Source: an uncultured Actinomycetes bacterium (GTDB taxonomy: Bacteria > Actinomycetota > Acidimicrobiia > Acidimicrobiales > Acidimicrobilacustridaceae). From it: a stretch of 64,000 bases of DNA. The notes under the pieces are model-generated. The model was given only the letters and a program-made list of their open reading frames with translations. It made no database searches and was not told the DNA's origin. The translations under genes and the position numbers were made by a program. The stretch lies in contig CALBSE010000011.1 in assembly GCA_937927725.1 (NCBI GenBank), positions 16,836-80,835 of the forward strand, in the 5' to 3' direction. This document shows positions 1 through 64,000 of the stretch, one piece after another (position 1 is the stretch's first letter; every line of letters begins with the position of its first letter).

Positions 1-192
1 GGTTGCATGGCCACCAAGTTCTTCACCGGTCTTCCGCTTGACGCTCCCGATCCGGAATGTGTGTTCGGACAAGGCGAAACGGCACTTGCAGAGCTTGAAG
101 CGAACGGTGGCGCAATTCGTCCGACCGTCAGCGTTGATCATTCGAAGCCAGTAGGCGTCGGCAAGAAGCGCATTCCAGTTTCAATCCTCTGA
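1..192 (+). CDS. mftC: Mycofactocin radical SAM maturase, 3' end only (truncated by window edge)
   Basis: Frame from base 1 reads GCMATKFFTGLPLDAPDPECV, the characteristic MftC C-terminal SPASM segment; mftD, mftE and mftF are nearby. Confidence 0.9.
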   Translation, partial: GCMATKFFTGLPLDAPDPECVFGQGETALAELEANGGAIRPTVSVDHSKPVGVGKKRIPVSIL

Positions 193-207
193 CAGTAGGA
201 TTCACTC

Positions 208-402
208 ATGGCCAAGTTGTCGTCGAACGAGATCAACCGTGCAGGTTCAGACGGTCTCGAAGACGAGCGCGGCGTCGATGTAGCTCAGATCCAAGCTCAA
301 TTGCGAATGAGTGTTCCTGAACGAGTTCGCACAATGGTCGCAGTTGCAAACGCACAAATCGCGATGCGAGAAGCATCGAAGAATTCGTCAGTGGTTGACT
401 GA
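208..402 (+). CDS. Small hypothetical protein, partner of the downstream nucleotidyltransferase
   Basis: 64 aa ORF; GVD..QI..QL..S..ER motif; its stop TGA shares a base with the next ATG (TGATG). Confidence 0.7.
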   Translation: MAKLSSNEINRAGSDGLEDERGVDVAQIQAQLRMSVPERVRTMVAVANAQIAMREASKNSSVVD

Positions 403-890
403 TGTTTGATCCCGTTCGGATCTGCGAGATCCTGAACGAGGAGGGCGTTCGTTACGTCATCGTGGGCGGAATCGCAACGGTGATGCACGGATCAAGTCTT
501 TCAACGCAAGACATCGATCTTGTTCCAGATCGGAGCGACAACAATCTTGCTCGGCTAGCGAGTGCACTTCAGCGGCTCAATGTTCGAATTCGCACCGAGG
601 GTGAGTCACTCGCAGCGAAGATCGATGAGCACTTCCTTCGCAACTCAAGCTTCATGTTGAATCTCGTGAGCGACTTCGGGGATATCGATATTGCATTCCA
701 ACCATCAGGCCCGCTCGAGGGTTACGAAGGTTGGAAAGAAGGCGCGATCGAACTTTCAATCGGAACCGACGTCACAGTTTGGGTTGCAGCACTCGATGAC
801 GTCGTTGCATCAAAGCGCGCAGCAAACAGGCCAAAGGATCAAGCTGCGCTGCCGTATTTGGAAACCTTGCGCGACCAACGAGCGGAGTAG
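402..890 (+). CDS. Minimal nucleotidyltransferase-fold protein (putative toxin/antitoxin component)
   Basis: YVIVGGIA...TQDIDL motif (GG...DxD) and C-terminal SKRAANRPKD. Confidence 0.8.
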   Translation: MFDPVRICEILNEEGVRYVIVGGIATVMHGSSLSTQDIDLVPDRSDNNLARLASALQRLNVRIRTEGESLAAKIDEHFLRNSSFMLNLVSDFGDIDIAFQPSGPLEGYEGWKEGAIELSIGTDVTVWVAALDDVVASKRAANRPKDQAALPYLETLRDQRAE

Positions 891-915
891 TTCCTACTCG
901 GAGAGTGGGGACTTG

Positions 916-2091
916 CTACTTGTCGCCGAGGGTGACGAAGAAATCGCGAGGGGCGATGACATCGTCGGGCGTGAGTTCGCTGATGTGCGATTTACCCAAA
1001 CCAAGCAAGCAGGAATCGATTCCGCCATGCAGGATGTCGAGAACGTTTTCGACACCGGCTTGACCATTGGCAGCAAGACCCCAGAGGTACGCACGGCCAA
1101 TCATCACGGCCTTCGCGCCCATAGCAACAGCCTTCACAACATCGCTGCCGCGGCGAATGCCACCGTCGAGCACCACATCGATTTCGCTACCAACCGCAGC
1201 GGCAATCGCGGGAAGTGCACGAATCGGTGACGGCGTTCCGTCGAGATTGTTGCCACCGTGGTTTGAAACGGAAAGGCCAGTGGCACCGAGATCGCGAACG
1301 CGCTTGGCGTCGTCGACGCGACACACACCCTTGACCACAAAAGGTCCGTCCCACTGCGAACGCAACCATTCGATGTCTTCCCAACTGGGAGGCGGCATGG
1401 TCATCCACTCGTAGTACGCACCAAAGAATGCCGGCGGCTTCTGACCGGGATGGGCCATGTTCGGCGCGCTGAGGTCGGGAAGCTTGCCGGTCTTGAGATA
1501 GGCGAACAGCCACTTGGGCTTTGAAAGCGCCTGCGGCGACAACTTGATCATCGTCTTGAGATCGAGCTTCTCGGGGATCCAGGGGCTGCCCCAGTCGCGA
1601 CCGTTGGAGAAGGTCCAGTCGAGCGTGAGGATGATTCCCTTGGCGCCGGCGGCCTTGGCGCGCTCGAGACGCTGCACCATGACATCGCGGCCACCGCTCC
1701 AGTACATCTGGAAAAGCAGTTGCGAGTTCACGGCAGCAACGTCTTCCATCGAACGACTACCGAACGAACTAAGACCCATCGGAATGCCGCGGTTTGCCGC
1801 AGCGCGAGCAACGGCAACTTCACCCTCGGGGTGAACGGCCTGCACGCCAGTGGGCGAAATGATGACGGGCATTGAAATGTCGAGACCAAACACCGAGGTG
1901 TTCATCGAACGCTCGGCCTGAAGGCCCGCCACATGAGGCGCGAGTCCGAGCTGGTCGAACGAGGTCAGGTTGCCGTTAAGCGACAGACCCTTCTCGGCGC
2001 CACCGATGATGGCCCCATAGACCGACTTCGGCAGACGCTTCTCGGCCCGGCGCTGTGCCACGGCAACGGTTTCAAACCACTTGTTGGCCAT
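916..2091 (-). CDS. mftD: Pre-mycofactocin synthase (FMN alpha-hydroxy acid dehydrogenase family)
   Basis: N-terminus WFETVAVAQRRAEKRLPKSVY; SNHGGNNLDG and DGGIRRGSD FMN motifs. Confidence 0.93.
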   Translation of the reverse strand: MANKWFETVAVAQRRAEKRLPKSVYGAIIGGAEKGLSLNGNLTSFDQLGLAPHVAGLQAERSMNTSVFGLDISMPVIISPTGVQAVHPEGEVAVARAAANRGIPMGLSSFGSRSMEDVAAVNSQLLFQMYWSGGRDVMVQRLERAKAAGAKGIILTLDWTFSNGRDWGSPWIPEKLDLKTMIKLSPQALSKPKWLFAYLKTGKLPDLSAPNMAHPGQKPPAFFGAYYEWMTMPPPSWEDIEWLRSQWDGPFVVKGVCRVDDAKRVRDLGATGLSVSNHGGNNLDGTPSPIRALPAIAAAVGSEIDVVLDGGIRRGSDVVKAVAMGAKAVMIGRAYLWGLAANGQAGVENVLDILHGGIDSCLLGLGKSHISELTPDDVIAPRDFFVTLGDK

Positions 2092-2159
2092 CTCAACCCT
2101 CCCAGAACGAAGGAGAACTCTACCGGGAGGCTCCTCTCAGGCCCCATTCGGCGGGTTGT

Positions 2160-3128
2160 TCACCAGAACAAGTGGTGACCGTCGTCAGGATCGGTCGGCG
2201 TCAGAACACCGAACTCCGCACGGATATCGGCAAGTGGCTGATCGACCATGGCGAAATGATCGACACGGGAAAAATCAGCGACGCACTCACCGCCCCGAGC
2301 AATCTCGGCGGCCAAGAGTTCGGCAGCGCCCGGTCGAGCGAGGATGCCCTGCTCGGCCTTCACCTTGTTTGAATCGCCAAAGCCCGCCTCATGCACGATG
2401 AGCGATGCCAACAACGCTGACCGATTCACCGAGTCATCCGTCATCGACATGAGGAACGCGCTCAGTGCGACTTCGGCTTCTGCCGATGTTCCGATTCCCG
2501 AGATCACATGCGTCATGTCATGACCGACATAGAAGTGATTCATCGGCGTTGCCTCAACGCCAGGAAGAGGAAGGCCCGCGATGTCGTAGAACTCGACGTA
2601 CGCGTGACCAAGAGTTCCCGGGGCGCATTCGCGGAATGCTTCGATGCGAGCAACAAGCTCTGGCTCAGCTGCACCATCAGGAACCGACACCTCGCGAAGC
2701 GAAGGTTCCACTCGTGCTTCAACGCTGCCAACGAGAAAGCGGGAAAAGTCCGCCTTTGCTCGCTCAGTTCCTTCATCGACCATCGTGCGGAACAACGCAG
2801 CATCAGGACCGGTGATGCCAATCGCGGCTTCATACTCCTCAGCTCGAAGGAGTTGCGCGTCGGTCAACGGATGTCGACACGCCTCGAGGGTCACGATCAT
2901 TTCTTGAAAATGACGGCGATCGATTGAAGACCGAAGCGCGTCTGCTAGTTGCGAAGGCTCAAGCGTCGCGAGCGTGCGGAGATCTAGATCGGGTCGTCGC
3001 CACACCTGCGTCACGATCGCACGCAAAACCGAGAGCTGTTCCTCGGTGATGCCTCCTTCGACATCGCAGACACCAAGAAGACCAGAAACAAAGGGTTCAA
3101 CGAGTTCAGGGGCAAGGCTCAGCGACAC
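2160..3128 (-). CDS. Hypothetical protein: TerB-like N-terminal region plus Coq4-like C-terminal region
   Basis: GTG start with AAGGAG RBS; GTLGHAY...HDMTHVISG...E motif resembles Coq4-family HDxxH-x-E. Confidence 0.6.
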   Translation of the reverse strand: MSLSLAPELVEPFVSGLLGVCDVEGGITEEQLSVLRAIVTQVWRRPDLDLRTLATLEPSQLADALRSSIDRRHFQEMIVTLEACRHPLTDAQLLRAEEYEAAIGITGPDAALFRTMVDEGTERAKADFSRFLVGSVEARVEPSLREVSVPDGAAEPELVARIEAFRECAPGTLGHAYVEFYDIAGLPLPGVEATPMNHFYVGHDMTHVISGIGTSAEAEVALSAFLMSMTDDSVNRSALLASLIVHEAGFGDSNKVKAEQGILARPGAAELLAAEIARGGECVADFSRVDHFAMVDQPLADIRAEFGVLTPTDPDDGHHLFW

Positions 3129-3226
3129 CAGTTCTCCTTACAAATCCGCAAAACGTCATCCAATCACAGCCGCGACAGAGCGTGCATCCGACCCATAGGA
3201 TCGACGAAGCCGTCCGAGGGGGACTC

Positions 3227-4339
3227 ATGGAATCTGCAGTTGCAATGGCCGAGTTGGCCGAACTTGTTGCCGCCATCAACACCGATGCAAACAACGCACG
3301 ATGGAACTTCGTTTCCGATCTTGATCGTGCGTCCTATCGCGAATTCGCCATGCACTGTCTGCATCATTCATTGCAGTTTTGGCTCGAAGCCGACCCTCTG
3401 CGTCCCCGGTGGAATCGCTGGTTCATGCCCAACAAAAAACTTCTCGGCGACAACCCCGACACTGTCTATTACGGCACAGTGATTGATCCGACAAAGGCCT
3501 ACCGAATTCGCGGCAACATCGCGAACGCCTGTTACACCTCGTTCACCGTCGAAATTGGGACCGCCGGCGGTGCAATGTCGCAGAAGCTCGGACACACACT
3601 GAACGACAGTGAGTTTGAGGTCGATGCAGCGGGAAACTACGAACTCATTGCGTCACCAAACGGGTCAGGGCCCAACTGGTTGCGGCTTGATCCCGAGGCC
3701 GGTTCGATCACGACTCGTCACTATTTCGAATGGCAACGCTGTGCGGCGCTTGATCCAAACCTTCACATTCCCCTCACGATCGAACCCCTCGTTGATCCAG
3801 GAGCACCTCCTGTCCCCGACGATGCCGCCGTGGCAGCAAACATTCGTCGGGCCATCACGTTCCTCCGTTCGGTCACCGTGGATTGGGGTCATAACCCGAT
3901 GCCTCCGGGAGCAATCCCGTGGGTGTCGGCAGAACCGAATACGTTCACGAACCCTGCTGACCACGATGGCAATCTCGGTATCGGCTACGCGGCGACCGAC
4001 AACATCTATCGATCTGCCCGCTGGAAGCTCGCGCCCGATGAGGCGCTCGAGATTCGGGGCCGATGGCCGCACTGCACGTTCGCGAACATCGTGCTGTTCA
4101 ATAACCACATGCAAACGCCCAATTACGACCGACGTCTGGTTTCACTCAATCGCGTGCAGACCGAGCTCGACGACGACGGTTCCTGGCGGATGATCCTCGC
4201 CCACTCTGACCCGGGTCTTCCCAATTGGCTCGATACGCGAGGCCTTGAGCACGGAACCATGTTCTGGCGATTCCTGTTGCCGACAGAACCACTCACGCAA
4301 TTGGAAACTCGAGTAGTGAAATTCACTGACGTGCGCTGA
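3227..4339 (+). CDS. DUF1214-like protein
   Basis: GDNPDTVY, DPGLPNWLDT and MFWRF motifs; AGGGGG RBS before ATG 3227. Confidence 0.75.
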   Translation: MESAVAMAELAELVAAINTDANNARWNFVSDLDRASYREFAMHCLHHSLQFWLEADPLRPRWNRWFMPNKKLLGDNPDTVYYGTVIDPTKAYRIRGNIANACYTSFTVEIGTAGGAMSQKLGHTLNDSEFEVDAAGNYELIASPNGSGPNWLRLDPEAGSITTRHYFEWQRCAALDPNLHIPLTIEPLVDPGAPPVPDDAAVAANIRRAITFLRSVTVDWGHNPMPPGAIPWVSAEPNTFTNPADHDGNLGIGYAATDNIYRSARWKLAPDEALEIRGRWPHCTFANIVLFNNHMQTPNYDRRLVSLNRVQTELDDDGSWRMILAHSDPGLPNWLDTRGLEHGTMFWRFLLPTEPLTQLETRVVKFTDVR

Positions 4340-4459
4340 CTCATCGCTCCTTCGCCCTCGAGTCATCTCGAAGCGTAAAGAGGGGTGAACTGCTAGGTTC
4401 CCGTTTTCAGATAACGGACCGAACTGAAACCGGCCCAAAAGTAAAATCGTGAGGTTTCC

Positions 4460-5899
4460 ATGCTTGTGAAGCGATGCATCGCTGTTGCGTACGCAGCAAT
4501 TGTCCTCTTTGGAATCGCAACAGTTTCTCCTGCGAGCGCAGCAATGACTTCAACCGCCCCCGTCGCCTTCGACACGAGTGGTTTCGGAAACGTCGATTCG
4601 GATCCTGGTCAAATCTCATGTTGGTCTCCCGGCAACTGCGCTGCAGTCGGGTACATCCGAGATGTCATGGGAAGCGGAAATCGGATTCCCTTCGTCGCCA
4701 TCTCAACAAACGGAGTTTGGTCCGCTCCTTTCGAAATCGCCTTTCCCTCTGGCATCGTCAATGGAGACGCTTGGCTCAAGGTCGTCTCATGTACCGCGGA
4801 CAGTAATTGCGCCGCCGCCGGCATTTACCAAGACCAAGCCGGCGATGACCAAGGATTCGTCGCACTTGGATTCGGACCAATTTGGACACTCGGTCAACCA
4901 TTCACTTTCGGCGGCTCAGTCGGTCCAACGCAGTACCTGCAAGTCAACTCAATCGACTGCGCAGGAAACCTTGACTGCTCAATCGTGGGCCAAGTCACCA
5001 CCAACTTCGACCCTCATGCGTATGTAATCAACTCTGTCGGTGGAAGCTTCGGAACTGCTCAGATCATTGACTTCCCGGTTGGTGTACCTCACGTACCAAA
5101 TGATTCCCTTGAAGCGGTCTCGTGTGCAGAACCCGGTGGGTGCACCGCAATTGGATACATGTCTCCTGGCGGCGGAAATCAGGACCGAATCTTTTCCATT
5201 TCCAGTAGCTCCGGGGTTTGGGGAATTCCCGAATTTCTCCCGTTCGGAACCGGTTTCGGTGGGGGTCTCACCAGCGATATCTCGTGCCCAACACTCACGA
5301 ACTGCACCACCGGAGGATGGACCTACGGCCCTAATTCCACCATTCGCGCATGGATCGCCGTTCACTCGTCAAGTGGTTGGTCAGTTCAGATTGTCGACAC
5401 GCCGTCGGATGGTGGCGGCTCCTCCCCTTGGCAAGTAATCAATTCGGTTTCGTGTTCGACTGTTGCCGTTTGCATCGCTGCTGGTCGCTATTTGGATTCA
5501 ACGGGGACCAACGGATTTCTACTGACGACAACCGATGGTTGGGCAACATTCACCTATACCGCCGTCGCTGGGAACGCGAATGGGGTTTCCTGCACACCAT
5601 CGGGACCATGCCTTGCAGTCGTCGGAGAAAACAACGATTTCTTGCAGGGATTTGGTGGCCGCGAGTGGACAACCCCTCTGCAGATTTCATCGCCATCAGG
5701 AATCACTGACCCTTCTGTCGATTCACTTTCGTGCACCAATGACGGTGTCTGCGGAGTCTTTGCGTACGGGGACAATCTGAGTATTGGTTCCAATTACGCC
5801 GCGTACGCGTTCTTTGTGACTGTTGGAACCGACCCGATTCCGACAACAACAACCACCACAACTTCCGACCAACCGGTTGCTCCTGCGTTCACCGGTTAG
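4460..5899 (+). CDS. Secreted Cys-repeat (probable beta-propeller) protein ending in PAFTG
   Basis: Signal peptide ending PASA; eight (S/D)C-x5-C repeats; Thr-rich tail followed by PAFTG-stop. Confidence 0.75.
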   Translation: MLVKRCIAVAYAAIVLFGIATVSPASAAMTSTAPVAFDTSGFGNVDSDPGQISCWSPGNCAAVGYIRDVMGSGNRIPFVAISTNGVWSAPFEIAFPSGIVNGDAWLKVVSCTADSNCAAAGIYQDQAGDDQGFVALGFGPIWTLGQPFTFGGSVGPTQYLQVNSIDCAGNLDCSIVGQVTTNFDPHAYVINSVGGSFGTAQIIDFPVGVPHVPNDSLEAVSCAEPGGCTAIGYMSPGGGNQDRIFSISSSSGVWGIPEFLPFGTGFGGGLTSDISCPTLTNCTTGGWTYGPNSTIRAWIAVHSSSGWSVQIVDTPSDGGGSSPWQVINSVSCSTVAVCIAAGRYLDSTGTNGFLLTTTDGWATFTYTAVAGNANGVSCTPSGPCLAVVGENNDFLQGFGGREWTTPLQISSPSGITDPSVDSLSCTNDGVCGVFAYGDNLSIGSNYAAYAFFVTVGTDPIPTTTTTTTSDQPVAPAFTG

Positions 5900-5922
5900 C
5901 CACGTAAGGGCAGACTGAACTC

Positions 5923-6477
5923 ATGACTCATTCACTCAACGGGATCGTGACCAGCCTGCACGCTGACGGCGAGCACAACTTCTCGAAACCCGGCATCACC
6001 GAAGCGGTGTTTCTTGCCGGCATCGGCATTGAAGGCGATGCCCACTCCGGGCCCACCACTCAACATGTGAGTCGACAGAAGAAGGATGCGAGTCGGCCCA
6101 ACCTCCGCCAGGTGCATCTCGTGGCGAGCGAGATCCACGAAGGATTGCGCTCACAGGGCTTTGACGTTCCCTTTGGCGGCTTCGGCGAAAATGTCACCAC
6201 CAGTGGAATCGAACTCGGCGACCTTCCTGTTGGGACAACGTTGACCCTTGGTGACGAAGTAATCGTTGCTCTCACTGGCTTTCGCGATCCCTGTTCACAG
6301 ATCGACAAATTTCAAGAGGGGCTTCGCGCTGCGGTCTCATTCAAACCGGAAACGGGGCCGCAGCTTTTTCGTAATGGCGTAATGTCTGTCGTGGTGCGAG
6401 GCGGAACGGTGCGAGTCGGTGACACCATCAAGGTTGCGTTACCGGCGGAACCGCATCACGTCATGCGAAAAGTCTGA
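5923..6477 (+). CDS. MOSC domain protein (YiiM-like)
   Basis: GIEGDAH, FGENVTTSG, RDPCSQID and GVMSVVVRGG.V..GD motifs. Confidence 0.88.
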   Translation: MTHSLNGIVTSLHADGEHNFSKPGITEAVFLAGIGIEGDAHSGPTTQHVSRQKKDASRPNLRQVHLVASEIHEGLRSQGFDVPFGGFGENVTTSGIELGDLPVGTTLTLGDEVIVALTGFRDPCSQIDKFQEGLRAAVSFKPETGPQLFRNGVMSVVVRGGTVRVGDTIKVALPAEPHHVMRKV

Positions 6478-6486
6478 ACGCGCCGC

Positions 6487-7311
6487 TCAATCACTACCGC
6501 GCATGGCGTTGAGCAACGGATCAATCGATCCAACCTCGCCGGCGCGGGTCTGTCCACCCGCAGCAAGAAACCGTTGCATTGGCTCACGATGTGCGCCCGC
6601 AACCATTGCCGTGTTGAGTTCTTCGCTCTCGATGGTGAGCGCAGCTGGATCGTTCTCGAGCGCGGCATTCACGACTCGCTTCACCGCAAGAACCGATCGA
6701 CGGTCAAGATGCGCGAATCGTTTGACATACACATCAAGCGCGATGTTGAGATCCTCGGAAACAACTACCGATTGCAACCAGCCAATTGAGAGAAGTTCCT
6801 CAACGCCGATGTCGCGTCCGCTCAGAATCACTTCCAGCGCTTTGGCCCGTCCGAGTTGGCGGGCCATCCGAACGGTGCCACCAGCGCCAGGGAGAATCCC
6901 CATCGGGACCTCGGGCTGACCGATGATTGCTCGAACAGTTCCGACGCGTAGATCGAGCGCGGAGAGGAATTCACAGCCGCCCCCACGTGCATACCCATCA
7001 AGAAATCCAATGGTGAGAAACGGCGCGTTGTGCAGCCGTTCGAACAGTGCAGCAGCAATATTTGGTTCGGTTACCGGTTCGCTCGATGGCGTTGACGCCA
7101 GGATTGCTTCGACATCACCGTGCATCAAGAAAAAGTCGGGATCGGCGCTGCGAAAGACAACGACTGCTACCGATTCGTCGGCTTCGAGTTCAGGTAATAA
7201 CCCAAACAGGCCGATCACCAAGTCCGCGCCAACAATGTTGTGAGGCGGAATATCGATGGTGACGGTGACAACCGCGCCATCACGTTGTGTGTGAAGCGCA
7301 GCATCACCCAT
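6487..7311 (-). CDS. Enoyl-CoA hydratase/isomerase family protein
   Basis: ARGGGCEF, QPEVPMGILPGAGGT and A.E.ILSGR crotonase motifs. Confidence 0.9.
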   Translation of the reverse strand: MGDAALHTQRDGAVVTVTIDIPPHNIVGADLVIGLFGLLPELEADESVAVVVFRSADPDFFLMHGDVEAILASTPSSEPVTEPNIAAALFERLHNAPFLTIGFLDGYARGGGCEFLSALDLRVGTVRAIIGQPEVPMGILPGAGGTVRMARQLGRAKALEVILSGRDIGVEELLSIGWLQSVVVSEDLNIALDVYVKRFAHLDRRSVLAVKRVVNAALENDPAALTIESEELNTAMVAGAHREPMQRFLAAGGQTRAGEVGSIDPLLNAMRGSD

Positions 7312-7314
7312 CAC

Positions 7315-8433
7315 TCACACCAAATCGGGAGTGAGATCAGCAAACTTCACGACTTCACATGACGGCTTCTCAATCTCACCTTCAGGAAGGAAGAAACGGA
7401 AGAACATGGTGCCGAGATTGCGACCTTCGGTGTCGATCCAATTTGGGTGTCCAGGATCAGAATGCGCAAGCACCATCGTGAAGCTTCCGTCAGCGTTCAG
7501 TGTGGTGTTCGCGCGGTTACGACTGACCTGACGGTTTACGTAGTCATACATCTGCGACCAACGGTTCCAGAGGCAGATATTGCCGAACACGCACTCGGGC
7601 CAACGACCACGAATGACAAGTGCTTCGTCATCGCCGATGAGATACGGGGCCATCGCATAGGCGGCATCAAACGCAGCAAAGGCCATGTTTCCTGGCACCA
7701 CAGGTTGCGGAAGCTCGTTAGGAATGCGAGACACAAACGGAATCGGCGTGTCTTCCGAAGGCGCGACCGAACCAACGGTCTTGGTACGCACGTGATTAAT
7801 CACTCGCTGCAATGCGGCCGAGACGCGTTCATCGTTCCAGCGCGGAGGTGCGGGAACTTTGGTGACTGCCTCGATGCTGATCGGCACATGCAAGGTTTGT
7901 GAGGCTGACGAGGACCATGGAAATTCGAAGTAGTGACGCGTGGTGATGCGCCCTCCATCGGCAGGAATCTCGAGCCAATTCCGATCGGCGGCGGGACCGC
8001 CGAGTCGAATCTCGTAATTGCCATCGGCATCGATGTCCATCTCGGTGTCATTAAGAACGCCCGAGGTATGAGTGGCATAGGAACCGTCGGCCGCACCCGC
8101 TTCCATCGTGAACGAGGTGTAGACCGCGCCGGCAATATTTCCCCGAACGATGTATTCGTTCCCTGGAGCGACAGGAGTTTCAAAGTAGATCGCGTCTGAG
8201 TTGTCACCGGTGAATGACCGAGTGGGCGACACGATGCGATTGAAGACTGGTCGCTGGGGGTCGAACTCCTGGTGTGAGTAGAGCGCGCTCTGGAGAATGT
8301 GTGTGAGGTTCCGGTAACCTTCGGCCACATCGTCATCGCTCATGGCCGGGCCGGGAACGACCCATTCGTCACCTGCCTGCTGAAGCAATGCCACTAATTC
8401 GTTGTACTTCTCGCGCGATTGAAGTTCGCCCAT
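7315..8433 (-). CDS. DUF1214-like protein (paralog of 3227-4339)
   Basis: GDNSDAIY, YTSFTME, ITTRHYFE and DPGHPNWIDT; start placed at ATG 8433 after RBS GGGGGAA. Confidence 0.75.
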   Translation of the reverse strand: MGELQSREKYNELVALLQQAGDEWVVPGPAMSDDDVAEGYRNLTHILQSALYSHQEFDPQRPVFNRIVSPTRSFTGDNSDAIYFETPVAPGNEYIVRGNIAGAVYTSFTMEAGAADGSYATHTSGVLNDTEMDIDADGNYEIRLGGPAADRNWLEIPADGGRITTRHYFEFPWSSSASQTLHVPISIEAVTKVPAPPRWNDERVSAALQRVINHVRTKTVGSVAPSEDTPIPFVSRIPNELPQPVVPGNMAFAAFDAAYAMAPYLIGDDEALVIRGRWPECVFGNICLWNRWSQMYDYVNRQVSRNRANTTLNADGSFTMVLAHSDPGHPNWIDTEGRNLGTMFFRFFLPEGEIEKPSCEVVKFADLTPDLV

Positions 8434-8436
8434 GAC

Positions 8437-8542
8437 TTCCCCCTTGAAACGACAGGTGAGCATCCTCGCAAAGATTGCCCGAGCCTGCACACAGGTACAC
8501 CGCCCCGCTCGGACGGCTACGGTCGGCATTTTCAAGGGGGAA
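8437..8542. repeat. Perfect 13-bp inverted repeat bracketing a divergent intergenic region
   Basis: TTCCCCCTTGAAA (8437-8449) and TTTCAAGGGGGAA (8530-8542). Confidence 0.85.
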
Positions 8543-8544
8543 CC

Positions 8545-9045
8545 ATGAAGACGAACGAAGAACGACTGGCCGATGCGCTCGATTACCTCGACATTCGTCG
8601 GCTGCAGAATCGCTACGCCGACATCGTGACCCGTCGTGCATGGGCCGAACTCCACGAGATCATGCGCCCGGGCTGCAAGCTCGAACTCGACCTCGGCGAT
8701 AACCACATGGTGTTCGACGGTCCGCAGGCCATCGGCGACTTCATCGGCGAACAACTCGAGGCGTTCGAATTTTTCGAATTCGTGATCCTCAACACCGTGA
8801 TCGAGGTTGATGTCGAAGCAGGTGTGGCCGGCGGCCGCATGTACATGCAAGAGCTTCGTCAGAACATGAGCGATGGTCGCCGCACCAACGCGTACGGCGT
8901 GTACCACGACCGTTTCGAACGTCATGACGGCACCTGGTGGCTGGCCCGCCGTCGCTATGGCTCGTTCTCTCGCACCATCGCGCCGGGCCCAGAGCACGAA
9001 CAGGTCGTCTTCCCCCTACCGCTGCACGACCTCGGCACGCTGTAA
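8545..9045 (+). CDS. SnoaL-like / NTF2-family protein
   Basis: DIRRLQNRYADIV...RRAW and Y.DRFERHDGTWWLARR pattern. Confidence 0.85.
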   Translation: MKTNEERLADALDYLDIRRLQNRYADIVTRRAWAELHEIMRPGCKLELDLGDNHMVFDGPQAIGDFIGEQLEAFEFFEFVILNTVIEVDVEAGVAGGRMYMQELRQNMSDGRRTNAYGVYHDRFERHDGTWWLARRRYGSFSRTIAPGPEHEQVVFPLPLHDLGTL

Positions 9046-9126
9046 TCAGAAACCCGCAGTCCCTCGGCCACGCGCCCAGAAATTCCCGCTGAGAGAGTCG
9101 GTGTATGCGTGGTGTATGGTGTGTGT

Positions 9127-9333
9127 ATGGCGCGTACAAACATTGATATAGATGAGGAAGCTTGCGCCCTGGTCATGGCCCAGCACGGGTTCGCAACCAA
9201 ACGACAAGCGGTCAACTACGCCCTGCGTAAAGCCGTCATCGTCCCCATGACCGTTGAAGAAGCCAAAGCCATGCGCGGCACCGGATGGGACGGCGATCTC
9301 GAAGAAATGCGACGGTTTGAGCCTTGGAGTTGA
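9127..9333 (+). CDS. vapB: VapB-type antitoxin
   Basis: MARTNIDIDEE...TKRQAVNYALR; overlaps the PIN toxin gene (TTGA). Confidence 0.9.
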   Translation: MARTNIDIDEEACALVMAQHGFATKRQAVNYALRKAVIVPMTVEEAKAMRGTGWDGDLEEMRRFEPWS

Positions 9334-9719
9334 TCGTCGACTCATCGGCCTGGATTGACTTTCTGCGCAACTCAAACATCGCAATCGCCGACCTCGTAGA
9401 AGAGGCACTGGTCGATGGAGCCGCAGTCACTGGGACGATTGTGATGGAACTTCTTGCCGGTGCACGCACCGAAAAGCAGCTCACCGACCTCGAACACCTT
9501 CTCGGCCGGGCGAAGTTGTTACCCACGGAACCTGAGGACTTCGAAGCCGCTGCGTTGCTCTATCGAACCTGTCGGCAAAATGGCGTCACGATTCGGACAA
9601 TGTCTGACTGCCTCATTGCAGCGACAGCAATCCGATGTGGCCAACCGGTGTTGCATAACGATCGCGACTTTGCGCTTCTGTCGCAGTACACCGAGTTGGG
9701 CGTCATCGACCCCGCTTAG
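9330..9719 (+). CDS. vapC: VapC PIN-domain ribonuclease toxin
   Basis: IVDSSAWID, MELLAG, DCLIAATA and HNDRDF acidic PIN motifs; TTG start at 9330. Confidence 0.92.
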   Translation: MIVDSSAWIDFLRNSNIAIADLVEEALVDGAAVTGTIVMELLAGARTEKQLTDLEHLLGRAKLLPTEPEDFEAAALLYRTCRQNGVTIRTMSDCLIAATAIRCGQPVLHNDRDFALLSQYTELGVIDPA

Positions 9720-10141
9720 GGCTGAAGGTCGACCTCGTTGCCGTTACCATCGCGCGCAACAACGATTCGCGGATCGGTAGGCGCTCCGCCAATGCCGATT
9801 GCCGAAAGCACCTCAAATGCTGAATCGGTCGCCGTCGTTCCTGGCGGCTGACGAAGCGTTGCGCCTTCACGGTCTTCATCGAGATGCCAGCCGCGTTTGC
9901 TCAATGCATCGGCGACGTTACGGAGACGTGAGGCCGAAAGTTCGTTGAACCGAACGATCAGAACACTGCTTCCGCCCTGTTTGGCGTTGATCACGAGCGG
10001 ATGCCATCCCTCGGGCGCACTCACGGTGGCCGATGCGTCGACCTCGCTGATCAGCACGTGAGCCCGCAGCGACACGATGGCCTCAGTCAGAACACCCACC
10101 GCATCGAAATCTGTGGGGTCGATCACAACTGGTTCAGCCAT
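9716..10141 (-). CDS. Hypothetical protein
   Basis: 141 aa ORF with ATG 10141 and RBS GAGG; no family recognised. Confidence 0.65.
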   Translation of the reverse strand: MAEPVVIDPTDFDAVGVLTEAIVSLRAHVLISEVDASATVSAPEGWHPLVINAKQGGSSVLIVRFNELSASRLRNVADALSKRGWHLDEDREGATLRQPPGTTATDSAFEVLSAIGIGGAPTDPRIVVARDGNGNEVDLQP

Positions 10142-10229
10142 GGGTCCAGCCTCGCGCAGTCCGCCCAGCGCTGGGAATGTCCACGACCGAGCCACACCCG
10201 TAGGATTCCCCTTCTGGGGAGGAACAGTT

Positions 10230-11039
10230 ATGGCTCGTGAAAATCCCGTCGCCGTTGTCACCGGTGCCGCTCGCGGTATCGGCGCGGCCACCGCAGCCCG
10301 ACTTGCTGCCCGTGGCTTCACCATTGCTCTCATCGATCTTCCGCTTGAGTCACCCGGTCGCCACGGCGAAATCCCCGGCCCCTACCGACCGGCGCAAGGC
10401 CAGGACCTCGACGAGGCCACCGCCGCGTGTGGTGGACGTGGCCACGCTCATGCCGCCGATGTTCGCGATCCCGAAGCATTGGCCAAAGTGATCGAGACTG
10501 TCGTCGCGCATCACGGCTCCATCGATGTTGTTGTCGCCGCGGCTGGTGCCGTCGCAGGCGGTGCTCCGCTGTGGGAGACCGACGACGAAGTCTGGCGTTC
10601 GATGATCGACATCAATCTCACCGGCGTGTTCAACATTGCACGCGCCGCGTTGCCTTCAATGCTTTCTGCACCTGCGCCACGAAATGGTCGATTTGTTGCG
10701 ATTGCTTCAGCAGCCGCCCATTACGGCCTTCCACAACTCGCGGCCTACTCCGCTGCCAAACATGGTGTTGCCGGATTGATCAAAGCGCTTTCAGCCGAAC
10801 TCACGGACAGCGGCGTCACCGCGAACGCCGTCTGCCCCGGTTCAACCGCAACAGGCATGCTCGATGCGTCCGCCGCGATCTACGGCATCGAGAATCGTGA
10901 GGGGTTTGCCCACCAAGCCCGTATTGGCCGACTCATCGATCCCGATGAAATCGCAGCAACCATCGAATGGTTGTGTGTCGACGCACCCGCCGCACTTACG
11001 GGTTCTCTCATTGATGTCGACGGCGGTTTCCGCGCATGA
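10230..11039 (+). CDS. Mycofactocin-associated SDR oxidoreductase
   Basis: TGAARGIG, INLTG and YSAAKHG motifs; insertion after IDL typical of mycofactocin-coupled SDRs; heads the operon containing mftE and mftF. Confidence 0.85.
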   Translation: MARENPVAVVTGAARGIGAATAARLAARGFTIALIDLPLESPGRHGEIPGPYRPAQGQDLDEATAACGGRGHAHAADVRDPEALAKVIETVVAHHGSIDVVVAAAGAVAGGAPLWETDDEVWRSMIDINLTGVFNIARAALPSMLSAPAPRNGRFVAIASAAAHYGLPQLAAYSAAKHGVAGLIKALSAELTDSGVTANAVCPGSTATGMLDASAAIYGIENREGFAHQARIGRLIDPDEIAATIEWLCVDAPAALTGSLIDVDGGFRA

Positions 11040-11941
11040 GTTCGTTTAACCGCGCTGCTGTCGATGCAATCTGCGCCGATGTTGTTGGCCGTCGCAACGA
11101 GATCGACGTCGTTGTTGCTGCGCTCGCCGCCGAGCGCCATGTACTTCTTGAAGGCCCGCCAGGCACCGGCAAGTCCTCGCTGCTTCGAGCCCTTGCGCAC
11201 GCTTCCGGTGTCGAACTGGTTTTCGTTGAAGGAAACGCTGAACTCACGCCGGCACGCTTAGTCGGAACCTTCGACCCAGCTCGTGTTCTTACTGATGGCT
11301 ACAGCGCTGACGTGTTCCTTGACGGACCTCTTGTTGATGCCCTTCGTACTGGTTCTCTTCTCTACATTGAAGAAATCAATCGAGTTCCGGAAGAAACGCT
11401 CAACGTGATCATCACGGCAATGAGTGAGCGCGAACTCAACATCCCCCGCCTCGGTCGTGTTATCGCCGAACCGGGTTTCCGTGTTGTCGCCGCCATGAAT
11501 CCGTTCGACGCAATCGGCACGGCTCGCATTTCATCTGCGGTCTACGACCGTGTTTCGCGAGTTGCGATGGGCTATCAGTCCGAAACAGAAGAGACTGAAA
11601 TTGTTGCCCGCGAAGCAAAGGGCGCTGGCGCAGGACCTGTGGGCCGACGCGCGGTGCGCGTCGTTCGTGCCACCCGCGACCACTCCGATCTGCGCGTCGG
11701 TTCATCTGTTCGCGGCGCAATTGATCTCTCACTCATCGCTGAGCAACTCGCATCGCTGCGTGAACTCGATGTCACCGACGAAGAACTCGGGCTGGATGCG
11801 GCGCTTGCCGCGCTTTCCGGTCGCATTCGCGTTCGCGAAGGTTCCGGGCGCACTCCTGAGGCGATTGTGCGCGACCTTTGGGCCTCCAATCCGCTCGAAA
11901 CCGATGATCCCGACACGGAGACCGACCCGGGAAAAGCCTGA
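11036..11941 (+). CDS. MoxR/AAA_5-type AAA+ ATPase (short, non-frameshifted product)
   Basis: Walker A GPPGTGKS, Walker B LYIEEINR, AAMNP sensor; ends ..DPGKA-stop. Confidence 0.9.
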   Translation: MSSFNRAAVDAICADVVGRRNEIDVVVAALAAERHVLLEGPPGTGKSSLLRALAHASGVELVFVEGNAELTPARLVGTFDPARVLTDGYSADVFLDGPLVDALRTGSLLYIEEINRVPEETLNVIITAMSERELNIPRLGRVIAEPGFRVVAAMNPFDAIGTARISSAVYDRVSRVAMGYQSETEETEIVAREAKGAGAGPVGRRAVRVVRATRDHSDLRVGSSVRGAIDLSLIAEQLASLRELDVTDEELGLDAALAALSGRIRVREGSGRTPEAIVRDLWASNPLETDDPDTETDPGKA

Positions 11942-11967
11942 ACCCGCCGCCTCAACAAGGTGGCGGG
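11917..11967 (+). other. Candidate -1 programmed ribosomal frameshift cassette
   Basis: GGAG 11917-11920; in-frame heptamer G_GGA_AAA 11929-11935; 7-nt spacer; hairpin CCCGCCGCCT-caaca-AGGTGGCGGG 11943-11967. Confidence 0.75.
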
Positions 11968-12924
11968 GGTAGCAAACCCCCACAGGCGCCCGACGAAGAG
12001 CGCGTGCTGGAAGGCGAAGAAGCCGAACAAGCGCTAGCGGAAGCCGGCCGTCAGTCCACGTCACGTCGACAAATGGAGCAGCACGAATCGTTCCAGGAGA
12101 TTTCGCCCGAGGTGGGTGTCCTTGATGAAGAAGCGTTTTCCGACGCACTTCGCCATGACCCCGACGAGACACTCACGTTGCTGGCCGAATTAGTTGGCGC
12201 AACCGATGAAAAACTGCGCGAACTCGCACGCTCCCTTGCCGGTCGAGTTGTTGTCGATGTTGTTCGCACCGGTGCACCAAAACGATCAGGCATTGGCCGA
12301 CTGCGTCATCGGCGCGCCGATTATGGCGGCGAACTCGATGTTGATCGCAGTCTCGAAACCATCGCTTCTGCTCGAGCCCGCGGTGAGGCACCCTCACTAG
12401 AAGATCTCACTGCCCGCGATTGGTCAAAGCCCGATCTTGCGCTGTGTCTGTTGATTGACCGCAGCGGCTCAATGGGCGGAGAGCGTTTGGCGACTGCGGC
12501 GGTCGCAGCCGCCGCGTCGTTATGGCGAGCGCCGATCGACACCAGCGTCGTTGCTTTTTCCGATGACGCGATCGTGATTGCCTCACAAGGATCTGGGCGC
12601 GATGCAGAAGATGTCGTCAACCAACTTTTCAGACTCCGCGGTTTTGGCACCACTGACCTTGCCTTCGCGTTTCGCACCGCCGCCGCACAACTTTCTCGTT
12701 CCTCGGCCTCACGTCGCATCACACTGTTGCTGTCCGACGGTCGCGCCACCGCTGGCGACGACCCCGTCGAAGCTGCAGCAATTCTCGACGAACTCGTGGT
12801 CCTTGCTCCCGCAGACGATCTCGAAAGTGCTGTTGAACTCGCCGGAGCTGTCGGAGGCCGCTGCGTGGGAGTCACCGGGCCATCCGCCGTCCCCGAGGCA
12901 CTGGCCGAAGCACTTCTTGGCTAA
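11935..12924 (+). CDS. VWA domain protein (-1 frame relative to the AAA+ ORF; first canonical start GTG 12004)
   Basis: MIDAS motif DRSGSM, GTTDL and LLSDG; frame is open from the slippery site. Confidence 0.85.
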   Translation, partial: SLNPPPQQGGGGSKPPQAPDEERVLEGEEAEQALAEAGRQSTSRRQMEQHESFQEISPEVGVLDEEAFSDALRHDPDETLTLLAELVGATDEKLRELARSLAGRVVVDVVRTGAPKRSGIGRLRHRRADYGGELDVDRSLETIASARARGEAPSLEDLTARDWSKPDLALCLLIDRSGSMGGERLATAAVAAAASLWRAPIDTSVVAFSDDAIVIASQGSGRDAEDVVNQLFRLRGFGTTDLAFAFRTAAAQLSRSSASRRITLLLSDGRATAGDDPVEAAAILDELVVLAPADDLESAVELAGAVGGRCVGVTGPSAVPEALAEALLG

Positions 12925-12930
12925 CGAGTG

Positions 12931-12943
12931 GGCAGACCCTGCC
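12931..12943. promoter_or_regulatory. Palindromic operator GGCA-N5-TGCC (MftR-like)
   Basis: GGCAGACCCTGCC in the 31-bp gap before mftE; matches the core MftR operator as I recall it. Confidence 0.5.
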
Positions 12944-12955
12944 ATCGGTGCGACG

Positions 12956-13648
12956 ATGTCAGACATGGCTTCAGCGCACGCTCTCGGCGATCTGACATGG
13001 ACCGATGTTCGGGACTCGCCGCGCATTGTGCTGATTCCCGTGGGCAGTCTCGAACAGCACGGGCCCCATCTTCCGCTCGATACCGACACTCGCATCGCTA
13101 CTGCGATTGCTGAACATGTTTGTGAACTGCGTGAGGATCTTGTCGTTGGTCCCGCGGTTGCGATTGGTGCCTCGGGTGAACACGCAGGGTTCGATGGCAC
13201 GTTGTCGATCGGCACCGACGCGCTCACCACGGTGCTCGTAGAACTAGCGCGCTCTGCCGATGCGTTTACTGGCGTTGTGTTTGTGAATGGACATGGCGGA
13301 AATCGCGACGCGCTTCTGGCGGCGCGCGCCATCCTCCGCCTCGAAGCTCGCACTGTTGTCGCGTGGTCCCCGTCGATTCCCGGTGGCGATGCCCACGCCG
13401 GTCGCAGTGAAACCTCGATCCTTCTCGCCATTGATCCCGAATGCGTGCGAAGCGATGCAATGGAAGCGGGAGAAACGGCTCCACTCAGCGAACTTCTTGA
13501 AGATCTTCAAACCGGTGGCGTGAAGTCGGTCAGTGACAACGGAGTTCTTGGTGATCCGACGGACGCAACTGCCGAACATGGCAACGAACTCTTTCTTGGT
13601 CTCATCGCTGATCTTGCTCTTACGATCGACAAAGTGTTTCCTCGATGA
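12956..13648 (+). CDS. mftE: Mycofactocin peptidase (creatininase family)
   Basis: PVGSLEQHGPHLPLDTD, GASGEH, NGHGGN and DAHAG..ETS; ATG at 12956 or 12965. Confidence 0.92.
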   Translation: MSDMASAHALGDLTWTDVRDSPRIVLIPVGSLEQHGPHLPLDTDTRIATAIAEHVCELREDLVVGPAVAIGASGEHAGFDGTLSIGTDALTTVLVELARSADAFTGVVFVNGHGGNRDALLAARAILRLEARTVVAWSPSIPGGDAHAGRSETSILLAIDPECVRSDAMEAGETAPLSELLEDLQTGGVKSVSDNGVLGDPTDATAEHGNELFLGLIADLALTIDKVFPR

Positions 13649-15093
13649 CCGCTGATCTTGTGGGTCTCTACGTCGTTGCGGATCCTTCGCTACAACGCAA
13701 AGAGCGCGGCACCGTGCTGCTCGGTGGCTCTCCGCTTCGCATCGTGCGTATCAGCGAGAAAGGCGCCGACCTCGTCGACTCGCTGTTGAACGGAAATCCA
13801 GTTCCGCCCGGCAAAGGTGCGACCTCACTTGTGCGCCGGCTTCTCGACGGCGGTCTTCTGCAGCCGGTTCCCGCTTCGACACCGTTCACCTTCAACGATG
13901 TCACGGTCGTCATTCCTGTTCACGGCGAACTTGAAACCGGATTGCTCGACGGCATTGGCCAGGTGGCTCGAATCATCGTGGTCGATGACAAAAGTGACCA
14001 TCCCGTTGTCGTTCCGGTGAAGACAACGCATGGAACAAGCGTGGCGTGCGTTCGCCGTGCAACAAATGGCGGACCAGCTGCTGCTCGCAATACCGGTCTT
14101 CACGAAGTCACAACGCCTCTCGTTGCGTTTCTGGATGCTGACTGCCTTCCTCGACCGGGCTGGATTGAACCGCTTCTCGAACAATTCGGTGACCCCGCGG
14201 TTGCGGTTGTTGCGCCGCGCATCACATCGATCGAACCGCTCGGCGCTCCCGACCATCCGTTGCTTTCCCGCTACGAACGCGTCCATGCATCACTTGATCG
14301 CGGCACACAGCGCGGTCGGGTCCGAGCCCGCACTCGCATTTCCTATGTGCCCTCTGCTGCACTCGTTTGCCGAGTCGATGCGCTCAACGCCGCCGGTGGT
14401 TTCGACGAGGCAATGGCTGTTGGCGAAGACGTCGATCTTGTTTGGAAACTCGACGAAGCGGGACACACGGTTCGCTACGAACCGAGCGTCACCGTCGGCC
14501 ATCGTCACCGCACTACGCCCTGGGCGTGGCTCCGTCGCCGCTTCGACTACGGCACCTCGGCTGGTCCGCTCGCCAAACGGCACCCCGGTGCACTCGTGCC
14601 CATTGAAGCTTCAGGCTGGAGCATTGCGACATGGGGGCTTGTAGCGACTGGCCATCCGTTTGCCGCCGGTGCCGTCGTCGGCGCCACCGCAGGAATGCTC
14701 GGCGGGAAGCTTGATGCGCTGTCGCGACCAATGGCGGTGGCCACGCAGCTCGCCGGTCGAGGTCACCTCAGCGCCGGTCGCACAATCGCTCAGGGTTTGG
14801 TTCGTCCGCTCTGGCCAGCTACCGCGGTGGCGATCGCCTTTCTCCCCTGGCGCAGACTCAAGTTGGCCCTCCTTGCGGGCGTGCTCGCGCCCTCGGTCAT
14901 CGACTGGATCCGAATCCGACCCGATATTTCGCCGCTTCCGTATGTGGCCCTTCGCTTCGCCGACGATGTGGCCTACAGCGCGGGTGTGTGGGTCGGGTCC
15001 GTGCGCGCCGGAACTTTCGAGCCGCTCTTGCCCGAGGTCACTAGTTGGCCGAAGCCGAGCCGCTATTCGCGCTGGCGTTCAGCGTTGTCGTAG
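13645..15093 (+). CDS. mftF: Mycofactocin glycosyltransferase
   Basis: GT2 motifs GPAAARN, AFLDAD, SYVPSAAL and GEDVDLVW; follows mftE. Confidence 0.93.
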   Translation: MTADLVGLYVVADPSLQRKERGTVLLGGSPLRIVRISEKGADLVDSLLNGNPVPPGKGATSLVRRLLDGGLLQPVPASTPFTFNDVTVVIPVHGELETGLLDGIGQVARIIVVDDKSDHPVVVPVKTTHGTSVACVRRATNGGPAAARNTGLHEVTTPLVAFLDADCLPRPGWIEPLLEQFGDPAVAVVAPRITSIEPLGAPDHPLLSRYERVHASLDRGTQRGRVRARTRISYVPSAALVCRVDALNAAGGFDEAMAVGEDVDLVWKLDEAGHTVRYEPSVTVGHRHRTTPWAWLRRRFDYGTSAGPLAKRHPGALVPIEASGWSIATWGLVATGHPFAAGAVVGATAGMLGGKLDALSRPMAVATQLAGRGHLSAGRTIAQGLVRPLWPATAVAIAFLPWRRLKLALLAGVLAPSVIDWIRIRPDISPLPYVALRFADDVAYSAGVWVGSVRAGTFEPLLPEVTSWPKPSRYSRWRSALS

Positions 15094-15101
15094 GTCGGCG
15101 T

Positions 15102-15476
15102 TCAGCCGACGTTCAGAAGGTCGACGACGAACACGAGGGTCTCGCCACCCTTGATGACGCCACCAGCACCACGATCGCCATACCCAAGGTGCGACGGAAT
15201 GGTGATGCTGCGACGGCCGCCCACCTTCATGCCGGCAACGCCCTGATCCCAGCCCGCGATGACCTGACCGGCACCGAGACGGAACTCAAAGGTGTCGTTG
15301 CGATCCCACGACGCATCGAACTGCTGACCGTCGCTCCAGGCCACGCCCACGTAGTGCACGGTCACGTTGGCGCCAGCGACGGCCTCGGTGCCAGTGCCAA
15401 CTTCGATGTCCTCAAGAACGAGGTCAGCCGGAGGGGCGGTGTCGGGAATGGTCACGGAGGGTTTGGTGTCAGCCAT
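15102..15476 (-). CDS. FKBP-type peptidyl-prolyl isomerase
   Basis: VHYVG, FDASWDR, VIAGWDQG and LVFVVDLL. Confidence 0.95.
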   Translation of the reverse strand: MADTKPSVTIPDTAPPADLVLEDIEVGTGTEAVAGANVTVHYVGVAWSDGQQFDASWDRNDTFEFRLGAGQVIAGWDQGVAGMKVGGRRSITIPSHLGYGDRGAGGVIKGGETLVFVVDLLNVG

Positions 15477-15529
15477 GAGCGAAACCTAGTGCGAGTCGGC
15501 AACCTTTTCGTGACGCGCTGTGCAGTTTC

Positions 15530-16366
15530 TCAGCACGGTCGATTCATCACAACAGTGCGCCACTCGCCATCGGCACGAACCTCGATGCAACGAGCACCCG
15601 CCTGTTCGAATGACTCGACGACAAGGTCGGCTTGTTCAGCGAGTAGTCCACTGAGAACAAGGATGCCGTCAGGCTTCGCAATCTGCATCAATGCCGCCGA
15701 CATGGAACGCAATGTGGCCGATCCGATGTTGGCAAGAACGAGGTCGAACGCGCTCGGGCGGAGTTCCTCGACAGTGGCGGTCGAGACCTCCAAGAGTTCG
15801 TCGACGTCATTGCGACGGGCGTTGTCGAGTGTCGCAACGATTGCGTCCGGAGCGATGTCGGTTGCCACCACCATCGTTGCGCCGCGACGTGCTGCCGCAA
15901 TCGCAAGCACACCGCTTCCGCAGCCAATATCGGCCACTGCGCTGCCCGGAGTCACACGTTCATCAATGACCTCAAGGCACATGCGAGTGGTCTCGTGAGA
16001 GGCGCTTCCAAACGCATGTCCCGGATCAATCCACAACGCCAGATCGTTCTCGGCAACGTCGGCCGGAACCTCCAGCCAAGGTGGCACGATCACGATCGAA
16101 CCCACACGCCAAACCTGCGCGTGATCCCGCCATGCATCGAGACCCGCATCGGCAGCTACCGATTCCGCGATTGGCGACCAACGCTCGGCCAGCACCTCAA
16201 GCGCGTGTTGCGCAGTCGTGGTCTCACAACCAATGCGAAGTTCAACAGTGCCGTCAGGAAGCGCTTGCTCTTCTATTCCGCTTACGCCGAGGTCCCACAC
16301 AAGCCCAGAAACGAGATCGACATCGCTTTCGTCGACGACAACAACAACCGTTGTCCAGTCGGTCAC
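15530..16366 (-). CDS. prmA: Ribosomal protein L11 methyltransferase
   Basis: IDPGHAFGSASHETT, DIGCGSGVLAIAA, DLVLANI and LVLSGLL. Confidence 0.88.
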   Translation of the reverse strand: MTDWTTVVVVVDESDVDLVSGLVWDLGVSGIEEQALPDGTVELRIGCETTTAQHALEVLAERWSPIAESVAADAGLDAWRDHAQVWRVGSIVIVPPWLEVPADVAENDLALWIDPGHAFGSASHETTRMCLEVIDERVTPGSAVADIGCGSGVLAIAAARRGATMVVATDIAPDAIVATLDNARRNDVDELLEVSTATVEELRPSAFDLVLANIGSATLRSMSAALMQIAKPDGILVLSGLLAEQADLVVESFEQAGARCIEVRADGEWRTVVMNRPC

Positions 16367-17067
16367 GAATCAATTCCAAACGAGGGGCCATCGCACCGAT
16401 CAACTGTTGCGAACGATGACACTGGGTCACGGCGCAACTTCGTGGGCTGATGGACCGGATGTCCGAGCATCATCACGCCCGCAAGCGCAAGGTTTGCTGG
16501 AACGTGCAGGAGTTCGCGGACTTCTGGTTCGACTCGCGCGTGCATTGTGGTGATGACACCACCGAGGCCCTCGGAACGAGCCGCAAGCATGATGTTCCAC
16601 ATAAACGGATAAATCGAAGCACCAGCCACCATCGTGTACCGATCAAGATCACGATCGGTCGCGACCAAGCGTTCAAGGTCTCCGAACACCGCCAAAATCA
16701 CCGGCGCACCAAACGTGATCTCAACGCGATCGCGAACGATCTCGTCGTACTCATCACTCTGACGACCCGCTTCCACCACGCGTGCCTCGGCCTCGAGATC
16801 ACCAATCGGTGCCCAAGGCGTAAAGCCGGCGACGGTCAGTGCGAAGTAGTCGCTCCATGGACCCAGATAGAGATCTCGCATTGCATTTCGAACGGCCGGG
16901 TCCTGCAGGACCACCACCTTCCAGGCCTGACGGTTTCCGCCGTTCGGCGCAAAGCGGGCGTGATCAAGCACGCGGTTCAGGACATCGTCGGCAACTGGCT
17001 CGTCGGTGAATTCACGCACCGATCCCGTTCCTCGAATTGTTGCAACCAGGTCCATTGGGTCCTCCAT
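16363..17067 (-). CDS. Nitroreductase family protein
   Basis: SVREFTDEPV, APNGGNRQAW and LAARSEGLG. Confidence 0.88.
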   Translation of the reverse strand: MEDPMDLVATIRGTGSVREFTDEPVADDVLNRVLDHARFAPNGGNRQAWKVVVLQDPAVRNAMRDLYLGPWSDYFALTVAGFTPWAPIGDLEAEARVVEAGRQSDEYDEIVRDRVEITFGAPVILAVFGDLERLVATDRDLDRYTMVAGASIYPFMWNIMLAARSEGLGGVITTMHARVEPEVRELLHVPANLALAGVMMLGHPVHQPTKLRRDPVSSFATVDRCDGPSFGIDS

Positions 17068-17106
17068 CAAGAATCGGCCATCACGTCACCGAGGACAGGC
17101 AGGTTG

Positions 17107-18645
17107 TCACCGACCGAGGTACTCGTCGCGGATCTGTTGCTTGTAGAGCTTGCCTGTTGGCAGTCGGGGCAGTTCGTCGCGGAAGTCAAACACGCGCGGA
17201 ACTTTGAACCCTGCGAGATGTTCGCGTGCATACGCTCGCAGCACTTCGACCGTGGCATCGTCGGCGGCGACCCCGGGCTCAAGTTGTACGACGGCATGCA
17301 CGTATTCGCCAAACTCCGGATCAGGAAGACCGAACACTGCGATATCTACAACATCGGGATGCATGATCAGCGCCGATTCAATTTCGGCGGGATAGATGTT
17401 GACGCCACCAGAAATGATGGTGAATGCGCGACGGTCGGTGAGGTACAGAAACTCATCCTCGTCGAGATAACCAATATCACCGAGGGTCATCCAGTTATCG
17501 AACTTCGGGTGTCGACTGCTCTTCGTCTTTTCAGGATCGCCGTGATATTCGAAATTCGCTTTCGGTTGTTCGAAATAGACCAGCCCGATTCCGCCGGTCT
17601 CGAGTTCGTTACCTTCTTCATCGCAAATATGCGGAACGCCGTTGACGGATTTTCCAACAGAGCCGGGGTGCGCAAGCCATTCCTCGGATGTAAGGAACGT
17701 CATGCCGTTACCTTCGGTGCCGGCGTAGTACTCACTCACGATTGGGCCAAGCCACTCAATCATCTGGCGCTTTGCTTCCGGCGGACACGGAGCCGCAGCG
17801 TGCACGATGCAAGTAAGACTCGACATGTCGTAACGCGCTTTGACCTCGTCGGGTAGCGCCAACATTCGCACCATCATCGTGGGCACGACCTGGGCATGGG
17901 TGACCGAATTGCGCTCGACGGCACGCAGGAATTCCTCCGCATCGAACTTCTCGAGCACAACAACTGTGCCGCCAAGTTCGTGAACTCCACAGGACCAGAT
18001 AATCGCAGCGGAGTGATACAGCGGCGCTGGGCACAAGTACACCGACTCTGAACTCATTCCCAGCATGAACTGCTCAAGCATCGCGATGGCGCCAACGCCT
18101 TCGTCGTCAACCATCCGATCGGGAAGGGGACGCTTAATGCCCTTCGGTCGACCAGTTGTTCCCGAGGAATAGAGCATGAAGTCGCCACGATGCTGTTCTG
18201 CGAACACTTCATCGCTTGCGGCCGCAATGGCGTCCTCGTAGGACTCGAAGCCATCCACCGTCCCGTCCATCATCAATCGCACCGGGCAGTCGGGAATGAA
18301 CTCAAGCATCTCGGCCGCCACCTTCGACTGATTCGTCGTGGAGATGAACGCCTTCGCGCCCGAATCGGTAATGAGGTACGCAGCTTCTTCCGCCTGCAGA
18401 TACCGGTTCACGGTCACGAGATACATGCCCGAACGCAGAGCGGCCCAGGCAACTTCGAAATAGCGGGGATGGTTTTCAGCGAACAACGCAACCATGTCAC
18501 CGCGCACGAGACCGCGATCGTGGAGCAAGCGCGACAGTCGCCGCGAACGTTCGTCGAGTTCGGCGTAGGTCACCACCGTCCCCGAAGAACCCATAACTAC
18601 TGCGGCTTTGTTCGGCGTTGTACGCCCGTGTTCACCCGGATACAT
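17107..18645 (-). CDS. Acyl-CoA synthetase (AMP-binding)
   Basis: YSSGTTGRPKG, EYYAGTE, TLGDIGY and LPTGKL. Confidence 0.93.
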   Translation of the reverse strand: MYPGEHGRTTPNKAAVVMGSSGTVVTYAELDERSRRLSRLLHDRGLVRGDMVALFAENHPRYFEVAWAALRSGMYLVTVNRYLQAEEAAYLITDSGAKAFISTTNQSKVAAEMLEFIPDCPVRLMMDGTVDGFESYEDAIAAASDEVFAEQHRGDFMLYSSGTTGRPKGIKRPLPDRMVDDEGVGAIAMLEQFMLGMSSESVYLCPAPLYHSAAIIWSCGVHELGGTVVVLEKFDAEEFLRAVERNSVTHAQVVPTMMVRMLALPDEVKARYDMSSLTCIVHAAAPCPPEAKRQMIEWLGPIVSEYYAGTEGNGMTFLTSEEWLAHPGSVGKSVNGVPHICDEEGNELETGGIGLVYFEQPKANFEYHGDPEKTKSSRHPKFDNWMTLGDIGYLDEDEFLYLTDRRAFTIISGGVNIYPAEIESALIMHPDVVDIAVFGLPDPEFGEYVHAVVQLEPGVAADDATVEVLRAYAREHLAGFKVPRVFDFRDELPRLPTGKLYKQQIRDEYLGR

Positions 18646-18731
18646 AACTCCCCCTCGCCAAAACTGCTCTCGGCTCCAACGGAACGGACCCTAGCCCCGG
18701 CCGCGCGAAAGGCAGCGAGGAAACGCTGAGT

Positions 18732-18962
18732 TCAGTCGGAGCCGTTCATCAGTGTGAGCGCGGCGCGACAGCCTTCGCAGACGGGGTACTGATAGGGGTC
18801 ACGAGTCGGGATGAACTTCTCGCCGCACAACGCCGTGATTTCTTCGCCAAGCACATAGCCGCGCATCTGATCGTCCTTGCGAATGATGTGCGCGACCTTT
18901 CCTTCTTCCATCCCTGGATCAGAAGGTCGAGTTTCTTGGCGTTCAATAACGTCGGAGCCCAC
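18732..18962 (-). CDS. DUF3039-like small Cys/His protein
   Basis: AHI...G..ITALCG..F.P.RDP..YPVCEGC. Confidence 0.85.
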   Translation of the reverse strand: MGSDVIERQETRPSDPGMEEGKVAHIIRKDDQMRGYVLGEEITALCGEKFIPTRDPYQYPVCEGCRAALTLMNGSD

Positions 18963-19041
18963 GAGGTCAGGGTACCGCCGTCACCTCGCGCTTGAGAACG
19001 CGCTTCACTAGGTCAAGGGTGCGAGCGGGTATGTGTCCGAT

Positions 19042-20343
19042 TCAGGCTGGATGCGACCAGTGCCATGGTTCGCTGGGAAGGTTTGTGAATCCGAACCGTC
19101 CTGCGTTCGCTGCGAGCCAACCAAAGGCCGGGTCGCTGTGCGAATTGATAAACGATCCATTCGACTGAAAGTCGATGGCGAGGCCTTGTTCGTGCCATGA
19201 GAGGCCCGGGCGAGCCGTTGGTGGCGAACACGAATCAGCCGGCATCTGCCAAATCGCATAGTCCGAGGTGCCGCAGTTCTGTCGGCGTAGCTGAATCTGC
19301 ACGTTGATATCGCGGTAGCCGTAGCCGCCGAGGTTGAAGCCAGCGGACGACGCTGCCGCCATCATCGCTCGGAGATCAGTTGCGATACTTGAGGCCACAG
19401 TGATCCCGTTAACGGTCGTCAGTGGCGGATGCGGAACAACGTTCGGACCACCTGAACCGGGCGCCGTCGTGGTCGTCGAACCACCACCATTCGACGGCAC
19501 ACCCCCGCTTCCTCCGCTCGGCGGAGTCGTCGGAATACCAACCACCGCGTTTGCGAGGGCCGCTTCTTCAGCAGCGATCGATGCACCAAAAGAAGCGTCG
19601 AGTTTCGACAAATACGCGGCGTCGGAAAGGCGATCGTCGAGACGTTGACGAACCTGTGCAGCAAAGGCTTGTTGTTGCGACTGAGCGGCCGTTAATGATT
19701 GCAATGCGCCTTCGGCTTCGGCCGCATGGGATTCCGCCGCGGCCTTTGCCGCCTGGGCACGAGCCAGTTCCTCTTCGAGTCGTGCTTTGGTCGAACGAAG
19801 CTGATCGATCACGTCGGAATCACCGCGAGATTGCATGTTGAGGAACGCATTACGCGTGGCATCTTCTTGTGCCGAAGCCGCTTCGAAACGACGCATGAGT
19901 TCCTCACCGGGAGGATCGACGTACGCCTTGACGGCATACTTCGCGACGCGTGCTCGAAGTGCATCAAGGTCGCGAGTGGTTTGTGCCGCGTCCTTTTGTG
20001 CCTGTGCCGCTTCGGCGGCGCTTGTCTCGGCTTGGCGTCGAGCTTCGGAAAGCGTTGCCTGCTGACCACGAACGTTTTCGTTCAGGGTGTTGAGCGCAGC
20101 AAGTACCTGCGCCTTGGAACCCTCGAGGGCATCGACCTGAGCGGCAACCTTGGCCTGTTCGGCACGAACATTGGCTCGCTGCGTCCGGGCATCAGTGGCG
20201 ACGGCGCCAGCATTGACCGACGAACCAATGGCCACCCCAGCGGTTCCGACCAGCGTTAACGCCGTCACCGCGAGCGCGGTGAATCGACGGGTTCGCCGAG
20301 TCAGTCGGTGCTGCTTCGCACTGCGGGGGGATGTGGTGGCCAT
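19042..20343 (-). CDS. Secreted coiled-coil protein with C-terminal VanY/M15B D,D-peptidase domain
   Basis: Signal peptide, long Ala/Gln coiled coil, then PGLSWHEQGLAIDF and EPWHW zinc motifs. Confidence 0.85.
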   Translation of the reverse strand: MATTSPRSAKQHRLTRRTRRFTALAVTALTLVGTAGVAIGSSVNAGAVATDARTQRANVRAEQAKVAAQVDALEGSKAQVLAALNTLNENVRGQQATLSEARRQAETSAAEAAQAQKDAAQTTRDLDALRARVAKYAVKAYVDPPGEELMRRFEAASAQEDATRNAFLNMQSRGDSDVIDQLRSTKARLEEELARAQAAKAAAESHAAEAEGALQSLTAAQSQQQAFAAQVRQRLDDRLSDAAYLSKLDASFGASIAAEEAALANAVVGIPTTPPSGGSGGVPSNGGGSTTTTAPGSGGPNVVPHPPLTTVNGITVASSIATDLRAMMAAASSAGFNLGGYGYRDINVQIQLRRQNCGTSDYAIWQMPADSCSPPTARPGLSWHEQGLAIDFQSNGSFINSHSDPAFGWLAANAGRFGFTNLPSEPWHWSHPA

Positions 20344-20444
20344 GGTTCCTCGTCTGATCACGTCGGAGACGTGATCGTGAAAGGCCCGGTATCCGCCCGA
20401 GGACTGCTCACCTTACTGCAGGCCCCCCGGCGTCGGTCAACCCC

Positions 20445-20511
20445 TGTGGAAAAACTTGTGGAATCGTCTGGGGACCAAGGGGGCAGCGCCTGTGGAAACG
20501 GTTGTGGACAA
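20445..20511. promoter_or_regulatory. Cluster of four DnaA-box-like 9-mers
   Basis: TGTGGAAAA 20445, TGTGGAATC 20457, TGTGGAAAC 20491, TGTGGACAA 20503. Confidence 0.6.
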
Positions 20512-20516
20512 GTTTC

Positions 20517-20717
20517 TCAGGCGGACGGGGAGGCCTTCTCGGGCTGCCAAACTCCCTCGGCCATGTAGTCCTCGGCAGAGAATTCAGTTACCCACACCCG
20601 AATGGAGGGAAGGGAGGCTCCAATTGACGTGTGCACGGCCTCGGTCACGGCACTGAGCAGGGCTTTCTTCTGCTCAGGGGTGCGGCCTTCGAGCATGTTG
20701 ATCTGGATGAGAGGCAC
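20517..20717 (-). CDS. 4-oxalocrotonate tautomerase family protein
   Basis: (M)PLIQI...EGRTPEQKKAL with catalytic Pro1. Confidence 0.92.
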   Translation of the reverse strand: MPLIQINMLEGRTPEQKKALLSAVTEAVHTSIGASLPSIRVWVTEFSAEDYMAEGVWQPEKASPSA

Positions 20718-20755
20718 AAGAAACTCCGTTGATGGTCGGCAGTACTGTCCTGATC

Positions 20756-21352
20756 ATGACCGCCCCGGCCGGATCCGTCGATCCACTTTCTTCCTTTGAG
20801 GCCATCGCCTCGCAACGCCGCTCCTCACTTCGGGTCGATCCTGACAAGGCCGTTCCCGACGACCTCGTCGACCGACTGATTGTTCTTGCGGCCACGGCCC
20901 CAAATCACAAGCGCACATTTCCATGGCGGTTTCGCATCATCTCGGGATCGGCCCGAGCACAGCTTGGCGAGGCACTGGCCCAGGACCTCATCGAGGCGGG
21001 TCGGGACCAAACCAAAATCGAAAAGGCGCGTTCGAAATATCTCAGGGCACCGGTCCTGATCGCTGTGGCCTCCATCGCCGACGAAGACGCAACGTTGACT
21101 GCTGAGAATCGCGACGCCGTTTCGGCCGCAATTCAAACGCTGCTCCTCGGCGCAACGGCAGCCGGTCTCGCGTCCTACTGGTCGACCGGTGCGGCAATGA
21201 CTTCTGTCCGTCTACGCGACTTCTGCGGCTTCGACGCAACCGATACGACCGTTGGTTTGGTCTATCTCGGCTGGTCGATTGGTGATCCTCCACCAATCGA
21301 CCGACCCGCGCCTGAATCGCTGCGCATCGGCGCGTCCACCCAAACCCCGTAG
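20756..21352 (+). CDS. Nitroreductase (YdjA-like)
   Basis: RRSS, APNHKRTFPWRF and GLASYWSTG. Confidence 0.85.
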   Translation: MTAPAGSVDPLSSFEAIASQRRSSLRVDPDKAVPDDLVDRLIVLAATAPNHKRTFPWRFRIISGSARAQLGEALAQDLIEAGRDQTKIEKARSKYLRAPVLIAVASIADEDATLTAENRDAVSAAIQTLLLGATAAGLASYWSTGAAMTSVRLRDFCGFDATDTTVGLVYLGWSIGDPPPIDRPAPESLRIGASTQTP

Positions 21353-21362
21353 GGTCTCGCCG

Positions 21363-21956
21363 ATGGCTGTTTCAAAGAAGAACGCAAAACGATTTGGTCC
21401 CGACCGACCAGAGGCCCCTCCGCTGGTTCGACGTCAGCGCGTGTGGTCGGTGATTGGTACCTGGCTCTTCATTCTCGTGTTTTTCATTGCTCCGATTGGT
21501 TTCGGAAATGGAATCTTTGTCTTTCCCGCACTTCTCTTCACCGTCCTGCTGATCGCAACAATGCGACTTTCTCGTCGACCCGACGGCCCCGACGCAGAAA
21601 CGCTTTCAAAGAACGAGCTGCGGAGCGCAACAGCTACCGAGCCCGTCTCGGTACATGCGATGTGGTCCCCAGGCCCTCGAGTCCGCGGCGAACCGCCGCA
21701 ACGTGGCTTTCTCATCTGCGATGGCAAACGACTTCGTTTCGAATGCCTCAAGGATCAGGTGCGATTCGATTCCGCAATCAATCGAGTTGAGGTCATTACC
21801 CTCCCGAGCTTCATGCGACCACAACTCGATCTTTCAATCGGTGGCGTCAACCATTCACTGCGCTTCTTCCCCGCATGGGATCTTGGTGCAACGTTTGTCG
21901 GCCCCACTGTTGCCGGTGAGTGGTACGCACAGTTGAAAGAACTCGGCGCCTCCTGA
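21363..21956 (+). CDS. Hypothetical 2-TM membrane protein (paralog A)
   Basis: N-terminal hydrophobic hairpin; C-terminal MRPQL...VAGEWYAQLKELGA. Confidence 0.75.
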   Translation: MAVSKKNAKRFGPDRPEAPPLVRRQRVWSVIGTWLFILVFFIAPIGFGNGIFVFPALLFTVLLIATMRLSRRPDGPDAETLSKNELRSATATEPVSVHAMWSPGPRVRGEPPQRGFLICDGKRLRFECLKDQVRFDSAINRVEVITLPSFMRPQLDLSIGGVNHSLRFFPAWDLGATFVGPTVAGEWYAQLKELGAS

Positions 21957-21957
21957 C

Positions 21958-22590
21958 ATGGCCCGGATCAACCACACGCCGGATCCAAATCCAACACGTG
22001 CCAAAGCGCGTGCGCGCCGAAACCTCAACTTGGTTGTGTGGTGGGGAGTTGCGCTGATTCTTCTCTTCGTACTTTCGACCGGCGCGCCCTGGATCCTTGT
22101 CCTCCCCCTACTTGTTATTGGCGCACTCGTGATCACCAACACGATTCAAGTGGTTCGAGGAGAAGGTGCTGAGCAGTACGCGATTGAGCCCGGGCGTCTC
22201 GTCCAAGCCACTGCCGACAACGATCCCGTTGCGGTACCGGTGACGCGCGCACCAAACCGGCGGGAAAAAGGCCGGCGTCGAGGCACCCTCCACTTCGCCG
22301 GCGGCAAGCTGTCCTTCACCTTCGGGCCATCTCCGCGATCACGAACAAAGAAGAACGACGAGAACTTGGAGGGGACAACCATTTTCGATGCGTGGCCAGA
22401 CGACATTGTTCTTGGCTCGCGACCCACGATGATGCGTCCTCAACTCACCATGACTATCGACGGCATCATGCACGTCATTGAATTCACGATGCCCGAGGAT
22501 CTCGCTGCCGGCATGCTCGGAAAAGTCGTCGCTGGCGCATGGTTCGATCAATTGGTTGAGCTCGGGGCGACAGCCCCAACCACGAAGTAA
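21958..22590 (+). CDS. Hypothetical 2-TM membrane protein (paralog B)
   Basis: Same architecture; MRPQL...VAGAWFDQLVELGA. Confidence 0.75.
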   Translation: MARINHTPDPNPTRAKARARRNLNLVVWWGVALILLFVLSTGAPWILVLPLLVIGALVITNTIQVVRGEGAEQYAIEPGRLVQATADNDPVAVPVTRAPNRREKGRRRGTLHFAGGKLSFTFGPSPRSRTKKNDENLEGTTIFDAWPDDIVLGSRPTMMRPQLTMTIDGIMHVIEFTMPEDLAAGMLGKVVAGAWFDQLVELGATAPTTK

Positions 22591-22635
22591 GAAAAGCGAC
22601 ACCGATTCGCGCTGCCTTCGTGTCACGATTGACCC

Positions 22636-23430
22636 GTGGCACTCCTCCCCCCGCGTCCGCCCGCTGATCAAACGATGCTCAACAATGCTGTTGAGATCCT
22701 TCGCGCTGCTGGTTCATTCACCATGCAGTGGTTCGACAATCCCGCTCTGGACATCATCACGAAGAGCGATGGGACACCCGTCACCGAGGCCGACCGCGGT
22801 GCCGAACAAATCGTCCGTGATCGCCTTGCCGTCCTTCATCCCGAGGACTCCGTACTCGGAGAAGAACTTGACGACTACATCGGAAGTAGTTCGCGCACGT
22901 GGATCGTTGATCCCATCGACGGCACAAAGGCGTTTACTCGCAGCGTTCCGCTCTATTCGAACCTTCTTGCGGTTGTCGACGAACACGGGCCACTCATCGG
23001 TGTCATCAACCTTCCCGCGCTCAACACAACGGTGTACGCCGGGCGCGGCCTCGGATGTTTCCGCGATGGCCGGCCTGTACGCGTGAGCAATCGAACCGCT
23101 CCCGCGAGTTGTGTCCTTTCGACGAGTGGCTTCGGAACATGGAGTGACGAATCACTTCTCGGCGTGAAGCGAGCCGGTTTCGAATTGCGAACCTGGGGTG
23201 ACGGCTACGGCTACGCAATGGTCGCGTGCGGTGCTCTCGACGCCATGGTCGATCCTCAGGTATCACTCTGGGATATTGCGCCCATGCCCGTGATCTTCGA
23301 AGAGGCTGGTGGGATGTTCACCGGCACAGACGGCAACGAGGTGTCTCTCGTTCCGGGTTCGAATGTGTCTGGTGTTGCATCAAACGGCGTCGTGCACGAC
23401 GCGGTCATCGCCGCGATCAACAACCGCTAA
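22636..23430 (+). CDS. Inositol monophosphatase family, probably histidinol-phosphatase
   Basis: KSDGTPVTEAD, WIVDPIDGT, RTWGDGYGY and WDIAP. Confidence 0.85.
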   Translation: MALLPPRPPADQTMLNNAVEILRAAGSFTMQWFDNPALDIITKSDGTPVTEADRGAEQIVRDRLAVLHPEDSVLGEELDDYIGSSSRTWIVDPIDGTKAFTRSVPLYSNLLAVVDEHGPLIGVINLPALNTTVYAGRGLGCFRDGRPVRVSNRTAPASCVLSTSGFGTWSDESLLGVKRAGFELRTWGDGYGYAMVACGALDAMVDPQVSLWDIAPMPVIFEEAGGMFTGTDGNEVSLVPGSNVSGVASNGVVHDAVIAAINNR

Positions 23431-24245
23431 CTCTCGTCATCGTCTTCGCACACGGTGTGATCGTGACCATGCGCGTGATGATGGGGATCATCAATCAGCA
23501 CGATGCCGTCGGCCAAACGCAACAACCGGCCTCCATAGGCTTCGGCAAGGTTTGCAGCAGTCAGCACTTCCTCTGCTGTTCCACTGGCCACGACACGACC
23601 AGCCAAGAGCAAAACGTGATCGGTTTCCGCCGCTTCTGAAAGATCATGCGTAGTCATCACGATCGTGCGGCCCGCGGCGCGTTCTTGGTCAACGACATCG
23701 AGAATGTGCTGACGACTCACGACATCGAGACCGGTGACTGGTTCGTCGAGCAAAATAATGTCGCCACCTTGTGCAAGTCCTTGAGCGACAAACACCCTCT
23801 GACGTTGCCCTCCAGAAAGTTCGTGAAGATGACGCCGGGTGAGGTCGCCCAACTCGAGGCGGTCTATTGACTCATCCACGATCTGGCGATCCTCTGATGT
23901 CATCTTGCCGAACGCTCCCCGAGTTGCGAACCGCCCCATCGATACAACTTCACGAACAGTGACCGGCAGCTGATCATTGACCTTTGCCGATTGCATGACG
24001 TAGCCAACATGACGACGCATGTCGTTTGGGGTTCCGCCATTAACGGTGAGTGTTCCCGATTCAACCGGTAGTAAGCCCACGATCGCATTCAACAAACTGG
24101 ACTTGCCTGCGCCGTTCGGGCCCACGAGGGAAGTGACAGCGCCAGTGGGCAACGCAAATGAGGCATCGCGCAACACAGGGTGGCGGCCATAGGCAAGAGT
24201 GACGTCGTGTCCCTCAACCGCGATCGGTGACGCGTGTTCAGACAT
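23427..24245 (-). CDS. Zn/Mn-type ABC transporter ATP-binding protein with His-rich tail
   Basis: GPNGAGKS, LSGGQRQR, LLDEP, MTTHDL; tail DDPHHHAHGHDH. Confidence 0.9.
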   Translation of the reverse strand: MSEHASPIAVEGHDVTLAYGRHPVLRDASFALPTGAVTSLVGPNGAGKSSLLNAIVGLLPVESGTLTVNGGTPNDMRRHVGYVMQSAKVNDQLPVTVREVVSMGRFATRGAFGKMTSEDRQIVDESIDRLELGDLTRRHLHELSGGQRQRVFVAQGLAQGGDIILLDEPVTGLDVVSRQHILDVVDQERAAGRTIVMTTHDLSEAAETDHVLLLAGRVVASGTAEEVLTAANLAEAYGGRLLRLADGIVLIDDPHHHAHGHDHTVCEDDDES

Positions 24246-24332
24246 GACACTGACCGCGCTGGGCGAGAGCGGGGACGGGAATACGATCAGGCACCCGGAC
24301 AGTCTTGCCCAACCGGTGGAAAACGAGAATTC

Positions 24333-25991
24333 ATGTCCCGTATCGCCAGACAACTCGCTGCAACGATCGCGATTCTGGTTGGTGTTCTCGCTCTCGGAAC
24401 TGGGATTGCGTCGGCCCACGCCACCGTCGAGAGTTCCACTCCAGCGGACGGGCAATCGCTCCCCGCCTCTCCGAGCGAAATCAGCGTTACCTTCAACGAA
24501 CCAGTGAGTACGGCTTCTGGCGGGCTCAGCGTTCTCAACGCTGACGGCACTCACGTGGACGCGGGAAAGAGCCAAGTCACCGACGGCCGCACGCTTGTCA
24601 CGGAAATTCCCCAGCCGCTTCCTGATGGAACCTACGTCGCCACCTATCGCGTACTTTCCGCTGATGGCCACCCCGTAAGTGGTTCGTTCCTCTTTGGTGT
24701 CGGATCCGGAGCGGTCGACCGAAGTGCGCAACCTCAGGCGAGCGGCGATCGGCTTTGGGGAATCATCGGTGGGATTTCCCGAGCCCTCATGTATCTCGCA
24801 GCACTCATCGCCGCTGGCGTCGCGTTCTTCTTAGCCTTCATCCACGATCACGATGCTGATCGTTGGCGAATCGTTCCGTTTGTTCGGATTGGTTCGATCC
24901 TCGCCTTGTTCAGCGCGATCGGTGTCGTGATGAGCCAGGCCGCGCTTCTCACGGGTAAAGGTGCCGGCGCGATCACCGACACAAATGTGCTCCGCGATGT
25001 TCTCAACCAAAACCTGGGCTGGTCCCTTGCGTTGATGATGATTGGCCTTGCTGTCGTCCATCTCTCAACTGACATCACGAAAAAAGTCGTCTCGCAGTCC
25101 TTTGCGTTCTATGGCGGACTCGCCGTCACGATTTCGTTCGCTGTGTGGGGACACGCAACCGAACTTGCCCCTCGAGCGGTTTCTCTTGTTGCCGACGCAG
25201 TCCACGCAACTGCAGCTGCGCTTTGGCTCGGAGGCCTCATCGGACTGGTCATGGTCCTTTCGCTGAGATCTGCCGAGACGGTTCGTTCAACGGCAGGAAT
25301 CATCAGCCGCTTTTCTCTCATGGCCTTCTGGTCCGTCATTGCATTGGCCATTGCTGGACTTACCCTCACCGTCACCGGCTCAAACGCCAGCCTGCATGCG
25401 ATCGTGACGACAACGTGGGGTCAACTCGTCCTCGCCAAAGTCGGTCTCACCCTCATTGTTGTGATCATCGCCGCATGGAATCGACGCACGCTCGTTCCTT
25501 CACTCACGACGCCGACCGAGACAACCAACGATCTTTCGATTCGTTGGGCAACGTTGCTTCGCACGGTTCGAACTGAAGCGTTGCTTCTCGTCGTGGTGGT
25601 TTGCCTCACCGCAATTCTCGTCAACATTCCCCCGGCTCGAACTGCCGCCGTTTCAAAAACCACTCGATTCGACGTCAGCAAACGGGTCGATACCGGGACC
25701 GTTGAACTTTCGGTTGATCCTGCGATTGTGGGCCCGAACACCGTCATCGCCCGGTACGCCGACGGAACTGGACAACCACTCAATGTGGCGAACAGCATGA
25801 CCATTGAGTTCTCGCAACCCTCAGCCGGATTGGAGCCGATCACCCGGCAAGTTCCGGCTTCAGAACCAGGGGTCTTCACGATTCAAGGAAACGAATTCTC
25901 AATTCCTGGCACCTGGACCGTTACCATCGCCGTTCGAACGGGAGACTTCACCGAACAGCGCACCTCGTTCGAAGTTCCAATCCGTCGCTAA
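24333..25991 (+). CDS. CopC-CopD fusion (YcnJ-like) copper uptake/resistance protein
   Basis: Signal peptide ending ASA-H; S.DGHPVSG CopC motif; CopD transmembrane region with WGHA and W.GGL; C-terminal Ig-like domain. Confidence 0.88.
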   Translation: MSRIARQLAATIAILVGVLALGTGIASAHATVESSTPADGQSLPASPSEISVTFNEPVSTASGGLSVLNADGTHVDAGKSQVTDGRTLVTEIPQPLPDGTYVATYRVLSADGHPVSGSFLFGVGSGAVDRSAQPQASGDRLWGIIGGISRALMYLAALIAAGVAFFLAFIHDHDADRWRIVPFVRIGSILALFSAIGVVMSQAALLTGKGAGAITDTNVLRDVLNQNLGWSLALMMIGLAVVHLSTDITKKVVSQSFAFYGGLAVTISFAVWGHATELAPRAVSLVADAVHATAAALWLGGLIGLVMVLSLRSAETVRSTAGIISRFSLMAFWSVIALAIAGLTLTVTGSNASLHAIVTTTWGQLVLAKVGLTLIVVIIAAWNRRTLVPSLTTPTETTNDLSIRWATLLRTVRTEALLLVVVVCLTAILVNIPPARTAAVSKTTRFDVSKRVDTGTVELSVDPAIVGPNTVIARYADGTGQPLNVANSMTIEFSQPSAGLEPITRQVPASEPGVFTIQGNEFSIPGTWTVTIAVRTGDFTEQRTSFEVPIRR

Positions 25992-26009
25992 TCACCACCA
26001 AGGATTCAC

Positions 26010-26684
26010 ATGACACTCCGTCGCCGCTTTCTCATTGCTTCTGCCGCTTCACTTGCAGCACTTGTCGCACTTGCGGGCCCAGCATTCGCCCATGCCGATG
26101 CAACTGCGAAGGCAGAGCAAGCGGGTCGCACCGCGATCACCATTTCTCTGGAACATGGTTGCAACGGCAACCCGACAACTGGCCTTCGCGTTTCGTTGCC
26201 CACGGGTGCCACTGACGTCACCGGCACCAACACGGGGGGCTGGACCTCTACGGTTACCACCTCAGAAATCTCGTGGACGGGTGGATCCATCGCGGCAACA
26301 AAGTCTGGAGACTTCGAATTCAGTCTCGTATTGGCACAACCGGCCGGCGAAACCGTCACACTTCCAACTATCCAAACCTGCACAAACAACACAGAGATCG
26401 CATGGATTCAGGATGACAACGGCGATGAATCAGAAGCAAGTCATCCTGCTCCTCAAATTGAGGTGCCGAAAAACAGCACGTCAGCCACAACGTCGGTCGT
26501 TGCCGGCAATGGTTCGTCAACGACAGCAACTGCTCGGATGGCGACGCAATCAAACGCCGTGACTGACGAAGGCAGCAAGACCAGCACCGGCGGTCGGTAC
26601 GTCTTTATCGGGGTCTGCGCAGCGATTGCGATTGGTGCCGGAGTGCTTTTCCTCAAGTACCGCAAGAAGCCAACGAAGAGCTGA
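26010..26684 (+). CDS. YcnI/DUF1775 copper-binding membrane protein
   Basis: AFA-H mature N-terminus, EHGC, LPTIQTC...W, HPAP; C-terminal TM helix and basic tail. Confidence 0.85.
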   Translation: MTLRRRFLIASAASLAALVALAGPAFAHADATAKAEQAGRTAITISLEHGCNGNPTTGLRVSLPTGATDVTGTNTGGWTSTVTTSEISWTGGSIAATKSGDFEFSLVLAQPAGETVTLPTIQTCTNNTEIAWIQDDNGDESEASHPAPQIEVPKNSTSATTSVVAGNGSSTTATARMATQSNAVTDEGSKTSTGGRYVFIGVCAAIAIGAGVLFLKYRKKPTKS

Positions 26685-26689
26685 GCTTC

Positions 26690-27709
26690 TTGACCACTCT
26701 TGTGCGTCGAATCGGGCTTGTTCTCGCGATCGCGTTCGCGTTCGTTTGTTCAACCATGACTCAAGCAAGTGCGCTTTCACTTCATGCCACCGATTGGGAG
26801 TCGTCAATCATCTCGATTGCGCCAGCAACCCATGTGGTGGGCATCGAAGTTCTCAATGGTGGCGAAGCGCTTCAGCTCACCGTCCAACCACAGCACACCG
26901 CACTGATTTTGGGCTATCGAAATGAGCCCTATTTACGGATCAACGCCGACGGTGAAGTGCAGGCGAATCTCAAGTCCCCCACCTGGTGGTCCAACAAAAC
27001 CGGCACCGGTTCAGGATCCGTTCCCGATTCTGCTGACCCCACCGCAGCACCTGAATGGTCGAGGATTGGCAGCAATGGTTCGGTGGCGTGGCACGACCAC
27101 CGCATCCACGCCATGCCTGGCGTCACCACGGGAACCGACTGGACCGTCCTTCTCACGGTTGACGATATGCCGCTCGTGGTTCGTGGTCAGCTGACCAAGC
27201 TTCCTTCCCACGCCCCACTGCTCGAGGTGCTCCTTGCCATCGTGGCTGCAGCCACAATCGTGATCCTGGGCTTCCGCAGGGCATGGGCCATCTGTTCGGT
27301 CTCCACGCTCTTCGGCGCTGCCCTGGCCATCGTCGTGGCAAGCGGCGGTTGGACTGCTACCCCCTCCGGCTTTACCCATCCGTGGTTACCGCTTCTCGCG
27401 TCGCTTCTCACCGGAGCACTCGCAATCGCCAGCGTTCTTTTTCGTCACGTTTCTCGGCGTCTTCGAGTCACCACCATGGTGGGTGCAGTGGCCGCGTTGG
27501 CTTGGTGGGTCGCGCTCAACGTCTCGACACTCACTGCAGTCTTCGTACCGAACACCTACGCGGCCAGCGTCGTCCGATTCTCGGTTGGCCTCGCGTTGGG
27601 GATCGTGGTCGGTGTCGCTGTCGTGATCGTGCTTAGCGGTGGCTTCACCGAGCTCAACGAAGGCGATCAGGCAGTTGTCGACAACGGAAATGACGCAGCA
27701 GCAGTTTGA
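26690..27709 (+). CDS. Hypothetical membrane protein with WHDHRIH motif
   Basis: Signal peptide, extracellular domain and about five C-terminal TM helices; 5-bp gap after the ycnI-like gene. Confidence 0.75.
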   Translation: MTTLVRRIGLVLAIAFAFVCSTMTQASALSLHATDWESSIISIAPATHVVGIEVLNGGEALQLTVQPQHTALILGYRNEPYLRINADGEVQANLKSPTWWSNKTGTGSGSVPDSADPTAAPEWSRIGSNGSVAWHDHRIHAMPGVTTGTDWTVLLTVDDMPLVVRGQLTKLPSHAPLLEVLLAIVAAATIVILGFRRAWAICSVSTLFGAALAIVVASGGWTATPSGFTHPWLPLLASLLTGALAIASVLFRHVSRRLRVTTMVGAVAALAWWVALNVSTLTAVFVPNTYAASVVRFSVGLALGIVVGVAVVIVLSGGFTELNEGDQAVVDNGNDAAAV

Positions 27710-28458
27710 GTTGATTGGTCCTTGCGATCTGGGACTGTTCCGTACTGCCCTGTAATTGAGCGACGAAGTTCGTGAAGCGCATCAGTTCGAAGTTGGCTCA
27801 CTCTCGAACGAGTCACACCGAGTTCGCTCGCGATCTGTGCTGTTGTCTGACCATCAACGAATTGCCCAAGGATCACCCGGCGCTGACGCTGGGAAAGTCC
27901 GTCGATCGCTTGGCGCAAATACGCCAGAAGTTCCGCCTGCTCGAGCATGTCAACCACATCGGGTTGAGCGCGATCAATAAGTTCCTCGCTACCGAATCCG
28001 GCGCCAGTGTCATCGCTCTGACCGTGATCAAGTCGACCAACGTTGCTGGTTGCAACACGTGCCCTAACTTCGAGCACACGTTTAGACGTGCTGCCTGATT
28101 CCGCGGCAAGTTCTTCCGTTGTTGGTCGCCGTCCGTAGCGAGCGGTGAGCGAGTTTTCGACCATCTCAATTCGTCGCGCGGCAGCGCGAAGTGATCGTGG
28201 CGCCCAATCGTCGGCACGGACCGCATCGAGCACCGCCCCGCGAATACGGAGCGCGACAAATCGTTCGAACGGAACACCTCGTGCCGGATCAAATCTCCAT
28301 GCCGCTTCAACAACACCGAGCGCTCCGGCTCGAATAAGTTCCGCTCGCTCGACATGGCGAGGAAAGTTCGCGGCGATCGAGGCGACCACTTTGGGAACGA
28401 CTGCGAGCCCCCTGTCCACCAATGCTGCAACCTCGGGATCCATCGATTGACCGTTCAT
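27667..28458 (-). CDS. FliA/WhiG-family sigma factor
   Basis: FDPARGVPF...RIRGAVLDAVRADDWAPRSLR; region 4 LSQRQRRVI...SRVSQL; RBS GGGGGAG. Confidence 0.9.
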   Translation of the reverse strand: MNGQSMDPEVAALVDRGLAVVPKVVASIAANFPRHVERAELIRAGALGVVEAAWRFDPARGVPFERFVALRIRGAVLDAVRADDWAPRSLRAAARRIEMVENSLTARYGRRPTTEELAAESGSTSKRVLEVRARVATSNVGRLDHGQSDDTGAGFGSEELIDRAQPDVVDMLEQAELLAYLRQAIDGLSQRQRRVILGQFVDGQTTAQIASELGVTRSRVSQLRTDALHELRRSITGQYGTVPDRKDQSTQTAAASFPLSTTA

Positions 28459-28654
28459 CTGACTCCCCCTTTGTGCTTTCGCACTCACCCTCTCCCAGAA
28501 GTCGGCGAAACCTCCCCTTTCGCCAACTATCCCCGCAACCCATTCGTGCCGGATGGACACCCTAGGAACCCGCGCGGTCACATAGCTGGTCACCCCGGCC
28601 CATTTTCTTGCCTCGATCGGGTCAAATTTCCTGACTGCGGGATCGAGCAAGGGC

Positions 28655-29647
28655 TTAGAGGCCGCTCTCCCCTTCGAAAACTGCCGCTCTCACGCCTCGA
28701 CGAGCGAGCTCGGAGAGGAAGGCAAGCGAATCGACGGACTCGGCCAAGCCCGCCGATCCGAATCGCTTCAGCGAACCCTCAACGATGAATCGACACGCAA
28801 CTGCAGCGACAGCGCCTGCAGCAACCGCAGGTCGATCCATCGCTCCGTAGACCAGCACCGAACCACGACCGTCGCTACGCCCGCGAACTTCGACACGAAC
28901 GGCTCCGGGCCCGCCTTCCGGGTCGGTGGGCCAAAGCATAGGAAGCCGAGCTGTCAGTCGATCTCGACGAGTGGCCGACACACGCGAAGTAACGCGTCGC
29001 ACACCCGGGAATGCCGGAACCACCAAGAGTGCATCAGGGAGCTCTGCTCGGTAGCAGTCCTGCGGACCAATCGGGTCGGGGAACCAACACAGTTCGCGTC
29101 CGGAACCACCGGGTCGCGCATCCCAGGATCCGTCACGCCAGTCGATCGCGCCGCGGCCGAGTGCACGATGATGTTGGCGTGCGCAGGCCGGGCCACCGGT
29201 TCCTGATTTCGCGATGTGAATTTCGTCCACGTACTCGAATTTTTTTGCAGCATGCGCAGCGAGGACACATGTAAGTCCTGGAGCAAAACCGGCGCCAATG
29301 ACGACGTGAACGTTGCGTTCACGCGCGTGCTGATCAAGCGCCAAGAGGGCCCGAACATCGGTGAGGTCGTCGGTTGTGCTCACGACATGAATGCCTCGCC
29401 GAACAAACTGTTCGGCAACATGTGCTTGCGTTCGCGCCGGGCCAGCCAACACAACGACGTCGACATCGAGCGGATCATTGAGTGCACCGCGATCGATCGT
29501 TGCGCGATCGCCAAGACTGTTCGCAACCACTTCAACGCGATTACGTCGTTCGTCTCGAAGCACAACCTCGTCGTCATCGGTCGAGACGAGTTGTCGAGCG
29601 AGACGCGCGCCAACCGCGCCAACACCCAAGATTCCGATGCGAGCCAT
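28655..29647 (-). CDS. NAD(P)-dependent oxidoreductase (saccharopine dehydrogenase-like)
   Basis: Rossmann motif IGILGVGAVG; GAGFAPGL. Confidence 0.7.
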   Translation of the reverse strand: MARIGILGVGAVGARLARQLVSTDDDEVVLRDERRNRVEVVANSLGDRATIDRGALNDPLDVDVVVLAGPARTQAHVAEQFVRRGIHVVSTTDDLTDVRALLALDQHARERNVHVVIGAGFAPGLTCVLAAHAAKKFEYVDEIHIAKSGTGGPACARQHHRALGRGAIDWRDGSWDARPGGSGRELCWFPDPIGPQDCYRAELPDALLVVPAFPGVRRVTSRVSATRRDRLTARLPMLWPTDPEGGPGAVRVEVRGRSDGRGSVLVYGAMDRPAVAAGAVAAVACRFIVEGSLKRFGSAGLAESVDSLAFLSELARRGVRAAVFEGESGL

Positions 29648-29788
29648 GTCAGTCGAGACCGGGTCCGGAGAGTTCGCGCCATCCACCTGATCGGGGTGGG
29701 GCAACACCCGATCCGCGGAGCCGAACGGCGGCGGCGACAAGCGCCCCCATGCCGATGGCAACCATGGCCCGTCGGATCATCTTCATCG

Positions 29789-29862
<74 letters not shown>

Positions 29863-29915
29863 GAACTGGCCGGGGCGTCACCATACCGGACCCCCCTGCA
29901 ACGGGGAAAACCGGT

Positions 29916-30401
29916 TCAGGATCGCTGGTCTGGAGCCACCTGCGCCGTCTCGAGTTCGACCACCGTAAACCGAAGCCCGCCAAAGACTCCAGCAATCAGG
30001 TTGAACAGCACACTGGTCACGACGGCGAACAAAGCGCCGCCCAGAAAAAGCACCAATCCGGCCACGGTGGCGCCCTCAAAGACCTTGAGTCCGTCGATCG
30101 TGAAGGAACTTTCGGCCAACAACTGGGCCAGAAAGTCCTCGACCTTGCTGATGCTGCCGGTCACGACGGCGCCCTGCCACAGCAACACGCCAGCGACGAC
30201 GAGGATCATCCAAAGACAGAACGCAAAGGACAACGACACTCGCAGCATTGACCAAGGGTCGAGTCGGGTGACGACCCGTTGAACCTGACGGGCCTTCACT
30301 GCCTTGATCTGCCCCCGCCCAGCCGCGTTTGGTGGGGGTGGAGGGGCGGAGGCAGTCGGGGGCGCCGAGATGGACACTCCGGGCGTCTGGTCGACGGTCA
30401 T
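29916..30401 (-). CDS. DUF3566-like membrane protein
   Basis: R.DPWSMLRVSL...FNLIA...GG; conserved position between gyrA and tRNA-Ile. Confidence 0.88.
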   Translation of the reverse strand: MTVDQTPGVSISAPPTASAPPPPPNAAGRGQIKAVKARQVQRVVTRLDPWSMLRVSLSFAFCLWMILVVAGVLLWQGAVVTGSISKVEDFLAQLLAESSFTIDGLKVFEGATVAGLVLFLGGALFAVVTSVLFNLIAGVFGGLRFTVVELETAQVAPDQRS

Positions 30402-30442
30402 CGTCGAAGTGTACGCATCACGACACTTGGTGTCCGACAGGG

Positions 30443-30766
30443 TCACCACTGCCGACGAGCCCGAGCGGTAGCTCGTTCGTCCCCCAAGCGCACCACGACC
30501 TCGACCTCCGAGCCTTGCACCACAAACGACTCAAGCACGGCCCCATTGGCTTGGGTTACTGAACCGGCGATGTCCTCGCCCTCCGTCGCCCCAGCAAGCG
30601 CTGCGGCGTCGGCCGCCGACTGCGCTCGGGCCCGTTCATCGACCTGGATCCCGAGCCGCACAACAAGGAGACCGATGAGCATCACGATGGCGAGGACCAA
30701 CGCCGCCATTGGGACGATCTGACCCGGATCCAAGTGGCAACGCCGCGCTGAGCCATGTCGGACCAT
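30443..30766 (-). CDS. Tad/TadG-like prepilin-domain protein
   Basis: GQ followed by a hydrophobic helix and RAQSAADAAALAGA. Confidence 0.75.
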   Translation of the reverse strand: MVRHGSARRCHLDPGQIVPMAALVLAIVMLIGLLVVRLGIQVDERARAQSAADAAALAGATEGEDIAGSVTQANGAVLESFVVQGSEVEVVVRLGDERATARARRQW

Positions 30767-30895
30767 GGCGCACTCCCCTGCTGTGAATCACCGAGATGTT
30801 CCGTTCGAAAACTGAAACACGGGGTGAAGAATTGTCAGTGGGGGAAGTGGAGGCGACAGAACCTGTCGCGTTGGTAGTGGAGCGAGGAACGAGGT

Positions 30896-33394
30896 TCAGT
30901 CGTCGTCGGTGCCGAGCACCGGCGCAACCGACGCAACGGTTTCGCCGTCGGCCACATTCATGACCTTTACGCCGGTGGCATCGCGGCCCTGTGAAGAGAT
31001 TTCGCGGACCTCCATGCGAATCACCGTTCCGACACTATTGATCACGAAAATTTCGTCATCAATGCCGACCATGAAGGCCGCCACAACGGAGCCCTTCTTT
31101 TCGTTGATCTTGATGCCACGAACGCCCTGACCACCGCGGCCTTGACGATTGAACTTGTCGAGCTGGGTGCGCTTGCCGTACCCGCCATCGGTGACAAGGA
31201 GGATTGCGGCATCGTCACGAGTGACGTCGCAGGAAACAACTTCGTCGCCGGCGCGCATCTTCATGCCGCGAACGCCAGCAGCGGCGCGGCCCATGGCCCG
31301 AACTTCGTCCTCGGCGAACCGAATGGCCTGACCAGCCTTGGTAACCACGAGGATGTCATCGCCGCCATTCGTGGGAATGACCCGGACGAGTTCGTCGCCG
31401 TCTTTGAGGTTGATAGCGATGATGCCAGCGCGAAGCGAGGAGTCGTATTCGGTGAACTTGGTCTTCTTGACCTGACCGTTCTTGGTGCAGAAGAAGAGGA
31501 ACTTGTTCGACTCGTAATCACGCGTATCGATGATCGCTTGGATCTTTTCGTCGGGCTGCAACGGAAGAAGGTTGACCACGGCGGTGCCGCGCGCGGTGCG
31601 TTCCTTCATCGGGATTTCATGCGCCTTCAGGCGATACACACGTCCGCGAGTCGAGAAGAACAACAAGTAGGCGTGTGCTGTGGTGTGGATGATGTGCTGG
31701 ACGTAGTCCTCGTCCTTAAGCTTTGTGCCCGCAACACCACGACCACCGCGGCCCTGGACTTTGAACGCGTCGGAAGAAACGGTCTTGATATACCCCTTCG
31801 CCGACATAGTGACGACGAGGTCTTCGTCGTCGATGAGATCTTCGATGTCGAGATCGCCGACATCGAACGTGATCTGGCTGCGTCGAGGCTGTCCGTAGGT
31901 TTCACGAACCTTGCCCATTTCTTCTGCAATAACTGCACGCTTTTTGCCTTCGTCGCCAAGGATGGCTTCGAGTTCGGCGATGGTTTCGCGCAACTTCGCC
32001 ATTTCTTCCTCGAGTTGCGAACGGCCCAGCCGGGTAAGCCGAGACAGCTGCATATCGAGGATATGTTCGGCCTGTTCGGTCGAAAACTCGAACGGAGCCG
32101 CCATGAGCGCTTCGCGTGCCGCCTGCTTGTCGGCCGACGCACGAATGGCAGCGATGATTTCATCGATGAGATCGAGGGCCTTGAGAAGACCTTCGACGAT
32201 GTGGGCGCGACGCTGCGCTTCATCAAGGCGGTACTGCGAACGACGGGTGATGACTTCGATCTGGTGATCGATATAGGCCACAAGCGCATCGCGGAGGTTG
32301 AGTGTGCGAGGAATGCCGTCGACGAGTGCAACGGTGTTTACCGCAAAGTTCGTTTGCAGCGGCGTGCGCTTGTAGAGGTTATTGAGAATGACGAGCGCCG
32401 GCGCATCGCGCTTCAGACGAAGCACCAAGCGCATCTTGCCCTTGGCGGATTCGTCGTTGAGTTCGGCAATGCCTTCGAGTTCTCGATTATCGACCAGTTC
32501 CTTGACCTTGACGATGAACTGGTTCGGGCTCACCTGGTATGGCAGCTCGGTAATGACAATGAAATCGGAACGCGTTCCTTCTTCGATTTCGGCCTTACCG
32601 CGAAGCTTGATTGAACCTCGACCAGTTCGGTAGGCGTCGATGATTCCTTGGCGACCCATGATGAGCGCGCCGGTTGGGAAGTCGGGTCCTTTGACGAATT
32701 CCATGAGGTCGTCAGGTGTTGCTTCCGGATTTTGCAGAAGGTGATTCACCGCGTCGATGACTTCACCAAGGTTGTGCGGCGGAATGTTGGTCGCCATACC
32801 AACAGCGATGCCCTGCGAACCGTTTACCAACAGGTTGGGGAAACGGCTGGGGAGAACGACAGGTTCTTGGAACTCCCCGGAATAGTTGTCGATGAAATCG
32901 ACGGTGTTTTCGTCGATGTCGGCAAGCATGTCGAGCGCCATCGGCGCGAGACGACATTCGGTGTAACGCGCAGCAGCTGGTGGTTCATCGAGTGAGCCGA
33001 AGTTTCCCTTCGGATGCACCAATGGATGACGCAACGAAAACGACTGACCCATTCGAACCAATGCGTCGTAGATCGCGGAGTCGCCATGTGGGTGGTATTT
33101 GCCCATGACTTCGCCGGTGACGCGCGCACATTTCATGGTGGGGCGGTCGGGAAGGGCACGAAGGTCGTACATGCCCCAAAGAATTCGTCGATGAACGGGC
33201 TTCAAGCCATCGCGTGCGTCGGGAAGGGCACGTGAAACGATGACGGACATCGCGTAGTCGAGGAAGGAGCGTTCCATCTCCTCCTGAATCTCGATTGGCT
33301 CAATGGTGCCGAAGGTTGCCGGCGGAGCATCACCAGATCCGGTGTCGTCTCCTCCGGTGTTTTCGCCGTCGTCCGATGCCTTCTTTTTCGCCAT
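30896..33394 (-). CDS. gyrA: DNA gyrase subunit A
   Basis: YHPHGD, AAARYTE and GyrA-box QGRGGRG. Confidence 0.98.
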
Positions 33395-33429
33395 CTGATG
33401 CCTGTGGTTCCTGTCGTCGGGCGGCTTCC

Positions 33430-35367
33430 TCAGATGTCGAGGAAGCGCACGTCCTTCGCGTTTGTCTGAATGAAGTGCTTGCGGGATTCAACGTCGTCAC
33501 CCATGAGCACCGAGAAGATTTCGTCGGCGATCGACGCCTGTTCGACGGTGACCTGAAGCAAGGTGCGCTTGGTGGCATCCATAGTGGTGTCACCAAGTTC
33601 GTCGTAGTCCATCTCGCCGAGACCCTTGAGTCGTTGGAACTCTTTCTTATGGTCGGGCTTTTCCGACAAGAACGCCGCTTTCGCGGTGTCGTCCTTGAGA
33701 TAAATCTTCTCTTTGCCAACCACCGTTGAATACAGCGGCGGCTGGGCGATGTACACATGCTGCTGCTCGACGAGTTCTTTCATGTGGCGGAAGAAAAACG
33801 TCAGCAGAAGTGTGCGGATGTGTGAGCCGTCGACGTCGGCGTCACACATGAGGATGACTTTGTTGTAACGAATTTTTTCGACATCGAATTCCGCACTGAC
33901 ACCAGCACCGATAGCGGTGATCAGTGTTTGGACTTCGTTGTTCTTCAGCATTTTGTCGAGACGAGCTCGCTCAACGTTGAGGATCTTGCCGCGAATGGGG
34001 AGGATCGCCTGGGTGCGCGGATCACGGGCAGCGACTGCGGAACCACCGGCGGAATCACCTTCGACAATGAAGAGTTCACACTCATCGGGATTGCGACTTG
34101 CGCAATCTTTGAGTTTGTCGGGCATTCCCGCGCCCTCAAGTGCGGACTTTCGACGAGTGGCGTCGCGAGCATTTCGAGCGGCAAGTCGTGCGCGCGAGGC
34201 GAGCGTTGCCTTCTGAACAATTTTGCGGGCTTCGGCCGGATTTTCTTCGAGCCAATCAGCAAGACGTTCGTTCGTGGCCTTTTCAACCAACGAACGCATC
34301 GAAACGTTGCCCAACTTGCCCTTGGTCTGACCTTCGAACTGCGGTTCGCGCAACTTCACCGAAATAATCGCGGTGAGGCCTTCACGAATGTCGTCGCCAG
34401 TGAGGTTCTCTTCCTTTTCTTTCAGAAGAGACTTTGCCCGGGCGTATTTGTTGACGACATTGGTGATGGACTTTTTAAAGCCCTCTTCGTGCATGCCGCC
34501 TTCGATGGTGGCAATGCCATTTGCGAACGAATGCAGGCCGTCGGCGTTGAAGCCCGTGTTCCACTGGAACGCGATTTCGACTTCCTGATCTTCTTCGGCC
34601 TGCTCGTAGTAGCCGACCTTTTTGAACAGGGCCTCTTTGGAGGAGTTCAGGTGGCGCACAAAGTCGACGATGCCGCCGGCGTACTTGAAGATAATGACGT
34701 CGGAATTGGTTGCTTCGGGACGCTTGTCTTGGAATCGAATCTCAAGGCCCTTGTTGAGAAACGCCATCATTTGAAACCGCTCGAGCAACGTCTGCGCTCG
34801 GAACACCGTTTCATCAAAAATTGTGGGATCTGGCCAGAAGCGAACGGTGGTGCCCGTTCGGCCCTTTGGAGCCTTTCCGCGGACCTCAAGTTTGGTGGTG
34901 AGCTTTCCGCCGTTGGTGAAGTCCATGTAGTGGTGGTCGCCCGAGTGGTCGATCTCGACCTCGACGCGCGATGAAAGAGCGTTCACGACCGAGATACCGA
35001 CGCCGTGGAGACCGCCCGAGACCTTGTAGCCCCCGCCGCCAAATTTGCCGCCAGCGTGGAGGACAGTGAGAACGACTTCGGCCGCACTCATGCCCTTCAT
35101 CTTGGGATCGGGGTGCTTGTCGACCGGAATGCCTCGTCCGTCATCGACAACTTCGCAACTGCCATCGGGCATCAAGGTGACCTCAATGCGCGTTGCGTGT
35201 CCGGCCATTGCTTCGTCAACGGAGTTATCGACGACTTCGTACACCAAGTGATGCAGACCGGCAGGACCGGTTGAACCGATGTACATGCCGGGTCGTTTGC
35301 GCACCGCCTCGAGGCCCTCGAGGATCGTGATGTCTTTTGCGCCGTACTCTTCGGTGGTTTTCGCCAC
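33430..35367 (-). CDS. gyrB: DNA gyrase subunit B
   Basis: EVVDNSVDE, GGLHGVG, EGDSAGG and DADVDG. Confidence 0.98.
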   Translation of the reverse strand: MAKTTEEYGAKDITILEGLEAVRKRPGMYIGSTGPAGLHHLVYEVVDNSVDEAMAGHATRIEVTLMPDGSCEVVDDGRGIPVDKHPDPKMKGMSAAEVVLTVLHAGGKFGGGGYKVSGGLHGVGISVVNALSSRVEVEIDHSGDHHYMDFTNGGKLTTKLEVRGKAPKGRTGTTVRFWPDPTIFDETVFRAQTLLERFQMMAFLNKGLEIRFQDKRPEATNSDVIIFKYAGGIVDFVRHLNSSKEALFKKVGYYEQAEEDQEVEIAFQWNTGFNADGLHSFANGIATIEGGMHEEGFKKSITNVVNKYARAKSLLKEKEENLTGDDIREGLTAIISVKLREPQFEGQTKGKLGNVSMRSLVEKATNERLADWLEENPAEARKIVQKATLASRARLAARNARDATRRKSALEGAGMPDKLKDCASRNPDECELFIVEGDSAGGSAVAARDPRTQAILPIRGKILNVERARLDKMLKNNEVQTLITAIGAGVSAEFDVEKIRYNKVILMCDADVDGSHIRTLLLTFFFRHMKELVEQQHVYIAQPPLYSTVVGKEKIYLKDDTAKAAFLSEKPDHKKEFQRLKGLGEMDYDELGDTTMDATKRTLLQVTVEQASIADEIFSVLMGDDVESRKHFIQTNAKDVRFLDI

Positions 35368-35550
35368 GCTTTGGGCTTCCCCTTACCGGTACTTCGCCGG
35401 TGTCTTGATTGCGAGAACAACAGGTACAAACTGCGAATTCGACGTTCGAACTGCGTCTGTCACAGCCGAACAATCCTACCAGTGACACGCGTGTTTTCCG
35501 GGTATTACGACGCGCAAATCATGATGCGCGGACTTGTTGACGCGACAGGG

Positions 35551-35886
35551 TCAACCAGCCTGTTCTGGACGCACACGAACATCGATCGCGTCGATCGCGC
35601 CTTGGCCAAGCTCTGCTCGAAGTCGATCGATCAAATCGTGTTCGAGAAATCGCAACTGCGTTGCCCACGCTGGATCGGAAACGGCGACAACGAGGGTCGT
35701 CCCTTTCATTGCAACCGGACGACTCTGTGCAGCAACAGCGTCACCAACCAGTTCGGGCCAACGGCCAAAAATTCCGGTAGTGACATCGGCAGATGGTCCA
35801 CCGAGATGACGCACGATGCGATCAAGGCTTGCGTGCATCGACACGGGATCGCCCATTGAAGCGTCAGGCAGCGGTTCCCATGGCAT
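35551..35886 (-). CDS. dciA: DciA / DUF721 family protein
   Basis: W..LVG..VA...RP....G.L.V.VSDPAWATQL; located between recF and gyrB. Confidence 0.85.
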   Translation of the reverse strand: MPWEPLPDASMGDPVSMHASLDRIVRHLGGPSADVTTGIFGRWPELVGDAVAAQSRPVAMKGTTLVVAVSDPAWATQLRFLEHDLIDRLRAELGQGAIDAIDVRVRPEQAG

Positions 35887-35948
35887 TGGTGCAGTGTAGG
35901 GATTCGGCATCAAAACACGCCGGAACAGTGACGCGGCAGTTGTCGTTG

Positions 35949-37028
35949 CTACTCCGGTCGAATTGTTGCGTTCGAAACACGCAGCACCAACTCTGGAGAG
36001 GCTCCCGGCGGCAAACCAGCTGCGCTCGAAAGCACGGTTTGGCCTGGGGGTAAATGCTCGAGAAGTGCGGCGCTTCGGTCGGGGTCGAGTTCGGAGAACA
36101 CGTCGTCGAGCAACAAAATCGGCGAGGACCCAGTTGCGTCGGTAACGACACGGTGGGCAGCGAGGCGCAATGCCAATGCAAGTGATCGTTGCTCGCCTTG
36201 AGACGCGTGTGTCCGCGACGGCAACTGATCGAGGTGTAGTACGAGATCATCTCGGTGCGGGCCAACTAGCGAAACACCGCGGCGAAGTTCGTCGCGCCGC
36301 GCTGCCTCGAGCGCTGAGGCCAAACCTTCAACCCGCCATGGAGCGTCGTACGAAACGCTTACGGGAACAGGACGACCTGCAACTTGTGAATAGGCAAGGT
36401 CGAGTGCAGGACCGAGTTCTTGAACCAGTTCGTCCCGTGCATTCGCGAGCGCTTCGCCAGTTTCGACCAACTTCGCATCCCACACCATGAGCGTTGCTTC
36501 GACCTCAGGACTCAAACGCCCGCCACTTTGTTTTAGCAAGGCATTTCGTTGTCGGAGGATTCGGTCGAGGTCGGAGCGCAACGAATCAAAAGCGGGCCGG
36601 CGGGCAACCAACGCATCGTCGAGGTAGCGGCGTCGTTCGGCGGGACCACCCTTGACCAGCTCAAGGTCGTCGGGAGCGAACACTGAAACGCGGAGCGCGC
36701 CAAGGAGGTCGCGTGTTCGTGCCAATTTCTGCTTGTTTACCTGGACGCGCCCGCGCCCAGTGGACGCGATCTCTGCCTCGATAAGAAGTTGACGGCCTTC
36801 GCGTTCGCCTTCTGCCCGGACGATCGCCGAGGATGCTCCCGCTCGGACTAACGCATCGTTCGGCGCACCGCGGAACGACGAAAGGGTCGCGAGATAGCCG
36901 ATGGCTTCCATAACGTTGGTTTTTCCTTCGCCATTTTGGCCAAGCAGTGCAGTGAGCCCGGGTGCAAAGGCAATATCCGCGCTGGCATAAGACCGAAAGT
37001 CGGTGAGCCAGAGACGAGCGAGACGCAC
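35949..37028 (-). CDS. recF: DNA replication/repair protein RecF
   Basis: GQNGEGKTN, GPHRDDL, ASQGEQR and LLLDDVFSELD. Confidence 0.97.
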   Translation of the reverse strand: MRLARLWLTDFRSYASADIAFAPGLTALLGQNGEGKTNVMEAIGYLATLSSFRGAPNDALVRAGASSAIVRAEGEREGRQLLIEAEIASTGRGRVQVNKQKLARTRDLLGALRVSVFAPDDLELVKGGPAERRRYLDDALVARRPAFDSLRSDLDRILRQRNALLKQSGGRLSPEVEATLMVWDAKLVETGEALANARDELVQELGPALDLAYSQVAGRPVPVSVSYDAPWRVEGLASALEAARRDELRRGVSLVGPHRDDLVLHLDQLPSRTHASQGEQRSLALALRLAAHRVVTDATGSSPILLLDDVFSELDPDRSAALLEHLPPGQTVLSSAAGLPPGASPELVLRVSNATIRPE

Positions 37029-37029
37029 G

Positions 37030-38130
37030 TCAGTTTCGGATCGGCATCAACAAGTACAAGAAATCTTCGCTCTCGTTGCCGCGGATAAGTACCGGACTTG
37101 TTGGTCGCGCAATTTCGATCGTGATTTCGTCAGAAGGTGCAGCTTCAATGCCGGCCCGGAGATATTCGGGGTTGAACGAGATTTCGAGTTCTTCGCCAAC
37201 GTGACGAGCATCAATGACCTCGTCCGCCTTACCAACATCGAAACTTTCTGCGATGAGTTCCACAGAATCGTTCTTGATGTCGAGACGAATCTTGGTGTTT
37301 TCCTTCGAAAGCAACCCAACTCGTTTCAGTGCTTCGAGGAACGTTTCGCGTTCGATCGTGAGTCGGTTCGGATGCGAATCGGCCGACTTCGGAAGGAGAT
37401 TTTCGTAGTCGGGGAAACTTCCATCGAGAAGTTGGCTCACAAGACGGACGCCATCGACCTCAAACGAAACGTGACGTTCAGCGAGGCGAATCGTGACGTT
37501 CTCAGCGGTCGTGAGAAGTCGGTTGAGTTCTTTCAGTGCTGACGAAGGAACCAGAACCTTCTGACCTTCGGTAAGAATCGATGTGCCTGGAAGGTCACGG
37601 ATGGCCAAGCGGTATGTATCGGTCGCGACTAAACGAATACCCGTTCCGTGAGCGGCGATCGAAACACCCGTGAGTTCAAACTTGCGGGACTCGTCAGTGC
37701 TCGCAGCAGACACCACCTGCGAGATGGCATCGCGTAGAAGTGCGGCGTCGATCGTGACCGCAGATTCGGGGGTTTCGGGCATTGGCGGGTAATCAACCGC
37801 AATGGTCTTCACTGCGAACTGCGAACGCCCGGATCCGATGCGAACCTCGTTGTCGTCGGCCTCGAAGGTGACCGCTCCTTCAGGGAGATTGCGAACAATC
37901 TCGGTGAGAAGTTTTGAAGGGACCAAAACAGTGCCATCGCGAGAACCAGAGACAGAAGCGGTTGCAATGATCGTGAGATCGAGATCACTTCCGGTGACCT
38001 GAAGTTGATCGCCAACCAACACGAGGTTGAGACCCAGAAGGGCCTGGCGACCTGAGCTGCGTGTCGTGACACCACGAGACGCTACGGAGATGGCTTCGAC
38101 GAGTGGATCTCGCTCACAACGGAACTTCAC
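37030..38130 (-). CDS. dnaN: DNA polymerase III beta clamp
   Basis: GSDLD, VATDTYRLA, FPDY, FNPEYL and YLLMPIR. Confidence 0.97.
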   Translation of the reverse strand: MKFRCERDPLVEAISVASRGVTTRSSGRQALLGLNLVLVGDQLQVTGSDLDLTIIATASVSGSRDGTVLVPSKLLTEIVRNLPEGAVTFEADDNEVRIGSGRSQFAVKTIAVDYPPMPETPESAVTIDAALLRDAISQVVSAASTDESRKFELTGVSIAAHGTGIRLVATDTYRLAIRDLPGTSILTEGQKVLVPSSALKELNRLLTTAENVTIRLAERHVSFEVDGVRLVSQLLDGSFPDYENLLPKSADSHPNRLTIERETFLEALKRVGLLSKENTKIRLDIKNDSVELIAESFDVGKADEVIDARHVGEELEISFNPEYLRAGIEAAPSDEITIEIARPTSPVLIRGNESEDFLYLLMPIRN

Positions 38131-38160
38131 GTCGGCTCACTTTCCTGACAGATGGTCTTG

Positions 38161-38387
38161 CTTGTTGTAGTTGTAAAAAAGAATGAGAAATTGGTAGTAG
38201 TTGTAATAAGGGTTGTGGATTGTGGACAACGCGGCATAGTTCCAGCGTGATGCTGTTTTTGTTGTCCCTGTGTCATCCACAGTGATCCACAGTTTGAACG
38301 GTGGGAGTGACAGCGCGGGGGATCACCCACAAGTCGTCCACTTTTCATGCAGTACCGCGCGCGCCGTGGTCCACCGGGTTGTCCACC
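38161..38387. other. oriC: Replication origin oriC (dnaA-dnaN intergenic)
   Basis: AT-rich tract, DnaA-trios 38192-38209, boxes at 38214, 38221, 38273, 38283, 38323, 38334, 38367 and 38379. Confidence 0.9.
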
Positions 38388-38449
38388 GCGCGAGCGTTCG
38401 AAACTGCGCGCGGACGTTCGGCTCAAGTGGTGGTTGAGGGTCACGGGCG

Positions 38450-39856
38450 TCAGCTGTTTCTGATTCGCTGGGTGAGCTCAGTGACCTGGTCATAAATCTG
38501 GCGGCGCTCTTTCATAAGGCCGCTGATTTTCTCGACCGCGTGAATCACCGTGGTGTGATCACGGCCGCCGAACTCTCGGGCTATGGCTGGATAACTGAGG
38601 TCGGTCATCTCTCGCATGACGTACATGCCGATCTGCCGAGCGGTGACCAATGGTCGACGGCGGCTTTGCCCGCGAATTTCATCGATTGTGAAATCAAACA
38701 TTTCCGAGGTCTTCTCGAGAATGAGCGCCGGTGTAATAGGACGAGGTTGGGTGTTGGTGAGGATGTCACTGAGGACTCCCTCGGCCAACTCCACCGTGAG
38801 CGGGTTCCCCGTGAGGCTGGCAAACGCGCAGACACGAATGAGGGCGCCTTCGAGTTCACGGATGTTGTTCGTGATATTCGAGGCAATGAACTCGAGGACG
38901 TCGGCTGGCGGAGCGATGGGTTCGCGCTCGGCCTTCTTGCGAAGAATTGCGAGGCGGGTCTCGAGTTCCGGTGGGTTGATCTCAGTGATGAGGCCCATCT
39001 TGAAACGGCTCCGGAGCCGATCTTCGAGAGTAGAAATGGCATCTGGCGGGCGATCGGAGGAAAGCACGATCTGCGCGTTGGCCTGGTAAAGCGATTCGAA
39101 CGTGTGGAAAAGCTCCTCTTGGAGACCTTCCTTGCCTTCGATGATCTGAATATCGTCGAGGAGGAGCACATCGATTTCTCGGTAGCGCTTTTTGAACTCC
39201 GGCATCGTGTTCTGGCGAATCGCGTCGACGTATTGATTGAGGAATTGCTCGGTCGAGACGTAACGAACCTGATGGCCCGGGTAGATCTCGCGGACGTAAT
39301 TGGCGATGGCTTGGAGAAGGTGGGTTTTGCCCAGCCCTGCGTCGCCATAGATAAAGAGTGGGTTGTAGGACTTCGCCGGAGTCTCGGCCACGCTGAGGGC
39401 GGCGGCGTGGGCGAAGCGATTTGAGGTGCCGGTGACGAATGCGTCGAAGGTGTAGCGAGGATTGACGGGTAACCCCAGTTCCTGCTCCGGCGCCAGGGTT
39501 GTCCCCAGATTCGCAGGAGTTTTCAACAGATTCTGGGAATCAGTAGGGAAATCTGTGGAATTCTCTGTGGAAGGGCTTGGGGAGAAGTTGGCAGAGGCGG
39601 GGGCGACGTCGGTCTGAACCTCGATAGAGAGACGGACACCACTTTGCCCAATATCGGCGAGCGCGCCATTAACCAGGGTGAAGTAGCGGGTTTCGATCCG
39701 CTCCTTCACCACAGAACTGGGCACAGCGACCGAAAGCGTTGTCCCGTCGAGACCGAGGGGGGTCACCATTGAAAACGTCGTGAGCCACACGGCCTCGGAC
39801 ACCTGCTCGCGCAGCGCGACCGTGCACGTCGTCCACAACTGTTCGGCTTGGTCCAC
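38450..39856 (-). CDS. dnaA: Chromosomal replication initiator (start codon approximate)
   Basis: NPLFIYGDAGLGKTHLL, LLLDDIQ and FGGRDHTTV; GTG 39856 or 39862. Confidence 0.97.
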   Translation of the reverse strand: MDQAEQLWTTCTVALREQVSEAVWLTTFSMVTPLGLDGTTLSVAVPSSVVKERIETRYFTLVNGALADIGQSGVRLSIEVQTDVAPASANFSPSPSTENSTDFPTDSQNLLKTPANLGTTLAPEQELGLPVNPRYTFDAFVTGTSNRFAHAAALSVAETPAKSYNPLFIYGDAGLGKTHLLQAIANYVREIYPGHQVRYVSTEQFLNQYVDAIRQNTMPEFKKRYREIDVLLLDDIQIIEGKEGLQEELFHTFESLYQANAQIVLSSDRPPDAISTLEDRLRSRFKMGLITEINPPELETRLAILRKKAEREPIAPPADVLEFIASNITNNIRELEGALIRVCAFASLTGNPLTVELAEGVLSDILTNTQPRPITPALILEKTSEMFDFTIDEIRGQSRRRPLVTARQIGMYVMREMTDLSYPAIAREFGGRDHTTVIHAVEKISGLMKERRQIYDQVTELTQRIRNS

Positions 39857-39884
39857 CTGCACGACGGCCCCTGACAATGGGTTT

Positions 39885-39960
39885 GGTTCCACAACAACGT
39901 CCACACTTGTGGAAAACCCGACGTCTGTCCACACGGAGTGGTCCGCCTCAGTTCTGCACA
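39885..39960. promoter_or_regulatory. DnaA-box cluster upstream of dnaA
   Basis: GGTTCCACA 39885, ACGTCCACA 39897, TGTGGAAAA 39908, CTGTCCACA 39925, TTCTGCACA 39952. Confidence 0.8.
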
Positions 39961-40192
39961 GGTATGCCCCGCTCACGAGCGCCGCTACCGAGGCCCTGTG
40001 GACGGGCGGAGGACGGTAGCACCTCACTGATGTTGCTGCATCCGGCCTCCACCCTCTAGCGTTGTCACCCGAACAGGTGTCGGGCTCCTTGCGCACGCGT
40101 CAGGCCGGGCCCGTTTCCACACCACAACCGTTGTCTATTGAAGCAACGATCTGTGGACCCCTTCTGGGTTCATCAGGTCGCGGAGGCCCCTC

Positions 40193-40327
40193 GTGAAGCG
40201 TACTTTTCAGCCCAATAACCGCCGCCGAGCGAAGAAGCATGGCTTCCGTTCCCGCATGTCCACTCGCGCTGGACGCAACGTTCTGCGGTCGCGCCGGCTC
40301 AAGGGCCGTCGACGTCTGTCGGCCTGA
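40193..40327 (+). CDS. rpmH: 50S ribosomal protein L34 (absent from the ORF track, 44 aa)
   Basis: Translates as [44 protein letters not shown]; RBS GGAGG. Confidence 0.97.
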
Positions 40328-40677
40328 TCTGGCGAGTACGTGACCGCCGCACGTTCCAAGAACTGCGGCGTCGCGGCCGTCGGGTCCGTAGTGGCACCGT
40401 GTCGGTGACCATGTTGGCTCCATCACCATTAACCGGCGACGAGCCGCCGCGCGTCGCGTTCGCAGTGTCCCGCAAGGTCGGAACTGCGGTGGTTCGGAAT
40501 CGTCTTCGCCGCCAAATACGCGCCTATTTGGGCGAGATCCGCGCGGGAGATTCCACCAGATTTCCCTCAGGTGCTTGGCTTTTTGCGATCCAGCCCAGTG
40601 CCGCCGATGCAAGTCGTGAGGACCTGTTGCGAGATGTGGACAGCTGTCTCGATCGACTTGTAGGTACGTCCCGATGA
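40324..40677 (+). CDS. rnpA: RNase P protein component (probable CTG start)
   Basis: [41 protein letters not shown]. Confidence 0.88.
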
Positions 40678-40964
40678 GCACAGCGTGTCGGCACGATCAC
40701 GATTCTTTGCCGGCATCTGACCCGGCGCGTCGCCTTTCCATTCCTGCGCGTCTGACGACATGGTGTGTGCGCGGCTATCAATGGTTGTTTGCCGGCAGGG
40801 TTTCTCCCTGCCGTTATGTCCCCTCCTGTTCGTCCTACGCCCTTGAAGCATTCGAGGTGCATGGGTTCGTGCGGGGCTCCTGGTTGTCGATTCGACGACT
40901 GGGCCGGTGCCATCCTTGGGGTGGATCCGGATGGGATCCCGTTCCCGATAGGAAGGCCGCCTAG
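40674..40964 (+). CDS. yidD: Membrane protein insertion efficiency factor
   Basis: [10 protein letters not shown] and [14 protein letters not shown]. Confidence 0.95.
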
Positions 40965-40967
40965 TCA

Positions 40968-42149
40968 ATGGAAGCGTTTTTTAAAGCCTTCGCGTCAGTG
41001 TTGGCGTTCTTCTACGACATCACCGGGAACTACGCCGTTGCCATCATCCTGCTGACGCTGGTCGTGATGATCATCGTTACGCCGCTGACCCTCAAGGGCA
41101 CGCGCTCGATGATGGTGATGCAGCAACTCCAGCCGGAAATGAAGAAGATTCAGACCCGGTACAAAGACGATCGACAGAAGCTCAACGAAGAACTTCTGAA
41201 GTTTTATAAGGAAAACAGCATTAATCCACTTGGTGGCTGTTTGCCCCTGTTGGTCCAGATGCCCGTTTTCCTCGTGCTGTACCAGGTGCTTCGGGGCCTC
41301 ACGCGTCGAGTAAGCGACCTGGGTGCAGATGTTGGTTGGGTCGCGAACCAGTTCGGTCTCGGAAACACCCCAACGAAAGCGCCATCATTCGAACGTGTGT
41401 TCGATCCCGCATGGATCAACCCGTCGACGAAGATGTACCAAAACCTCTCAACCTCCTACCAGATGGAGGCCTTTGGCCTTGATCTTTCGGAGAGTGCGAG
41501 CAAAGCAATGCAGCAGGGCATCGGACATGCACTGCCGTTCTTCGTTCTGATCGCGATTGTGGCCGTGAGTGGCTTTATTCAGCAGCGACAGATGCAGGGA
41601 CGTAACCCCGGAGCGCAGACCAATAACCAGCAACAGATGATCATGAAGATCATGCCGTTCTTCTTGCCGGTGATTTCGTTTGGATTGCCCGCCGGTCTTG
41701 TCCTTTACTTCGCGGTGTCAAACCTCTACCGAATCGGTCAGCAGGCGTTTATCTCGAAGAGCATCTACGGCGTTAGTGCCCCCGATGGCACCAAGTCCTG
41801 GAAGCATCTCTTTGGTTTCGGTGTGCAGCCCAAGGCCGCCCCGAAGGCCAAGAAGTCAGGGTCGAAGTCGATCAGCGCAACCTCACGCCCGGCAAAGAAT
41901 GCCGGAGCTAAGGGCGGCGCCGCGAAGAACTCGACCAAGGCACCAGCCAAGGCTGGCGCCTCCAAGGGCGGCCGGACCACCGGTCGCACCACCACCAGTT
42001 CCCGAGACACCAAGGGCAGCGATTCTTCCAAGGGACCCGATAAGGGTTCGGATCGCGCAACGTCGACACCGTCGACCCCCTCGTCCGACGCCGGCGATGC
42101 ATCACCGTCGCAGCCGTTGCAGCCTCGGGTGCGCAAAAAGAAGAGGTAA
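40968..42149 (+). CDS. yidC: Membrane protein insertase with long basic tail
   Basis: LQPEMKKIQ, NPLGGCLPLLVQMP and PAGLVLYF. Confidence 0.95.
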   Translation: MEAFFKAFASVLAFFYDITGNYAVAIILLTLVVMIIVTPLTLKGTRSMMVMQQLQPEMKKIQTRYKDDRQKLNEELLKFYKENSINPLGGCLPLLVQMPVFLVLYQVLRGLTRRVSDLGADVGWVANQFGLGNTPTKAPSFERVFDPAWINPSTKMYQNLSTSYQMEAFGLDLSESASKAMQQGIGHALPFFVLIAIVAVSGFIQQRQMQGRNPGAQTNNQQQMIMKIMPFFLPVISFGLPAGLVLYFAVSNLYRIGQQAFISKSIYGVSAPDGTKSWKHLFGFGVQPKAAPKAKKSGSKSISATSRPAKNAGAKGGAAKNSTKAPAKAGASKGGRTTGRTTTSSRDTKGSDSSKGPDKGSDRATSTPSTPSSDAGDASPSQPLQPRVRKKKR

Positions 42150-42155
42150 CACCAC

Positions 42156-43007
42156 ATGGAGTGGGTGGAAATCACTGGCCGCACCGTTGAAGAAGCGAAA
42201 GACGCGGCACTTGATCAACTGGGCGTCGACACTGTCGATGCTGAATTTGAAATCCTCGAAGAACCCTCTCGAGGTCTCTTTGGGAAAATGAAGGGCCAAG
42301 CTCGAGTTCGCGCTCGTATTGCTCCGACCAGTCCCCGACCGAAGGTCGAACGACGCGATCGTCGGAAGAAGGGCAGTGGCAACGGTGGCGGACGCAAGCA
42401 GTCGCAGCGTCCCGCAACCCCAGCCACTGATGCAGCACCGGCAGCACCAGCATCCAATGGCAAACGCCCTGACCGCCACCGTGGTGGTCAGAAGGCTGCG
42501 CCCACCGAGAAGGAAAACACCACCGTGACTGACACTGTTGACGTCGATCTGGCCGAGCACACCCGCATCGTCACCGAGTTCCTTGATGGTCTCGTCGATG
42601 CCTTTGATCTGGAAGGCCGCGTCGAAGCGGTGTCGATTGATGACGAGACCAGCGAAGTTCGCGTCGAAGGTCGTGATCTCGGAATCCTGGTCGGACCGAA
42701 GGGAAACACCCTTGCGGCGATCCAGGAACTTTCCCGCACGGTGATCCACCGCAAGGTGTCTGGCACTGCTGCTGGCCGAGTTCGCCTCGACGTGGCGGGC
42801 TACCGCCAGCGCCGCCGTGAGGCCCTCGAGCGCTTCACTCAGGGCGTGGCCGAGGAAGTTCGTTCCTCTGGCATCCAGAAGGCTCTCGAGCCCATGGGAT
42901 CAGCCGACCGCAAAGTCGTGCACGATACCGTTAATGCGCTCGATGGCGTGTCGACCATTTCTGAAGGCGATGAGCCCCGTCGCCGTGTGGTGATCATTCC
43001 TTCCTGA
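42156..43007 (+). CDS. jag: Jag/KhpB (EloR) RNA-binding protein
   Basis: GRTVEEA, KH motif GILVGPKG and R3H motif RKVVH...SEG.EP.R. Confidence 0.93.
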   Translation: MEWVEITGRTVEEAKDAALDQLGVDTVDAEFEILEEPSRGLFGKMKGQARVRARIAPTSPRPKVERRDRRKKGSGNGGGRKQSQRPATPATDAAPAAPASNGKRPDRHRGGQKAAPTEKENTTVTDTVDVDLAEHTRIVTEFLDGLVDAFDLEGRVEAVSIDDETSEVRVEGRDLGILVGPKGNTLAAIQELSRTVIHRKVSGTAAGRVRLDVAGYRQRRREALERFTQGVAEEVRSSGIQKALEPMGSADRKVVHDTVNALDGVSTISEGDEPRRRVVIIPS

Positions 43008-43027
43008 TCACCACCATCGTTTGTTCG

Positions 43028-43063
43028 AATGGCCCCGCCTTGTGCGGGGCCATTGTTGTTTTT
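43028..43063 (+). terminator. Intrinsic terminator after jag
   Basis: AATGGCCCCGC-cttgt-GCGGGGCCATT followed by GTTGTTTTT. Confidence 0.8.
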
Positions 43064-43128
43064 GGTCCCGGGGGAGACCTGCGGGCCTCATGCCTGACAC
43101 CCCCAGGTGAGGATGCGACAATGACTGG

Positions 43129-43740
43129 GTGCAACCCTCTCCCCCATTGCTTGAGGTCCTTGAACGAGCTCGTCGCCTTGGCGTTCTGGGTCCCGGTCCC
43201 GTTCTCGACCATGTCGACCACGCGGAAGGGTTCATTTCTTCGATCGCCGAGCTTCCCGATGGCTCGATGCTCATCGACTTGGGCTCGGGCGGCGGTGTCC
43301 CTGGGTTAGTGATTGCCGAGGCTCGACCCGACCTCAGGGTCGTGCTGCTTGATTCGCTTGAACGGCGGGTAGCGCTGCTGGCGGAGGCGGTTGTGGCCAT
43401 GGGGTGGCAGGGACGGGTCGTGGCGGAACTCGCCCGAGCCGAGGACACTGGTCGATCTGCCTTGTGGCGGGGTCAGGCTGACGCGGTGACCGCCCGATCT
43501 TTTGGTCCCCCGGCGACGGTCGCGGAATGTGCTGCTCCGCTGTTGCGGGTCGACGGGATCCTCGTTGTGAGTGAGCCGCCGGAAGAAACTGACCGTTGGC
43601 CTACCGACGGCTTGGCACCGCTTGGATTGGTTGATGAGGGAGTTCCGGCGCCAGGTATGCGGCGTCTTCGCCAAGCCACTTTGTGCCCCGAGGCCTACCC
43701 TCGCCGCGTCGGGATGCCCGCGAAGCGACCATTGTTCTGA
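43129..43740 (+). CDS. rsmG: 16S rRNA m7G527 methyltransferase
   Basis: IDLGSGGGVPG, RAED and VTARSF; located upstream of parA. Confidence 0.92.
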   Translation: MQPSPPLLEVLERARRLGVLGPGPVLDHVDHAEGFISSIAELPDGSMLIDLGSGGGVPGLVIAEARPDLRVVLLDSLERRVALLAEAVVAMGWQGRVVAELARAEDTGRSALWRGQADAVTARSFGPPATVAECAAPLLRVDGILVVSEPPEETDRWPTDGLAPLGLVDEGVPAPGMRRLRQATLCPEAYPRRVGMPAKRPLF

Positions 43741-43760
43741 CTCCCCCGCCGGGCCGGTTG

Positions 43761-43776
43761 TGTTTCACGTGAAACG
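43761..43776. promoter_or_regulatory. parS: parS site 1
   Basis: TGTTTCACGTGAAACG, one mismatch to the consensus palindrome. Confidence 0.92.
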
Positions 43777-43808
43777 GAATCGGGAAGAGTTGAGGGATGG
43801 TCTTGCGC

Positions 43809-43824
43809 TGTTTCACGTGGAACA
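43809..43824. promoter_or_regulatory. parS: parS site 2
   Basis: TGTTTCACGTGGAACA. Confidence 0.92.
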
Positions 43825-43994
43825 TCCCGGTGATGTCGATGGTCAGGAGTGGTTCGTCACGCGGAAACGACAGGTAGGCAAAGCGAGTCCTTGACCCGGA
43901 CGGCCCGGGCGGGCAGGATGGCGATTGCTTCATCGCTCGCAGCGATCGTTGCCCTCCGACTGCGGTGTGTGCCGCCAAATTCGAGTTGGGACGC

Positions 43995-44891
43995 ATGGAA
44001 TCTGACGAAACTGGTAGCGCAACGGACGGGGGAGAGCACGGCGTGAAGATGCCGCCGAACATTTCCGCCGCCGAAGCGGTGGTTGAGGCGGCTCGCCCGA
44101 TCTCGGCTGAACGCCCGTTGCCCCGCGTTATTGCAGTGGCAAACCAAAAGGGTGGGGTGGGTAAGACCACGACCTCGATCAATTTGAGTGCCTGCCTCGC
44201 TGAGCTGGGCTATCGGACCCTTGTTGTCGATCTCGACCCTCAGGGCAACGCGTCAACGGGATTGGGCGTCGATATTCGGTCGCTTGAGTCCTCGATGTAC
44301 GACGTGATCCTCCACGACGTTCCCCTCGAGGACTGCATTGAAGGCACAGTGGTTCGCAACCTGTTCGTTGCCCCAGCCAGCCTCGACCTTGCTGGCGCTG
44401 AAATCGAACTCGTGCCGGCTTTCAGTCGTGAGATGCGCCTCAAGATGGCCATCGATTCAGTCAAGGACGATTACGACTTCGTTCTTATTGACTGTCCCCC
44501 GTCGCTGGGCCTCCTTACGGTGAATGCCATGGCCGCAGCCACCGAGGTTCTCGTCCCCATTCAGTGCGAATACTTCGCCCTGGAGGGCCTGACGCAGCTC
44601 ACCAAGAATGTGGCGCTCATCCAGAAGAGCCTGAATCCGGCACTCGAGATCAGCGCCATTGTGCTCGTGATGTACGCGCGCACCAATCTTTCCGATGGCG
44701 TGGTTGCTGATGTGCGTGAGCATTTCGGCGACAAGGTCTGTCAGGAAGTCGTTCCCCGTTCGGTTCGCCTTTCCGAGGCCCCCGGATTCGGACAACCAAT
44801 CATCACGTTTGATCCAAGTAGCCGGGGGGCAACTGCCTACCGGAAGTTGGCCAAGGAGGTCAGTGGTGGCACGCCGCAGCGGACTCGGTAA
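43995..44891 (+). CDS. parA: ParA/Soj ATPase (start uncertain)
   Basis: NQKGGVGKTT, DLDPQGNA, IDCPPSLG and LSEAP. Confidence 0.96.
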   Translation: MESDETGSATDGGEHGVKMPPNISAAEAVVEAARPISAERPLPRVIAVANQKGGVGKTTTSINLSACLAELGYRTLVVDLDPQGNASTGLGVDIRSLESSMYDVILHDVPLEDCIEGTVVRNLFVAPASLDLAGAEIELVPAFSREMRLKMAIDSVKDDYDFVLIDCPPSLGLLTVNAMAAATEVLVPIQCEYFALEGLTQLTKNVALIQKSLNPALEISAIVLVMYARTNLSDGVVADVREHFGDKVCQEVVPRSVRLSEAPGFGQPIITFDPSSRGATAYRKLAKEVSGGTPQRTR

Positions 44892-45765
44892 AGGTCTGGG
44901 ATCTCTCATCCCGACCACAGAACGACTGCAGGACAGCGATGCGATCCTGCGGGAACTCCCCATTTCGGAAATCGTGGCGAACACCTACCAGCCACGTAGC
45001 CATTTCGACGAGGAAGCACTCGTCAGCCTTTCGGCCTCGATTCGTTCCGTCGGTGTGCTCCAGCCCATTCTCGTTCGCGAGTTGGGGGAAGACTCCTACG
45101 AACTGATTGCAGGGGAGCGGCGCTGGCGTGCGGCCAAACGAGCCGGCCTGCAGACCATTCCCGCCATTGTTCGTACCGCCGAGGACGAAGGCTCGCTTGA
45201 ACAGGCCCTCGTCGAGAACCTCCACCGAGAAGACCTCGGTGCTCTCGAGGAAGCCGCGGCCTATCAGCAGCTCATCGAAGAGTTCAAGCTCACCCAAGAC
45301 CAGGTGGCGACCCGGGTTGGCAAGAGCCGCTCGGCCGTGGCCAACACCATGCGTCTTTTGCAGCTGCCCACCAGCATTCAGCGCCTGCTCGGTGAAGGCC
45401 AGTTATCGGCCGGCCATGCTCGTGCCCTGCTCGGAACCCCTGATCGGGCGTTCCAGGAGAAGCTGGCCAAGGCCATTGTTTCCGAGAAGCTCACGGTTCG
45501 CGAGGTTGAAGACCGCGTGCGTGAGCATGGGGGCACCCCAGAGCCCGAAACCGGTGAGTCGACGGCGCCGGGAACCAAGCCACCAACGATTGTTCGCCCA
45601 GCCCCGCTGCTTGAACTTGAAGAAATGCTTTCCGATCACCTTGATACTCGGGTTGCCGTTTCGATGGGTCAACGCAAGGGACGCATCGTGATCGACTTCT
45701 CAACCCTCGAGGACCTCGAGCGCGTCTACCGAGTCATCGTCGACGGCAAAGAGCCAATGGACTGA
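44866..45765 (+). CDS. parB: ParB/Spo0J
   Basis: GLGKGL, QPR, GERRWRAA and ENLHREDL; GTG 44866 with AAGGAGG RBS. Confidence 0.96.
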   Translation: MARRSGLGKGLGSLIPTTERLQDSDAILRELPISEIVANTYQPRSHFDEEALVSLSASIRSVGVLQPILVRELGEDSYELIAGERRWRAAKRAGLQTIPAIVRTAEDEGSLEQALVENLHREDLGALEEAAAYQQLIEEFKLTQDQVATRVGKSRSAVANTMRLLQLPTSIQRLLGEGQLSAGHARALLGTPDRAFQEKLAKAIVSEKLTVREVEDRVREHGGTPEPETGESTAPGTKPPTIVRPAPLLELEEMLSDHLDTRVAVSMGQRKGRIVIDFSTLEDLERVYRVIVDGKEPMD

Positions 45766-45878
45766 CAAACCTCCACCAAAACCTTTGGTAAAGGGTTCTG
45801 CACAGCCTGTGGATGAGGTTGTGGTCAACCACAAATGAACCATTTGGCACTGTTTGCGTTCTGGAATCTGAAAATGCA

Positions 45879-45906
45879 GAAGGCCCCGGTCGAAACCGGG
45901 GCCTTC
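45879..45906. terminator. Probable bidirectional terminator between parB and trxA
   Basis: GAAGGCCCCGGT-cgaa-ACCGGGGCCTTC with short T-tracts nearby on both strands. Confidence 0.8.
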
Positions 45907-45953
45907 GTCGTTTTTGCACCTGAGCGTCAACTGTTGTCGACGAGTGCCGTTCG

Positions 45954-46280
45954 TTAGATGAAGGGCTTGAAATCGTCGAGAAGCTGCGACTTGCCCTTGG
46001 CGCCCACGATACGAGCGGCCTCTTGGCCGTCCTTGAACACGATCATGGTCGGGATGCTCATGACGCCGAAGCGACGAGCGACATCGGGGTTGTCGTCCAC
46101 GTTGAGCTTGGCGATGGCCAGGCTGCCGGCCTGCTCGGAGGCGATCTCTTCAAGGATGGGAGCGACCATCTTGCACGGACCGCACCATTCGGCCCAGAAA
46201 TCAACGACGACGGGAACAGATGATGAGCCGATTTGCTCATCGAAGGTGGCGTCGGTGTAGGTGGCGATGTTTTCGGACAT
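45954..46280 (-). CDS. trxA: Thioredoxin
   Basis: WCGPC active site; SIPT. Confidence 0.97.
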   Translation of the reverse strand: MSENIATYTDATFDEQIGSSSVPVVVDFWAEWCGPCKMVAPILEEIASEQAGSLAIAKLNVDDNPDVARRFGVMSIPTMIVFKDGQEAARIVGAKGKSQLLDDFKPFI

Positions 46281-46339
46281 GGTTCCTCGTTCACGTCGTG
46301 GCCGGCGAGCGCCAGCTCTTTGGATGAGATCTGTTTCAA

Positions 46340-46355
46340 TCGAACAAACGTTCGA
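46340..46355. promoter_or_regulatory. LexA (SOS) box
   Basis: TCGAAC-AAAC-GTTCGA, perfect match to the actinobacterial TCGAAC-N4-GTTCGA consensus. Confidence 0.75.
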
Positions 46356-46423
46356 AAGTCGTGTTCACGATCGGAGCACTGCAGATCCTTGTGCAACGCC
46401 CGAAAGCATTGCGGTGATCATGA

Positions 46424-46453
46424 CAACGCTACCGCGGGGCGGTTTGATTCCCG
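46424..46453 (-). promoter_or_regulatory. Possible SigR/SigH-type promoter for trxA
   Basis: Minus strand CGGGAAT...CGTTG, i.e. GGAAT-N19-GTT. Confidence 0.4.
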
Positions 46454-46481
46454 AGCAGCCCGATCGGGGCCCAGACAAGGG

Positions 46482-47441
46482 TTAGTGGTGGTTGGCCTCG
46501 AGCCAGCGTTCGCAATCGATCGCGGCCATGCAACCGGAACCGGCGGCAGTAATGGCCTGGCGATAGACATGATCTTGCACGTCGCCGCAGGCAAAGACGC
46601 CCTCGATGTTGGTCAGTGAGCCGTTGTGGGTCACGAGATAGCCGTTTTCGTCGGTCGTGAGTTGTCCGGCGAAGAGATCGGTATTCGGACGATGACCAAT
46701 GGCGACGAACACGCCGGTGACGGCGAGTGGACGTTCTTCACCGGTGATGGTGTCGGTGAGGGTGACTCCCTCGACGGTTTGTTCGCCCTGAATGGCGGTC
46801 ACTGTGGAGTTCCACGCGAAACGAATTTTCTCGTTGGCAAAGAGGCGATCCTGCATGATCTTTGACGCGCGAAGCTCGTCGCGGCGGTGAACAAGCGTGA
46901 CGGTCTTGGCGAATTTCGTAAGGAAAAGCGCCTCTTCTATGGCGGAATCGCCTCCACCAACAACGGCAATGTCGTGATCGCGGAAGAAGAAACCGTCGCA
47001 GGTGGCGCAGGTTGAGAGACCATGACCGAGAAGACGAGTTTCCTCTTCGAGGCCGAGCATGAGCGAACGAGCACCAGTCGAAACAATGACGGAGTTGGCC
47101 AGGTGGGTGGGTTCAGGTGCATCGGTATCGCCGATCCAGACCTTGAATGGCCGTGCCGAAAGGTCAACCTTGCTCACCTTGCGAGTGACGATTTCTGTGC
47201 CGAATCGAAGGGCCTGCTCGCGGAACTTCATCATGAGCTCGGGGCCCATGATGCCGTCGGGCCAACCGGGAAAGTTTTCGACCTCAGTGGTGAGCATGAG
47301 TTGACCGCCCGGCTGATCGCTAGTTGATGACGGTTCGCCTTCAATGAGCAGCGGGGCCAGGTTGGCGCGGGCGGTATAGATGGCGCTGGTCAGGCCAGCA
47401 GGACCGGAACCGATGATGATGACGTTACGAATCTCGGGCAC
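46482..47441 (-). CDS. trxB: Thioredoxin reductase
   Basis: GSGPAG, CATCDG, GGGDSA and FACGDV...RQAITAAGSGC. Confidence 0.97.
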   Translation of the reverse strand: MPEIRNVIIIGSGPAGLTSAIYTARANLAPLLIEGEPSSTSDQPGGQLMLTTEVENFPGWPDGIMGPELMMKFREQALRFGTEIVTRKVSKVDLSARPFKVWIGDTDAPEPTHLANSVIVSTGARSLMLGLEEETRLLGHGLSTCATCDGFFFRDHDIAVVGGGDSAIEEALFLTKFAKTVTLVHRRDELRASKIMQDRLFANEKIRFAWNSTVTAIQGEQTVEGVTLTDTITGEERPLAVTGVFVAIGHRPNTDLFAGQLTTDENGYLVTHNGSLTNIEGVFACGDVQDHVYRQAITAAGSGCMAAIDCERWLEANHH

Positions 47442-47514
47442 GAAGGACTCCAGAAATCAATGACCGACGCTGGTCATGTCAGGTGATGGGGGATGAGGTG
47501 AGAGGTGCGACCAC

Positions 47515-47931
47515 TCAGCGCTTTTTGGATTTTCCGACTGCTGGAGCCGGTGTGGGCGCGTTGCGCCGACGGAACAAAAGGGCTCCGACCACGGTGAAGA
47601 GCACGCCAAGGATGAGATAGGGCAGCCACACGCCAAAGGGCAGGGCCTCATCGAGAAGACGAACGACACCGATAATCGCCATCACGGCAATCACGATGAT
47701 GATCGTGCCGGCGAAGACGCCGAAGACCAGGCCTCGAGCGATCTTCATGATCGGAGTCGTCGTGCGGTCGCGGACCGTCTCGACGGCGTTGACGATGGCG
47801 TCCGCTGCCTGAGCCGGCCAGTCCCCGCCGATTAGTGAGGAGGCCGAGCTAACTGAAGGAATCGAACGCGGGGCCGAGGAAACGGACGGTTCGGTGCTGC
47901 CAGTTGTCGACGCGTCCGAGCCCGTGTCCAT
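47515..47931 (-). CDS. Hypothetical 2-TM membrane protein
   Basis: WPAQAADAIV..V..VRD followed by two hydrophobic helices. Confidence 0.7.
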   Translation of the reverse strand: MDTGSDASTTGSTEPSVSSAPRSIPSVSSASSLIGGDWPAQAADAIVNAVETVRDRTTTPIMKIARGLVFGVFAGTIIIVIAVMAIIGVVRLLDEALPFGVWLPYLILGVLFTVVGALLFRRRNAPTPAPAVGKSKKR

Positions 47932-47961
47932 GAGTTGGATCCTACCCACGAAGCGCCCGGG

Positions 47962-49467
47962 TTAGGAGGTGACGATTACGTCGGTGATGGTGACCAGCCA
48001 CGGCGGCGTGTCTTTGAGTTGGGTGATCCACAGCAGAATCGCGTTGCCGCGGGCTCCGTTGAGGTCGAGGGTGAGCGAGCCGTGAATGTCCGTTGCCGAG
48101 GCAACGATTGGTCCCCAGCCGAGAAGCGTGGTTGGTGCCCCGGTTGCGACGTAGGCCTCGACAGACCAACCACTTGAGGGAGAGTCAATGGCGATCGAGC
48201 CGATGCGGTCTTCGGCCGTGAGATCAATCACGAGACCAACTCCGGATTTGAGATTGCCAAAGTTGCGCGAGGTGTAGGCCTCGGTTGACCACGACGTGAG
48301 CGAATCGGCATCGACAGCGTTCATGGCTGCGGCTTCGTTTTCGAAGCCAGTTCTGTCCGTTGGGTCAAAGGAATGCGCAGTCGATATCGCAAGTTGTCGG
48401 GGCGTTGTCGATGCGGTCGTTGCCGGTTGACTTGAAAGGAAGGTGCGGCCGGCGTCGGTAGTTGCGACGAGTAGGGCGATGAGCAACAAAACGGCAACGA
48501 CAATGAGTGTGACAACGATGCCGGACCGCCCGCGTTTCGCGCGTGACGTTGGGGGCGGGCCCTCAAGCGGCTCTGGAGTGCTTGTTGGATCAGCAAGGAC
48601 ATCAAGACGCGTCGAACGAAGCGCAGCGCGCATGTCGTTGGCGGAAGCGAAACGATCACCAGGCGCGCGAGACATTGCGCGCATCACCGTTGTCTCGAGG
48701 TCGACGGGAATTTCGGTGAGGACAAGTGATGGACGCGCGGGATCGCGGTGCATGCGAGCGAGTGCGAGAGCGGCCGGAGTTTCAGCGCGAAATGGTGCTT
48801 CCCCGCACACAGCTTCGTAGAGAACCGCGCCGAGCGCGTAGAGGTCAGTGCGCCCGTCGACGGGACCACCTTCGACTTGTTCAGGCGCGAGGTATTTCAC
48901 CGTTCCGAGGACTTGTGCGGTGCGCGTGAGGTCGGGCTCGTCGAGAACCTTTGCGATACCGAAATCGGTCACTAGCACTCGACCATCGTCGGACAAAAGA
49001 ATGTTGGCCGGTTTGATGTCGCGATGAATTACTCCGGCCTTGTGAGCAATCGCGAGCGCACCAGCAACCTCTGCGCCGATATGGACGACTTCGATTGGCT
49101 CGAGCGCGCCGCGCTCGTCGAGGAAGTCGCGCAACGTACGACCGCGAACAAGTTCCATAACGATTGCATCGCATCCATCGAGGTCGACGGTGTCATAAAT
49201 CGCAACAATTGAGGGGTCAACGAGCCGCGCCGCGGCAATTGCTTCGATGTGAAAACGCTGGCGAACGATCGGATCGTTTGCGAACTGAGGGTGAAGAATC
49301 TTCACCGCAACTGCGCGACCCAATACGATGTCGTCGGCCTCCCACACTTCGGCCATTCCGCCGATAGCAAGCTGCTGACGCAACTGATATCGCTGCGCGA
49401 GAACGCGTCCTGCGAGAGTGCGGCCTGATTGGTCTGCCGGTGGAGACCCGGGGTCGTCCGCGTTCAC
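47962..49467 (-). CDS. Membrane Ser/Thr protein kinase with extracellular beta-sandwich domain
   Basis: GGMAEVW, VAVK, HRDIKPAN, DFG and YLAPEQ; TM helix; C-terminal W.TE.Y...GNLKSGVGL. Confidence 0.92.
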   Translation of the reverse strand: MNADDPGSPPADQSGRTLAGRVLAQRYQLRQQLAIGGMAEVWEADDIVLGRAVAVKILHPQFANDPIVRQRFHIEAIAAARLVDPSIVAIYDTVDLDGCDAIVMELVRGRTLRDFLDERGALEPIEVVHIGAEVAGALAIAHKAGVIHRDIKPANILLSDDGRVLVTDFGIAKVLDEPDLTRTAQVLGTVKYLAPEQVEGGPVDGRTDLYALGAVLYEAVCGEAPFRAETPAALALARMHRDPARPSLVLTEIPVDLETTVMRAMSRAPGDRFASANDMRAALRSTRLDVLADPTSTPEPLEGPPPTSRAKRGRSGIVVTLIVVAVLLLIALLVATTDAGRTFLSSQPATTASTTPRQLAISTAHSFDPTDRTGFENEAAAMNAVDADSLTSWSTEAYTSRNFGNLKSGVGLVIDLTAEDRIGSIAIDSPSSGWSVEAYVATGAPTTLLGWGPIVASATDIHGSLTLDLNGARGNAILLWITQLKDTPPWLVTITDVIVTS

Positions 49468-49489
49468 GCGGTGTCAGTGCGGTGTTGGA

Positions 49490-50329
49490 TCACGGACGCA
49501 GGTAGCACATGCCGATAACGCCAGGTCCGCCATGCGTTCCTATGACAGCGCCGATCTTGCCCAAGCGAATCTGATCGCGTGGATAGCGCTCGGAAATCAT
49601 GTCGAGGAACGCTTCGATATCTGGAGCCTCGCCGTGAAGGATTGAAAGTTTCTCGACGGTTCCTTCAGCGAAGAGTTGATCGCGCATCCATTCGAGCGCG
49701 CGCTTGCGGGTGCGCTGCTTGCCGGCTTCTTCGACAGCGCCGTCGACGATGCGAATGATTGGTTTCACCGACAACATTGAACCGAGCATGGCTTTCGCGC
49801 TGCCGATGCGCCCGCCCTTTTTGAGGTTCTCGAGGGTGTCGAGGGCGCCATAAATCTCTGTTCGCGGAATCATGGATTCGACCAGTGCGACAACAGCGTC
49901 GGCGTCGGCACCATTGCGGGCAGCAGCGGCTGCCTCGAGCACCATCGTGCCCAGGCCGCCGGTAAGTGACCGACTGTCGATAACGCGTACATCGATGTCG
50001 CCACCAACGGCGGTGGCGGCATTGCGAGCCGACTGCACTGTTGCCGAAAGTTCGCCGGAAAGGTTGATGCACACCACGGCGCTCGCACCGACGGCGGCGG
50101 CACCGCGGAACGCTTGCTCGAAGCGACCCGGTGATGGAGCGGAGGTCTCCGGAAGCAAACCGGTGCTGGCCATCTTTGTATAGAAGGCTTCGACGCTCAG
50201 CTCTTCACGGTCGATGAACTCTTCGTCACCAAAGCGAATGCTGAGCGGAACAACGCCGATGCTGTTCGCTGTTGTTTCTGCTTCGGTTAAGTCACACGAA
50301 CTATCGGTGACGATGTGGACGCCTGTCAT
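49490..50329 (-). CDS. DegV family fatty-acid-binding protein
   Basis: VTDSSCDL, TSAPSPG, LKKGGRIG and HGGPG. Confidence 0.95.
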   Translation of the reverse strand: MTGVHIVTDSSCDLTEAETTANSIGVVPLSIRFGDEEFIDREELSVEAFYTKMASTGLLPETSAPSPGRFEQAFRGAAAVGASAVVCINLSGELSATVQSARNAATAVGGDIDVRVIDSRSLTGGLGTMVLEAAAAARNGADADAVVALVESMIPRTEIYGALDTLENLKKGGRIGSAKAMLGSMLSVKPIIRIVDGAVEEAGKQRTRKRALEWMRDQLFAEGTVEKLSILHGEAPDIEAFLDMISERYPRDQIRLGKIGAVIGTHGGPGVIGMCYLRP

Positions 50330-50365
50330 GGTGCTCCCGTCGGATCGGTGACGGGAAGACGCTAG

Positions 50366-52360
50366 TCATCCACTCGTGGTCGGTGATGGTTCGTCGGCAA
50401 CGACCAGTGCTCGGGCACGCCGAGCCCGGCGCCAGTGGCGAGCCCACCACACCAAAAGGAAGAGTCCGGCAATTACGGAAACGAAGAGTCCGAGCCCCGA
50501 AATAGCGGTGGAACGAACATCGATTCGGCTTGACGCGACAAGCAATCCTCCACCGGAGGAGGCAACTTCGACGTCGAGGGGGAACGCGCCAGAGGCTCGA
50601 GTGGTGACGGCGATATCGGTTCGTGTCGTACTCGATGGTGCCAACACGATTTCGTAGGTGGTGCCTTCGGGGAACTCGAGTTTGGGGCTGCTCACCGTGA
50701 CTCTCACTCGCGCCTCAATCGGAAGCGCGTTGGTGATGACCAGCGGAATCTTCCCGCTGCTGGAGGTCAGCGTGACTTTTTGCGATGTCGGCAGACTGAT
50801 TGCCGAGGTCAGCGACTCAAGCTGCGCGTTCGCGTTGTCGAGTAGCGCCGCACGTTCGTCGGCACTCAACGTCACCTCAGCGGACGCAAGATCCGTGCGC
50901 TCGATTGGAGCGATCAACTCCCCGCCTTCGGGCAGCATGGAGTTCAGTCCCAGCAAATTCCACTGTGCTTGCTCAATCTGGGTTCCGTAAGCACCGAGTT
51001 CGGTGGGTTCGTTGCTGGTCCAGTCTCGAACGATCGGCTTCTGTGCTGACGTGGCCACCGCTGTTCGAGCGAAGAGATCATCGAGGGTGACGGGCTGGAC
51101 GACGTTGTTTCCCACGGAACCGCTTACCGCGCCGGTGGATGAAGAAAGTCCGCTGAGAAACTCACGTAATGCCGCTGTTTCGGTTGCTGCTGGAATGGTG
51201 AGCGCGACTCCTCGGTTCGTGCCCGGTTGTTCCTGGTGAAGCATCATCAATTCGGCAAGGGCCTGGTGGGCGCCGAGGATGGGATCATTGGTCAGTACGA
51301 ATCGCGAGGAAGCGGTGTCGTCGTTGGCCATTGCGGCAAACGAGGTTCCCTTTTCACCTGCGATGACGAATCGGTTGGTGAGGACTGAGGACTCATCGGA
51401 AACGGTCGAGGATCGAAGTTGTGAGGATTGGAGAACAACTGAGCGGGTCCCCGTGAGCGCCAACTGCTCGAGGGCTGCGGGACTGACAGACGGGTCAAGC
51501 AGGAGGGTTCGGTGATCGGGTGCCGCTTCGAAGGTTGCCGCAAGGATGGCGTCACCAGCGGTGTATTCCTTCTCGATAAGTGATCCAGTCCTACCGGCCA
51601 TGAGTGATCCTGAATCAATAGAAACATACGGACGACTCAATGTTTGGCGGGCCTGGCTATCGGGTCGAGCGGAAGAACTGCCGGAATCGGTAAGCGCTTG
51701 AACAACAAATGGTGTTGCTGCGAGGGTGAGTGGCGTCGCAGCAACACTTGTCATGACGCGGAATTGCTCACTGGCACGAGCGATCTGGGTATCGGAAAGT
51801 TGTGGTGCGCCTTCTGAACTCACCTCGAGTGGAGCGTCAATCACAACCGTCGCTGCGAGCGAGAGTGGAGTGGTTGGTGTTGTTACCGACGGAAGCCGCA
51901 AGAGATGCGTGACGATGCTGTCGAGCCGAGAGCCATTGGCCGAAGTGGCTTCGATGAGCACGGGATAGACACCGCTTTCGCTGAGAACGGTGCCCCCCTC
52001 TGGTGCTGGCCACTGTTCACCAATGGGCAGAGAAAGCGTCGTGGAGGAGGAGTTTGAGCTGAGAACTGTTGCAGGGGTTGTGAACAGTGCCGTACCGAGT
52101 TGTTCACCGGCAATGGTTCGATCAAGGCGGCTTCGAGTGGTGATGGCGTTGTAGAGAACGAGATCAAATTTTGTTGTTGCGGGGAGATCACCAGTTGAAA
52201 TCTCTGCTGTGAAGGTTCCCTTTGGTCCGACGAACGCGGTTTGGTGCACCAATCGCAGTTGATGCGTTGTTGTTTGCGCCGATTGAGCGTTGGCGCCGTG
52301 AGGACACAGCACCAAGAGAAGCACGGTCACGCCAAGCACGGAAAGGAAGCGGCGGATCAT
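50366..52360 (-). CDS. Large secreted/membrane-anchored protein (DUF6049-like)
   Basis: Signal peptide, C-terminal KVTLTS...IP.VI.N Ig-like region and TM helix; lies in the cca-trxB interval. Confidence 0.65.
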   Translation of the reverse strand: MIRRFLSVLGVTVLLLVLCPHGANAQSAQTTTHQLRLVHQTAFVGPKGTFTAEISTGDLPATTKFDLVLYNAITTRSRLDRTIAGEQLGTALFTTPATVLSSNSSSTTLSLPIGEQWPAPEGGTVLSESGVYPVLIEATSANGSRLDSIVTHLLRLPSVTTPTTPLSLAATVVIDAPLEVSSEGAPQLSDTQIARASEQFRVMTSVAATPLTLAATPFVVQALTDSGSSSARPDSQARQTLSRPYVSIDSGSLMAGRTGSLIEKEYTAGDAILAATFEAAPDHRTLLLDPSVSPAALEQLALTGTRSVVLQSSQLRSSTVSDESSVLTNRFVIAGEKGTSFAAMANDDTASSRFVLTNDPILGAHQALAELMMLHQEQPGTNRGVALTIPAATETAALREFLSGLSSSTGAVSGSVGNNVVQPVTLDDLFARTAVATSAQKPIVRDWTSNEPTELGAYGTQIEQAQWNLLGLNSMLPEGGELIAPIERTDLASAEVTLSADERAALLDNANAQLESLTSAISLPTSQKVTLTSSSGKIPLVITNALPIEARVRVTVSSPKLEFPEGTTYEIVLAPSSTTRTDIAVTTRASGAFPLDVEVASSGGGLLVASSRIDVRSTAISGLGLFVSVIAGLFLLVWWARHWRRARRARALVVADEPSPTTSG

Positions 52361-53079
52361 GCGTTGGAACTTTCGGCGAATTTGTAGTCCAAGACCGCGA
52401 GTCCAGTTGGTTCGTCAACGAATCCAAGATGTCGATACAACGAAAGTGCTCGTTGATTGATTTCTTGAGTGTTGACGAGAACAGAGTCGCAACCGCGACG
52501 ACGACACCACCGAAGTGCGTCGCCAACGAGTGCTGTGCCGATGCCGTGACCGTGAAAGTCGGGATGCACGGCGAGTCGCTGGAGGTAACCGAGGCGCCGG
52601 GCCATACCGGCAACGTGATAGCCGACGACCTGCTCATTCACGCACGCAACACGGAACCGAGAACGGGGTGTGGCGTGTCGTGCATCAAGGAGTCCGTTGA
52701 GGTCGAAGCGCCAGAAGCCATCAAATGCGAGGCCGTCGAGATTGAGCACGGGATCAATATCGCGAGTTCGTCCTCGGCGGATGCGAGTGGCTGGAGCGGT
52801 CTCACTGGGAAGGTCGAACAGGTCATGACGGAGAAGGTGCAGCCGCTCATGGACTGAGAACCCGTAGTCGAGGAACACGGGTTGTTCCGGGAAAGTCAGC
52901 GCTGGAGTGAGAACGGCTCGGTACCCAGCCTCGGAGATGGCGAGGATGGCCCGGTTCAGCGCCTCCGGTGATGGTGGAGCGCCGGGGGTGGGACTGAGCA
53001 AAGCCAGCGCAGGGTCGCCCCTCCAAGGGCCGATCCGCATGCGGTCGGCATGTCCGGTGATGGTGTCAGTGCGTCGCAT
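52357..53079 (-). CDS. GNAT N-acetyltransferase
   Basis: LAVHPDFHGHGIG and N.RALSLY.HLGF. Confidence 0.88.
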   Translation of the reverse strand: MRRTDTITGHADRMRIGPWRGDPALALLSPTPGAPPSPEALNRAILAISEAGYRAVLTPALTFPEQPVFLDYGFSVHERLHLLRHDLFDLPSETAPATRIRRGRTRDIDPVLNLDGLAFDGFWRFDLNGLLDARHATPRSRFRVACVNEQVVGYHVAGMARRLGYLQRLAVHPDFHGHGIGTALVGDALRWCRRRGCDSVLVNTQEINQRALSLYRHLGFVDEPTGLAVLDYKFAESSNA

Positions 53080-53207
53080 GGCCTCGGCCTGAGCCTAGGA
53101 CCCGCGACCACTCCGCTCCTTTGCACGGCCCCTCCAGAGCGGCCTTTCGGCCTGTGGCCTGACCAGCTGGGCCAGCCAACAGAGATTGCCCCGGTAGCCT
53201 CCGCCCG

Positions 53208-54590
53208 GTGATTCCCGACCGCCTCCTTCCCGTTCTAGAGCGAACCGCCCCATTGGCCGAGCGCTTTGCCGCGTCGGGATTCAAGCTCTATCTGGTTGGT
53301 GGCGTCGTCCGCGACCTGCTCCTGGGCCGGGATATGAGCGACGGTCGAGACATCGACATGACCACCGACGCGCTTCCGGCGGACACCAAGCGATTGATCA
53401 AGGGTTGGGCCGATTCAGTGTGGACCCAAGGCGAGCGATTCGGGACGATTGGCTGTCAGAAAGACGGCTGGACCTTCGAGATCACGACGCATCGCGCCGA
53501 GGCCTACGACCCCGAATCCCGCAAGCCCGAGGTCGTGTTCTCTGACGTGATCGAGGCGGACCTTTCTCGTCGGGATTTCACGGTCAACGCCATGGCGCTG
53601 TCGCTACCCGATCCGGTGCTTATCGATCCCTTTGGTGGAGCAGAGGATCTTGCCGCAGGAAGACTGCGGACACCGTTGTCTCCCGAAGAGTCGTTCACTG
53701 ACGATCCGCTGCGGATGTTGCGTGCCGCCCGCTTCCTGTCCGGGTACGGCCTGACTCCGGATGATGAATTGCGCGCGGCTGCGACTTCAATGTGCGAGCG
53801 ACTTTCGATCGTTTCTGCGGAACGAATTCGCGATGAGTTCGACAAGTTGATGGTTGTTGAAGATCCGACGCCGGGATTGTGGTTCCTCGCCGACACGGGA
53901 TTGATGGATCAGTTCCTTCCCGAGTTTTCGCGGATGCGTCTCGAACAAGATCCGATTCATCGACATAAAGACGTACTGACGCACACGATTGCGGTTATCG
54001 GAAAGACGAGCACGAATCGACTCGTTCGTTTATCAGCGCTCTATCACGACGTTGGGAAGCCGAAAACACGGGCAATTGGCGATGCCGGTGTGTCGTTCCA
54101 TCATCACGAGGTTGTTGGTGCGCGCATGACGCGTGAACGAATGAAGGCGCTGAAGTACTCGAGCGACGACGTTGAAGCCGTAAGTCGTTTGGTGTTTCTT
54201 CACCTGCGTTTTCATACCTACAAAATGGGCTGGACTGATTCCGCCGTTCGTCGTTTTGTGCGTGATGCGGGCGATCTTCTTCCCGAACTCATCGAACTCA
54301 CTCGTTGTGACTGCACGACGCGTAACGAACGTAAAGCGCAAGAACTTGCGAAGCGCATGGACGAACTTGAAGAGCGAATCGATGACTTGCTGGCGCGCGA
54401 AGAACTCGCTTCATTGCGACCTGATCTTGATGGCAACGCGGTGATGAACTACCTCGGACTTACGCCAGGCCGCGACGTCGGCGATGCACTCGACTTCCTC
54501 TTGGAGCTTCGTTTAGAAGAAGGTCCGTTGGGCGAAGACGAAGCGAAGAAACGACTCGATGCTTGGTGGGCCGAACGTCAAGCGAAGTAA
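53208..54590 (+). CDS. cca: CCA tRNA nucleotidyltransferase with HD domain
   Basis: LVGGVVRD, DIDMTT, RRDFTVNAMA, DDPLRMLRA and HDVGK. Confidence 0.95.
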   Translation: MIPDRLLPVLERTAPLAERFAASGFKLYLVGGVVRDLLLGRDMSDGRDIDMTTDALPADTKRLIKGWADSVWTQGERFGTIGCQKDGWTFEITTHRAEAYDPESRKPEVVFSDVIEADLSRRDFTVNAMALSLPDPVLIDPFGGAEDLAAGRLRTPLSPEESFTDDPLRMLRAARFLSGYGLTPDDELRAAATSMCERLSIVSAERIRDEFDKLMVVEDPTPGLWFLADTGLMDQFLPEFSRMRLEQDPIHRHKDVLTHTIAVIGKTSTNRLVRLSALYHDVGKPKTRAIGDAGVSFHHHEVVGARMTRERMKALKYSSDDVEAVSRLVFLHLRFHTYKMGWTDSAVRRFVRDAGDLLPELIELTRCDCTTRNERKAQELAKRMDELEERIDDLLAREELASLRPDLDGNAVMNYLGLTPGRDVGDALDFLLELRLEEGPLGEDEAKKRLDAWWAERQAK

Positions 54591-54608
54591 GCGCAGGAAC
54601 TGGTTGAT

Positions 54609-55682
54609 TCAGCCCGTAAATGCTGGAGTGATTTCAGGGTCAGTCGGCGACGTTGTTGATGTAGTAGTTGTTGGTGCTTGACATGGCGTAAGTCCAACAC
54701 CGAGTGGGTTCGTTCCGACGCTTATGGTGCTTGTGATGGTGTTGGTTGCGATATCGACAACTGCAACGGAGTTCGTGCCGTACGCCGCGACATAGGCAGT
54801 CGAGCCATCGGATGTGATTGCAATTCCTTCGGGAAGCGATCCTGCGCCCGCGCTAAACGTTGCCGAAACGATGTCTGTTGCGGTGTCAATCACCGAAACG
54901 CTGCTGCTTGAATAGTTGGTGACGTAGGCCTTGGTCCCGTCGGGAGTGATTGCGATATGTGTTGGGGAGATTCCGACGACGACGTTGGTGACAAGGGTAT
55001 TTGTTGCGGTGTCAATCACTGACACGTTGCCGGAGTTGAAATTCGTGACATAGACAGCGTCTCCGCTGGGGGTAATGGCAACACCTTGAGGAGCGGTTCC
55101 TACGTTTACTGAATTCGCGAGGGTGTTGGTGGTGATGTCAATGACATACACCGAGTTGCCTGAGGAGTTAGCCACGTAGGCGGTGGAACCGTCGGGAGTG
55201 ATCGCGATTCCGATTGGGCTTGCACCCACGACTACTGGAGATGAGACAACGGTGTTCGTCGCGAGATCGATGATCGACACGTTGTTGGTGCCGTAGTTCG
55301 TGACGTAGGCGGTGGAACCGTCGGGAGTGATTGCAATTCCAAGCGGTACGGCACCAACGCCGATGTTGCCAGTGACCGTGTTAGTGGCGATATCAATAAT
55401 CGACACTGTGTCCGAAGCAGAGTTCGTTACATATGCGGTTGTGCCATCGAGGGAGAGAGCAACCTCATTTGGACTCGATCCGACACTTATTGGCGAGCTC
55501 ACAGCGTTGGACATCGTGTCGATGACTGAAACGTTGTTGCCGCTGTAATTGGCCACAACCAACGTTGATTGGCAAGTTCCCGATGCACCGACAGAAGTGC
55601 CCTCGGTGACAAAGAGTCCGATCGCTGTAAGCGCGATGAGGCAGGCAGAGAGTGCCTTGAAGTTCTTCAACATGGTGGTCAC
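54609..55682 (-). CDS. Secreted YVTN beta-propeller (YncE-like) protein ending in PAFTG
   Basis: Seven P.GIAITPDG..AYVTN repeats; Thr-rich tail followed by PAFTG-stop. Confidence 0.88.
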   Translation of the reverse strand: MTTMLKNFKALSACLIALTAIGLFVTEGTSVGASGTCQSTLVVANYSGNNVSVIDTMSNAVSSPISVGSSPNEVALSLDGTTAYVTNSASDTVSIIDIATNTVTGNIGVGAVPLGIAITPDGSTAYVTNYGTNNVSIIDLATNTVVSSPVVVGASPIGIAITPDGSTAYVANSSGNSVYVIDITTNTLANSVNVGTAPQGVAITPSGDAVYVTNFNSGNVSVIDTATNTLVTNVVVGISPTHIAITPDGTKAYVTNYSSSSVSVIDTATDIVSATFSAGAGSLPEGIAITSDGSTAYVAAYGTNSVAVVDIATNTITSTISVGTNPLGVGLTPCQAPTTTTSTTSPTDPEITPAFTG

Positions 55683-55723
55683 CCTAGGTCAGCCCACAGG
55701 GAACCCACTGTGAAGAGTGACTC

Positions 55724-56422
55724 TTACACGCCGTCTTTGCGGCCGCGAATGATCACGGTGCTCGGCACGATCGCTCGACCAGAACGCGCTTCGGGTTCGA
55801 GCAATGCATCAACGCGGAAATTCGCGCGGGAGAACGAACTAAAGAGTTCTGCAATCGACCGCGCGTAGACCTCAAATCCATCACTGTCCGGCGGCATGTC
55901 TTCGCCGTAAGGACGAGCAAGCCGAGGTGCGTTCATTGGGTCGTGGTCGAGCATGAGCCAGGCAGGATGGGGGAGCGACACGCTGAAAGAGCCGCTGGTG
56001 CGAAGAACTCGGTTGACCTGACGCAGGACACGATCGAGGTCCTCGGCACGAGCAAGGGCATAGACCGACAGAGCAAGGTCGATCTGATCAGCGCGAACGA
56101 AGGCCAGATCGGCGAGGTCGCCATGGTGAAGCTCAACTTTGACCTCATTAACCTCGGCCAACTGGCGGGCGGCGTCGATTCGGCTGATGTCGTGGTCGAC
56201 TGCGATCACATGGGCACCAGCGAGGGCCAAGCTGACCGCGTTGTGCCCCAGTCCAACTCCGAGTTGAAGGATCTTTTTGCCTTTCGGCGCAGTGATGAGC
56301 TTCAGCGAATCGTCGCCCGGAAGATCGGGGCCCCACGTGACGGTGTCGAGCGGAAGCTCGGCTCGACCGGGGAACGAATTCGAGGAACTGGCAGAAGGGC
56401 GAGGGGATCCGAAGTCAGTCAC
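55724..56422 (-). CDS. Class I SAM-dependent methyltransferase
   Basis: ILQLGVGLG, AVDHD and VNRVLRTSG.F; GTG 56422 chosen as start. Confidence 0.82.
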   Translation of the reverse strand: MTDFGSPRPSASSSNSFPGRAELPLDTVTWGPDLPGDDSLKLITAPKGKKILQLGVGLGHNAVSLALAGAHVIAVDHDISRIDAARQLAEVNEVKVELHHGDLADLAFVRADQIDLALSVYALARAEDLDRVLRQVNRVLRTSGSFSVSLPHPAWLMLDHDPMNAPRLARPYGEDMPPDSDGFEVYARSIAELFSSFSRANFRVDALLEPEARSGRAIVPSTVIIRGRKDGV

Positions 56423-56516
56423 GCGGCCAGTCTCCCGCGAGCAAGGCCGCGGCCGGTGGACCGCGTGAAACCTTGAGCACCGCGAGTGGAGCGGCCCGTC
56501 GCTAGCCTCGGCTCCC

Positions 56517-56927
56517 ATGGGTTCCGCCTCACGACCCTTCCGCGGTGCCCCGAGTGGCAAAGGCGGTGAGATCGATTACCGCCTCGCGCGCCAGCACCTC
56601 ATCTCGGAATACAAGAAGGGCCGATTAGCCCAGCACGAGGTGTGTGACGCTCACCCTGAACTGGTGCGGGCCGCCCGGGAAGTGAGCCAACCCACCAGTG
56701 AGGACTGTCCGATCTGTCAGGACCACAAACTTGTGTTGGTGTCCTATGTCTTCGGGCCTCGACTGCCGGCGTTCGGCCGATGCATCACCACCGCGAAGGA
56801 ACTGAAGGCCTTCACCAAGCGCTCAAAAGAAGGGGACTTCGCTTGTTACGTGGTCGAAGTCTGCCCCGCGTGCCATTGGAACCATTTGGCTCGTACCTTC
56901 TTACTGAATCCAGCCCGCACGGCCTGA
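56517..56927 (+). CDS. DUF5318-like protein
   Basis: VCDAHPELVRAA, CPIC and YVVEVC..CHWNHL; upstream of the PBP as in other Actinobacteria. Confidence 0.88.
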   Translation: MGSASRPFRGAPSGKGGEIDYRLARQHLISEYKKGRLAQHEVCDAHPELVRAAREVSQPTSEDCPICQDHKLVLVSYVFGPRLPAFGRCITTAKELKAFTKRSKEGDFACYVVEVCPACHWNHLARTFLLNPARTA

Positions 56928-56940
56928 CTCTCTATTCACC

Positions 56941-59121
56941 ATGTCCCCCTCCACCCGCGGCCCAGCCGCTTCCGGACGTCGTTCGACGCGTGTTGCCCGC
57001 AAGGTCGGGCCTGACGGAACGCGCCGAAGCATCTTCTGGCGCTGGCGCCGGGCGTTTTTCGCAATCGGCCTCGTCGGGATCCTCCTCATCGCCGGCGCGG
57101 GATATCTGTTCACCCAGGTTCCGCTGCCCGACAAGGATCCGCCGCTTCTGCAAACAACGTTCATGTGTTCGTCAGAGGTTTCCTCGGGTTGCACGGCGGA
57201 CAACTCGATTGCTCAGTTATCGGGTGGAGTGAATCGAATTTCTGTGGACTGGAATCAGATCCCACAGGTCGTGATCGACGCGGTGCTTTCCGCTGAGGAC
57301 CGCACGTACTTCGAACATGGTGGCGTCGACCCCACCGGCATCGTTCGCGCGTTATGGACGAACCTTCGGAACGGCGGTGTCTCCCAAGGTGGGTCGACGA
57401 TTACGCAGCAATATGTCAAAAACGTGTATCTCACACAAGAACGAACAATTACGCGAAAAATCAAAGAAGCGGCGCTCGCGGTCAAGGTTGAACGCGAGTT
57501 GTCGAAACAAGAAATCCTGACCCGCTATCTCAATACGATTTATTTCGGTCGCGGGGCCTATGGCATTGAAGCGGCGTCACGTGCGTACTTCGGCAAAAAC
57601 CTTGATCAAATAACGTTGCCCGAGGCCGCGTATCTCGCAGGCCTTATTCGTTCGCCAGAAACCGCCGACGCGAAACTGCCCGAGAACGTTCCGAATGCTG
57701 CGCGCAGTCACCAAACGGCGATTGACCGCCGAACCTCGGTGCTCGACGCAATGGTTGTGACGGGAAAGATCACAGAAGCCGAAGCTGCCGCAGCCAAAGC
57801 GAATGACTGGAGCGACGTTCTGGTTCGCAGCAACCAGAACAACTACGGGAACGTCGCCCATAGCGAATGGGGCACGGAGTACTTCGTTGACTACGTGCGT
57901 CACTGGTTGACAACCGATGGTGGATTCACTGATGCACAGGTCTATGGCGGTGGTCTGCGTGTCTACACCACGCTCAACATGACCGATCAAGGCGCGGCTG
58001 CCGACGCCATTACGTCAACACTTAACCAACCGAATGATCCCGCGGCGGCATTGGTTTCTATCGATGACGTTGGCGCAGTGCGAGCCATGATCGGTGGTCT
58101 TGATTACAACGGGACCGGCAAGTACTCGAAGGTGAATCTTGCGGTTGGTGCCGATGGCGGTGGCGCTGGTCGTCAAGCAGGATCCTCGTTCAAAGCATTC
58201 ACGCTGGCCGAAGCAATGAATCAAAACATTCCGATGTCGAAGAGTTACGACGCTCCCTCTCGTATTTCGATTCCGAAAGCTGACGGCGGACGTGACTGGA
58301 GTGTCGGGAATTATGCCGACGCCGGTCTCGGTCAACTTGATCTGATCGCAGCAACGATGCATTCGTCGAACACCGCGTATGCCCAGTTGATGATGGATGT
58401 TGGTCCGCAGAATGTCGCCGACCTCGCGAAGCAGATGGGCGTTACAAGCCCATTGAAGGCAGTGCCCGCGCTGACACTCGGAACGAGTGAAGTATCGGTA
58501 CTTGATATGGCCTCTGGCTATTCGACATTGGCTGACAACGGCGAACACATTGCACCGTCGACTGTCACCAAAGTGACCGACGCCAAGGGCAACGTGCTCT
58601 ACGAGAACAAGGTCCTCCGCAAGCGGGTGCTTGATGCGAAGTCGGTCGCCAAGGTGAACTACATCCTCAACCAGGTCGTCGAGGGTGGCACGGCAACCGG
58701 CGCAAAGTTCGGTCAACCTTCGGCAGGGAAGACCGGCACGACCGAGAACTATCGCGATGCGTGGTTCGTTGGTTTCACGTGCAAACTCACTACCGCAGTT
58801 TGGGTTGGCTATCCCGATGGCACCTTCATGAAGTCGGTGCATGGCATGTCAGTCACCGGTGGGTCGTTCCCCGCAACGATCTGGCGCAAGTACATGACGG
58901 TGGCGACAAAGGGCCTGTCATCCTGTCCGTTCCCCTACCCAACCGATGACGGCACGAATATGGGATCGACCTCATCGACGAGTGCCACCAGCACCTCAAC
59001 CTCCTCCACTTCCTCGACGGTGAAACCCTCCAGTACGTCGTCGTCGAGCACGTCCTCGACAAGTTCGACGACGTCCACATCGTCGACAACCACGACGACG
59101 ACAACGAGGCCAACGAACTAA
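56941..59121 (+). CDS. Class A penicillin-binding protein (PonA-like)
   Basis: AEDRTYF.H.G, GGSTITQQ, SSFK, SSN and KTG; Ser/Thr-rich tail. Confidence 0.95.
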   Translation: MSPSTRGPAASGRRSTRVARKVGPDGTRRSIFWRWRRAFFAIGLVGILLIAGAGYLFTQVPLPDKDPPLLQTTFMCSSEVSSGCTADNSIAQLSGGVNRISVDWNQIPQVVIDAVLSAEDRTYFEHGGVDPTGIVRALWTNLRNGGVSQGGSTITQQYVKNVYLTQERTITRKIKEAALAVKVERELSKQEILTRYLNTIYFGRGAYGIEAASRAYFGKNLDQITLPEAAYLAGLIRSPETADAKLPENVPNAARSHQTAIDRRTSVLDAMVVTGKITEAEAAAAKANDWSDVLVRSNQNNYGNVAHSEWGTEYFVDYVRHWLTTDGGFTDAQVYGGGLRVYTTLNMTDQGAAADAITSTLNQPNDPAAALVSIDDVGAVRAMIGGLDYNGTGKYSKVNLAVGADGGGAGRQAGSSFKAFTLAEAMNQNIPMSKSYDAPSRISIPKADGGRDWSVGNYADAGLGQLDLIAATMHSSNTAYAQLMMDVGPQNVADLAKQMGVTSPLKAVPALTLGTSEVSVLDMASGYSTLADNGEHIAPSTVTKVTDAKGNVLYENKVLRKRVLDAKSVAKVNYILNQVVEGGTATGAKFGQPSAGKTGTTENYRDAWFVGFTCKLTTAVWVGYPDGTFMKSVHGMSVTGGSFPATIWRKYMTVATKGLSSCPFPYPTDDGTNMGSTSSTSATSTSTSSTSSTVKPSSTSSSSTSSTSSTTSTSSTTTTTTTRPTN

Positions 59122-59170
59122 TTCGCCCCATCTTTGTGGTGGGGGTCGAGGCCCGATAGCGTCGTAAACA

Positions 59171-59200
59171 TCCGCCGGTAGCCGAGGGGCACTGGACGGG
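59171..59200 (+). ncRNA. Leader hairpin with two bulged A residues (pan-motif-like candidate)
   Basis: TCCG-CCGGT-A-GCC-gagg-GGC-ACTGG-A-CGGG directly before the SD AGGAGG of panB. Confidence 0.45.
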
Positions 59201-59213
59201 CAGGAGGCTCCAA

Positions 59214-60077
59214 ATGAGCGCGCGAATCACCGTTCCATCGGTTCAGGGCCGCAAGGTCCGACGTGGTGACGTCCCTTTGGTGATGGTCACTGCGTACGAC
59301 GCGCCTGGTGCGCGCATGGCCGATGCTGCCGGTATCGACATGATCCTCGTTGGTGATTCCGTTGCGATGGTCGTCCTTGGATACGAAGACACCTTGCAGG
59401 TCACAGTTGCTGACATGGCGCATCACACCGCTGCTGTTGCACGCGCAACGCCGGCTTCGCTCATCGTCGCCGATATGCCGTGGATGAGTTACCACGTGTC
59501 AGTCGCCGACACTGTGACAAACGCTGCCTCCCTTATTCGTGCTGGCGCGCAGGCCGTAAAGCTTGAAGGTGGACGCAAGCGTCTCCCCATGATCGAGGCA
59601 CTTGTCGATGCCGAGATTCCGGTGATGGGCCACATTGGTCTGACCCCGCAATCGGTCAATGCCATGGGTGGTTTTAAGGTGCAGGGCCGAAAGCACGAAG
59701 CGGCCCTCGGACTCGTTGATGATGCAAAAGCCCTTGCTCATGCTGGCTGTTTCGCCATCGTCGTCGAAGGTGTTCCTGACGAGGTTGGTCGCATGATCAC
59801 CGAAGCGATCGACATCCCTACGGTTGGTATCGGCGCTGGCGCCGGCTGCGACGGACAGGTCCTCGTCTTTCACGATGTGCTCGGAATTGAAGAGCGCGTG
59901 CTCCCCAAATTCGTTCGTCGCTATGCCGACTTGGGTACCGAAGGTGTTCGCGCTCTGGGCGCGTACGCCGACGACGTTCGTACTGGTCGTTTCCCATCGG
60001 TGGCCGAGAGTTATTCGCTCGAAGCGCGAACCGCAGAGTCACTCGGCTTGTACGGCACGCCCATTTCTCCGGTCTGA
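59214..60077 (+). CDS. panB: 3-methyl-2-oxobutanoate hydroxymethyltransferase
   Basis: TAYD, LVGDS, VKLEGG, GHIGLTPQS and GQVLVFHD. Confidence 0.97.
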   Translation: MSARITVPSVQGRKVRRGDVPLVMVTAYDAPGARMADAAGIDMILVGDSVAMVVLGYEDTLQVTVADMAHHTAAVARATPASLIVADMPWMSYHVSVADTVTNAASLIRAGAQAVKLEGGRKRLPMIEALVDAEIPVMGHIGLTPQSVNAMGGFKVQGRKHEAALGLVDDAKALAHAGCFAIVVEGVPDEVGRMITEAIDIPTVGIGAGAGCDGQVLVFHDVLGIEERVLPKFVRRYADLGTEGVRALGAYADDVRTGRFPSVAESYSLEARTAESLGLYGTPISPV

Positions 60078-60080
60078 CCG

Positions 60081-60623
60081 ATGAAGCGGCGCGCGGTTGT
60101 CACCGTCGTCGCCCTTGTCGCGACCGCAGCTCTGCTTAATAGTTGTGGATCGGGAGTCTCCTCAACATCGCAATCGCAGCAACACTCGACCTCGGCTGCT
60201 GAGGCCTCGTTGCGGGCGCAGGGCTTTACCAAAGTGACACTTCGCCTTCGTCATGCTGACGGAACCGTCGACGAGCACTGCGTGTGGTTGGCCGACACCG
60301 AAGTGGAACGCAATCGAGGTCTGATGGAGGTCACCGATCCGTCCCTCGGCGGTGGCGAGGCCATGGTCTTCGCGTTCGACGCCGACACCTCGGCGGCCTT
60401 CTGGATGAAGGACACCTTGTTGCCGCTTTCTATCGCCTGGGTCGACTCGAGCGGAGCGGTTGTGAACTCGGCGAACATGGATCCCTGCCCGGCCACCACC
60501 AAGAACTGCCCGCAATTTCCTCCGGGTAGCCCCTACCGATTGGCCATCGAAATGGCCCAAGGTCGGCTCCAGGACTGGGGAATCGGGTCTGATGTGACCA
60601 TCACGCTGGCCGAGGCCTGCTGA
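60081..60623 (+). CDS. DUF192-like lipoprotein
   Basis: Lipobox LLNSC; GLM...M.F.F...FWMKDT.LPLSIAW. Confidence 0.88.
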   Translation: MKRRAVVTVVALVATAALLNSCGSGVSSTSQSQQHSTSAAEASLRAQGFTKVTLRLRHADGTVDEHCVWLADTEVERNRGLMEVTDPSLGGGEAMVFAFDADTSAAFWMKDTLLPLSIAWVDSSGAVVNSANMDPCPATTKNCPQFPPGSPYRLAIEMAQGRLQDWGIGSDVTITLAEAC

Positions 60624-60690
60624 ACGGGCCGAACCGCTCTTGGGAGTTTGGGGCCCTCTCCTATAGGGTTCCATCTCCAATTGAAGCCCT

Positions 60691-60745
60691 GCCCTGAGCT
60701 TTCGGGGCTCCGGTTCCCGCCCTGCGGCCCGGATCCAGAGGGAGG
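60691..60745 (+). promoter_or_regulatory. Structured rpsF leader (possible S6:S18-binding RNA)
   Basis: Hairpins 60691-60708 and 60709-60733 with a pyrimidine-rich TTCCC bulge, just before SD GGAGG. Confidence 0.4.
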
Positions 60746-60755
60746 TGATGCGCTC

Positions 60756-61097
60756 ATGCGAGCGTATGAACTCATGATTATTTTCGACGGTGACGTCGAA
60801 GACACTGCAGTCAACGCGATGCTCGCCAACGTCAACAAGCTTGTTGAAGCTGGTGGCGGCGAGGTCAAGAAGACCGATCGTTGGGGTCGTCGGCGTTTCG
60901 CTTACGAAATCAACCACAAGTGGGAAGGCATCTACGTCGTGCTTGAGATCTCGACCGAGGGTCGCGATCTTCACGAGGTCGAGCGCGTTCTGCACCTCGC
61001 GGACGAGGTTGTTCGCCACAAGGTCATGCGTCTGCCCGAGAAGGAAGCCGTTCGACGCGGTCTACTCGGCGACGCCACCCCGGCTACCGCCGGTTGA
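60756..61097 (+). CDS. rpsF: 30S ribosomal protein S6
   Basis: MRAYELM, WGRRRFAYEI and V.RHKV. Confidence 0.97.
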   Translation: MRAYELMIIFDGDVEDTAVNAMLANVNKLVEAGGGEVKKTDRWGRRRFAYEINHKWEGIYVVLEISTEGRDLHEVERVLHLADEVVRHKVMRLPEKEAVRRGLLGDATPATAG

Positions 61098-61113
61098 GTG
61101 GAAGGTCACGACA

Positions 61114-61581
61114 ATGGCAGCAGATAACAATGTTGTACTTGTAGGAAACTGCACCCGCGATCCAGAACTTCGTTTCACCGCAAGCGGTCAAGCAGTCGCA
61201 GCCTTTGGGCTCGCTGTCAACCGCCGCTGGCAGAACCGCCAGACCAACGAGTGGGAAGAGCAAGTTTCGTTCTTTGATGTCACCGTCTGGCAACAGATGG
61301 CAGAGAACGTTGCGGAAACGATCACCAAGGGCACTCGTGTCATCGTGAGTGGTCGTTTGCAGCAGAGTTCGTGGCAGACCCAAGACGGCGACAAGCGCAC
61401 CAAGGTTGAAATTGTCGCTGACGAGGTTGCTCCGAGCCTCCGCTACGCCACCGCACAGGTCGTGCGCAACGAACGCCGTGAAGGCTTCGATGGTGGCGGC
61501 AACTCCGGTGGCGGTGGCGCAAGTCGCCCCGCTCCTAATGATCCCCCCGCTGGTTACGACATGGATGAGGAACCGTTCTGA
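61114..61581 (+). CDS. ssb: Single-stranded DNA-binding protein
   Basis: [11 protein letters not shown]...; Gly-rich linker; acidic tail DEEPF. Confidence 0.97.
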
Positions 61582-62042
61582 TGGCAAAGGCAGCCCCAAA
61601 GCGCGGCAAGAACAAAGACAACGCTCGCCGCAGCAAGAAGAAGATCAGCCTGCTTACGCAGGAAAAGGTCGAGTTCGTTGATTACAAGGACATCAATATG
61701 CTTCGTCGGTTCATGTCCGACCGAGCAAAGATTCGTGCCCGTCGTGTCAGCGGCAACGACTCACAGCAGCAGAAGGAAATCGCACGAGCCATCAAGAACG
61801 CTCGTGAAATGGCACTTCTGCCCTACACCAACCGCGTGACCACCCAGCGTGGCGGCGGTCGTGACCGTGGCGAACGCGGTGACCGTGGCGATCGTGGCGA
61901 TCGCGGGCTCAAGCTCGAGAACGCCGAGATTCGCGAAACCGTCACTGACGACGCCGTGATCGAGGAACTCGAGGCAACGTTCATCGACGCCGAAGGCACC
62001 GAGATTGATGTCGTCGTGGAAGACGTGGAGGTTTCCGAATGA
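61581..62042 (+). CDS. rpsR: 30S ribosomal protein S18 (Cys-less) with long C-terminal extension
   Basis: [17 protein letters not shown]...[13 protein letters not shown]. Confidence 0.95.
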
Positions 62043-62485
62043 AGCTCCTTCTCCGTTCCGACGTCAATGGTGTTGGCAAGAAGGGCGACGTGGTTGAGGT
62101 GGCCGATGGTTTCGGTCGCAACTACCTGCTCCCCAAGGGTTTCGCTGTTCTGGCGACCCGTGGTGGAGAAGCCCAGGCCGCAGCGATGCGCCGCTCACGC
62201 GATCAGCGTGACGCCGCCGATCGTTCGGCAGCTTCTGACATCGCGGCCAAGCTCGTGCCCGCGATCATTGCCGTGAGCGCCCGAGCCAAGGCCGAAGGCG
62301 ACCTCTTCGGATCCGTTTCGGTGACCGATGTGGTCGAGGCCGTTGCCGCACAAACCGGCATCGAACTCGATCGTCATTCGATTCACATCGACGAAGCGAT
62401 CAAGACGGTTGGCACCCACTCGGTGTCCGCTCGTCTGCACCCCGAGGTGCAGTTCCAGATCACCGTTGAGGTTTCGCCGGCCTGA
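62039..62485 (+). CDS. rplI: 50S ribosomal protein L9
   Basis: [20 protein letters not shown] and LFGSV. Confidence 0.97.
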
Positions 62486-62509
62486 GCCGCAGACTCCAAC
62501 GAGTATCGA

Positions 62510-62541
62510 CACTGAGGAGCCGGTTCGCCGGCTCCTCAGTG
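62510..62541 (+). terminator. Strong hairpin terminator after rplI
   Basis: CACTGAGGAGCCGG-ttcg-CCGGCTCCTCAGTG followed by CGTTTT. Confidence 0.85.
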
Positions 62542-62590
62542 CGTTTTCCCAGCGTGTGACGCTGGGCTCAATGACCCAGTGAAGGATTCG

Positions 62591-62714
62591 TTGTCCACAT
62601 TGTGAGACCTGTGGTGCTGTCACAGTGGATTTCTAGAGTGATCCCATGGTGCATAAGGGTTTCCGAGGGTCCGTTCCTCCACAGATGGCGGAAGTTGTCC
62701 ACACTCCGTCCACA
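62591..62714. promoter_or_regulatory. DnaA boxes upstream of dnaB
   Basis: TTGTCCACA at 62591 and 62695; TCCTCCACA 62675; CCGTCCACA 62706. Confidence 0.7.
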
Positions 62715-62786
62715 GGGTCGTCCCCCGAAAAAACCGGGGTTGTCCCTCTAGCGATCCCCAGCCAAAGCGGGGGAGGCTTGACCCCT

Positions 62787-64000
62787 CATGAGTGAGTACG
62801 ACGAACCCCGATCCGCCAACCGCCCTGCCGGGGCCGGTCGGGTCCCTCCCCACAATCTCCAGGCTGAAGAGTCGCTGCTCGGCGCCATGCTGCTTTCCAA
62901 AGAAGCAGTGTCGATCGCGTCCGAAACGCTGTCGGCCGACAACTTCTATAAGCCGGCTCACGCCCACATCTTCGATGCCATTACGTCGCTGTCTGCTGCG
63001 GGTGAACCAGCCGACCCCGTCACGGTGGCCGAAGAACTCAGTCGTGCTGGTTTGCTCGAGGCTATTGGTGGCCCGGCCACACTCGTCACACTCCAGGCGG
63101 CAACGCCTGCGGTGTCGAGCGCGTCTCGGTATGCCCGCATTATTGAAGAGCACGCGTTGTTGCGTCGTCTTATTGGTGTGGCCGGGGAAATCGCCGAAAT
63201 GTCCTACGGCCTTCCCGAAGATGTCACCAAGACCGTCGACCAGGCCGAAACCATGGTGTTCGAAGTCGCGCAGCGTCGCGCCACCGACACACTTGCGCCG
63301 CTGTCCGATCTTCTCGGTACCAACCTCGACCATCTCGAAGACGTGGTGAGCCGTGGCGAATCCATCACCGGCATGCCCACGGGTTTCCTCGACCTCGATG
63401 AACTGCTGTCTGGTCTGCAACCAAACGCGCTCTACGTCCTTGGCGCGCGCCCCTCAATGGGTAAGACCGCGCTTGCGCTAGGCATGGCCTGCAACGCAGC
63501 AATCGAATCGCACCGACCCGTGTTGTTGTTCTCTCTCGAAATGGGCCAGCTCGAACTCACGCAACGTTTGTTGTGTGCCGAGGCGCGTGTCGATTCACGC
63601 AAAGTGCGCACGGGTCAATTGACTGAATCCGACTGGGGCAAGATCGCGCACGCCACCGGCCGCCTTGCCGACGCCCCAATCTGGATCGACGACAACCCCA
63701 ACGTCACCATCATGGAAATTCGCTCCAAGGCACGGCGGTTGCGCAGTCGTCTCGGCGATCTTGGCTTGATCGTGGTCGACTACTTGCAGCTCATGAGCGG
63801 CCGTTCCAACGCCGAAAACCGTCAGGTGGAAATTTCGGAAATCTCTCGAGGTCTCAAGATCCTCGCTCGTGAACTCGAGTGCCCCGTCGTTGCGCTGTCG
63901 CAGCTCTCACGACAACTTGAAATGCGAGCCGATAAGCGTCCGATGCTGGCCGACCTTCGTGAATCAGGCGCAATCGAACAGGACGCCGACGTCGTCATGT
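62787..64000 (+). CDS. dnaB: Replicative DNA helicase, runs off the window (absent from the ORF track)
   Basis: ATG 62787; PPHNLQAEESLLG, GARPSMGKT, VVDYLQLM, ALSQLSR and LRESGAIEQDAD. Confidence 0.97.

What the first reader, a model, noticed from the sequence alone, without database searches (positions are those of the whole stretch)
5843..5899. Shared anchor-less C-terminal signal (Thr-rich linker + PAFTG-stop) on two unrelated secreted proteins
Seen: 4460-5899 ends TTTTTTTSDQPVAPAFTG-stop and 54609-55682 ends TTTSTTSPTDPEITPAFTG-stop. The two proteins have different repeat folds, lie about 49 kb apart and both carry signal peptides. All five codons differ (cct gcg ttc acc ggt vs cca gca ttt acg ggc), so the peptide rather than the DNA is conserved. 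Established: sortase motifs (LPxTG, actinobacterial LAxTG) are normally followed by a TM helix and a basic tail; both are absent here, and reading through either stop gives no TM helix. Inference: an undescribed surface-attachment or sorting tag, for example transpeptidation at T-G or ligation via the terminal Gly, with a dedicated enzyme encoded elsewhere.
Basis: partly seen in the sequence, partly recalled or inferred. Interest (0 to 1): 0.82.

Follow-up and report, generated by a model that had tools for sequence, protein, structure and literature searches.

The report
Anchor-less PxFTG C-terminal sorting tag
Two unrelated exported proteins in this freshwater actinobacterial genome end in the same five residues, PAFTG, and this short tail recurs on dozens of unrelated exported proteins of the same bacterial class, at the spot where related surface proteins carry a sortase cell-wall anchor; it looks like an undescribed surface-sorting signal.

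Summary
Both ORFs (4460..5899 +, 54609..55682 -) have Sec-type signal peptides, a Thr/Pro-rich linker and end in PAFTG-stop. No TM helix follows in any frame.

It is not a coincidence of two proteins. Pattern scans found 47 ORFs in 24 sequence clusters ending P-x-F-T-G-stop. Nearly all come from Acidimicrobiia-type Actinomycetota. A viral-contig control gave 0 of 37.

- 18 of 19 complete examples have signal peptides, against 7 of 59 background genes.
- Synonymous codons vary freely, so the peptide is what is conserved.
- The carriers are typical surface-protein domains: thioester+DUF5979, choice-of-anchor Q beta-helix, YVTN and PD40 propellers.
- In the thioester family, homologs carry canonical LPxTG or LAFTG + TM + Arg-rich sortase signals at the same position.
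- NCBIfam detects those canonical tails but has no model for this one, and no paper mentions it.

Best reading: a lineage-wide, anchor-less C-terminal sorting or attachment tag. It is most likely cut at T|G by a sortase-type transpeptidase, but that mechanism is inferred and no enzyme was found.

Both genes are single-gene insertions absent from close relatives.

The parts
4460..5899 (+). Gene for protein 1 (479 aa): signal peptide, Cys-pair-repeat beta-propeller, Thr-rich linker, PAFTG, stop TAG
   Evidence: ORF list. No Pfam or NCBIfam family. 152 homologs, mostly Actinomycetota. AlphaFold pLDDT 84.5 with beta-propeller matches.
4460..4540 (+). Signal peptide of protein 1 (aa 1-27, ...SPASA|A)
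   Evidence: Read from the sequence: basic n-region, hydrophobic core, A-x-A site. Passes the heuristic SP test.
5825..5881 (+). Linker of protein 1, GTDPIPTTTTTTTSDQPVA (aa 456-474), including the semi-conserved D-Q-P-V-A lead-in
   Evidence: Residues 463-479 have pLDDT below 50 in the model, so they are disordered. The lead-in pattern [DE]-[PQ]-[VI]-x recurs in other tails.
5882..5899 (+). PAFTG (5882-5896) and stop TAG (5897-5899)
54609..55682 (-). Gene for protein 2 (357 aa): signal peptide, 7-bladed YVTN beta-propeller, Thr-rich linker, PAFTG, stop TGA
   Evidence: TIGR02276 at 221.7 bits, PF21783 and PF10282.
55584..55682 (-). Signal peptide of protein 2 (about aa 1-33)
   Evidence: Read from the sequence. 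Passes the heuristic SP test.
54627..54677 (-). Linker of protein 2, APTTTTSTTSPTDPEIT (aa 336-352)
54609..54626 (-). PAFTG (54612-54626) and stop TGA (54609-54611)
4343..5899 (.). Single-gene insertion carrying protein 1. It is absent from close relatives, where the ortholog of gene 3182..4339 ends 23 nt before the MOSC gene.
   Evidence: The 23 nt upstream of MOSC are homologous in the window and the relatives.
54595..55723 (.). Single-gene insertion carrying protein 2. In 10 contigs of close relatives the CCA-enzyme and methyltransferase genes are adjacent.

Best explanation
The terminal [D/E]-[P/Q]-[V/I]-x-P-x-F-T-G-COOH, with x mostly Ala, is a C-terminal protein-sorting or surface-attachment signal. 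It is used by Acidimicrobiia and some neighbouring deep-branching Actinomycetota.

Proposed pathway:
1. The proteins are exported by Sec (shown: signal peptides).
2. The Thr/Pro-rich, disordered linker acts as a wall-spanning stalk (inferred).
3. The last residues are recognised outside the membrane by a transpeptidase of the sortase type or a functional analogue.
4. That enzyme cleaves the Thr-Gly bond, releases only glycine, and transfers the protein to a cell-envelope acceptor (inferred by analogy).

The tag is effectively a sortase pentapeptide (compare class E LAxTG; C. diphtheriae SpaB LAFTG) that has lost the TM helix and basic tail.

My sub-confidences: about 0.85-0.9 that it is a selected, functional C-terminal tag; about 0.4-0.45 that it works by sortase-like T|G transpeptidation.
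For: Recurrence and specificity:
- The pattern [VIM]xPAFTG-TGA gave 0 real cases in 37 viral-contig hits.
- It gave about 20 real cases in 117 genome tiles and about 15 in 120 metagenome stretches.
- All real genome hits come from records titled Acidimicrobiia, Acidimicrobiales, Microthrix or 'Actinomycetes' MAGs, plus one Solirubrobacteraceae. A tile labelled Bifidobacterium breve actually matches freshwater Actinomycetota.
- Pooled, 47 ORFs end this way. The 45 of at least 150 aa fall in 24 sequence clusters.

Selection acts on the peptide. Pro, Ala and Thr each use four codons, and all three stop codons occur.

The carriers are exported. 18 of 19 have a signal peptide against 7 of 59 background genes (Fisher p 4e-11). 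The linker P+T+S fraction is 0.37 against 0.17 (p 2e-8).

The carriers are classic surface-protein modules: TED+DUF5979, DUF5979, DUF7507, Beta_helix, PD40, beta-lactamase. Two carry the NCBIfam 'choice-of-anchor Q' domain directly before the linker.

Positional swap with sortase signals. Among 120 homologs of the TED-DUF5979 protein P0241 (ends QPAFTG), 28 carry LPxTG, LANTG or LAFTG + TM + Arg-rich tail. An example is P0340...ALAFTGDNNRPTILAALAAILVGALLVVLARARRTQ, 62% identical. Others end P-[ANRKPEQT]-FTG-stop. A protein-1 homolog (P0101) has LPATG+TM+RRR. YVTN homologs carry PGF-CTERM, IPTL-CTERM and LPXTG-type tails.

xAFTG is a proven actinobacterial sortase motif (SpaB LAFTG: PMC12445094, PMC9046445). 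Class E sortases of soil and freshwater Actinobacteria use LAXTG (PMC5148588).
Against: - The two other defining parts of a sortase signal, the hydrophobic helix and the basic tail, are absent. Nothing obvious holds the substrate at the membrane.
- In T-G register the motif has Pro at P4 and an invariant Phe at P2. Sortase signals have Leu at P4, Pro or Ala at P3 and a variable P2. The P3 position here is variable (A, S, V, T, N, R, K, P, E, Q).
- From my own knowledge, not tested here: S. aureus SrtA handles LPXTG with a free terminal Gly carboxylate poorly in vitro.
- No sortase-like TLxTC motif and no recurrent neighbouring gene were seen in 418 kb around tail-bearing genes. No canonical sortase substrate was seen in 20 tail-bearing sources, the window plus 19 genome tiles.
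- Solirubrobacterales members of the TED family end in ...VTG...GLG or ...GRG. Only the terminal Gly is common to all. That fits recognition of a C-terminal glycine as well as it fits T|G cleavage.
- Positions P, A, F, T, G and -7 were fixed by the search pattern in most examples. Unbiased variation comes only from about 25 by-catch or homolog cases.
Confidence: 0.45

Rival explanations
1. A different, dedicated and so far unknown enzyme recognises the free C-terminal glycine with its P-x-F-T lead-in. It would be a non-sortase transpeptidase or ligase, or a C-terminal modifying enzyme. It links or modifies the protein through the terminal residue, giving a new sorting system rather than a sortase variant.
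For: The only feature shared by all anchor-less ends in the TED family (FTG, VTG, GLG, GRG) is the terminal Gly. The register and conservation pattern (Pro at P4, invariant Phe at P2, variable P3) do not fit known sortase classes (PMC5148588). No sortase was seen near any carrier. The lineage restriction fits a lineage-specific enzyme.
Against: No candidate enzyme was found. A YkuD gene lies next to one locus and LPG_synthase_TM genes near two loci, but neither recurs. There is no energy source outside the cell for carboxylate ligation unless a peptide bond is cleaved. Close homologs with LAFTG+TM point to sortase chemistry.
Confidence: 0.25
2. The tail is a non-covalent docking tag. The last 7-9 residues ([V/I]-x-P-A-F-T-G with free carboxylate) bind as a beta-strand to a membrane- or wall-anchored receptor domain (PDZ-like or similar). 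This retains the protein at the surface or delivers it to a protease or chaperone.
For: The motif extends beyond five residues, with hydrophobic V/I/L at -7 in 42 of 47 and frequent D/E-P/Q before it. That resembles C-terminal peptide ligands. No leaving group beyond Gly is present. Docking would explain the lack of a TM segment.
Against: Position -7 was fixed by the search pattern in most cases. A terminal Gly is unusual for PDZ-type ligands (my own knowledge). The exact positional swap with covalent sortase signals, and the T-G dipeptide, would then be coincidental. No receptor candidate was found.
Confidence: 0.15
3. The tails are inert remnants. Sortase signals were truncated by stop codons right after TG, producing freely secreted versions of former wall-anchored proteins, and the tail itself does nothing.
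For: Close homologs with a full LAFTG+TM signal exist. Both window genes are dispensable accessory insertions.
Against: 24 unrelated sequence clusters share the same ending with the stop always directly after G. Third codon positions are randomised while the peptide is kept. The P at -5 differs from the L of sortase signals yet is invariant. Tandem paralogs with diverged linkers keep the tail (L080, L184, L232). Remnants would decay.
Confidence: 0.07

Closest known systems
Sortase cell-wall sorting signals, especially class E LAxTG of Actinobacteria (for example C. diphtheriae SpaB LAFTG; S. coelicolor chaplins)
   Same: Located at the extreme C-terminus of Sec-exported surface proteins, after a Pro/Thr-rich stalk. 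Contains a ...A-F-T-G core with a T-G dipeptide. Occupies the same slot as LPxTG/LAFTG signals in homologs of the same families. Found in soil and freshwater Actinomycetota.
   Different: No hydrophobic helix and no basic tail; the protein ends at the Gly. Pro rather than Leu at P4, invariant Phe at P2, variable P3. Not detected by TIGR01167 or other NCBIfam sortase-signal models, which do detect the canonical homologs. No sortase has been linked to it.
Exosortase, archaeosortase and rhombosortase signals (PEP-CTERM, PGF-CTERM, IPTL-CTERM, GlyGly-CTERM, MYXO-CTERM and others)
   Same: A short lineage-specific signature at the C-terminus of many unrelated exported proteins, often after Thr/Pro-rich linkers. 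It sits on 'choice-of-anchor' domains (NF041518 hits) and on YVTN propellers that elsewhere carry these signals.
   Different: All of those signals are tripartite (motif + TM helix + basic cluster) and depend on polytopic membrane enzymes. Here there is only the motif.
Braun lipoprotein C-terminal Lys attachment by L,D-transpeptidases
   Same: An anchor-less C-terminal residue of an exported protein serves for covalent attachment to peptidoglycan. One TED-family locus has a YkuD gene next door.
   Different: Lpp is the amine acceptor, through the Lys side chain. A C-terminal Gly offers no amine. The YkuD neighbour is not recurrent.
C-terminal secretion or retention signals without a TM segment (T9SS CTD, type I secretion signals, PDZ-binding C-termini)
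   Same: C-terminal, with no membrane helix.
   Different: Those are 50-100-residue domains or loosely defined signals of diderm secretion systems. Here the signal is a strictly conserved 5-9-residue peptide on Sec-exported proteins of monoderm-type Actinomycetota.

Membership tests
Sortase-dependent cell-wall sorting signal (LPXTG / class E LAXTG) | N-terminal secretion signal on the substrate | tested here: met
   Both window proteins have one, and 18 of 19 complete tail-bearing proteins do.
Sortase-dependent cell-wall sorting signal (LPXTG / class E LAXTG) | Pentapeptide L-P/A-x-T-G | tested here: inconclusive
   T-G is invariant and Ala at P3 is frequent, as in class E. But P4 is Pro rather than Leu, P2 is an invariant Phe, and P3 varies in homologs.
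Sortase-dependent cell-wall sorting signal (LPXTG / class E LAXTG) | Hydrophobic membrane-spanning segment after the pentapeptide | tested here: not met
   The stop codon follows Gly directly. Of 23 loci, 22 have no hydrophobic stretch in any downstream frame. L111 scores 3.1 in one frame and was not followed up.
Sortase-dependent cell-wall sorting signal (LPXTG / class E LAXTG) | Positively charged C-terminal tail | tested here: not met
   Absent; the protein ends at Gly.
Sortase-dependent cell-wall sorting signal (LPXTG / class E LAXTG) | Match to curated signal models (TIGR01167 LPXTG_anchor, strep_LAETG, Microco_LAVTG and others) | tested here: not met
   PAFTG and VTG tails give no sorting-signal hit at E up to 10 (one tail gives an unrelated lipoprotein model, NF047807, at E 3.4). 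Of four canonical tails of TED homologs, the two LPATG ones pass TIGR01167's cutoff of 15.9 (28.4 and 16.3 bits); the LAFTG and LPLTG tails match it below cutoff (14.7 and 11.3 bits). This is the positive control.
Sortase-dependent cell-wall sorting signal (LPXTG / class E LAXTG) | A sortase encoded in the same genome that processes the signal | not testable with these tools
   Whole genomes could not be fetched. No TLxTC motif was found in 418 kb of carrier loci or in the window.
Exosortase/archaeosortase-type signals (PEP-CTERM, PGF-CTERM and others) | Signature motif followed by a TM helix and a basic cluster | tested here: not met
   No TM or basic cluster. No NCBIfam CTERM model hit.
'Choice-of-anchor' carrier domains (NCBIfam) | A domain found immediately upstream of varied C-terminal sorting signals | tested here: met
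   P0265 (KE-4) and P0282 hit NF041518 choice_anch_Q at 69 and 53 bits (cutoff 25), just before the linker and PAFTG. Protein 2 hits choice_anch_I only below cutoff.

The most novel reading that the evidence does not exclude
P-x-F-T-G-COOH, with the related ...VTG, ...GLG and ...GRG ends in Thermoleophilia, is the substrate signal of a previously unrecognised protein-sorting system. It would need no membrane-retention segment. A dedicated enzyme, either a divergent sortase that acts without retention or an entirely new transpeptidase or ligase, would recognise a free C-terminal glycine and attach dozens of variable accessory surface proteins to the envelope. The carriers are abundant freshwater and soil Actinomycetota.
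Probability: 0.35. Interest if true: 0.9.

Novelty: new variant of a known kind. Interest (0 to 1): 0.76.

Why it matters
Every well-characterised C-terminal sorting signal of bacteria and archaea (sortase, exosortase, archaeosortase, rhombosortase) has three parts: a motif, a TM helix and a basic tail. A strictly conserved tag that ends at the Gly of a T-G dipeptide would show one of two things. Either envelope attachment can work without membrane retention, or a new enzyme class exists.

The carriers are Acidimicrobiia, which are abundant in lakes, soils and activated sludge. Their surface biology is almost unknown.

The tag marks their variable surface proteome. Both window genes are strain-specific insertions, and tandem paralog arrays are common. 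It is therefore a handle for predicting surface proteins and phage- or grazer-exposed antigens.

It could also yield a peptide-ligation tool with a one-residue leaving group. The tag is too short for HMM-based annotation, which probably explains why it has been missed.

Tried and rejected
- Tail-only profile search of the 5.8-billion-protein database. A local test showed that even training sequences of 12-30-aa tail HMMs score only 15-33 bits, at E of about 0.02 to over 1000. Abandoned.
- Homolog search with protein 2. The top 120 are longer YVTN proteins from many phyla. None has the tail, though they show every other anchor type. The exhaustive representative search returned only giant multi-propeller proteins. 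Uninformative.
- The look-up of encoding contigs on protein 1: not on record.
- Guilt by neighbourhood. All-against-all BLAST of ORFs from carrier loci found only housekeeping families (ClpC, SDR, saccharopine dehydrogenase, ABC ATPases). Pfam context of six TED-family loci showed YkuD once and LPG_synthase_TM twice, neither recurrent.
- Search for a sortase signature (TLxTC) and for canonical LPxTG+TM substrates in carrier loci: none. The sample is too small to conclude absence.
- Read-through or a hidden TM after the stop: rejected.
- DNA- or RNA-level function of the conserved end: rejected, because synonymous sites vary.
- 'Bifidobacterium breve' as a carrier (L109): rejected. The same proteins occur in freshwater-metagenome Actinomycetota, so the contig is probably mis-binned.

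Full report
**1. The observation**

ORF 4460..5899 (+) encodes 479 aa ending ...GTDPIPTTTTTTTSDQPVAPAFTG, then TAG. ORF 54609..55682 (-) encodes 357 aa ending ...APTTTTSTTSPTDPEITPAFTG, then TGA. No other six-frame ORF of at least 60 aa in the window contains P-x-[FYW]-T-G anywhere.

The five codons differ at every third base. Both N-termini are Sec-type signal peptides.

The next genes lie 23 nt (MOSC, same strand) and 18 nt (CCA-adding enzyme, convergent) from the stops. There is therefore no room for a TM segment, and no downstream frame encodes one.

BLASTP finds no relationship between the two proteins apart from the tail.

Protein 2 is a YVTN beta-propeller. Protein 1 has no Pfam or NCBIfam family. 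It belongs to a large actinobacterial Cys-pair repeat family. Its AlphaFold model (pLDDT 84.5, residues 463-479 disordered) is also a beta-propeller.

**2. Source organism**

The window holds the dnaA-dnaN-recF-gyrB-gyrA origin region. Its housekeeping proteins cluster at 90% identity or more with 'freshwater metagenome' and 'Actinomycetota bacterium' proteins. Its RplI clusters with that of Acidimicrobiia isolate KE-4. It is a freshwater Acidimicrobiia genome.

**3. Recurrence**

The back-translated pattern RTNNNNCCNGCNTTYACNGGNTGA was scanned against three collections.

| Collection | Hits | Real tails |
|---|---|---|
| Viral contigs (negative control) | 37 | 0 (all short off-frame ORFs) |
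| Metagenome contigs | 120 stretches | about 15 |

- The real genome hits are ends of long ORFs preceded by P/T/V-rich linkers.
- Every one comes from a record titled Acidimicrobiia, Acidimicrobiales, Ca. Microthrix or 'uncultured Actinomycetes'. The exceptions are one Solirubrobacteraceae and one mislabelled tile.
- By-catch in the same loci added tails that the pattern did not force. These use TAA stops and the variants PSFTG, PVFTG and PTFTG.
- Tandem arrays occur: L080 x2, L091 x2, L109 x2, L184 x3, L232 x3.
- Pooled, 47 ORFs of at least 100 aa end P-x-F-T-G-stop. The 45 of at least 150 aa fall into 24 sequence clusters once the last 40 aa are removed. The largest cluster is protein 1's own family, with 8 members.
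- Consensus: [D/E]-[P/Q]-[V/I]-x-P-[A>S,V,T]-F-T-G-COOH.

**4. Peptide-level selection and export**

Pro, Ala and Thr each use four codons across 23 tails, and all three stop codons occur.

18 of 19 complete carriers pass a simple signal-peptide test, against 7 of 59 other window genes (p 4e-11). The 35 aa before the tail are 37% P+T+S, against 17% in background C-termini (p 2e-8). Chance hits such as a betaproteobacterial FolC lack both features.

**5. What carries the tag**

Pfam finds TED+DUF5979, DUF5979, DUF7507, Beta_helix, PD40 and beta-lactamase, and several carriers have no family. NCBIfam finds the 'choice-of-anchor Q' domain directly before the linker in two carriers, including the KE-4 protein. 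These are the module types that elsewhere sit in front of LPXTG or PEP-CTERM-type signals.

**6. The swap**

120 homologs of the TED-DUF5979 carrier P0241 (ends QPAFTG) fall into classes.

- Canonical sortase signals: LPxTG, LANTG or LAFTG + TM + Arg-rich tail. There are 28 of these, including five '...LAFTGDNN...' proteins about 60% identical to the query.
- Anchor-less P-x-FTG-stop, with x = A, N, R, K, P, E, Q or T.
- Many members, among them all the Solirubrobacterales-named ones with such ends, finishing in ...VTG, ...GLG or ...GRG.

A protein-1 homolog (P0101) likewise has LPATG+TM+RRR. YVTN homologs carry PGF-CTERM-, IPTL-CTERM- and LPXTG-type ends.

The anchor-less tail therefore occupies the slot of a sorting signal. 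LAFTG is the proven sortase motif of C. diphtheriae SpaB (PMC12445094, PMC9046445). LAXTG is the class E signal of soil and freshwater Actinobacteria (PMC5148588).

**7. Is it described?**

- NCBIfam 20.0 (June 2026) holds many sorting-signal models. It detects the canonical tails of the TED homologs: TIGR01167 at 28.4 and 16.3 bits against a cutoff of 15.9, plus Microco_LAVTG, strep_LAETG, GVDTG_CTERM and others.
- It gives no sorting-signal hit for PAFTG or VTG tails at E up to 10.
- NCBI names the carriers 'hypothetical protein' or by their domain.
- Full-text searches for PAFTG, AFTG+sortase, FTG/VTG motifs and Acidimicrobiia with sortase or sorting signal found nothing relevant.

**8. Mechanism**

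*Shown:* export signal, disordered P/T-rich stalk, strictly conserved terminal peptide, positional equivalence to sortase signals, lineage restriction.

*Inferred:* a transpeptidase recognises the tail, cleaves T|G and transfers the protein to an envelope acceptor.

*Against a plain sortase reading:*
- There is no TM or basic tail for retention.
- P4 is Pro, P2 is an invariant Phe and P3 is variable.
- No sortase motif, canonical substrate or recurrent neighbour was seen in 418 kb of carrier loci.
- The GLG and GRG ends share only the terminal Gly with the rest.

The rivals I keep open are a dedicated non-sortase enzyme acting on a C-terminal Gly, and a non-covalent docking tag. Inert remnants are very unlikely given the conservation pattern.

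**9. Genomic behaviour**

In contigs of close relatives, the CCA-enzyme and methyltransferase genes are adjacent. The ortholog of gene 3182..4339 ends 23 nt before the MOSC gene. Both PAFTG genes of the window are therefore single-gene insertions, part of a variable surface proteome.

**10. Caveats**

- The pattern fixed P, A, F, T, G, the TGA stop and V/I/M at -7. Unbiased variation rests on about 25 by-catch and homolog cases.
A rough extrapolation is hundreds in the species-representative set.
- Taxon labels are the submitters' record titles.
- Signal peptides were judged by a heuristic and by eye.

**11. Verdict**

This is a real, recurrent tag that I could not find described anywhere. I classify it as a new anchor-less variant of the C-terminal sorting-signal kind. 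There is a substantial chance that it marks a new sorting system.

Noticed in passing
window 54595-55723 and 4343-5899: Both PAFTG genes are single-gene insertions. In close relatives (same 90% clusters for the CCA enzyme and the MOSC protein) the flanking genes are directly adjacent. The 23 nt upstream of MOSC are conserved.
   Followed up: yes
P0298-P0401 (homologs of L074 protein); L156, L158, L160: Many thioester-domain+DUF5979 homologs, including all seven named Solirubrobacterales/Solirubrobacteraceae/Baekduia (Thermoleophilia), end anchor-less in ...VTG, ...FTG, ...GLG or ...GRG after basic, Pro-rich linkers. This may be a sister set of C-terminal-Gly tags in another class.
   Followed up: partly
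window 4460-5899; P0002-P0120: Protein 1 belongs to a large actinobacterial family with no Pfam or NCBIfam model. It has about eight repeats, each with an invariant Cys pair (SVSCxSxGxCxAxG) and a Trp, and is predicted to be a beta-propeller. Most members end ...QGFVVSQTG without a linker.
   Followed up: partly
L080, L091, L109, L146, L184, L232, L238: Tail-bearing genes often lie in tandem arrays of 2-3 paralogs. The linkers have diverged but the tails are kept.
   Followed up: partly
L109 (CAMAYJ010000006.1): This contig, labelled as a Bifidobacterium breve MAG, carries two tail-bearing genes with RR-containing (Tat-like) signal peptides. Identical or near-identical proteins are from freshwater-metagenome Actinomycetota, so the contig is probably mis-binned.
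   Followed up: partly
window 56941-59121: A class A PBP (Transgly+Transpeptidase in the orthologs) ends in a long Ser/Thr-rich tail, ...[22 protein letters not shown], with no PAFTG.
   Followed up: no
window 26010-26684: An exported 224-aa protein has an S/T-rich linker, then ...KTSTGG, a TM helix and a KYRKKPTKS tail. This is a tripartite C-terminal anchor with a T-G-G motif that is neither LPxTG nor LAxTG.
   Followed up: no
window 30896-42149: Chromosomal origin region: gyrA, gyrB, recF, dnaN, dnaA, yidC, jag. DUF6049, the CCA enzyme, DUF5318 and a PBP lie further along, in typical actinobacterial synteny.
   Followed up: partly
L156/L157 8997-9755; L155 7500-8621; L156 14300-15358: A YkuD L,D-transpeptidase gene lies divergently next to one VTG-ended TED gene. 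LPG_synthase_TM genes lie within 3 kb of two TED loci. Neither is seen at three other loci.
   Followed up: partly

What the first reader, a model, noticed from the sequence alone, without database searches (positions are those of the whole stretch)
59151..59207. Double-bulged-A hairpin before panB: a possible pan RNA motif in a new phylum
Seen: a 12-bp stem 59171-59200 with single bulged A at 59180 and 59196 on opposite strands and a GAGG loop, ending 1 nt before the SD; GCCCG (59151-59155) offers an alternative pairing with CGGGC (59197-59201). Established (recalled): the pan motif is a bulged-A stem-loop upstream of pantothenate genes, reported outside Actinobacteria, with unknown ligand. 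Inference: feedback control of CoA precursor synthesis, perhaps by PanB binding.
Basis: partly seen in the sequence, partly recalled or inferred. Interest (0 to 1): 0.55.

Follow-up and report, generated by a model that had tools for sequence, protein, structure and literature searches.

The report
Single-hairpin pan-type RNA before panB
A 28-base RNA hairpin with two bulged adenines at the start of the vitamin-B5 gene panB is a real control element conserved across Acidimicrobiia. It is an uncatalogued single-hairpin relative of the still-unexplained "pan" RNA motif.

Summary
The hairpin is real: 59172-59199, 11 conserved pairs, bulged A59180 and A59196, and an AGGAGG ribosome-binding site starting 3 nt after the conserved stem.

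**Conservation.** It is conserved with compensatory changes in front of panB across the class Acidimicrobiia. It was present in 30 of 30 relatives' leaders and in about 50 of 109 class leaders examined.

**Match to pan.** Its geometry is 3 bp / 3'-bulged A / 5 bp / 5'-bulged A / 3 bp, followed by a purine tail. The flanking bases match hairpin 2 of the published pan motif. A joint alignment with genuine pan RNAs keeps 95% of pairs, has 8 of 11 covarying pairs, and both adenines are invariant.

**Rfam.** The tandem-hairpin Rfam model RF01749 gives no hit here, even at E <= 10. I therefore call this a new variant, not a catalogued member.

**Position.** A conserved -10-like hexamer 7-10 nt upstream puts the hairpin at the 5' end of a roughly 45-nt leader. 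This is predicted, not measured.

**Mechanism.** The likely mechanism is inferred: an unknown factor binds the hairpin and blocks ribosome loading.

The proposed alternative pairing is not conserved. PanB as the binder is untested.

**Earlier scan notes.** The scan has reported pan-like leaders in other genomes, but none in Acidimicrobiia.

**Also seen.** A second, differently sequenced hairpin of near-identical geometry fronts panB in other Acidimicrobiia families.

The parts
59133..59138 (+). -35-like hexamer (weak), 18 nt upstream of the -10-like hexamer
   Evidence: Read. The block around it is conserved within the genus. The sigma-70 consensus scan found nothing. This is an inference only.
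59157..59162 (+). -10-like hexamer TAGCGT (actinobacterial TANNNT type)
   Evidence: In 75 of 120 distinct leader sequences, a TANNNT hexamer ends 7-10 nt before the first base of the hairpin. There are almost none at other distances. The transcription start site is inferred near 59168-59170 and has not been measured.
59172..59199 (+). pan-type hairpin. Basal helix 59172-74/59197-99; 3'-bulged A59196; middle helix 59175-79/59191-95 with a G59177-U59193 wobble; 5'-bulged A59180; top helix 59181-83/59188-90; loop 59184-87.
   Evidence: Folding. Conservation and covariation in Acidimicrobiia. My covariance model R2 scores it 61.6 bits, against 11.5 for the next best site in the window. Same geometry as genuine pan RNAs.
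59202..59207 (+). Shine-Dalgarno AGGAGG, 6 nt before the start codon. It corresponds to the purine-rich tail that follows pan hairpin 2.
   Evidence: A purine tail follows the hairpin in all aligned leaders, and the same tail is present in the pan seed alignment.
59214..60077 (+). panB (ketopantoate hydroxymethyltransferase)
   Evidence: Pfam PF02548, E 2.9e-106.
60081..60623 (+). DUF192 gene, probably co-transcribed with panB
   Evidence: Pfam PF02643. It follows panB on the same strand in 67 of 69 Acidimicrobiia loci where it was found.

Best explanation
The element is a cis-acting RNA operator at the 5' end of the panB(-DUF192) mRNA. It is a single copy of the pan-motif hairpin: 3 bp, a 3'-bulged A, 5 bp, a 5'-bulged A, 3 bp and a loop. 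The ribosome-binding site follows directly.

Shown: the structure, its conservation and covariation across Acidimicrobiia, its exclusive link to panB, and its equivalence in geometry and flanking bases to hairpin 2 of catalogued pan RNAs.

Inferred: transcription starts 1-4 nt before the hairpin. An unknown trans-acting factor recognises the two bulged adenines and the invariant pairs next to them. That factor could be a protein, as Weinberg et al. proposed, or a metabolite not yet tested. When bound, it would hinder 30S loading on the adjacent Shine-Dalgarno site and so lower PanB synthesis when pantothenate/CoA supply is sufficient. In Firmicutes the same hairpin is wired to a terminator instead.
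For: **Anatomy and stability.**

**panB identity.**

**Presence in relatives.** All 30 relatives' panB leaders carry the hairpin (PanB 67-98% identical).

**Covariation within the class.** 97-99% of cells are paired. The pair under the 5' A occurs as C-G (21), U-A (15) and G-C (10). The wobble is G-U in 43 sequences and G-C in 3. Because of that wobble the fold exists only on the + strand, which means it is RNA.

**Specificity.** There is one hit per genome, and 29 of 31 hits lie next to panB. Nineteen more of 40 unselected panB leaders also carry it.

**Distribution by pattern.** A pattern scan of all GTDB species gave 40 panB-linked matches, nearly all from records titled Acidimicrobiia or vaguer actinobacterial names (two look mislabelled).

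**Match to the published motif.** The pan seed alignment and its consensus structure give the same geometry and the same basal bases (CCG... / ...GACGG) plus the purine tail.

**Geometry test on genuine pan RNAs.** My scanner, built from this hairpin, finds both hairpins of the genuine Rfam pan hits at 9-11 of 11 pairs; it missed hairpin 2 in one locus and hairpin 1 in another.

**Joint alignment with genuine pan.** 95.1% of cells are paired and 8 of 11 pairs show compensatory change. Both adenines and the pairs G3-C30 and C4-G28 are invariant in 48 sequences.

**Cross-detection.** My Acidimicrobiia model's two best hits in 62 kb of genuine pan loci both fall on pan hairpin 2.

**Promoter position.** The -10-like hexamer sits at a fixed distance upstream.
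Against: - Rfam RF01749 gives no hit on the window at gathering score or at E <= 10. It gives none at panB in 21 relatives and none over threshold in 151 genomes of the phylum.
- Cross-detection by my own model is weak: 18.7 and 12.8 bits.
- Seven of the 11 pairs never vary within the class. The strongest covariation therefore comes from joining two groups whose homology is the very point at issue.
- The coordinates for the joint alignment were chosen by a scanner that maximises pairing.
- There is no transcription-start, expression or binding data. The factor is unknown.
- Pantothenate, CoA and beta-alanine were the compounds tested on a Geobacter pan RNA, with no binding reported (Weinberg 2010 supplement).
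Confidence: 0.72

Rival explanations
1. It is a minimal metabolite-sensing riboswitch. A small molecule of the pantoate/CoA branch docks between the two bulged adenines and stabilises the hairpin next to the ribosome-binding site. No protein is involved.
For: Sequence conservation inside the helices is extreme, which is typical of ligand pockets. No regulator gene is linked to the element. Only three compounds have been tested on any pan RNA.
Against: A 28-nt hairpin is very small for a selective aptamer. The frequent tandem arrangement elsewhere suggested a dimeric protein to the discoverers. The hairpin does not sequester the Shine-Dalgarno site, so ligand-stabilised folding alone would not obviously change translation.
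Confidence: 0.2
2. It is a constitutive 5'-terminal stem-loop that protects the panB mRNA from 5'-end-dependent decay or tunes translation. No specific partner exists, and the resemblance to pan is convergent.
For: The predicted position is within a few nt of the 5' end. The Rfam model gives no hit.
Against: A stabiliser needs only a stem. Here both bulged adenines and the neighbouring pairs are invariant over families with about 60% PanB identity. The same geometry recurs before pantothenate genes in other phyla. It also recurs in a second sequence type within the class.
Confidence: 0.06
3. It is a DNA operator: an imperfect palindrome bound by a transcription factor at the panB promoter.
For: It lies immediately downstream of the predicted -10 hexamer, where repressors often bind.
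Against: The two half-sites are interrupted asymmetrically by the bulges. The conserved G-U pair would be an A-C mismatch on the other strand. Changes keep RNA pairing rather than half-site identity. The loop length varies from 4 to 23 nt.
Confidence: 0.02

Closest known systems
pan RNA motif (Rfam RF01749; Weinberg et al. 2010, Genome Biol 11:R31, PMC2864571)
   Same: A stem interrupted by two invariant bulged adenines on opposite strands, 5 bp apart, with a 3-bp base and a top helix of at least 3 bp. The basal bases are the same and a purine-rich tail follows. It lies in the leader of pantothenate-synthesis genes. Single-hairpin forms are already described in delta-proteobacteria.
   Different: - It is not detected by the Rfam model at any threshold.
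- It is always single and predicted to start the mRNA.
- The tail is itself the Shine-Dalgarno site 5-9 nt from the start codon, whereas in the Clostridia-type Bacillota loci fetched (L196-L215) it often pairs with a downstream pyrimidine stretch.
- The wobble in the middle helix is reversed (G-U rather than U-G).
- The pair under the 5' A is free to vary.
- The taxon is Acidimicrobiia (Actinomycetota), which is not among the three phyla originally listed.
Tentative pan-like hit in Mycobacterium avium (Moebius et al. 2015, PMC4607514)
   Same: A claim of a pan-like element in Actinobacteria.
   Different: That paper gives only an automated Rfam-type hit and says it would be the first in Actinobacteria 'if truly pan-like'. 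I did not examine that sequence. My models found nothing next to panB outside Acidimicrobiia in a 151-genome phylum sample.
Translational operator hairpins with a bulged adenine bound by phage coat-protein dimers (MS2, PP7). Recalled from general knowledge, not tested here.
   Same: It would work the same way: a small hairpin with a bulged A next to a ribosome-binding site, where protein binding represses translation.
   Different: There is no sequence or evolutionary relation. Here there are two bulges, the gene is cellular, and the binder is unknown.
Type II Acidimicrobiia panB hairpin
   Same: Same class, same gene, near-identical geometry (bulged A / 5 bp / bulged A, but a 2-bp base and a 2-3-bp top helix), and directly followed by the Shine-Dalgarno site.
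   Different: The helix sequences are entirely different: a C-rich 5' arm and a G-rich 3' arm. The pair next to the 3' bulge is C-G instead of the invariant G-C. The base has only 2 bp. It is preceded 50-60 nt upstream by another conserved hairpin. Neither R2 nor Rfam detects it.

Membership tests
pan RNA motif (RF01749) | [quoted passage not shown] | tested here: met
   Consensus structure of the published seed compared with the window. A9 and A29 are invariant in 48 joint sequences. The scanner finds the same geometry in genuine pan hits.
pan RNA motif (RF01749) | Located in the 5' leader of pantothenate-synthesis genes (panB, panC, panD) | tested here: met
   It ends 14 nt before the panB ATG. 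29 of 31 class hits and 40 pattern hits are panB-linked.
pan RNA motif (RF01749) | Conserved bases around the 3' bulge and base of hairpin 2, plus a purine-rich tail | tested here: met
   G3-C30 and C4-G28 are invariant across Acidimicrobiia and genuine pan RNAs. The tail is present in both.
pan RNA motif (RF01749) | Tandem pair of hairpins (most members; single in delta-proteobacteria) | tested here: not met
   The -10-like hexamer lies 7-10 nt upstream, leaving no room for a first hairpin. The discoverers say this feature is not obligatory.
pan RNA motif (RF01749) | Rfam covariance-model score at or above the 36.2-bit gathering threshold | tested here: not met
   There is no hit on the window at gathering score or at E <= 10. 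None at panB in 21 relatives and none over the cut-off in 151 Actinomycetota genomes. The Bacillus subtilis control was detected.
pan RNA motif (RF01749) | Reciprocal detection: a model built from the new group finds genuine members | tested here: inconclusive
   The two best R2 hits in 62 kb of genuine pan loci fall on hairpin 2, but at only 18.7 and 12.8 bits. The other 18 loci were not hit.
pan RNA motif (RF01749) | Same binding partner or regulatory response | not testable with these tools
   The partner is unknown for the whole family. Only pantothenate, CoA and beta-alanine have been tested.

The most novel reading that the evidence does not exclude
The functional unit of the orphan pan motif may be just this roughly 28-nt hairpin, recognised through the two bulged adenines 5 bp apart and the C-G pair beside the 3' bulge. 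Within a single class, two sequence-unrelated versions with near-identical geometry (type I here, type II in sister families) both abut the ribosome-binding site of panB. That would point to a universally conserved trans-factor that reads shape more than sequence. It would also give a minimal bait and a natural mutational series for finally identifying that factor.
Probability: 0.3. Interest if true: 0.6.

Novelty: new variant of a known kind. Interest (0 to 1): 0.42.

Why it matters
The pan motif has been an orphan regulatory RNA since 2010. This result extends it to Acidimicrobiia, an abundant and mostly uncultured actinobacterial class, in its simplest form: one hairpin, at the mRNA 5' end, touching the ribosome-binding site. 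It shows that the Rfam model misses whole lineages. Together with the type II sibling, it also narrows down which features are conserved across phyla: both adenines, their 5-bp spacing and one adjacent C-G pair. That is useful for designing baits and mutants to find the unknown partner, and for annotating pantothenate regulation in metagenome-assembled genomes.

Tried and rejected
- **Rfam scans.** The whole window at gathering score and 59050-59300 at E <= 10 gave no pan hit. RF01749 on 21 relatives gave only two noise hits elsewhere.
- **Promoter and terminator scan.** The sigma-70 and terminator consensus scan found nothing. That consensus suits Actinobacteria poorly, so I measured TANNNT positions instead.
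- **Whole-leader fold.** The 104-nt leader as a whole is not unusually stable (z = -0.33). Only the hairpin is.
- **Extra copies.** None in the own genome by pattern or model. panC-panD on contig C34 carry none.
- **Outside the class.** Weak R2 hits were all unrelated to panB. One of those genomes, G231, is flagged unpublished.
- **Pattern scan.** Its 80 matches not linked to panB are long-gap or coding chance matches.
- **Other-phylum handles.** Five tried genomes had no pan RNA, before a phylum-wide draw supplied 20 genuine ones.
- **Literature.** Nothing on pan RNA function has appeared since 2010 in the library searched.
- **Earlier scan notes.** No look-alike of this sequence, and no Acidimicrobiia pan note.

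Full report
**1. The observation**

The 92-nt gap between a class A penicillin-binding-protein gene (56941-59121) and panB (59214-60077; Pfam PF02548, E 2.9e-106) contains the hairpin exactly as described.

- Eleven pairs run from 59172 to 59199.
- A59180 is bulged on the 5' arm and A59196 on the 3' arm.
- The loop is 4 nt.
- AGGAGG lies at 59202-59207, 6 nt before the ATG.

RNAfold gives this fold at -17.7 kcal/mol, z = -2.96, with 0 of 200 shuffles as stable. The whole leader is not otherwise unusual (z = -0.33). A scanner for this precise geometry with all 11 pairs finds two sites in 128 kb of window. The second is a chance match inside a coding frame at 42250-42277.

**2. Conservation**

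PanB was found in 40 of 41 relatives. All 30 fetched leaders carry the hairpin, with a variable loop and a Shine-Dalgarno tail. These span the window's genus and seven further families of the order, at 67-98% PanB identity.

- On 24 distinct sequences, 99.2% of cells pair.
- A covariance model (R1) run on 151 genomes of the class gave one hit per genome in 31 genomes. Of these, 29 lie directly upstream of panB.
- On 46 distinct sequences, the pair under the 5' bulge occurs as C-G (21), U-A (15) and G-C (10).
- The basal pair also flips.
- The wobble is G-U in 43 sequences and G-C in 3.
- Both adenines never change.
- The conserved G-U makes the fold strand-specific, so the element is RNA rather than a DNA palindrome.

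Among 40 panB leaders chosen only by gene position, a second model (R2, filters off) found 19 more, plus 2 weak variants.

It gave 40 panB-linked matches, nearly all from records titled Acidimicrobiia, Acidimicrobiales, Acidimicrobiaceae, Microthrixaceae or vaguer actinobacterial names; two records look mislabelled (section 8). The window therefore comes from an Acidimicrobiales bacterium, phylum Actinomycetota.

In a 151-genome sample of the phylum, nothing outside the class lay next to panB. One of those genomes, G231, is unpublished. It counts only as a negative.

**3. Position in the transcript**

In 75 of 120 distinct leader sequences, a TANNNT hexamer ends 7-10 nt before the first base of the hairpin. 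There are almost none at other distances. In the window this hexamer is TAGCGT at 59157-59162.

From general knowledge of actinobacterial promoters, the last T of the hexamer sits near position -7. That places the start at about 59168-59170. The leader would then be roughly 45 nt long and consist of the hairpin plus the ribosome-binding site. This is inferred, not measured.

**4. Comparison with the pan motif**

Weinberg et al. [quoted passage not shown] They are mostly tandem, single in delta-proteobacteria, and lie upstream of panB, panC or aspartate decarboxylase in three phyla.

Their seed alignment and consensus structure give the following for the gene-proximal hairpin: 3 bp, a 3'-bulged A, 5 bp, a 5'-bulged A, a top helix, then a purine tail. 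Many rows share the same basal bases as the window.

I fetched 20 genuine Rfam hits from Clostridia-type Bacillota.

- The scanner built from the window's hairpin finds both hairpins of these RNAs at 9-11 of 11 pairs; it missed hairpin 2 in L213 and hairpin 1 in L201.
- The closest genuine hairpin (L215) matches the window at 9 of 12 positions in each arm. All three differences in the 5' arm are compensated in the 3' arm.
- Some Acidimicrobiia variants have the classical middle helix outright.

A joint alignment was built from 27 Acidimicrobiia hairpins, 19 genuine pan hairpins and 3 sub-threshold ones. It keeps 95.1% of cells paired and has 8 of 11 pairs with compensatory change. Both adenines and the pairs G3-C30 and C4-G28 are invariant. 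The caveat is that the coordinates came from a pair-maximising scanner.

Against membership:

- RF01749 gives nothing at panB here or in 21 relatives, even at E <= 10.
- It gives nothing above its cut-off in 151 Actinomycetota genomes, although B. subtilis is detected as a control.
- My model's cross-detection is weak: 18.7 and 12.8 bits. Those are nevertheless the two top hits, and both fall on hairpin 2.

I therefore file it as a new variant of the pan motif. It works like pan and is very probably related to it, but it falls outside the catalogued model.

**5. How new the taxon is**

A 2015 M. avium genome paper mentions a possible pan-like hit, 'the first in Actinobacteria if true'. RF01749 also gives three sub-threshold hits (28-34 bits) in small, low-GC Actinomycetota genomes. 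Each is a classical single hairpin followed by a terminator, upstream of panB or of an operon containing it.

The phylum is therefore not strictly new. I found no earlier mention of the Acidimicrobiia form, either in the paper library or in this scan's notes. Those notes do hold some 36 pan-type findings in other genomes.

**6. Mechanism**

Shown:

- The element is a strand-specific RNA hairpin.
- It is exclusive to panB. panC-panD of this genome lie on another contig without it.
- It touches the Shine-Dalgarno site.

Inferred: a trans-factor binds the bulged-A hairpin and sterically blocks 30S loading, giving feedback control of the first committed step of pantoate synthesis.

In several of the Clostridia-type Bacillota loci the same hairpin's tail is followed downstream by a complementary pyrimidine stretch, and in the low-GC Actinomycetota loci by a terminator-like hairpin. 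That suggests transcription attenuation. The sensor appears shared while the expression platform differs.

The factor is unknown. Weinberg et al. favoured a dimeric protein. Pantothenate, CoA and beta-alanine were tested at 1 mM on a Geobacter RNA. DUF192 follows panB in 67 of 69 loci but is absent from classical pan operons, so it is an unlikely universal partner.

**7. A second hairpin type in the class**

Of 109 class leaders examined, about 50 carry this hairpin (type I). Another 25-26 carry a different hairpin (type II) with near-identical geometry and unrelated helix sequence.

- Type II is directly followed by the Shine-Dalgarno site and preceded by another conserved hairpin.
- It shows compensatory changes at four informative pairs (a fifth, the terminal pair, is mostly unpaired).
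- It includes low-GC miniature versions in roughly 1-Mb genomes.
- It matches no Rfam family.

The remaining leaders examined (roughly 30) carry neither hairpin; several of them (L269, L271, L273, L274, L277, L281) look leaderless or short. The recurrence of the geometry with different sequence is the most interesting by-product. It argues that shape is what is read.

**8. Verdict**

The element is a new variant of a known but unexplained motif. Interest is moderate.

Noticed in passing
L243:73-100:-, L244:360-387:+, L255:113-139:- and 21 more (alignment A6); upstream hairpin in alignment A5: A second, uncatalogued panB leader ('type II') occurs in other Acidimicrobiia families. It is a C-rich/G-rich hairpin with near-identical double-bulged-A geometry (2-bp base), directly followed by the Shine-Dalgarno site and preceded 50-60 nt upstream by another conserved hairpin. 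Compensatory changes occur at four informative pairs (plus the mostly unpaired terminal pair). There is no Rfam match at E <= 1.
   Followed up: partly
window 60081-60623 (+): A DUF192 (PF02643) gene follows panB on the same strand in 67 of 69 Acidimicrobiia loci where it was found. This is a conserved panB-DUF192 pair of unknown meaning.
   Followed up: partly
L216:149-180:+, L217:1505-1532:-, L218:1548-1578:+: Three small, low-GC Actinomycetota genomes outside the class carry classical single pan hairpins plus a terminator upstream of panB or its operon. They score 28-34 bits, below Rfam's 36.2-bit cut-off.
   Followed up: partly
L198, L201, L202, L208, L210 (just downstream of the Rfam pan hit): In Clostridia-type pan RNAs, the purine tail after hairpin 2 is followed 15-30 nt later by a complementary pyrimidine stretch. 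This suggests a stem that competes with the base of hairpin 2, acting as an expression platform.
   Followed up: no
L269, L271, L273, L274, L277, L281: In several Acidimicrobiia genomes (families not assigned here) the panB start codon lies only about 7-10 nt after a TANNNT hexamer. That suggests leaderless or near-leaderless panB mRNAs with no hairpin.
   Followed up: no
window 42250-42277 (-): This is the only other site in the window with the full pan geometry at 11 of 11 pairs. It lies inside a long coding frame (42156-43007 +) and looks like chance.
   Followed up: yes
window 59207-59219 (+): A small 4-bp helix (GCUC with GAGC) encloses the panB start codon in the predicted fold. It recurs in many close relatives but not in distant ones, so it may just reflect shared ancestry.
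   Followed up: no
L103 and L162: Two public MAG records carry the Acidimicrobiia-type panB leader but are titled 'Acidobacteria bacterium REEB489' and 'Bifidobacterium breve'. L103 is the same contig as a genome of the window's own genus. The labels or binning look wrong.
   Followed up: no
L064:1501-1541:+ and L066:1501-1541:-: A weak R2 hit (31 and 28 bits) in two genomes of one actinobacterial genus is a hairpin plus Shine-Dalgarno site in front of a gene whose N-terminus, read by eye, resembles a microcompartment shell protein (not checked with any tool). It is not panB and is probably chance.
   Followed up: no
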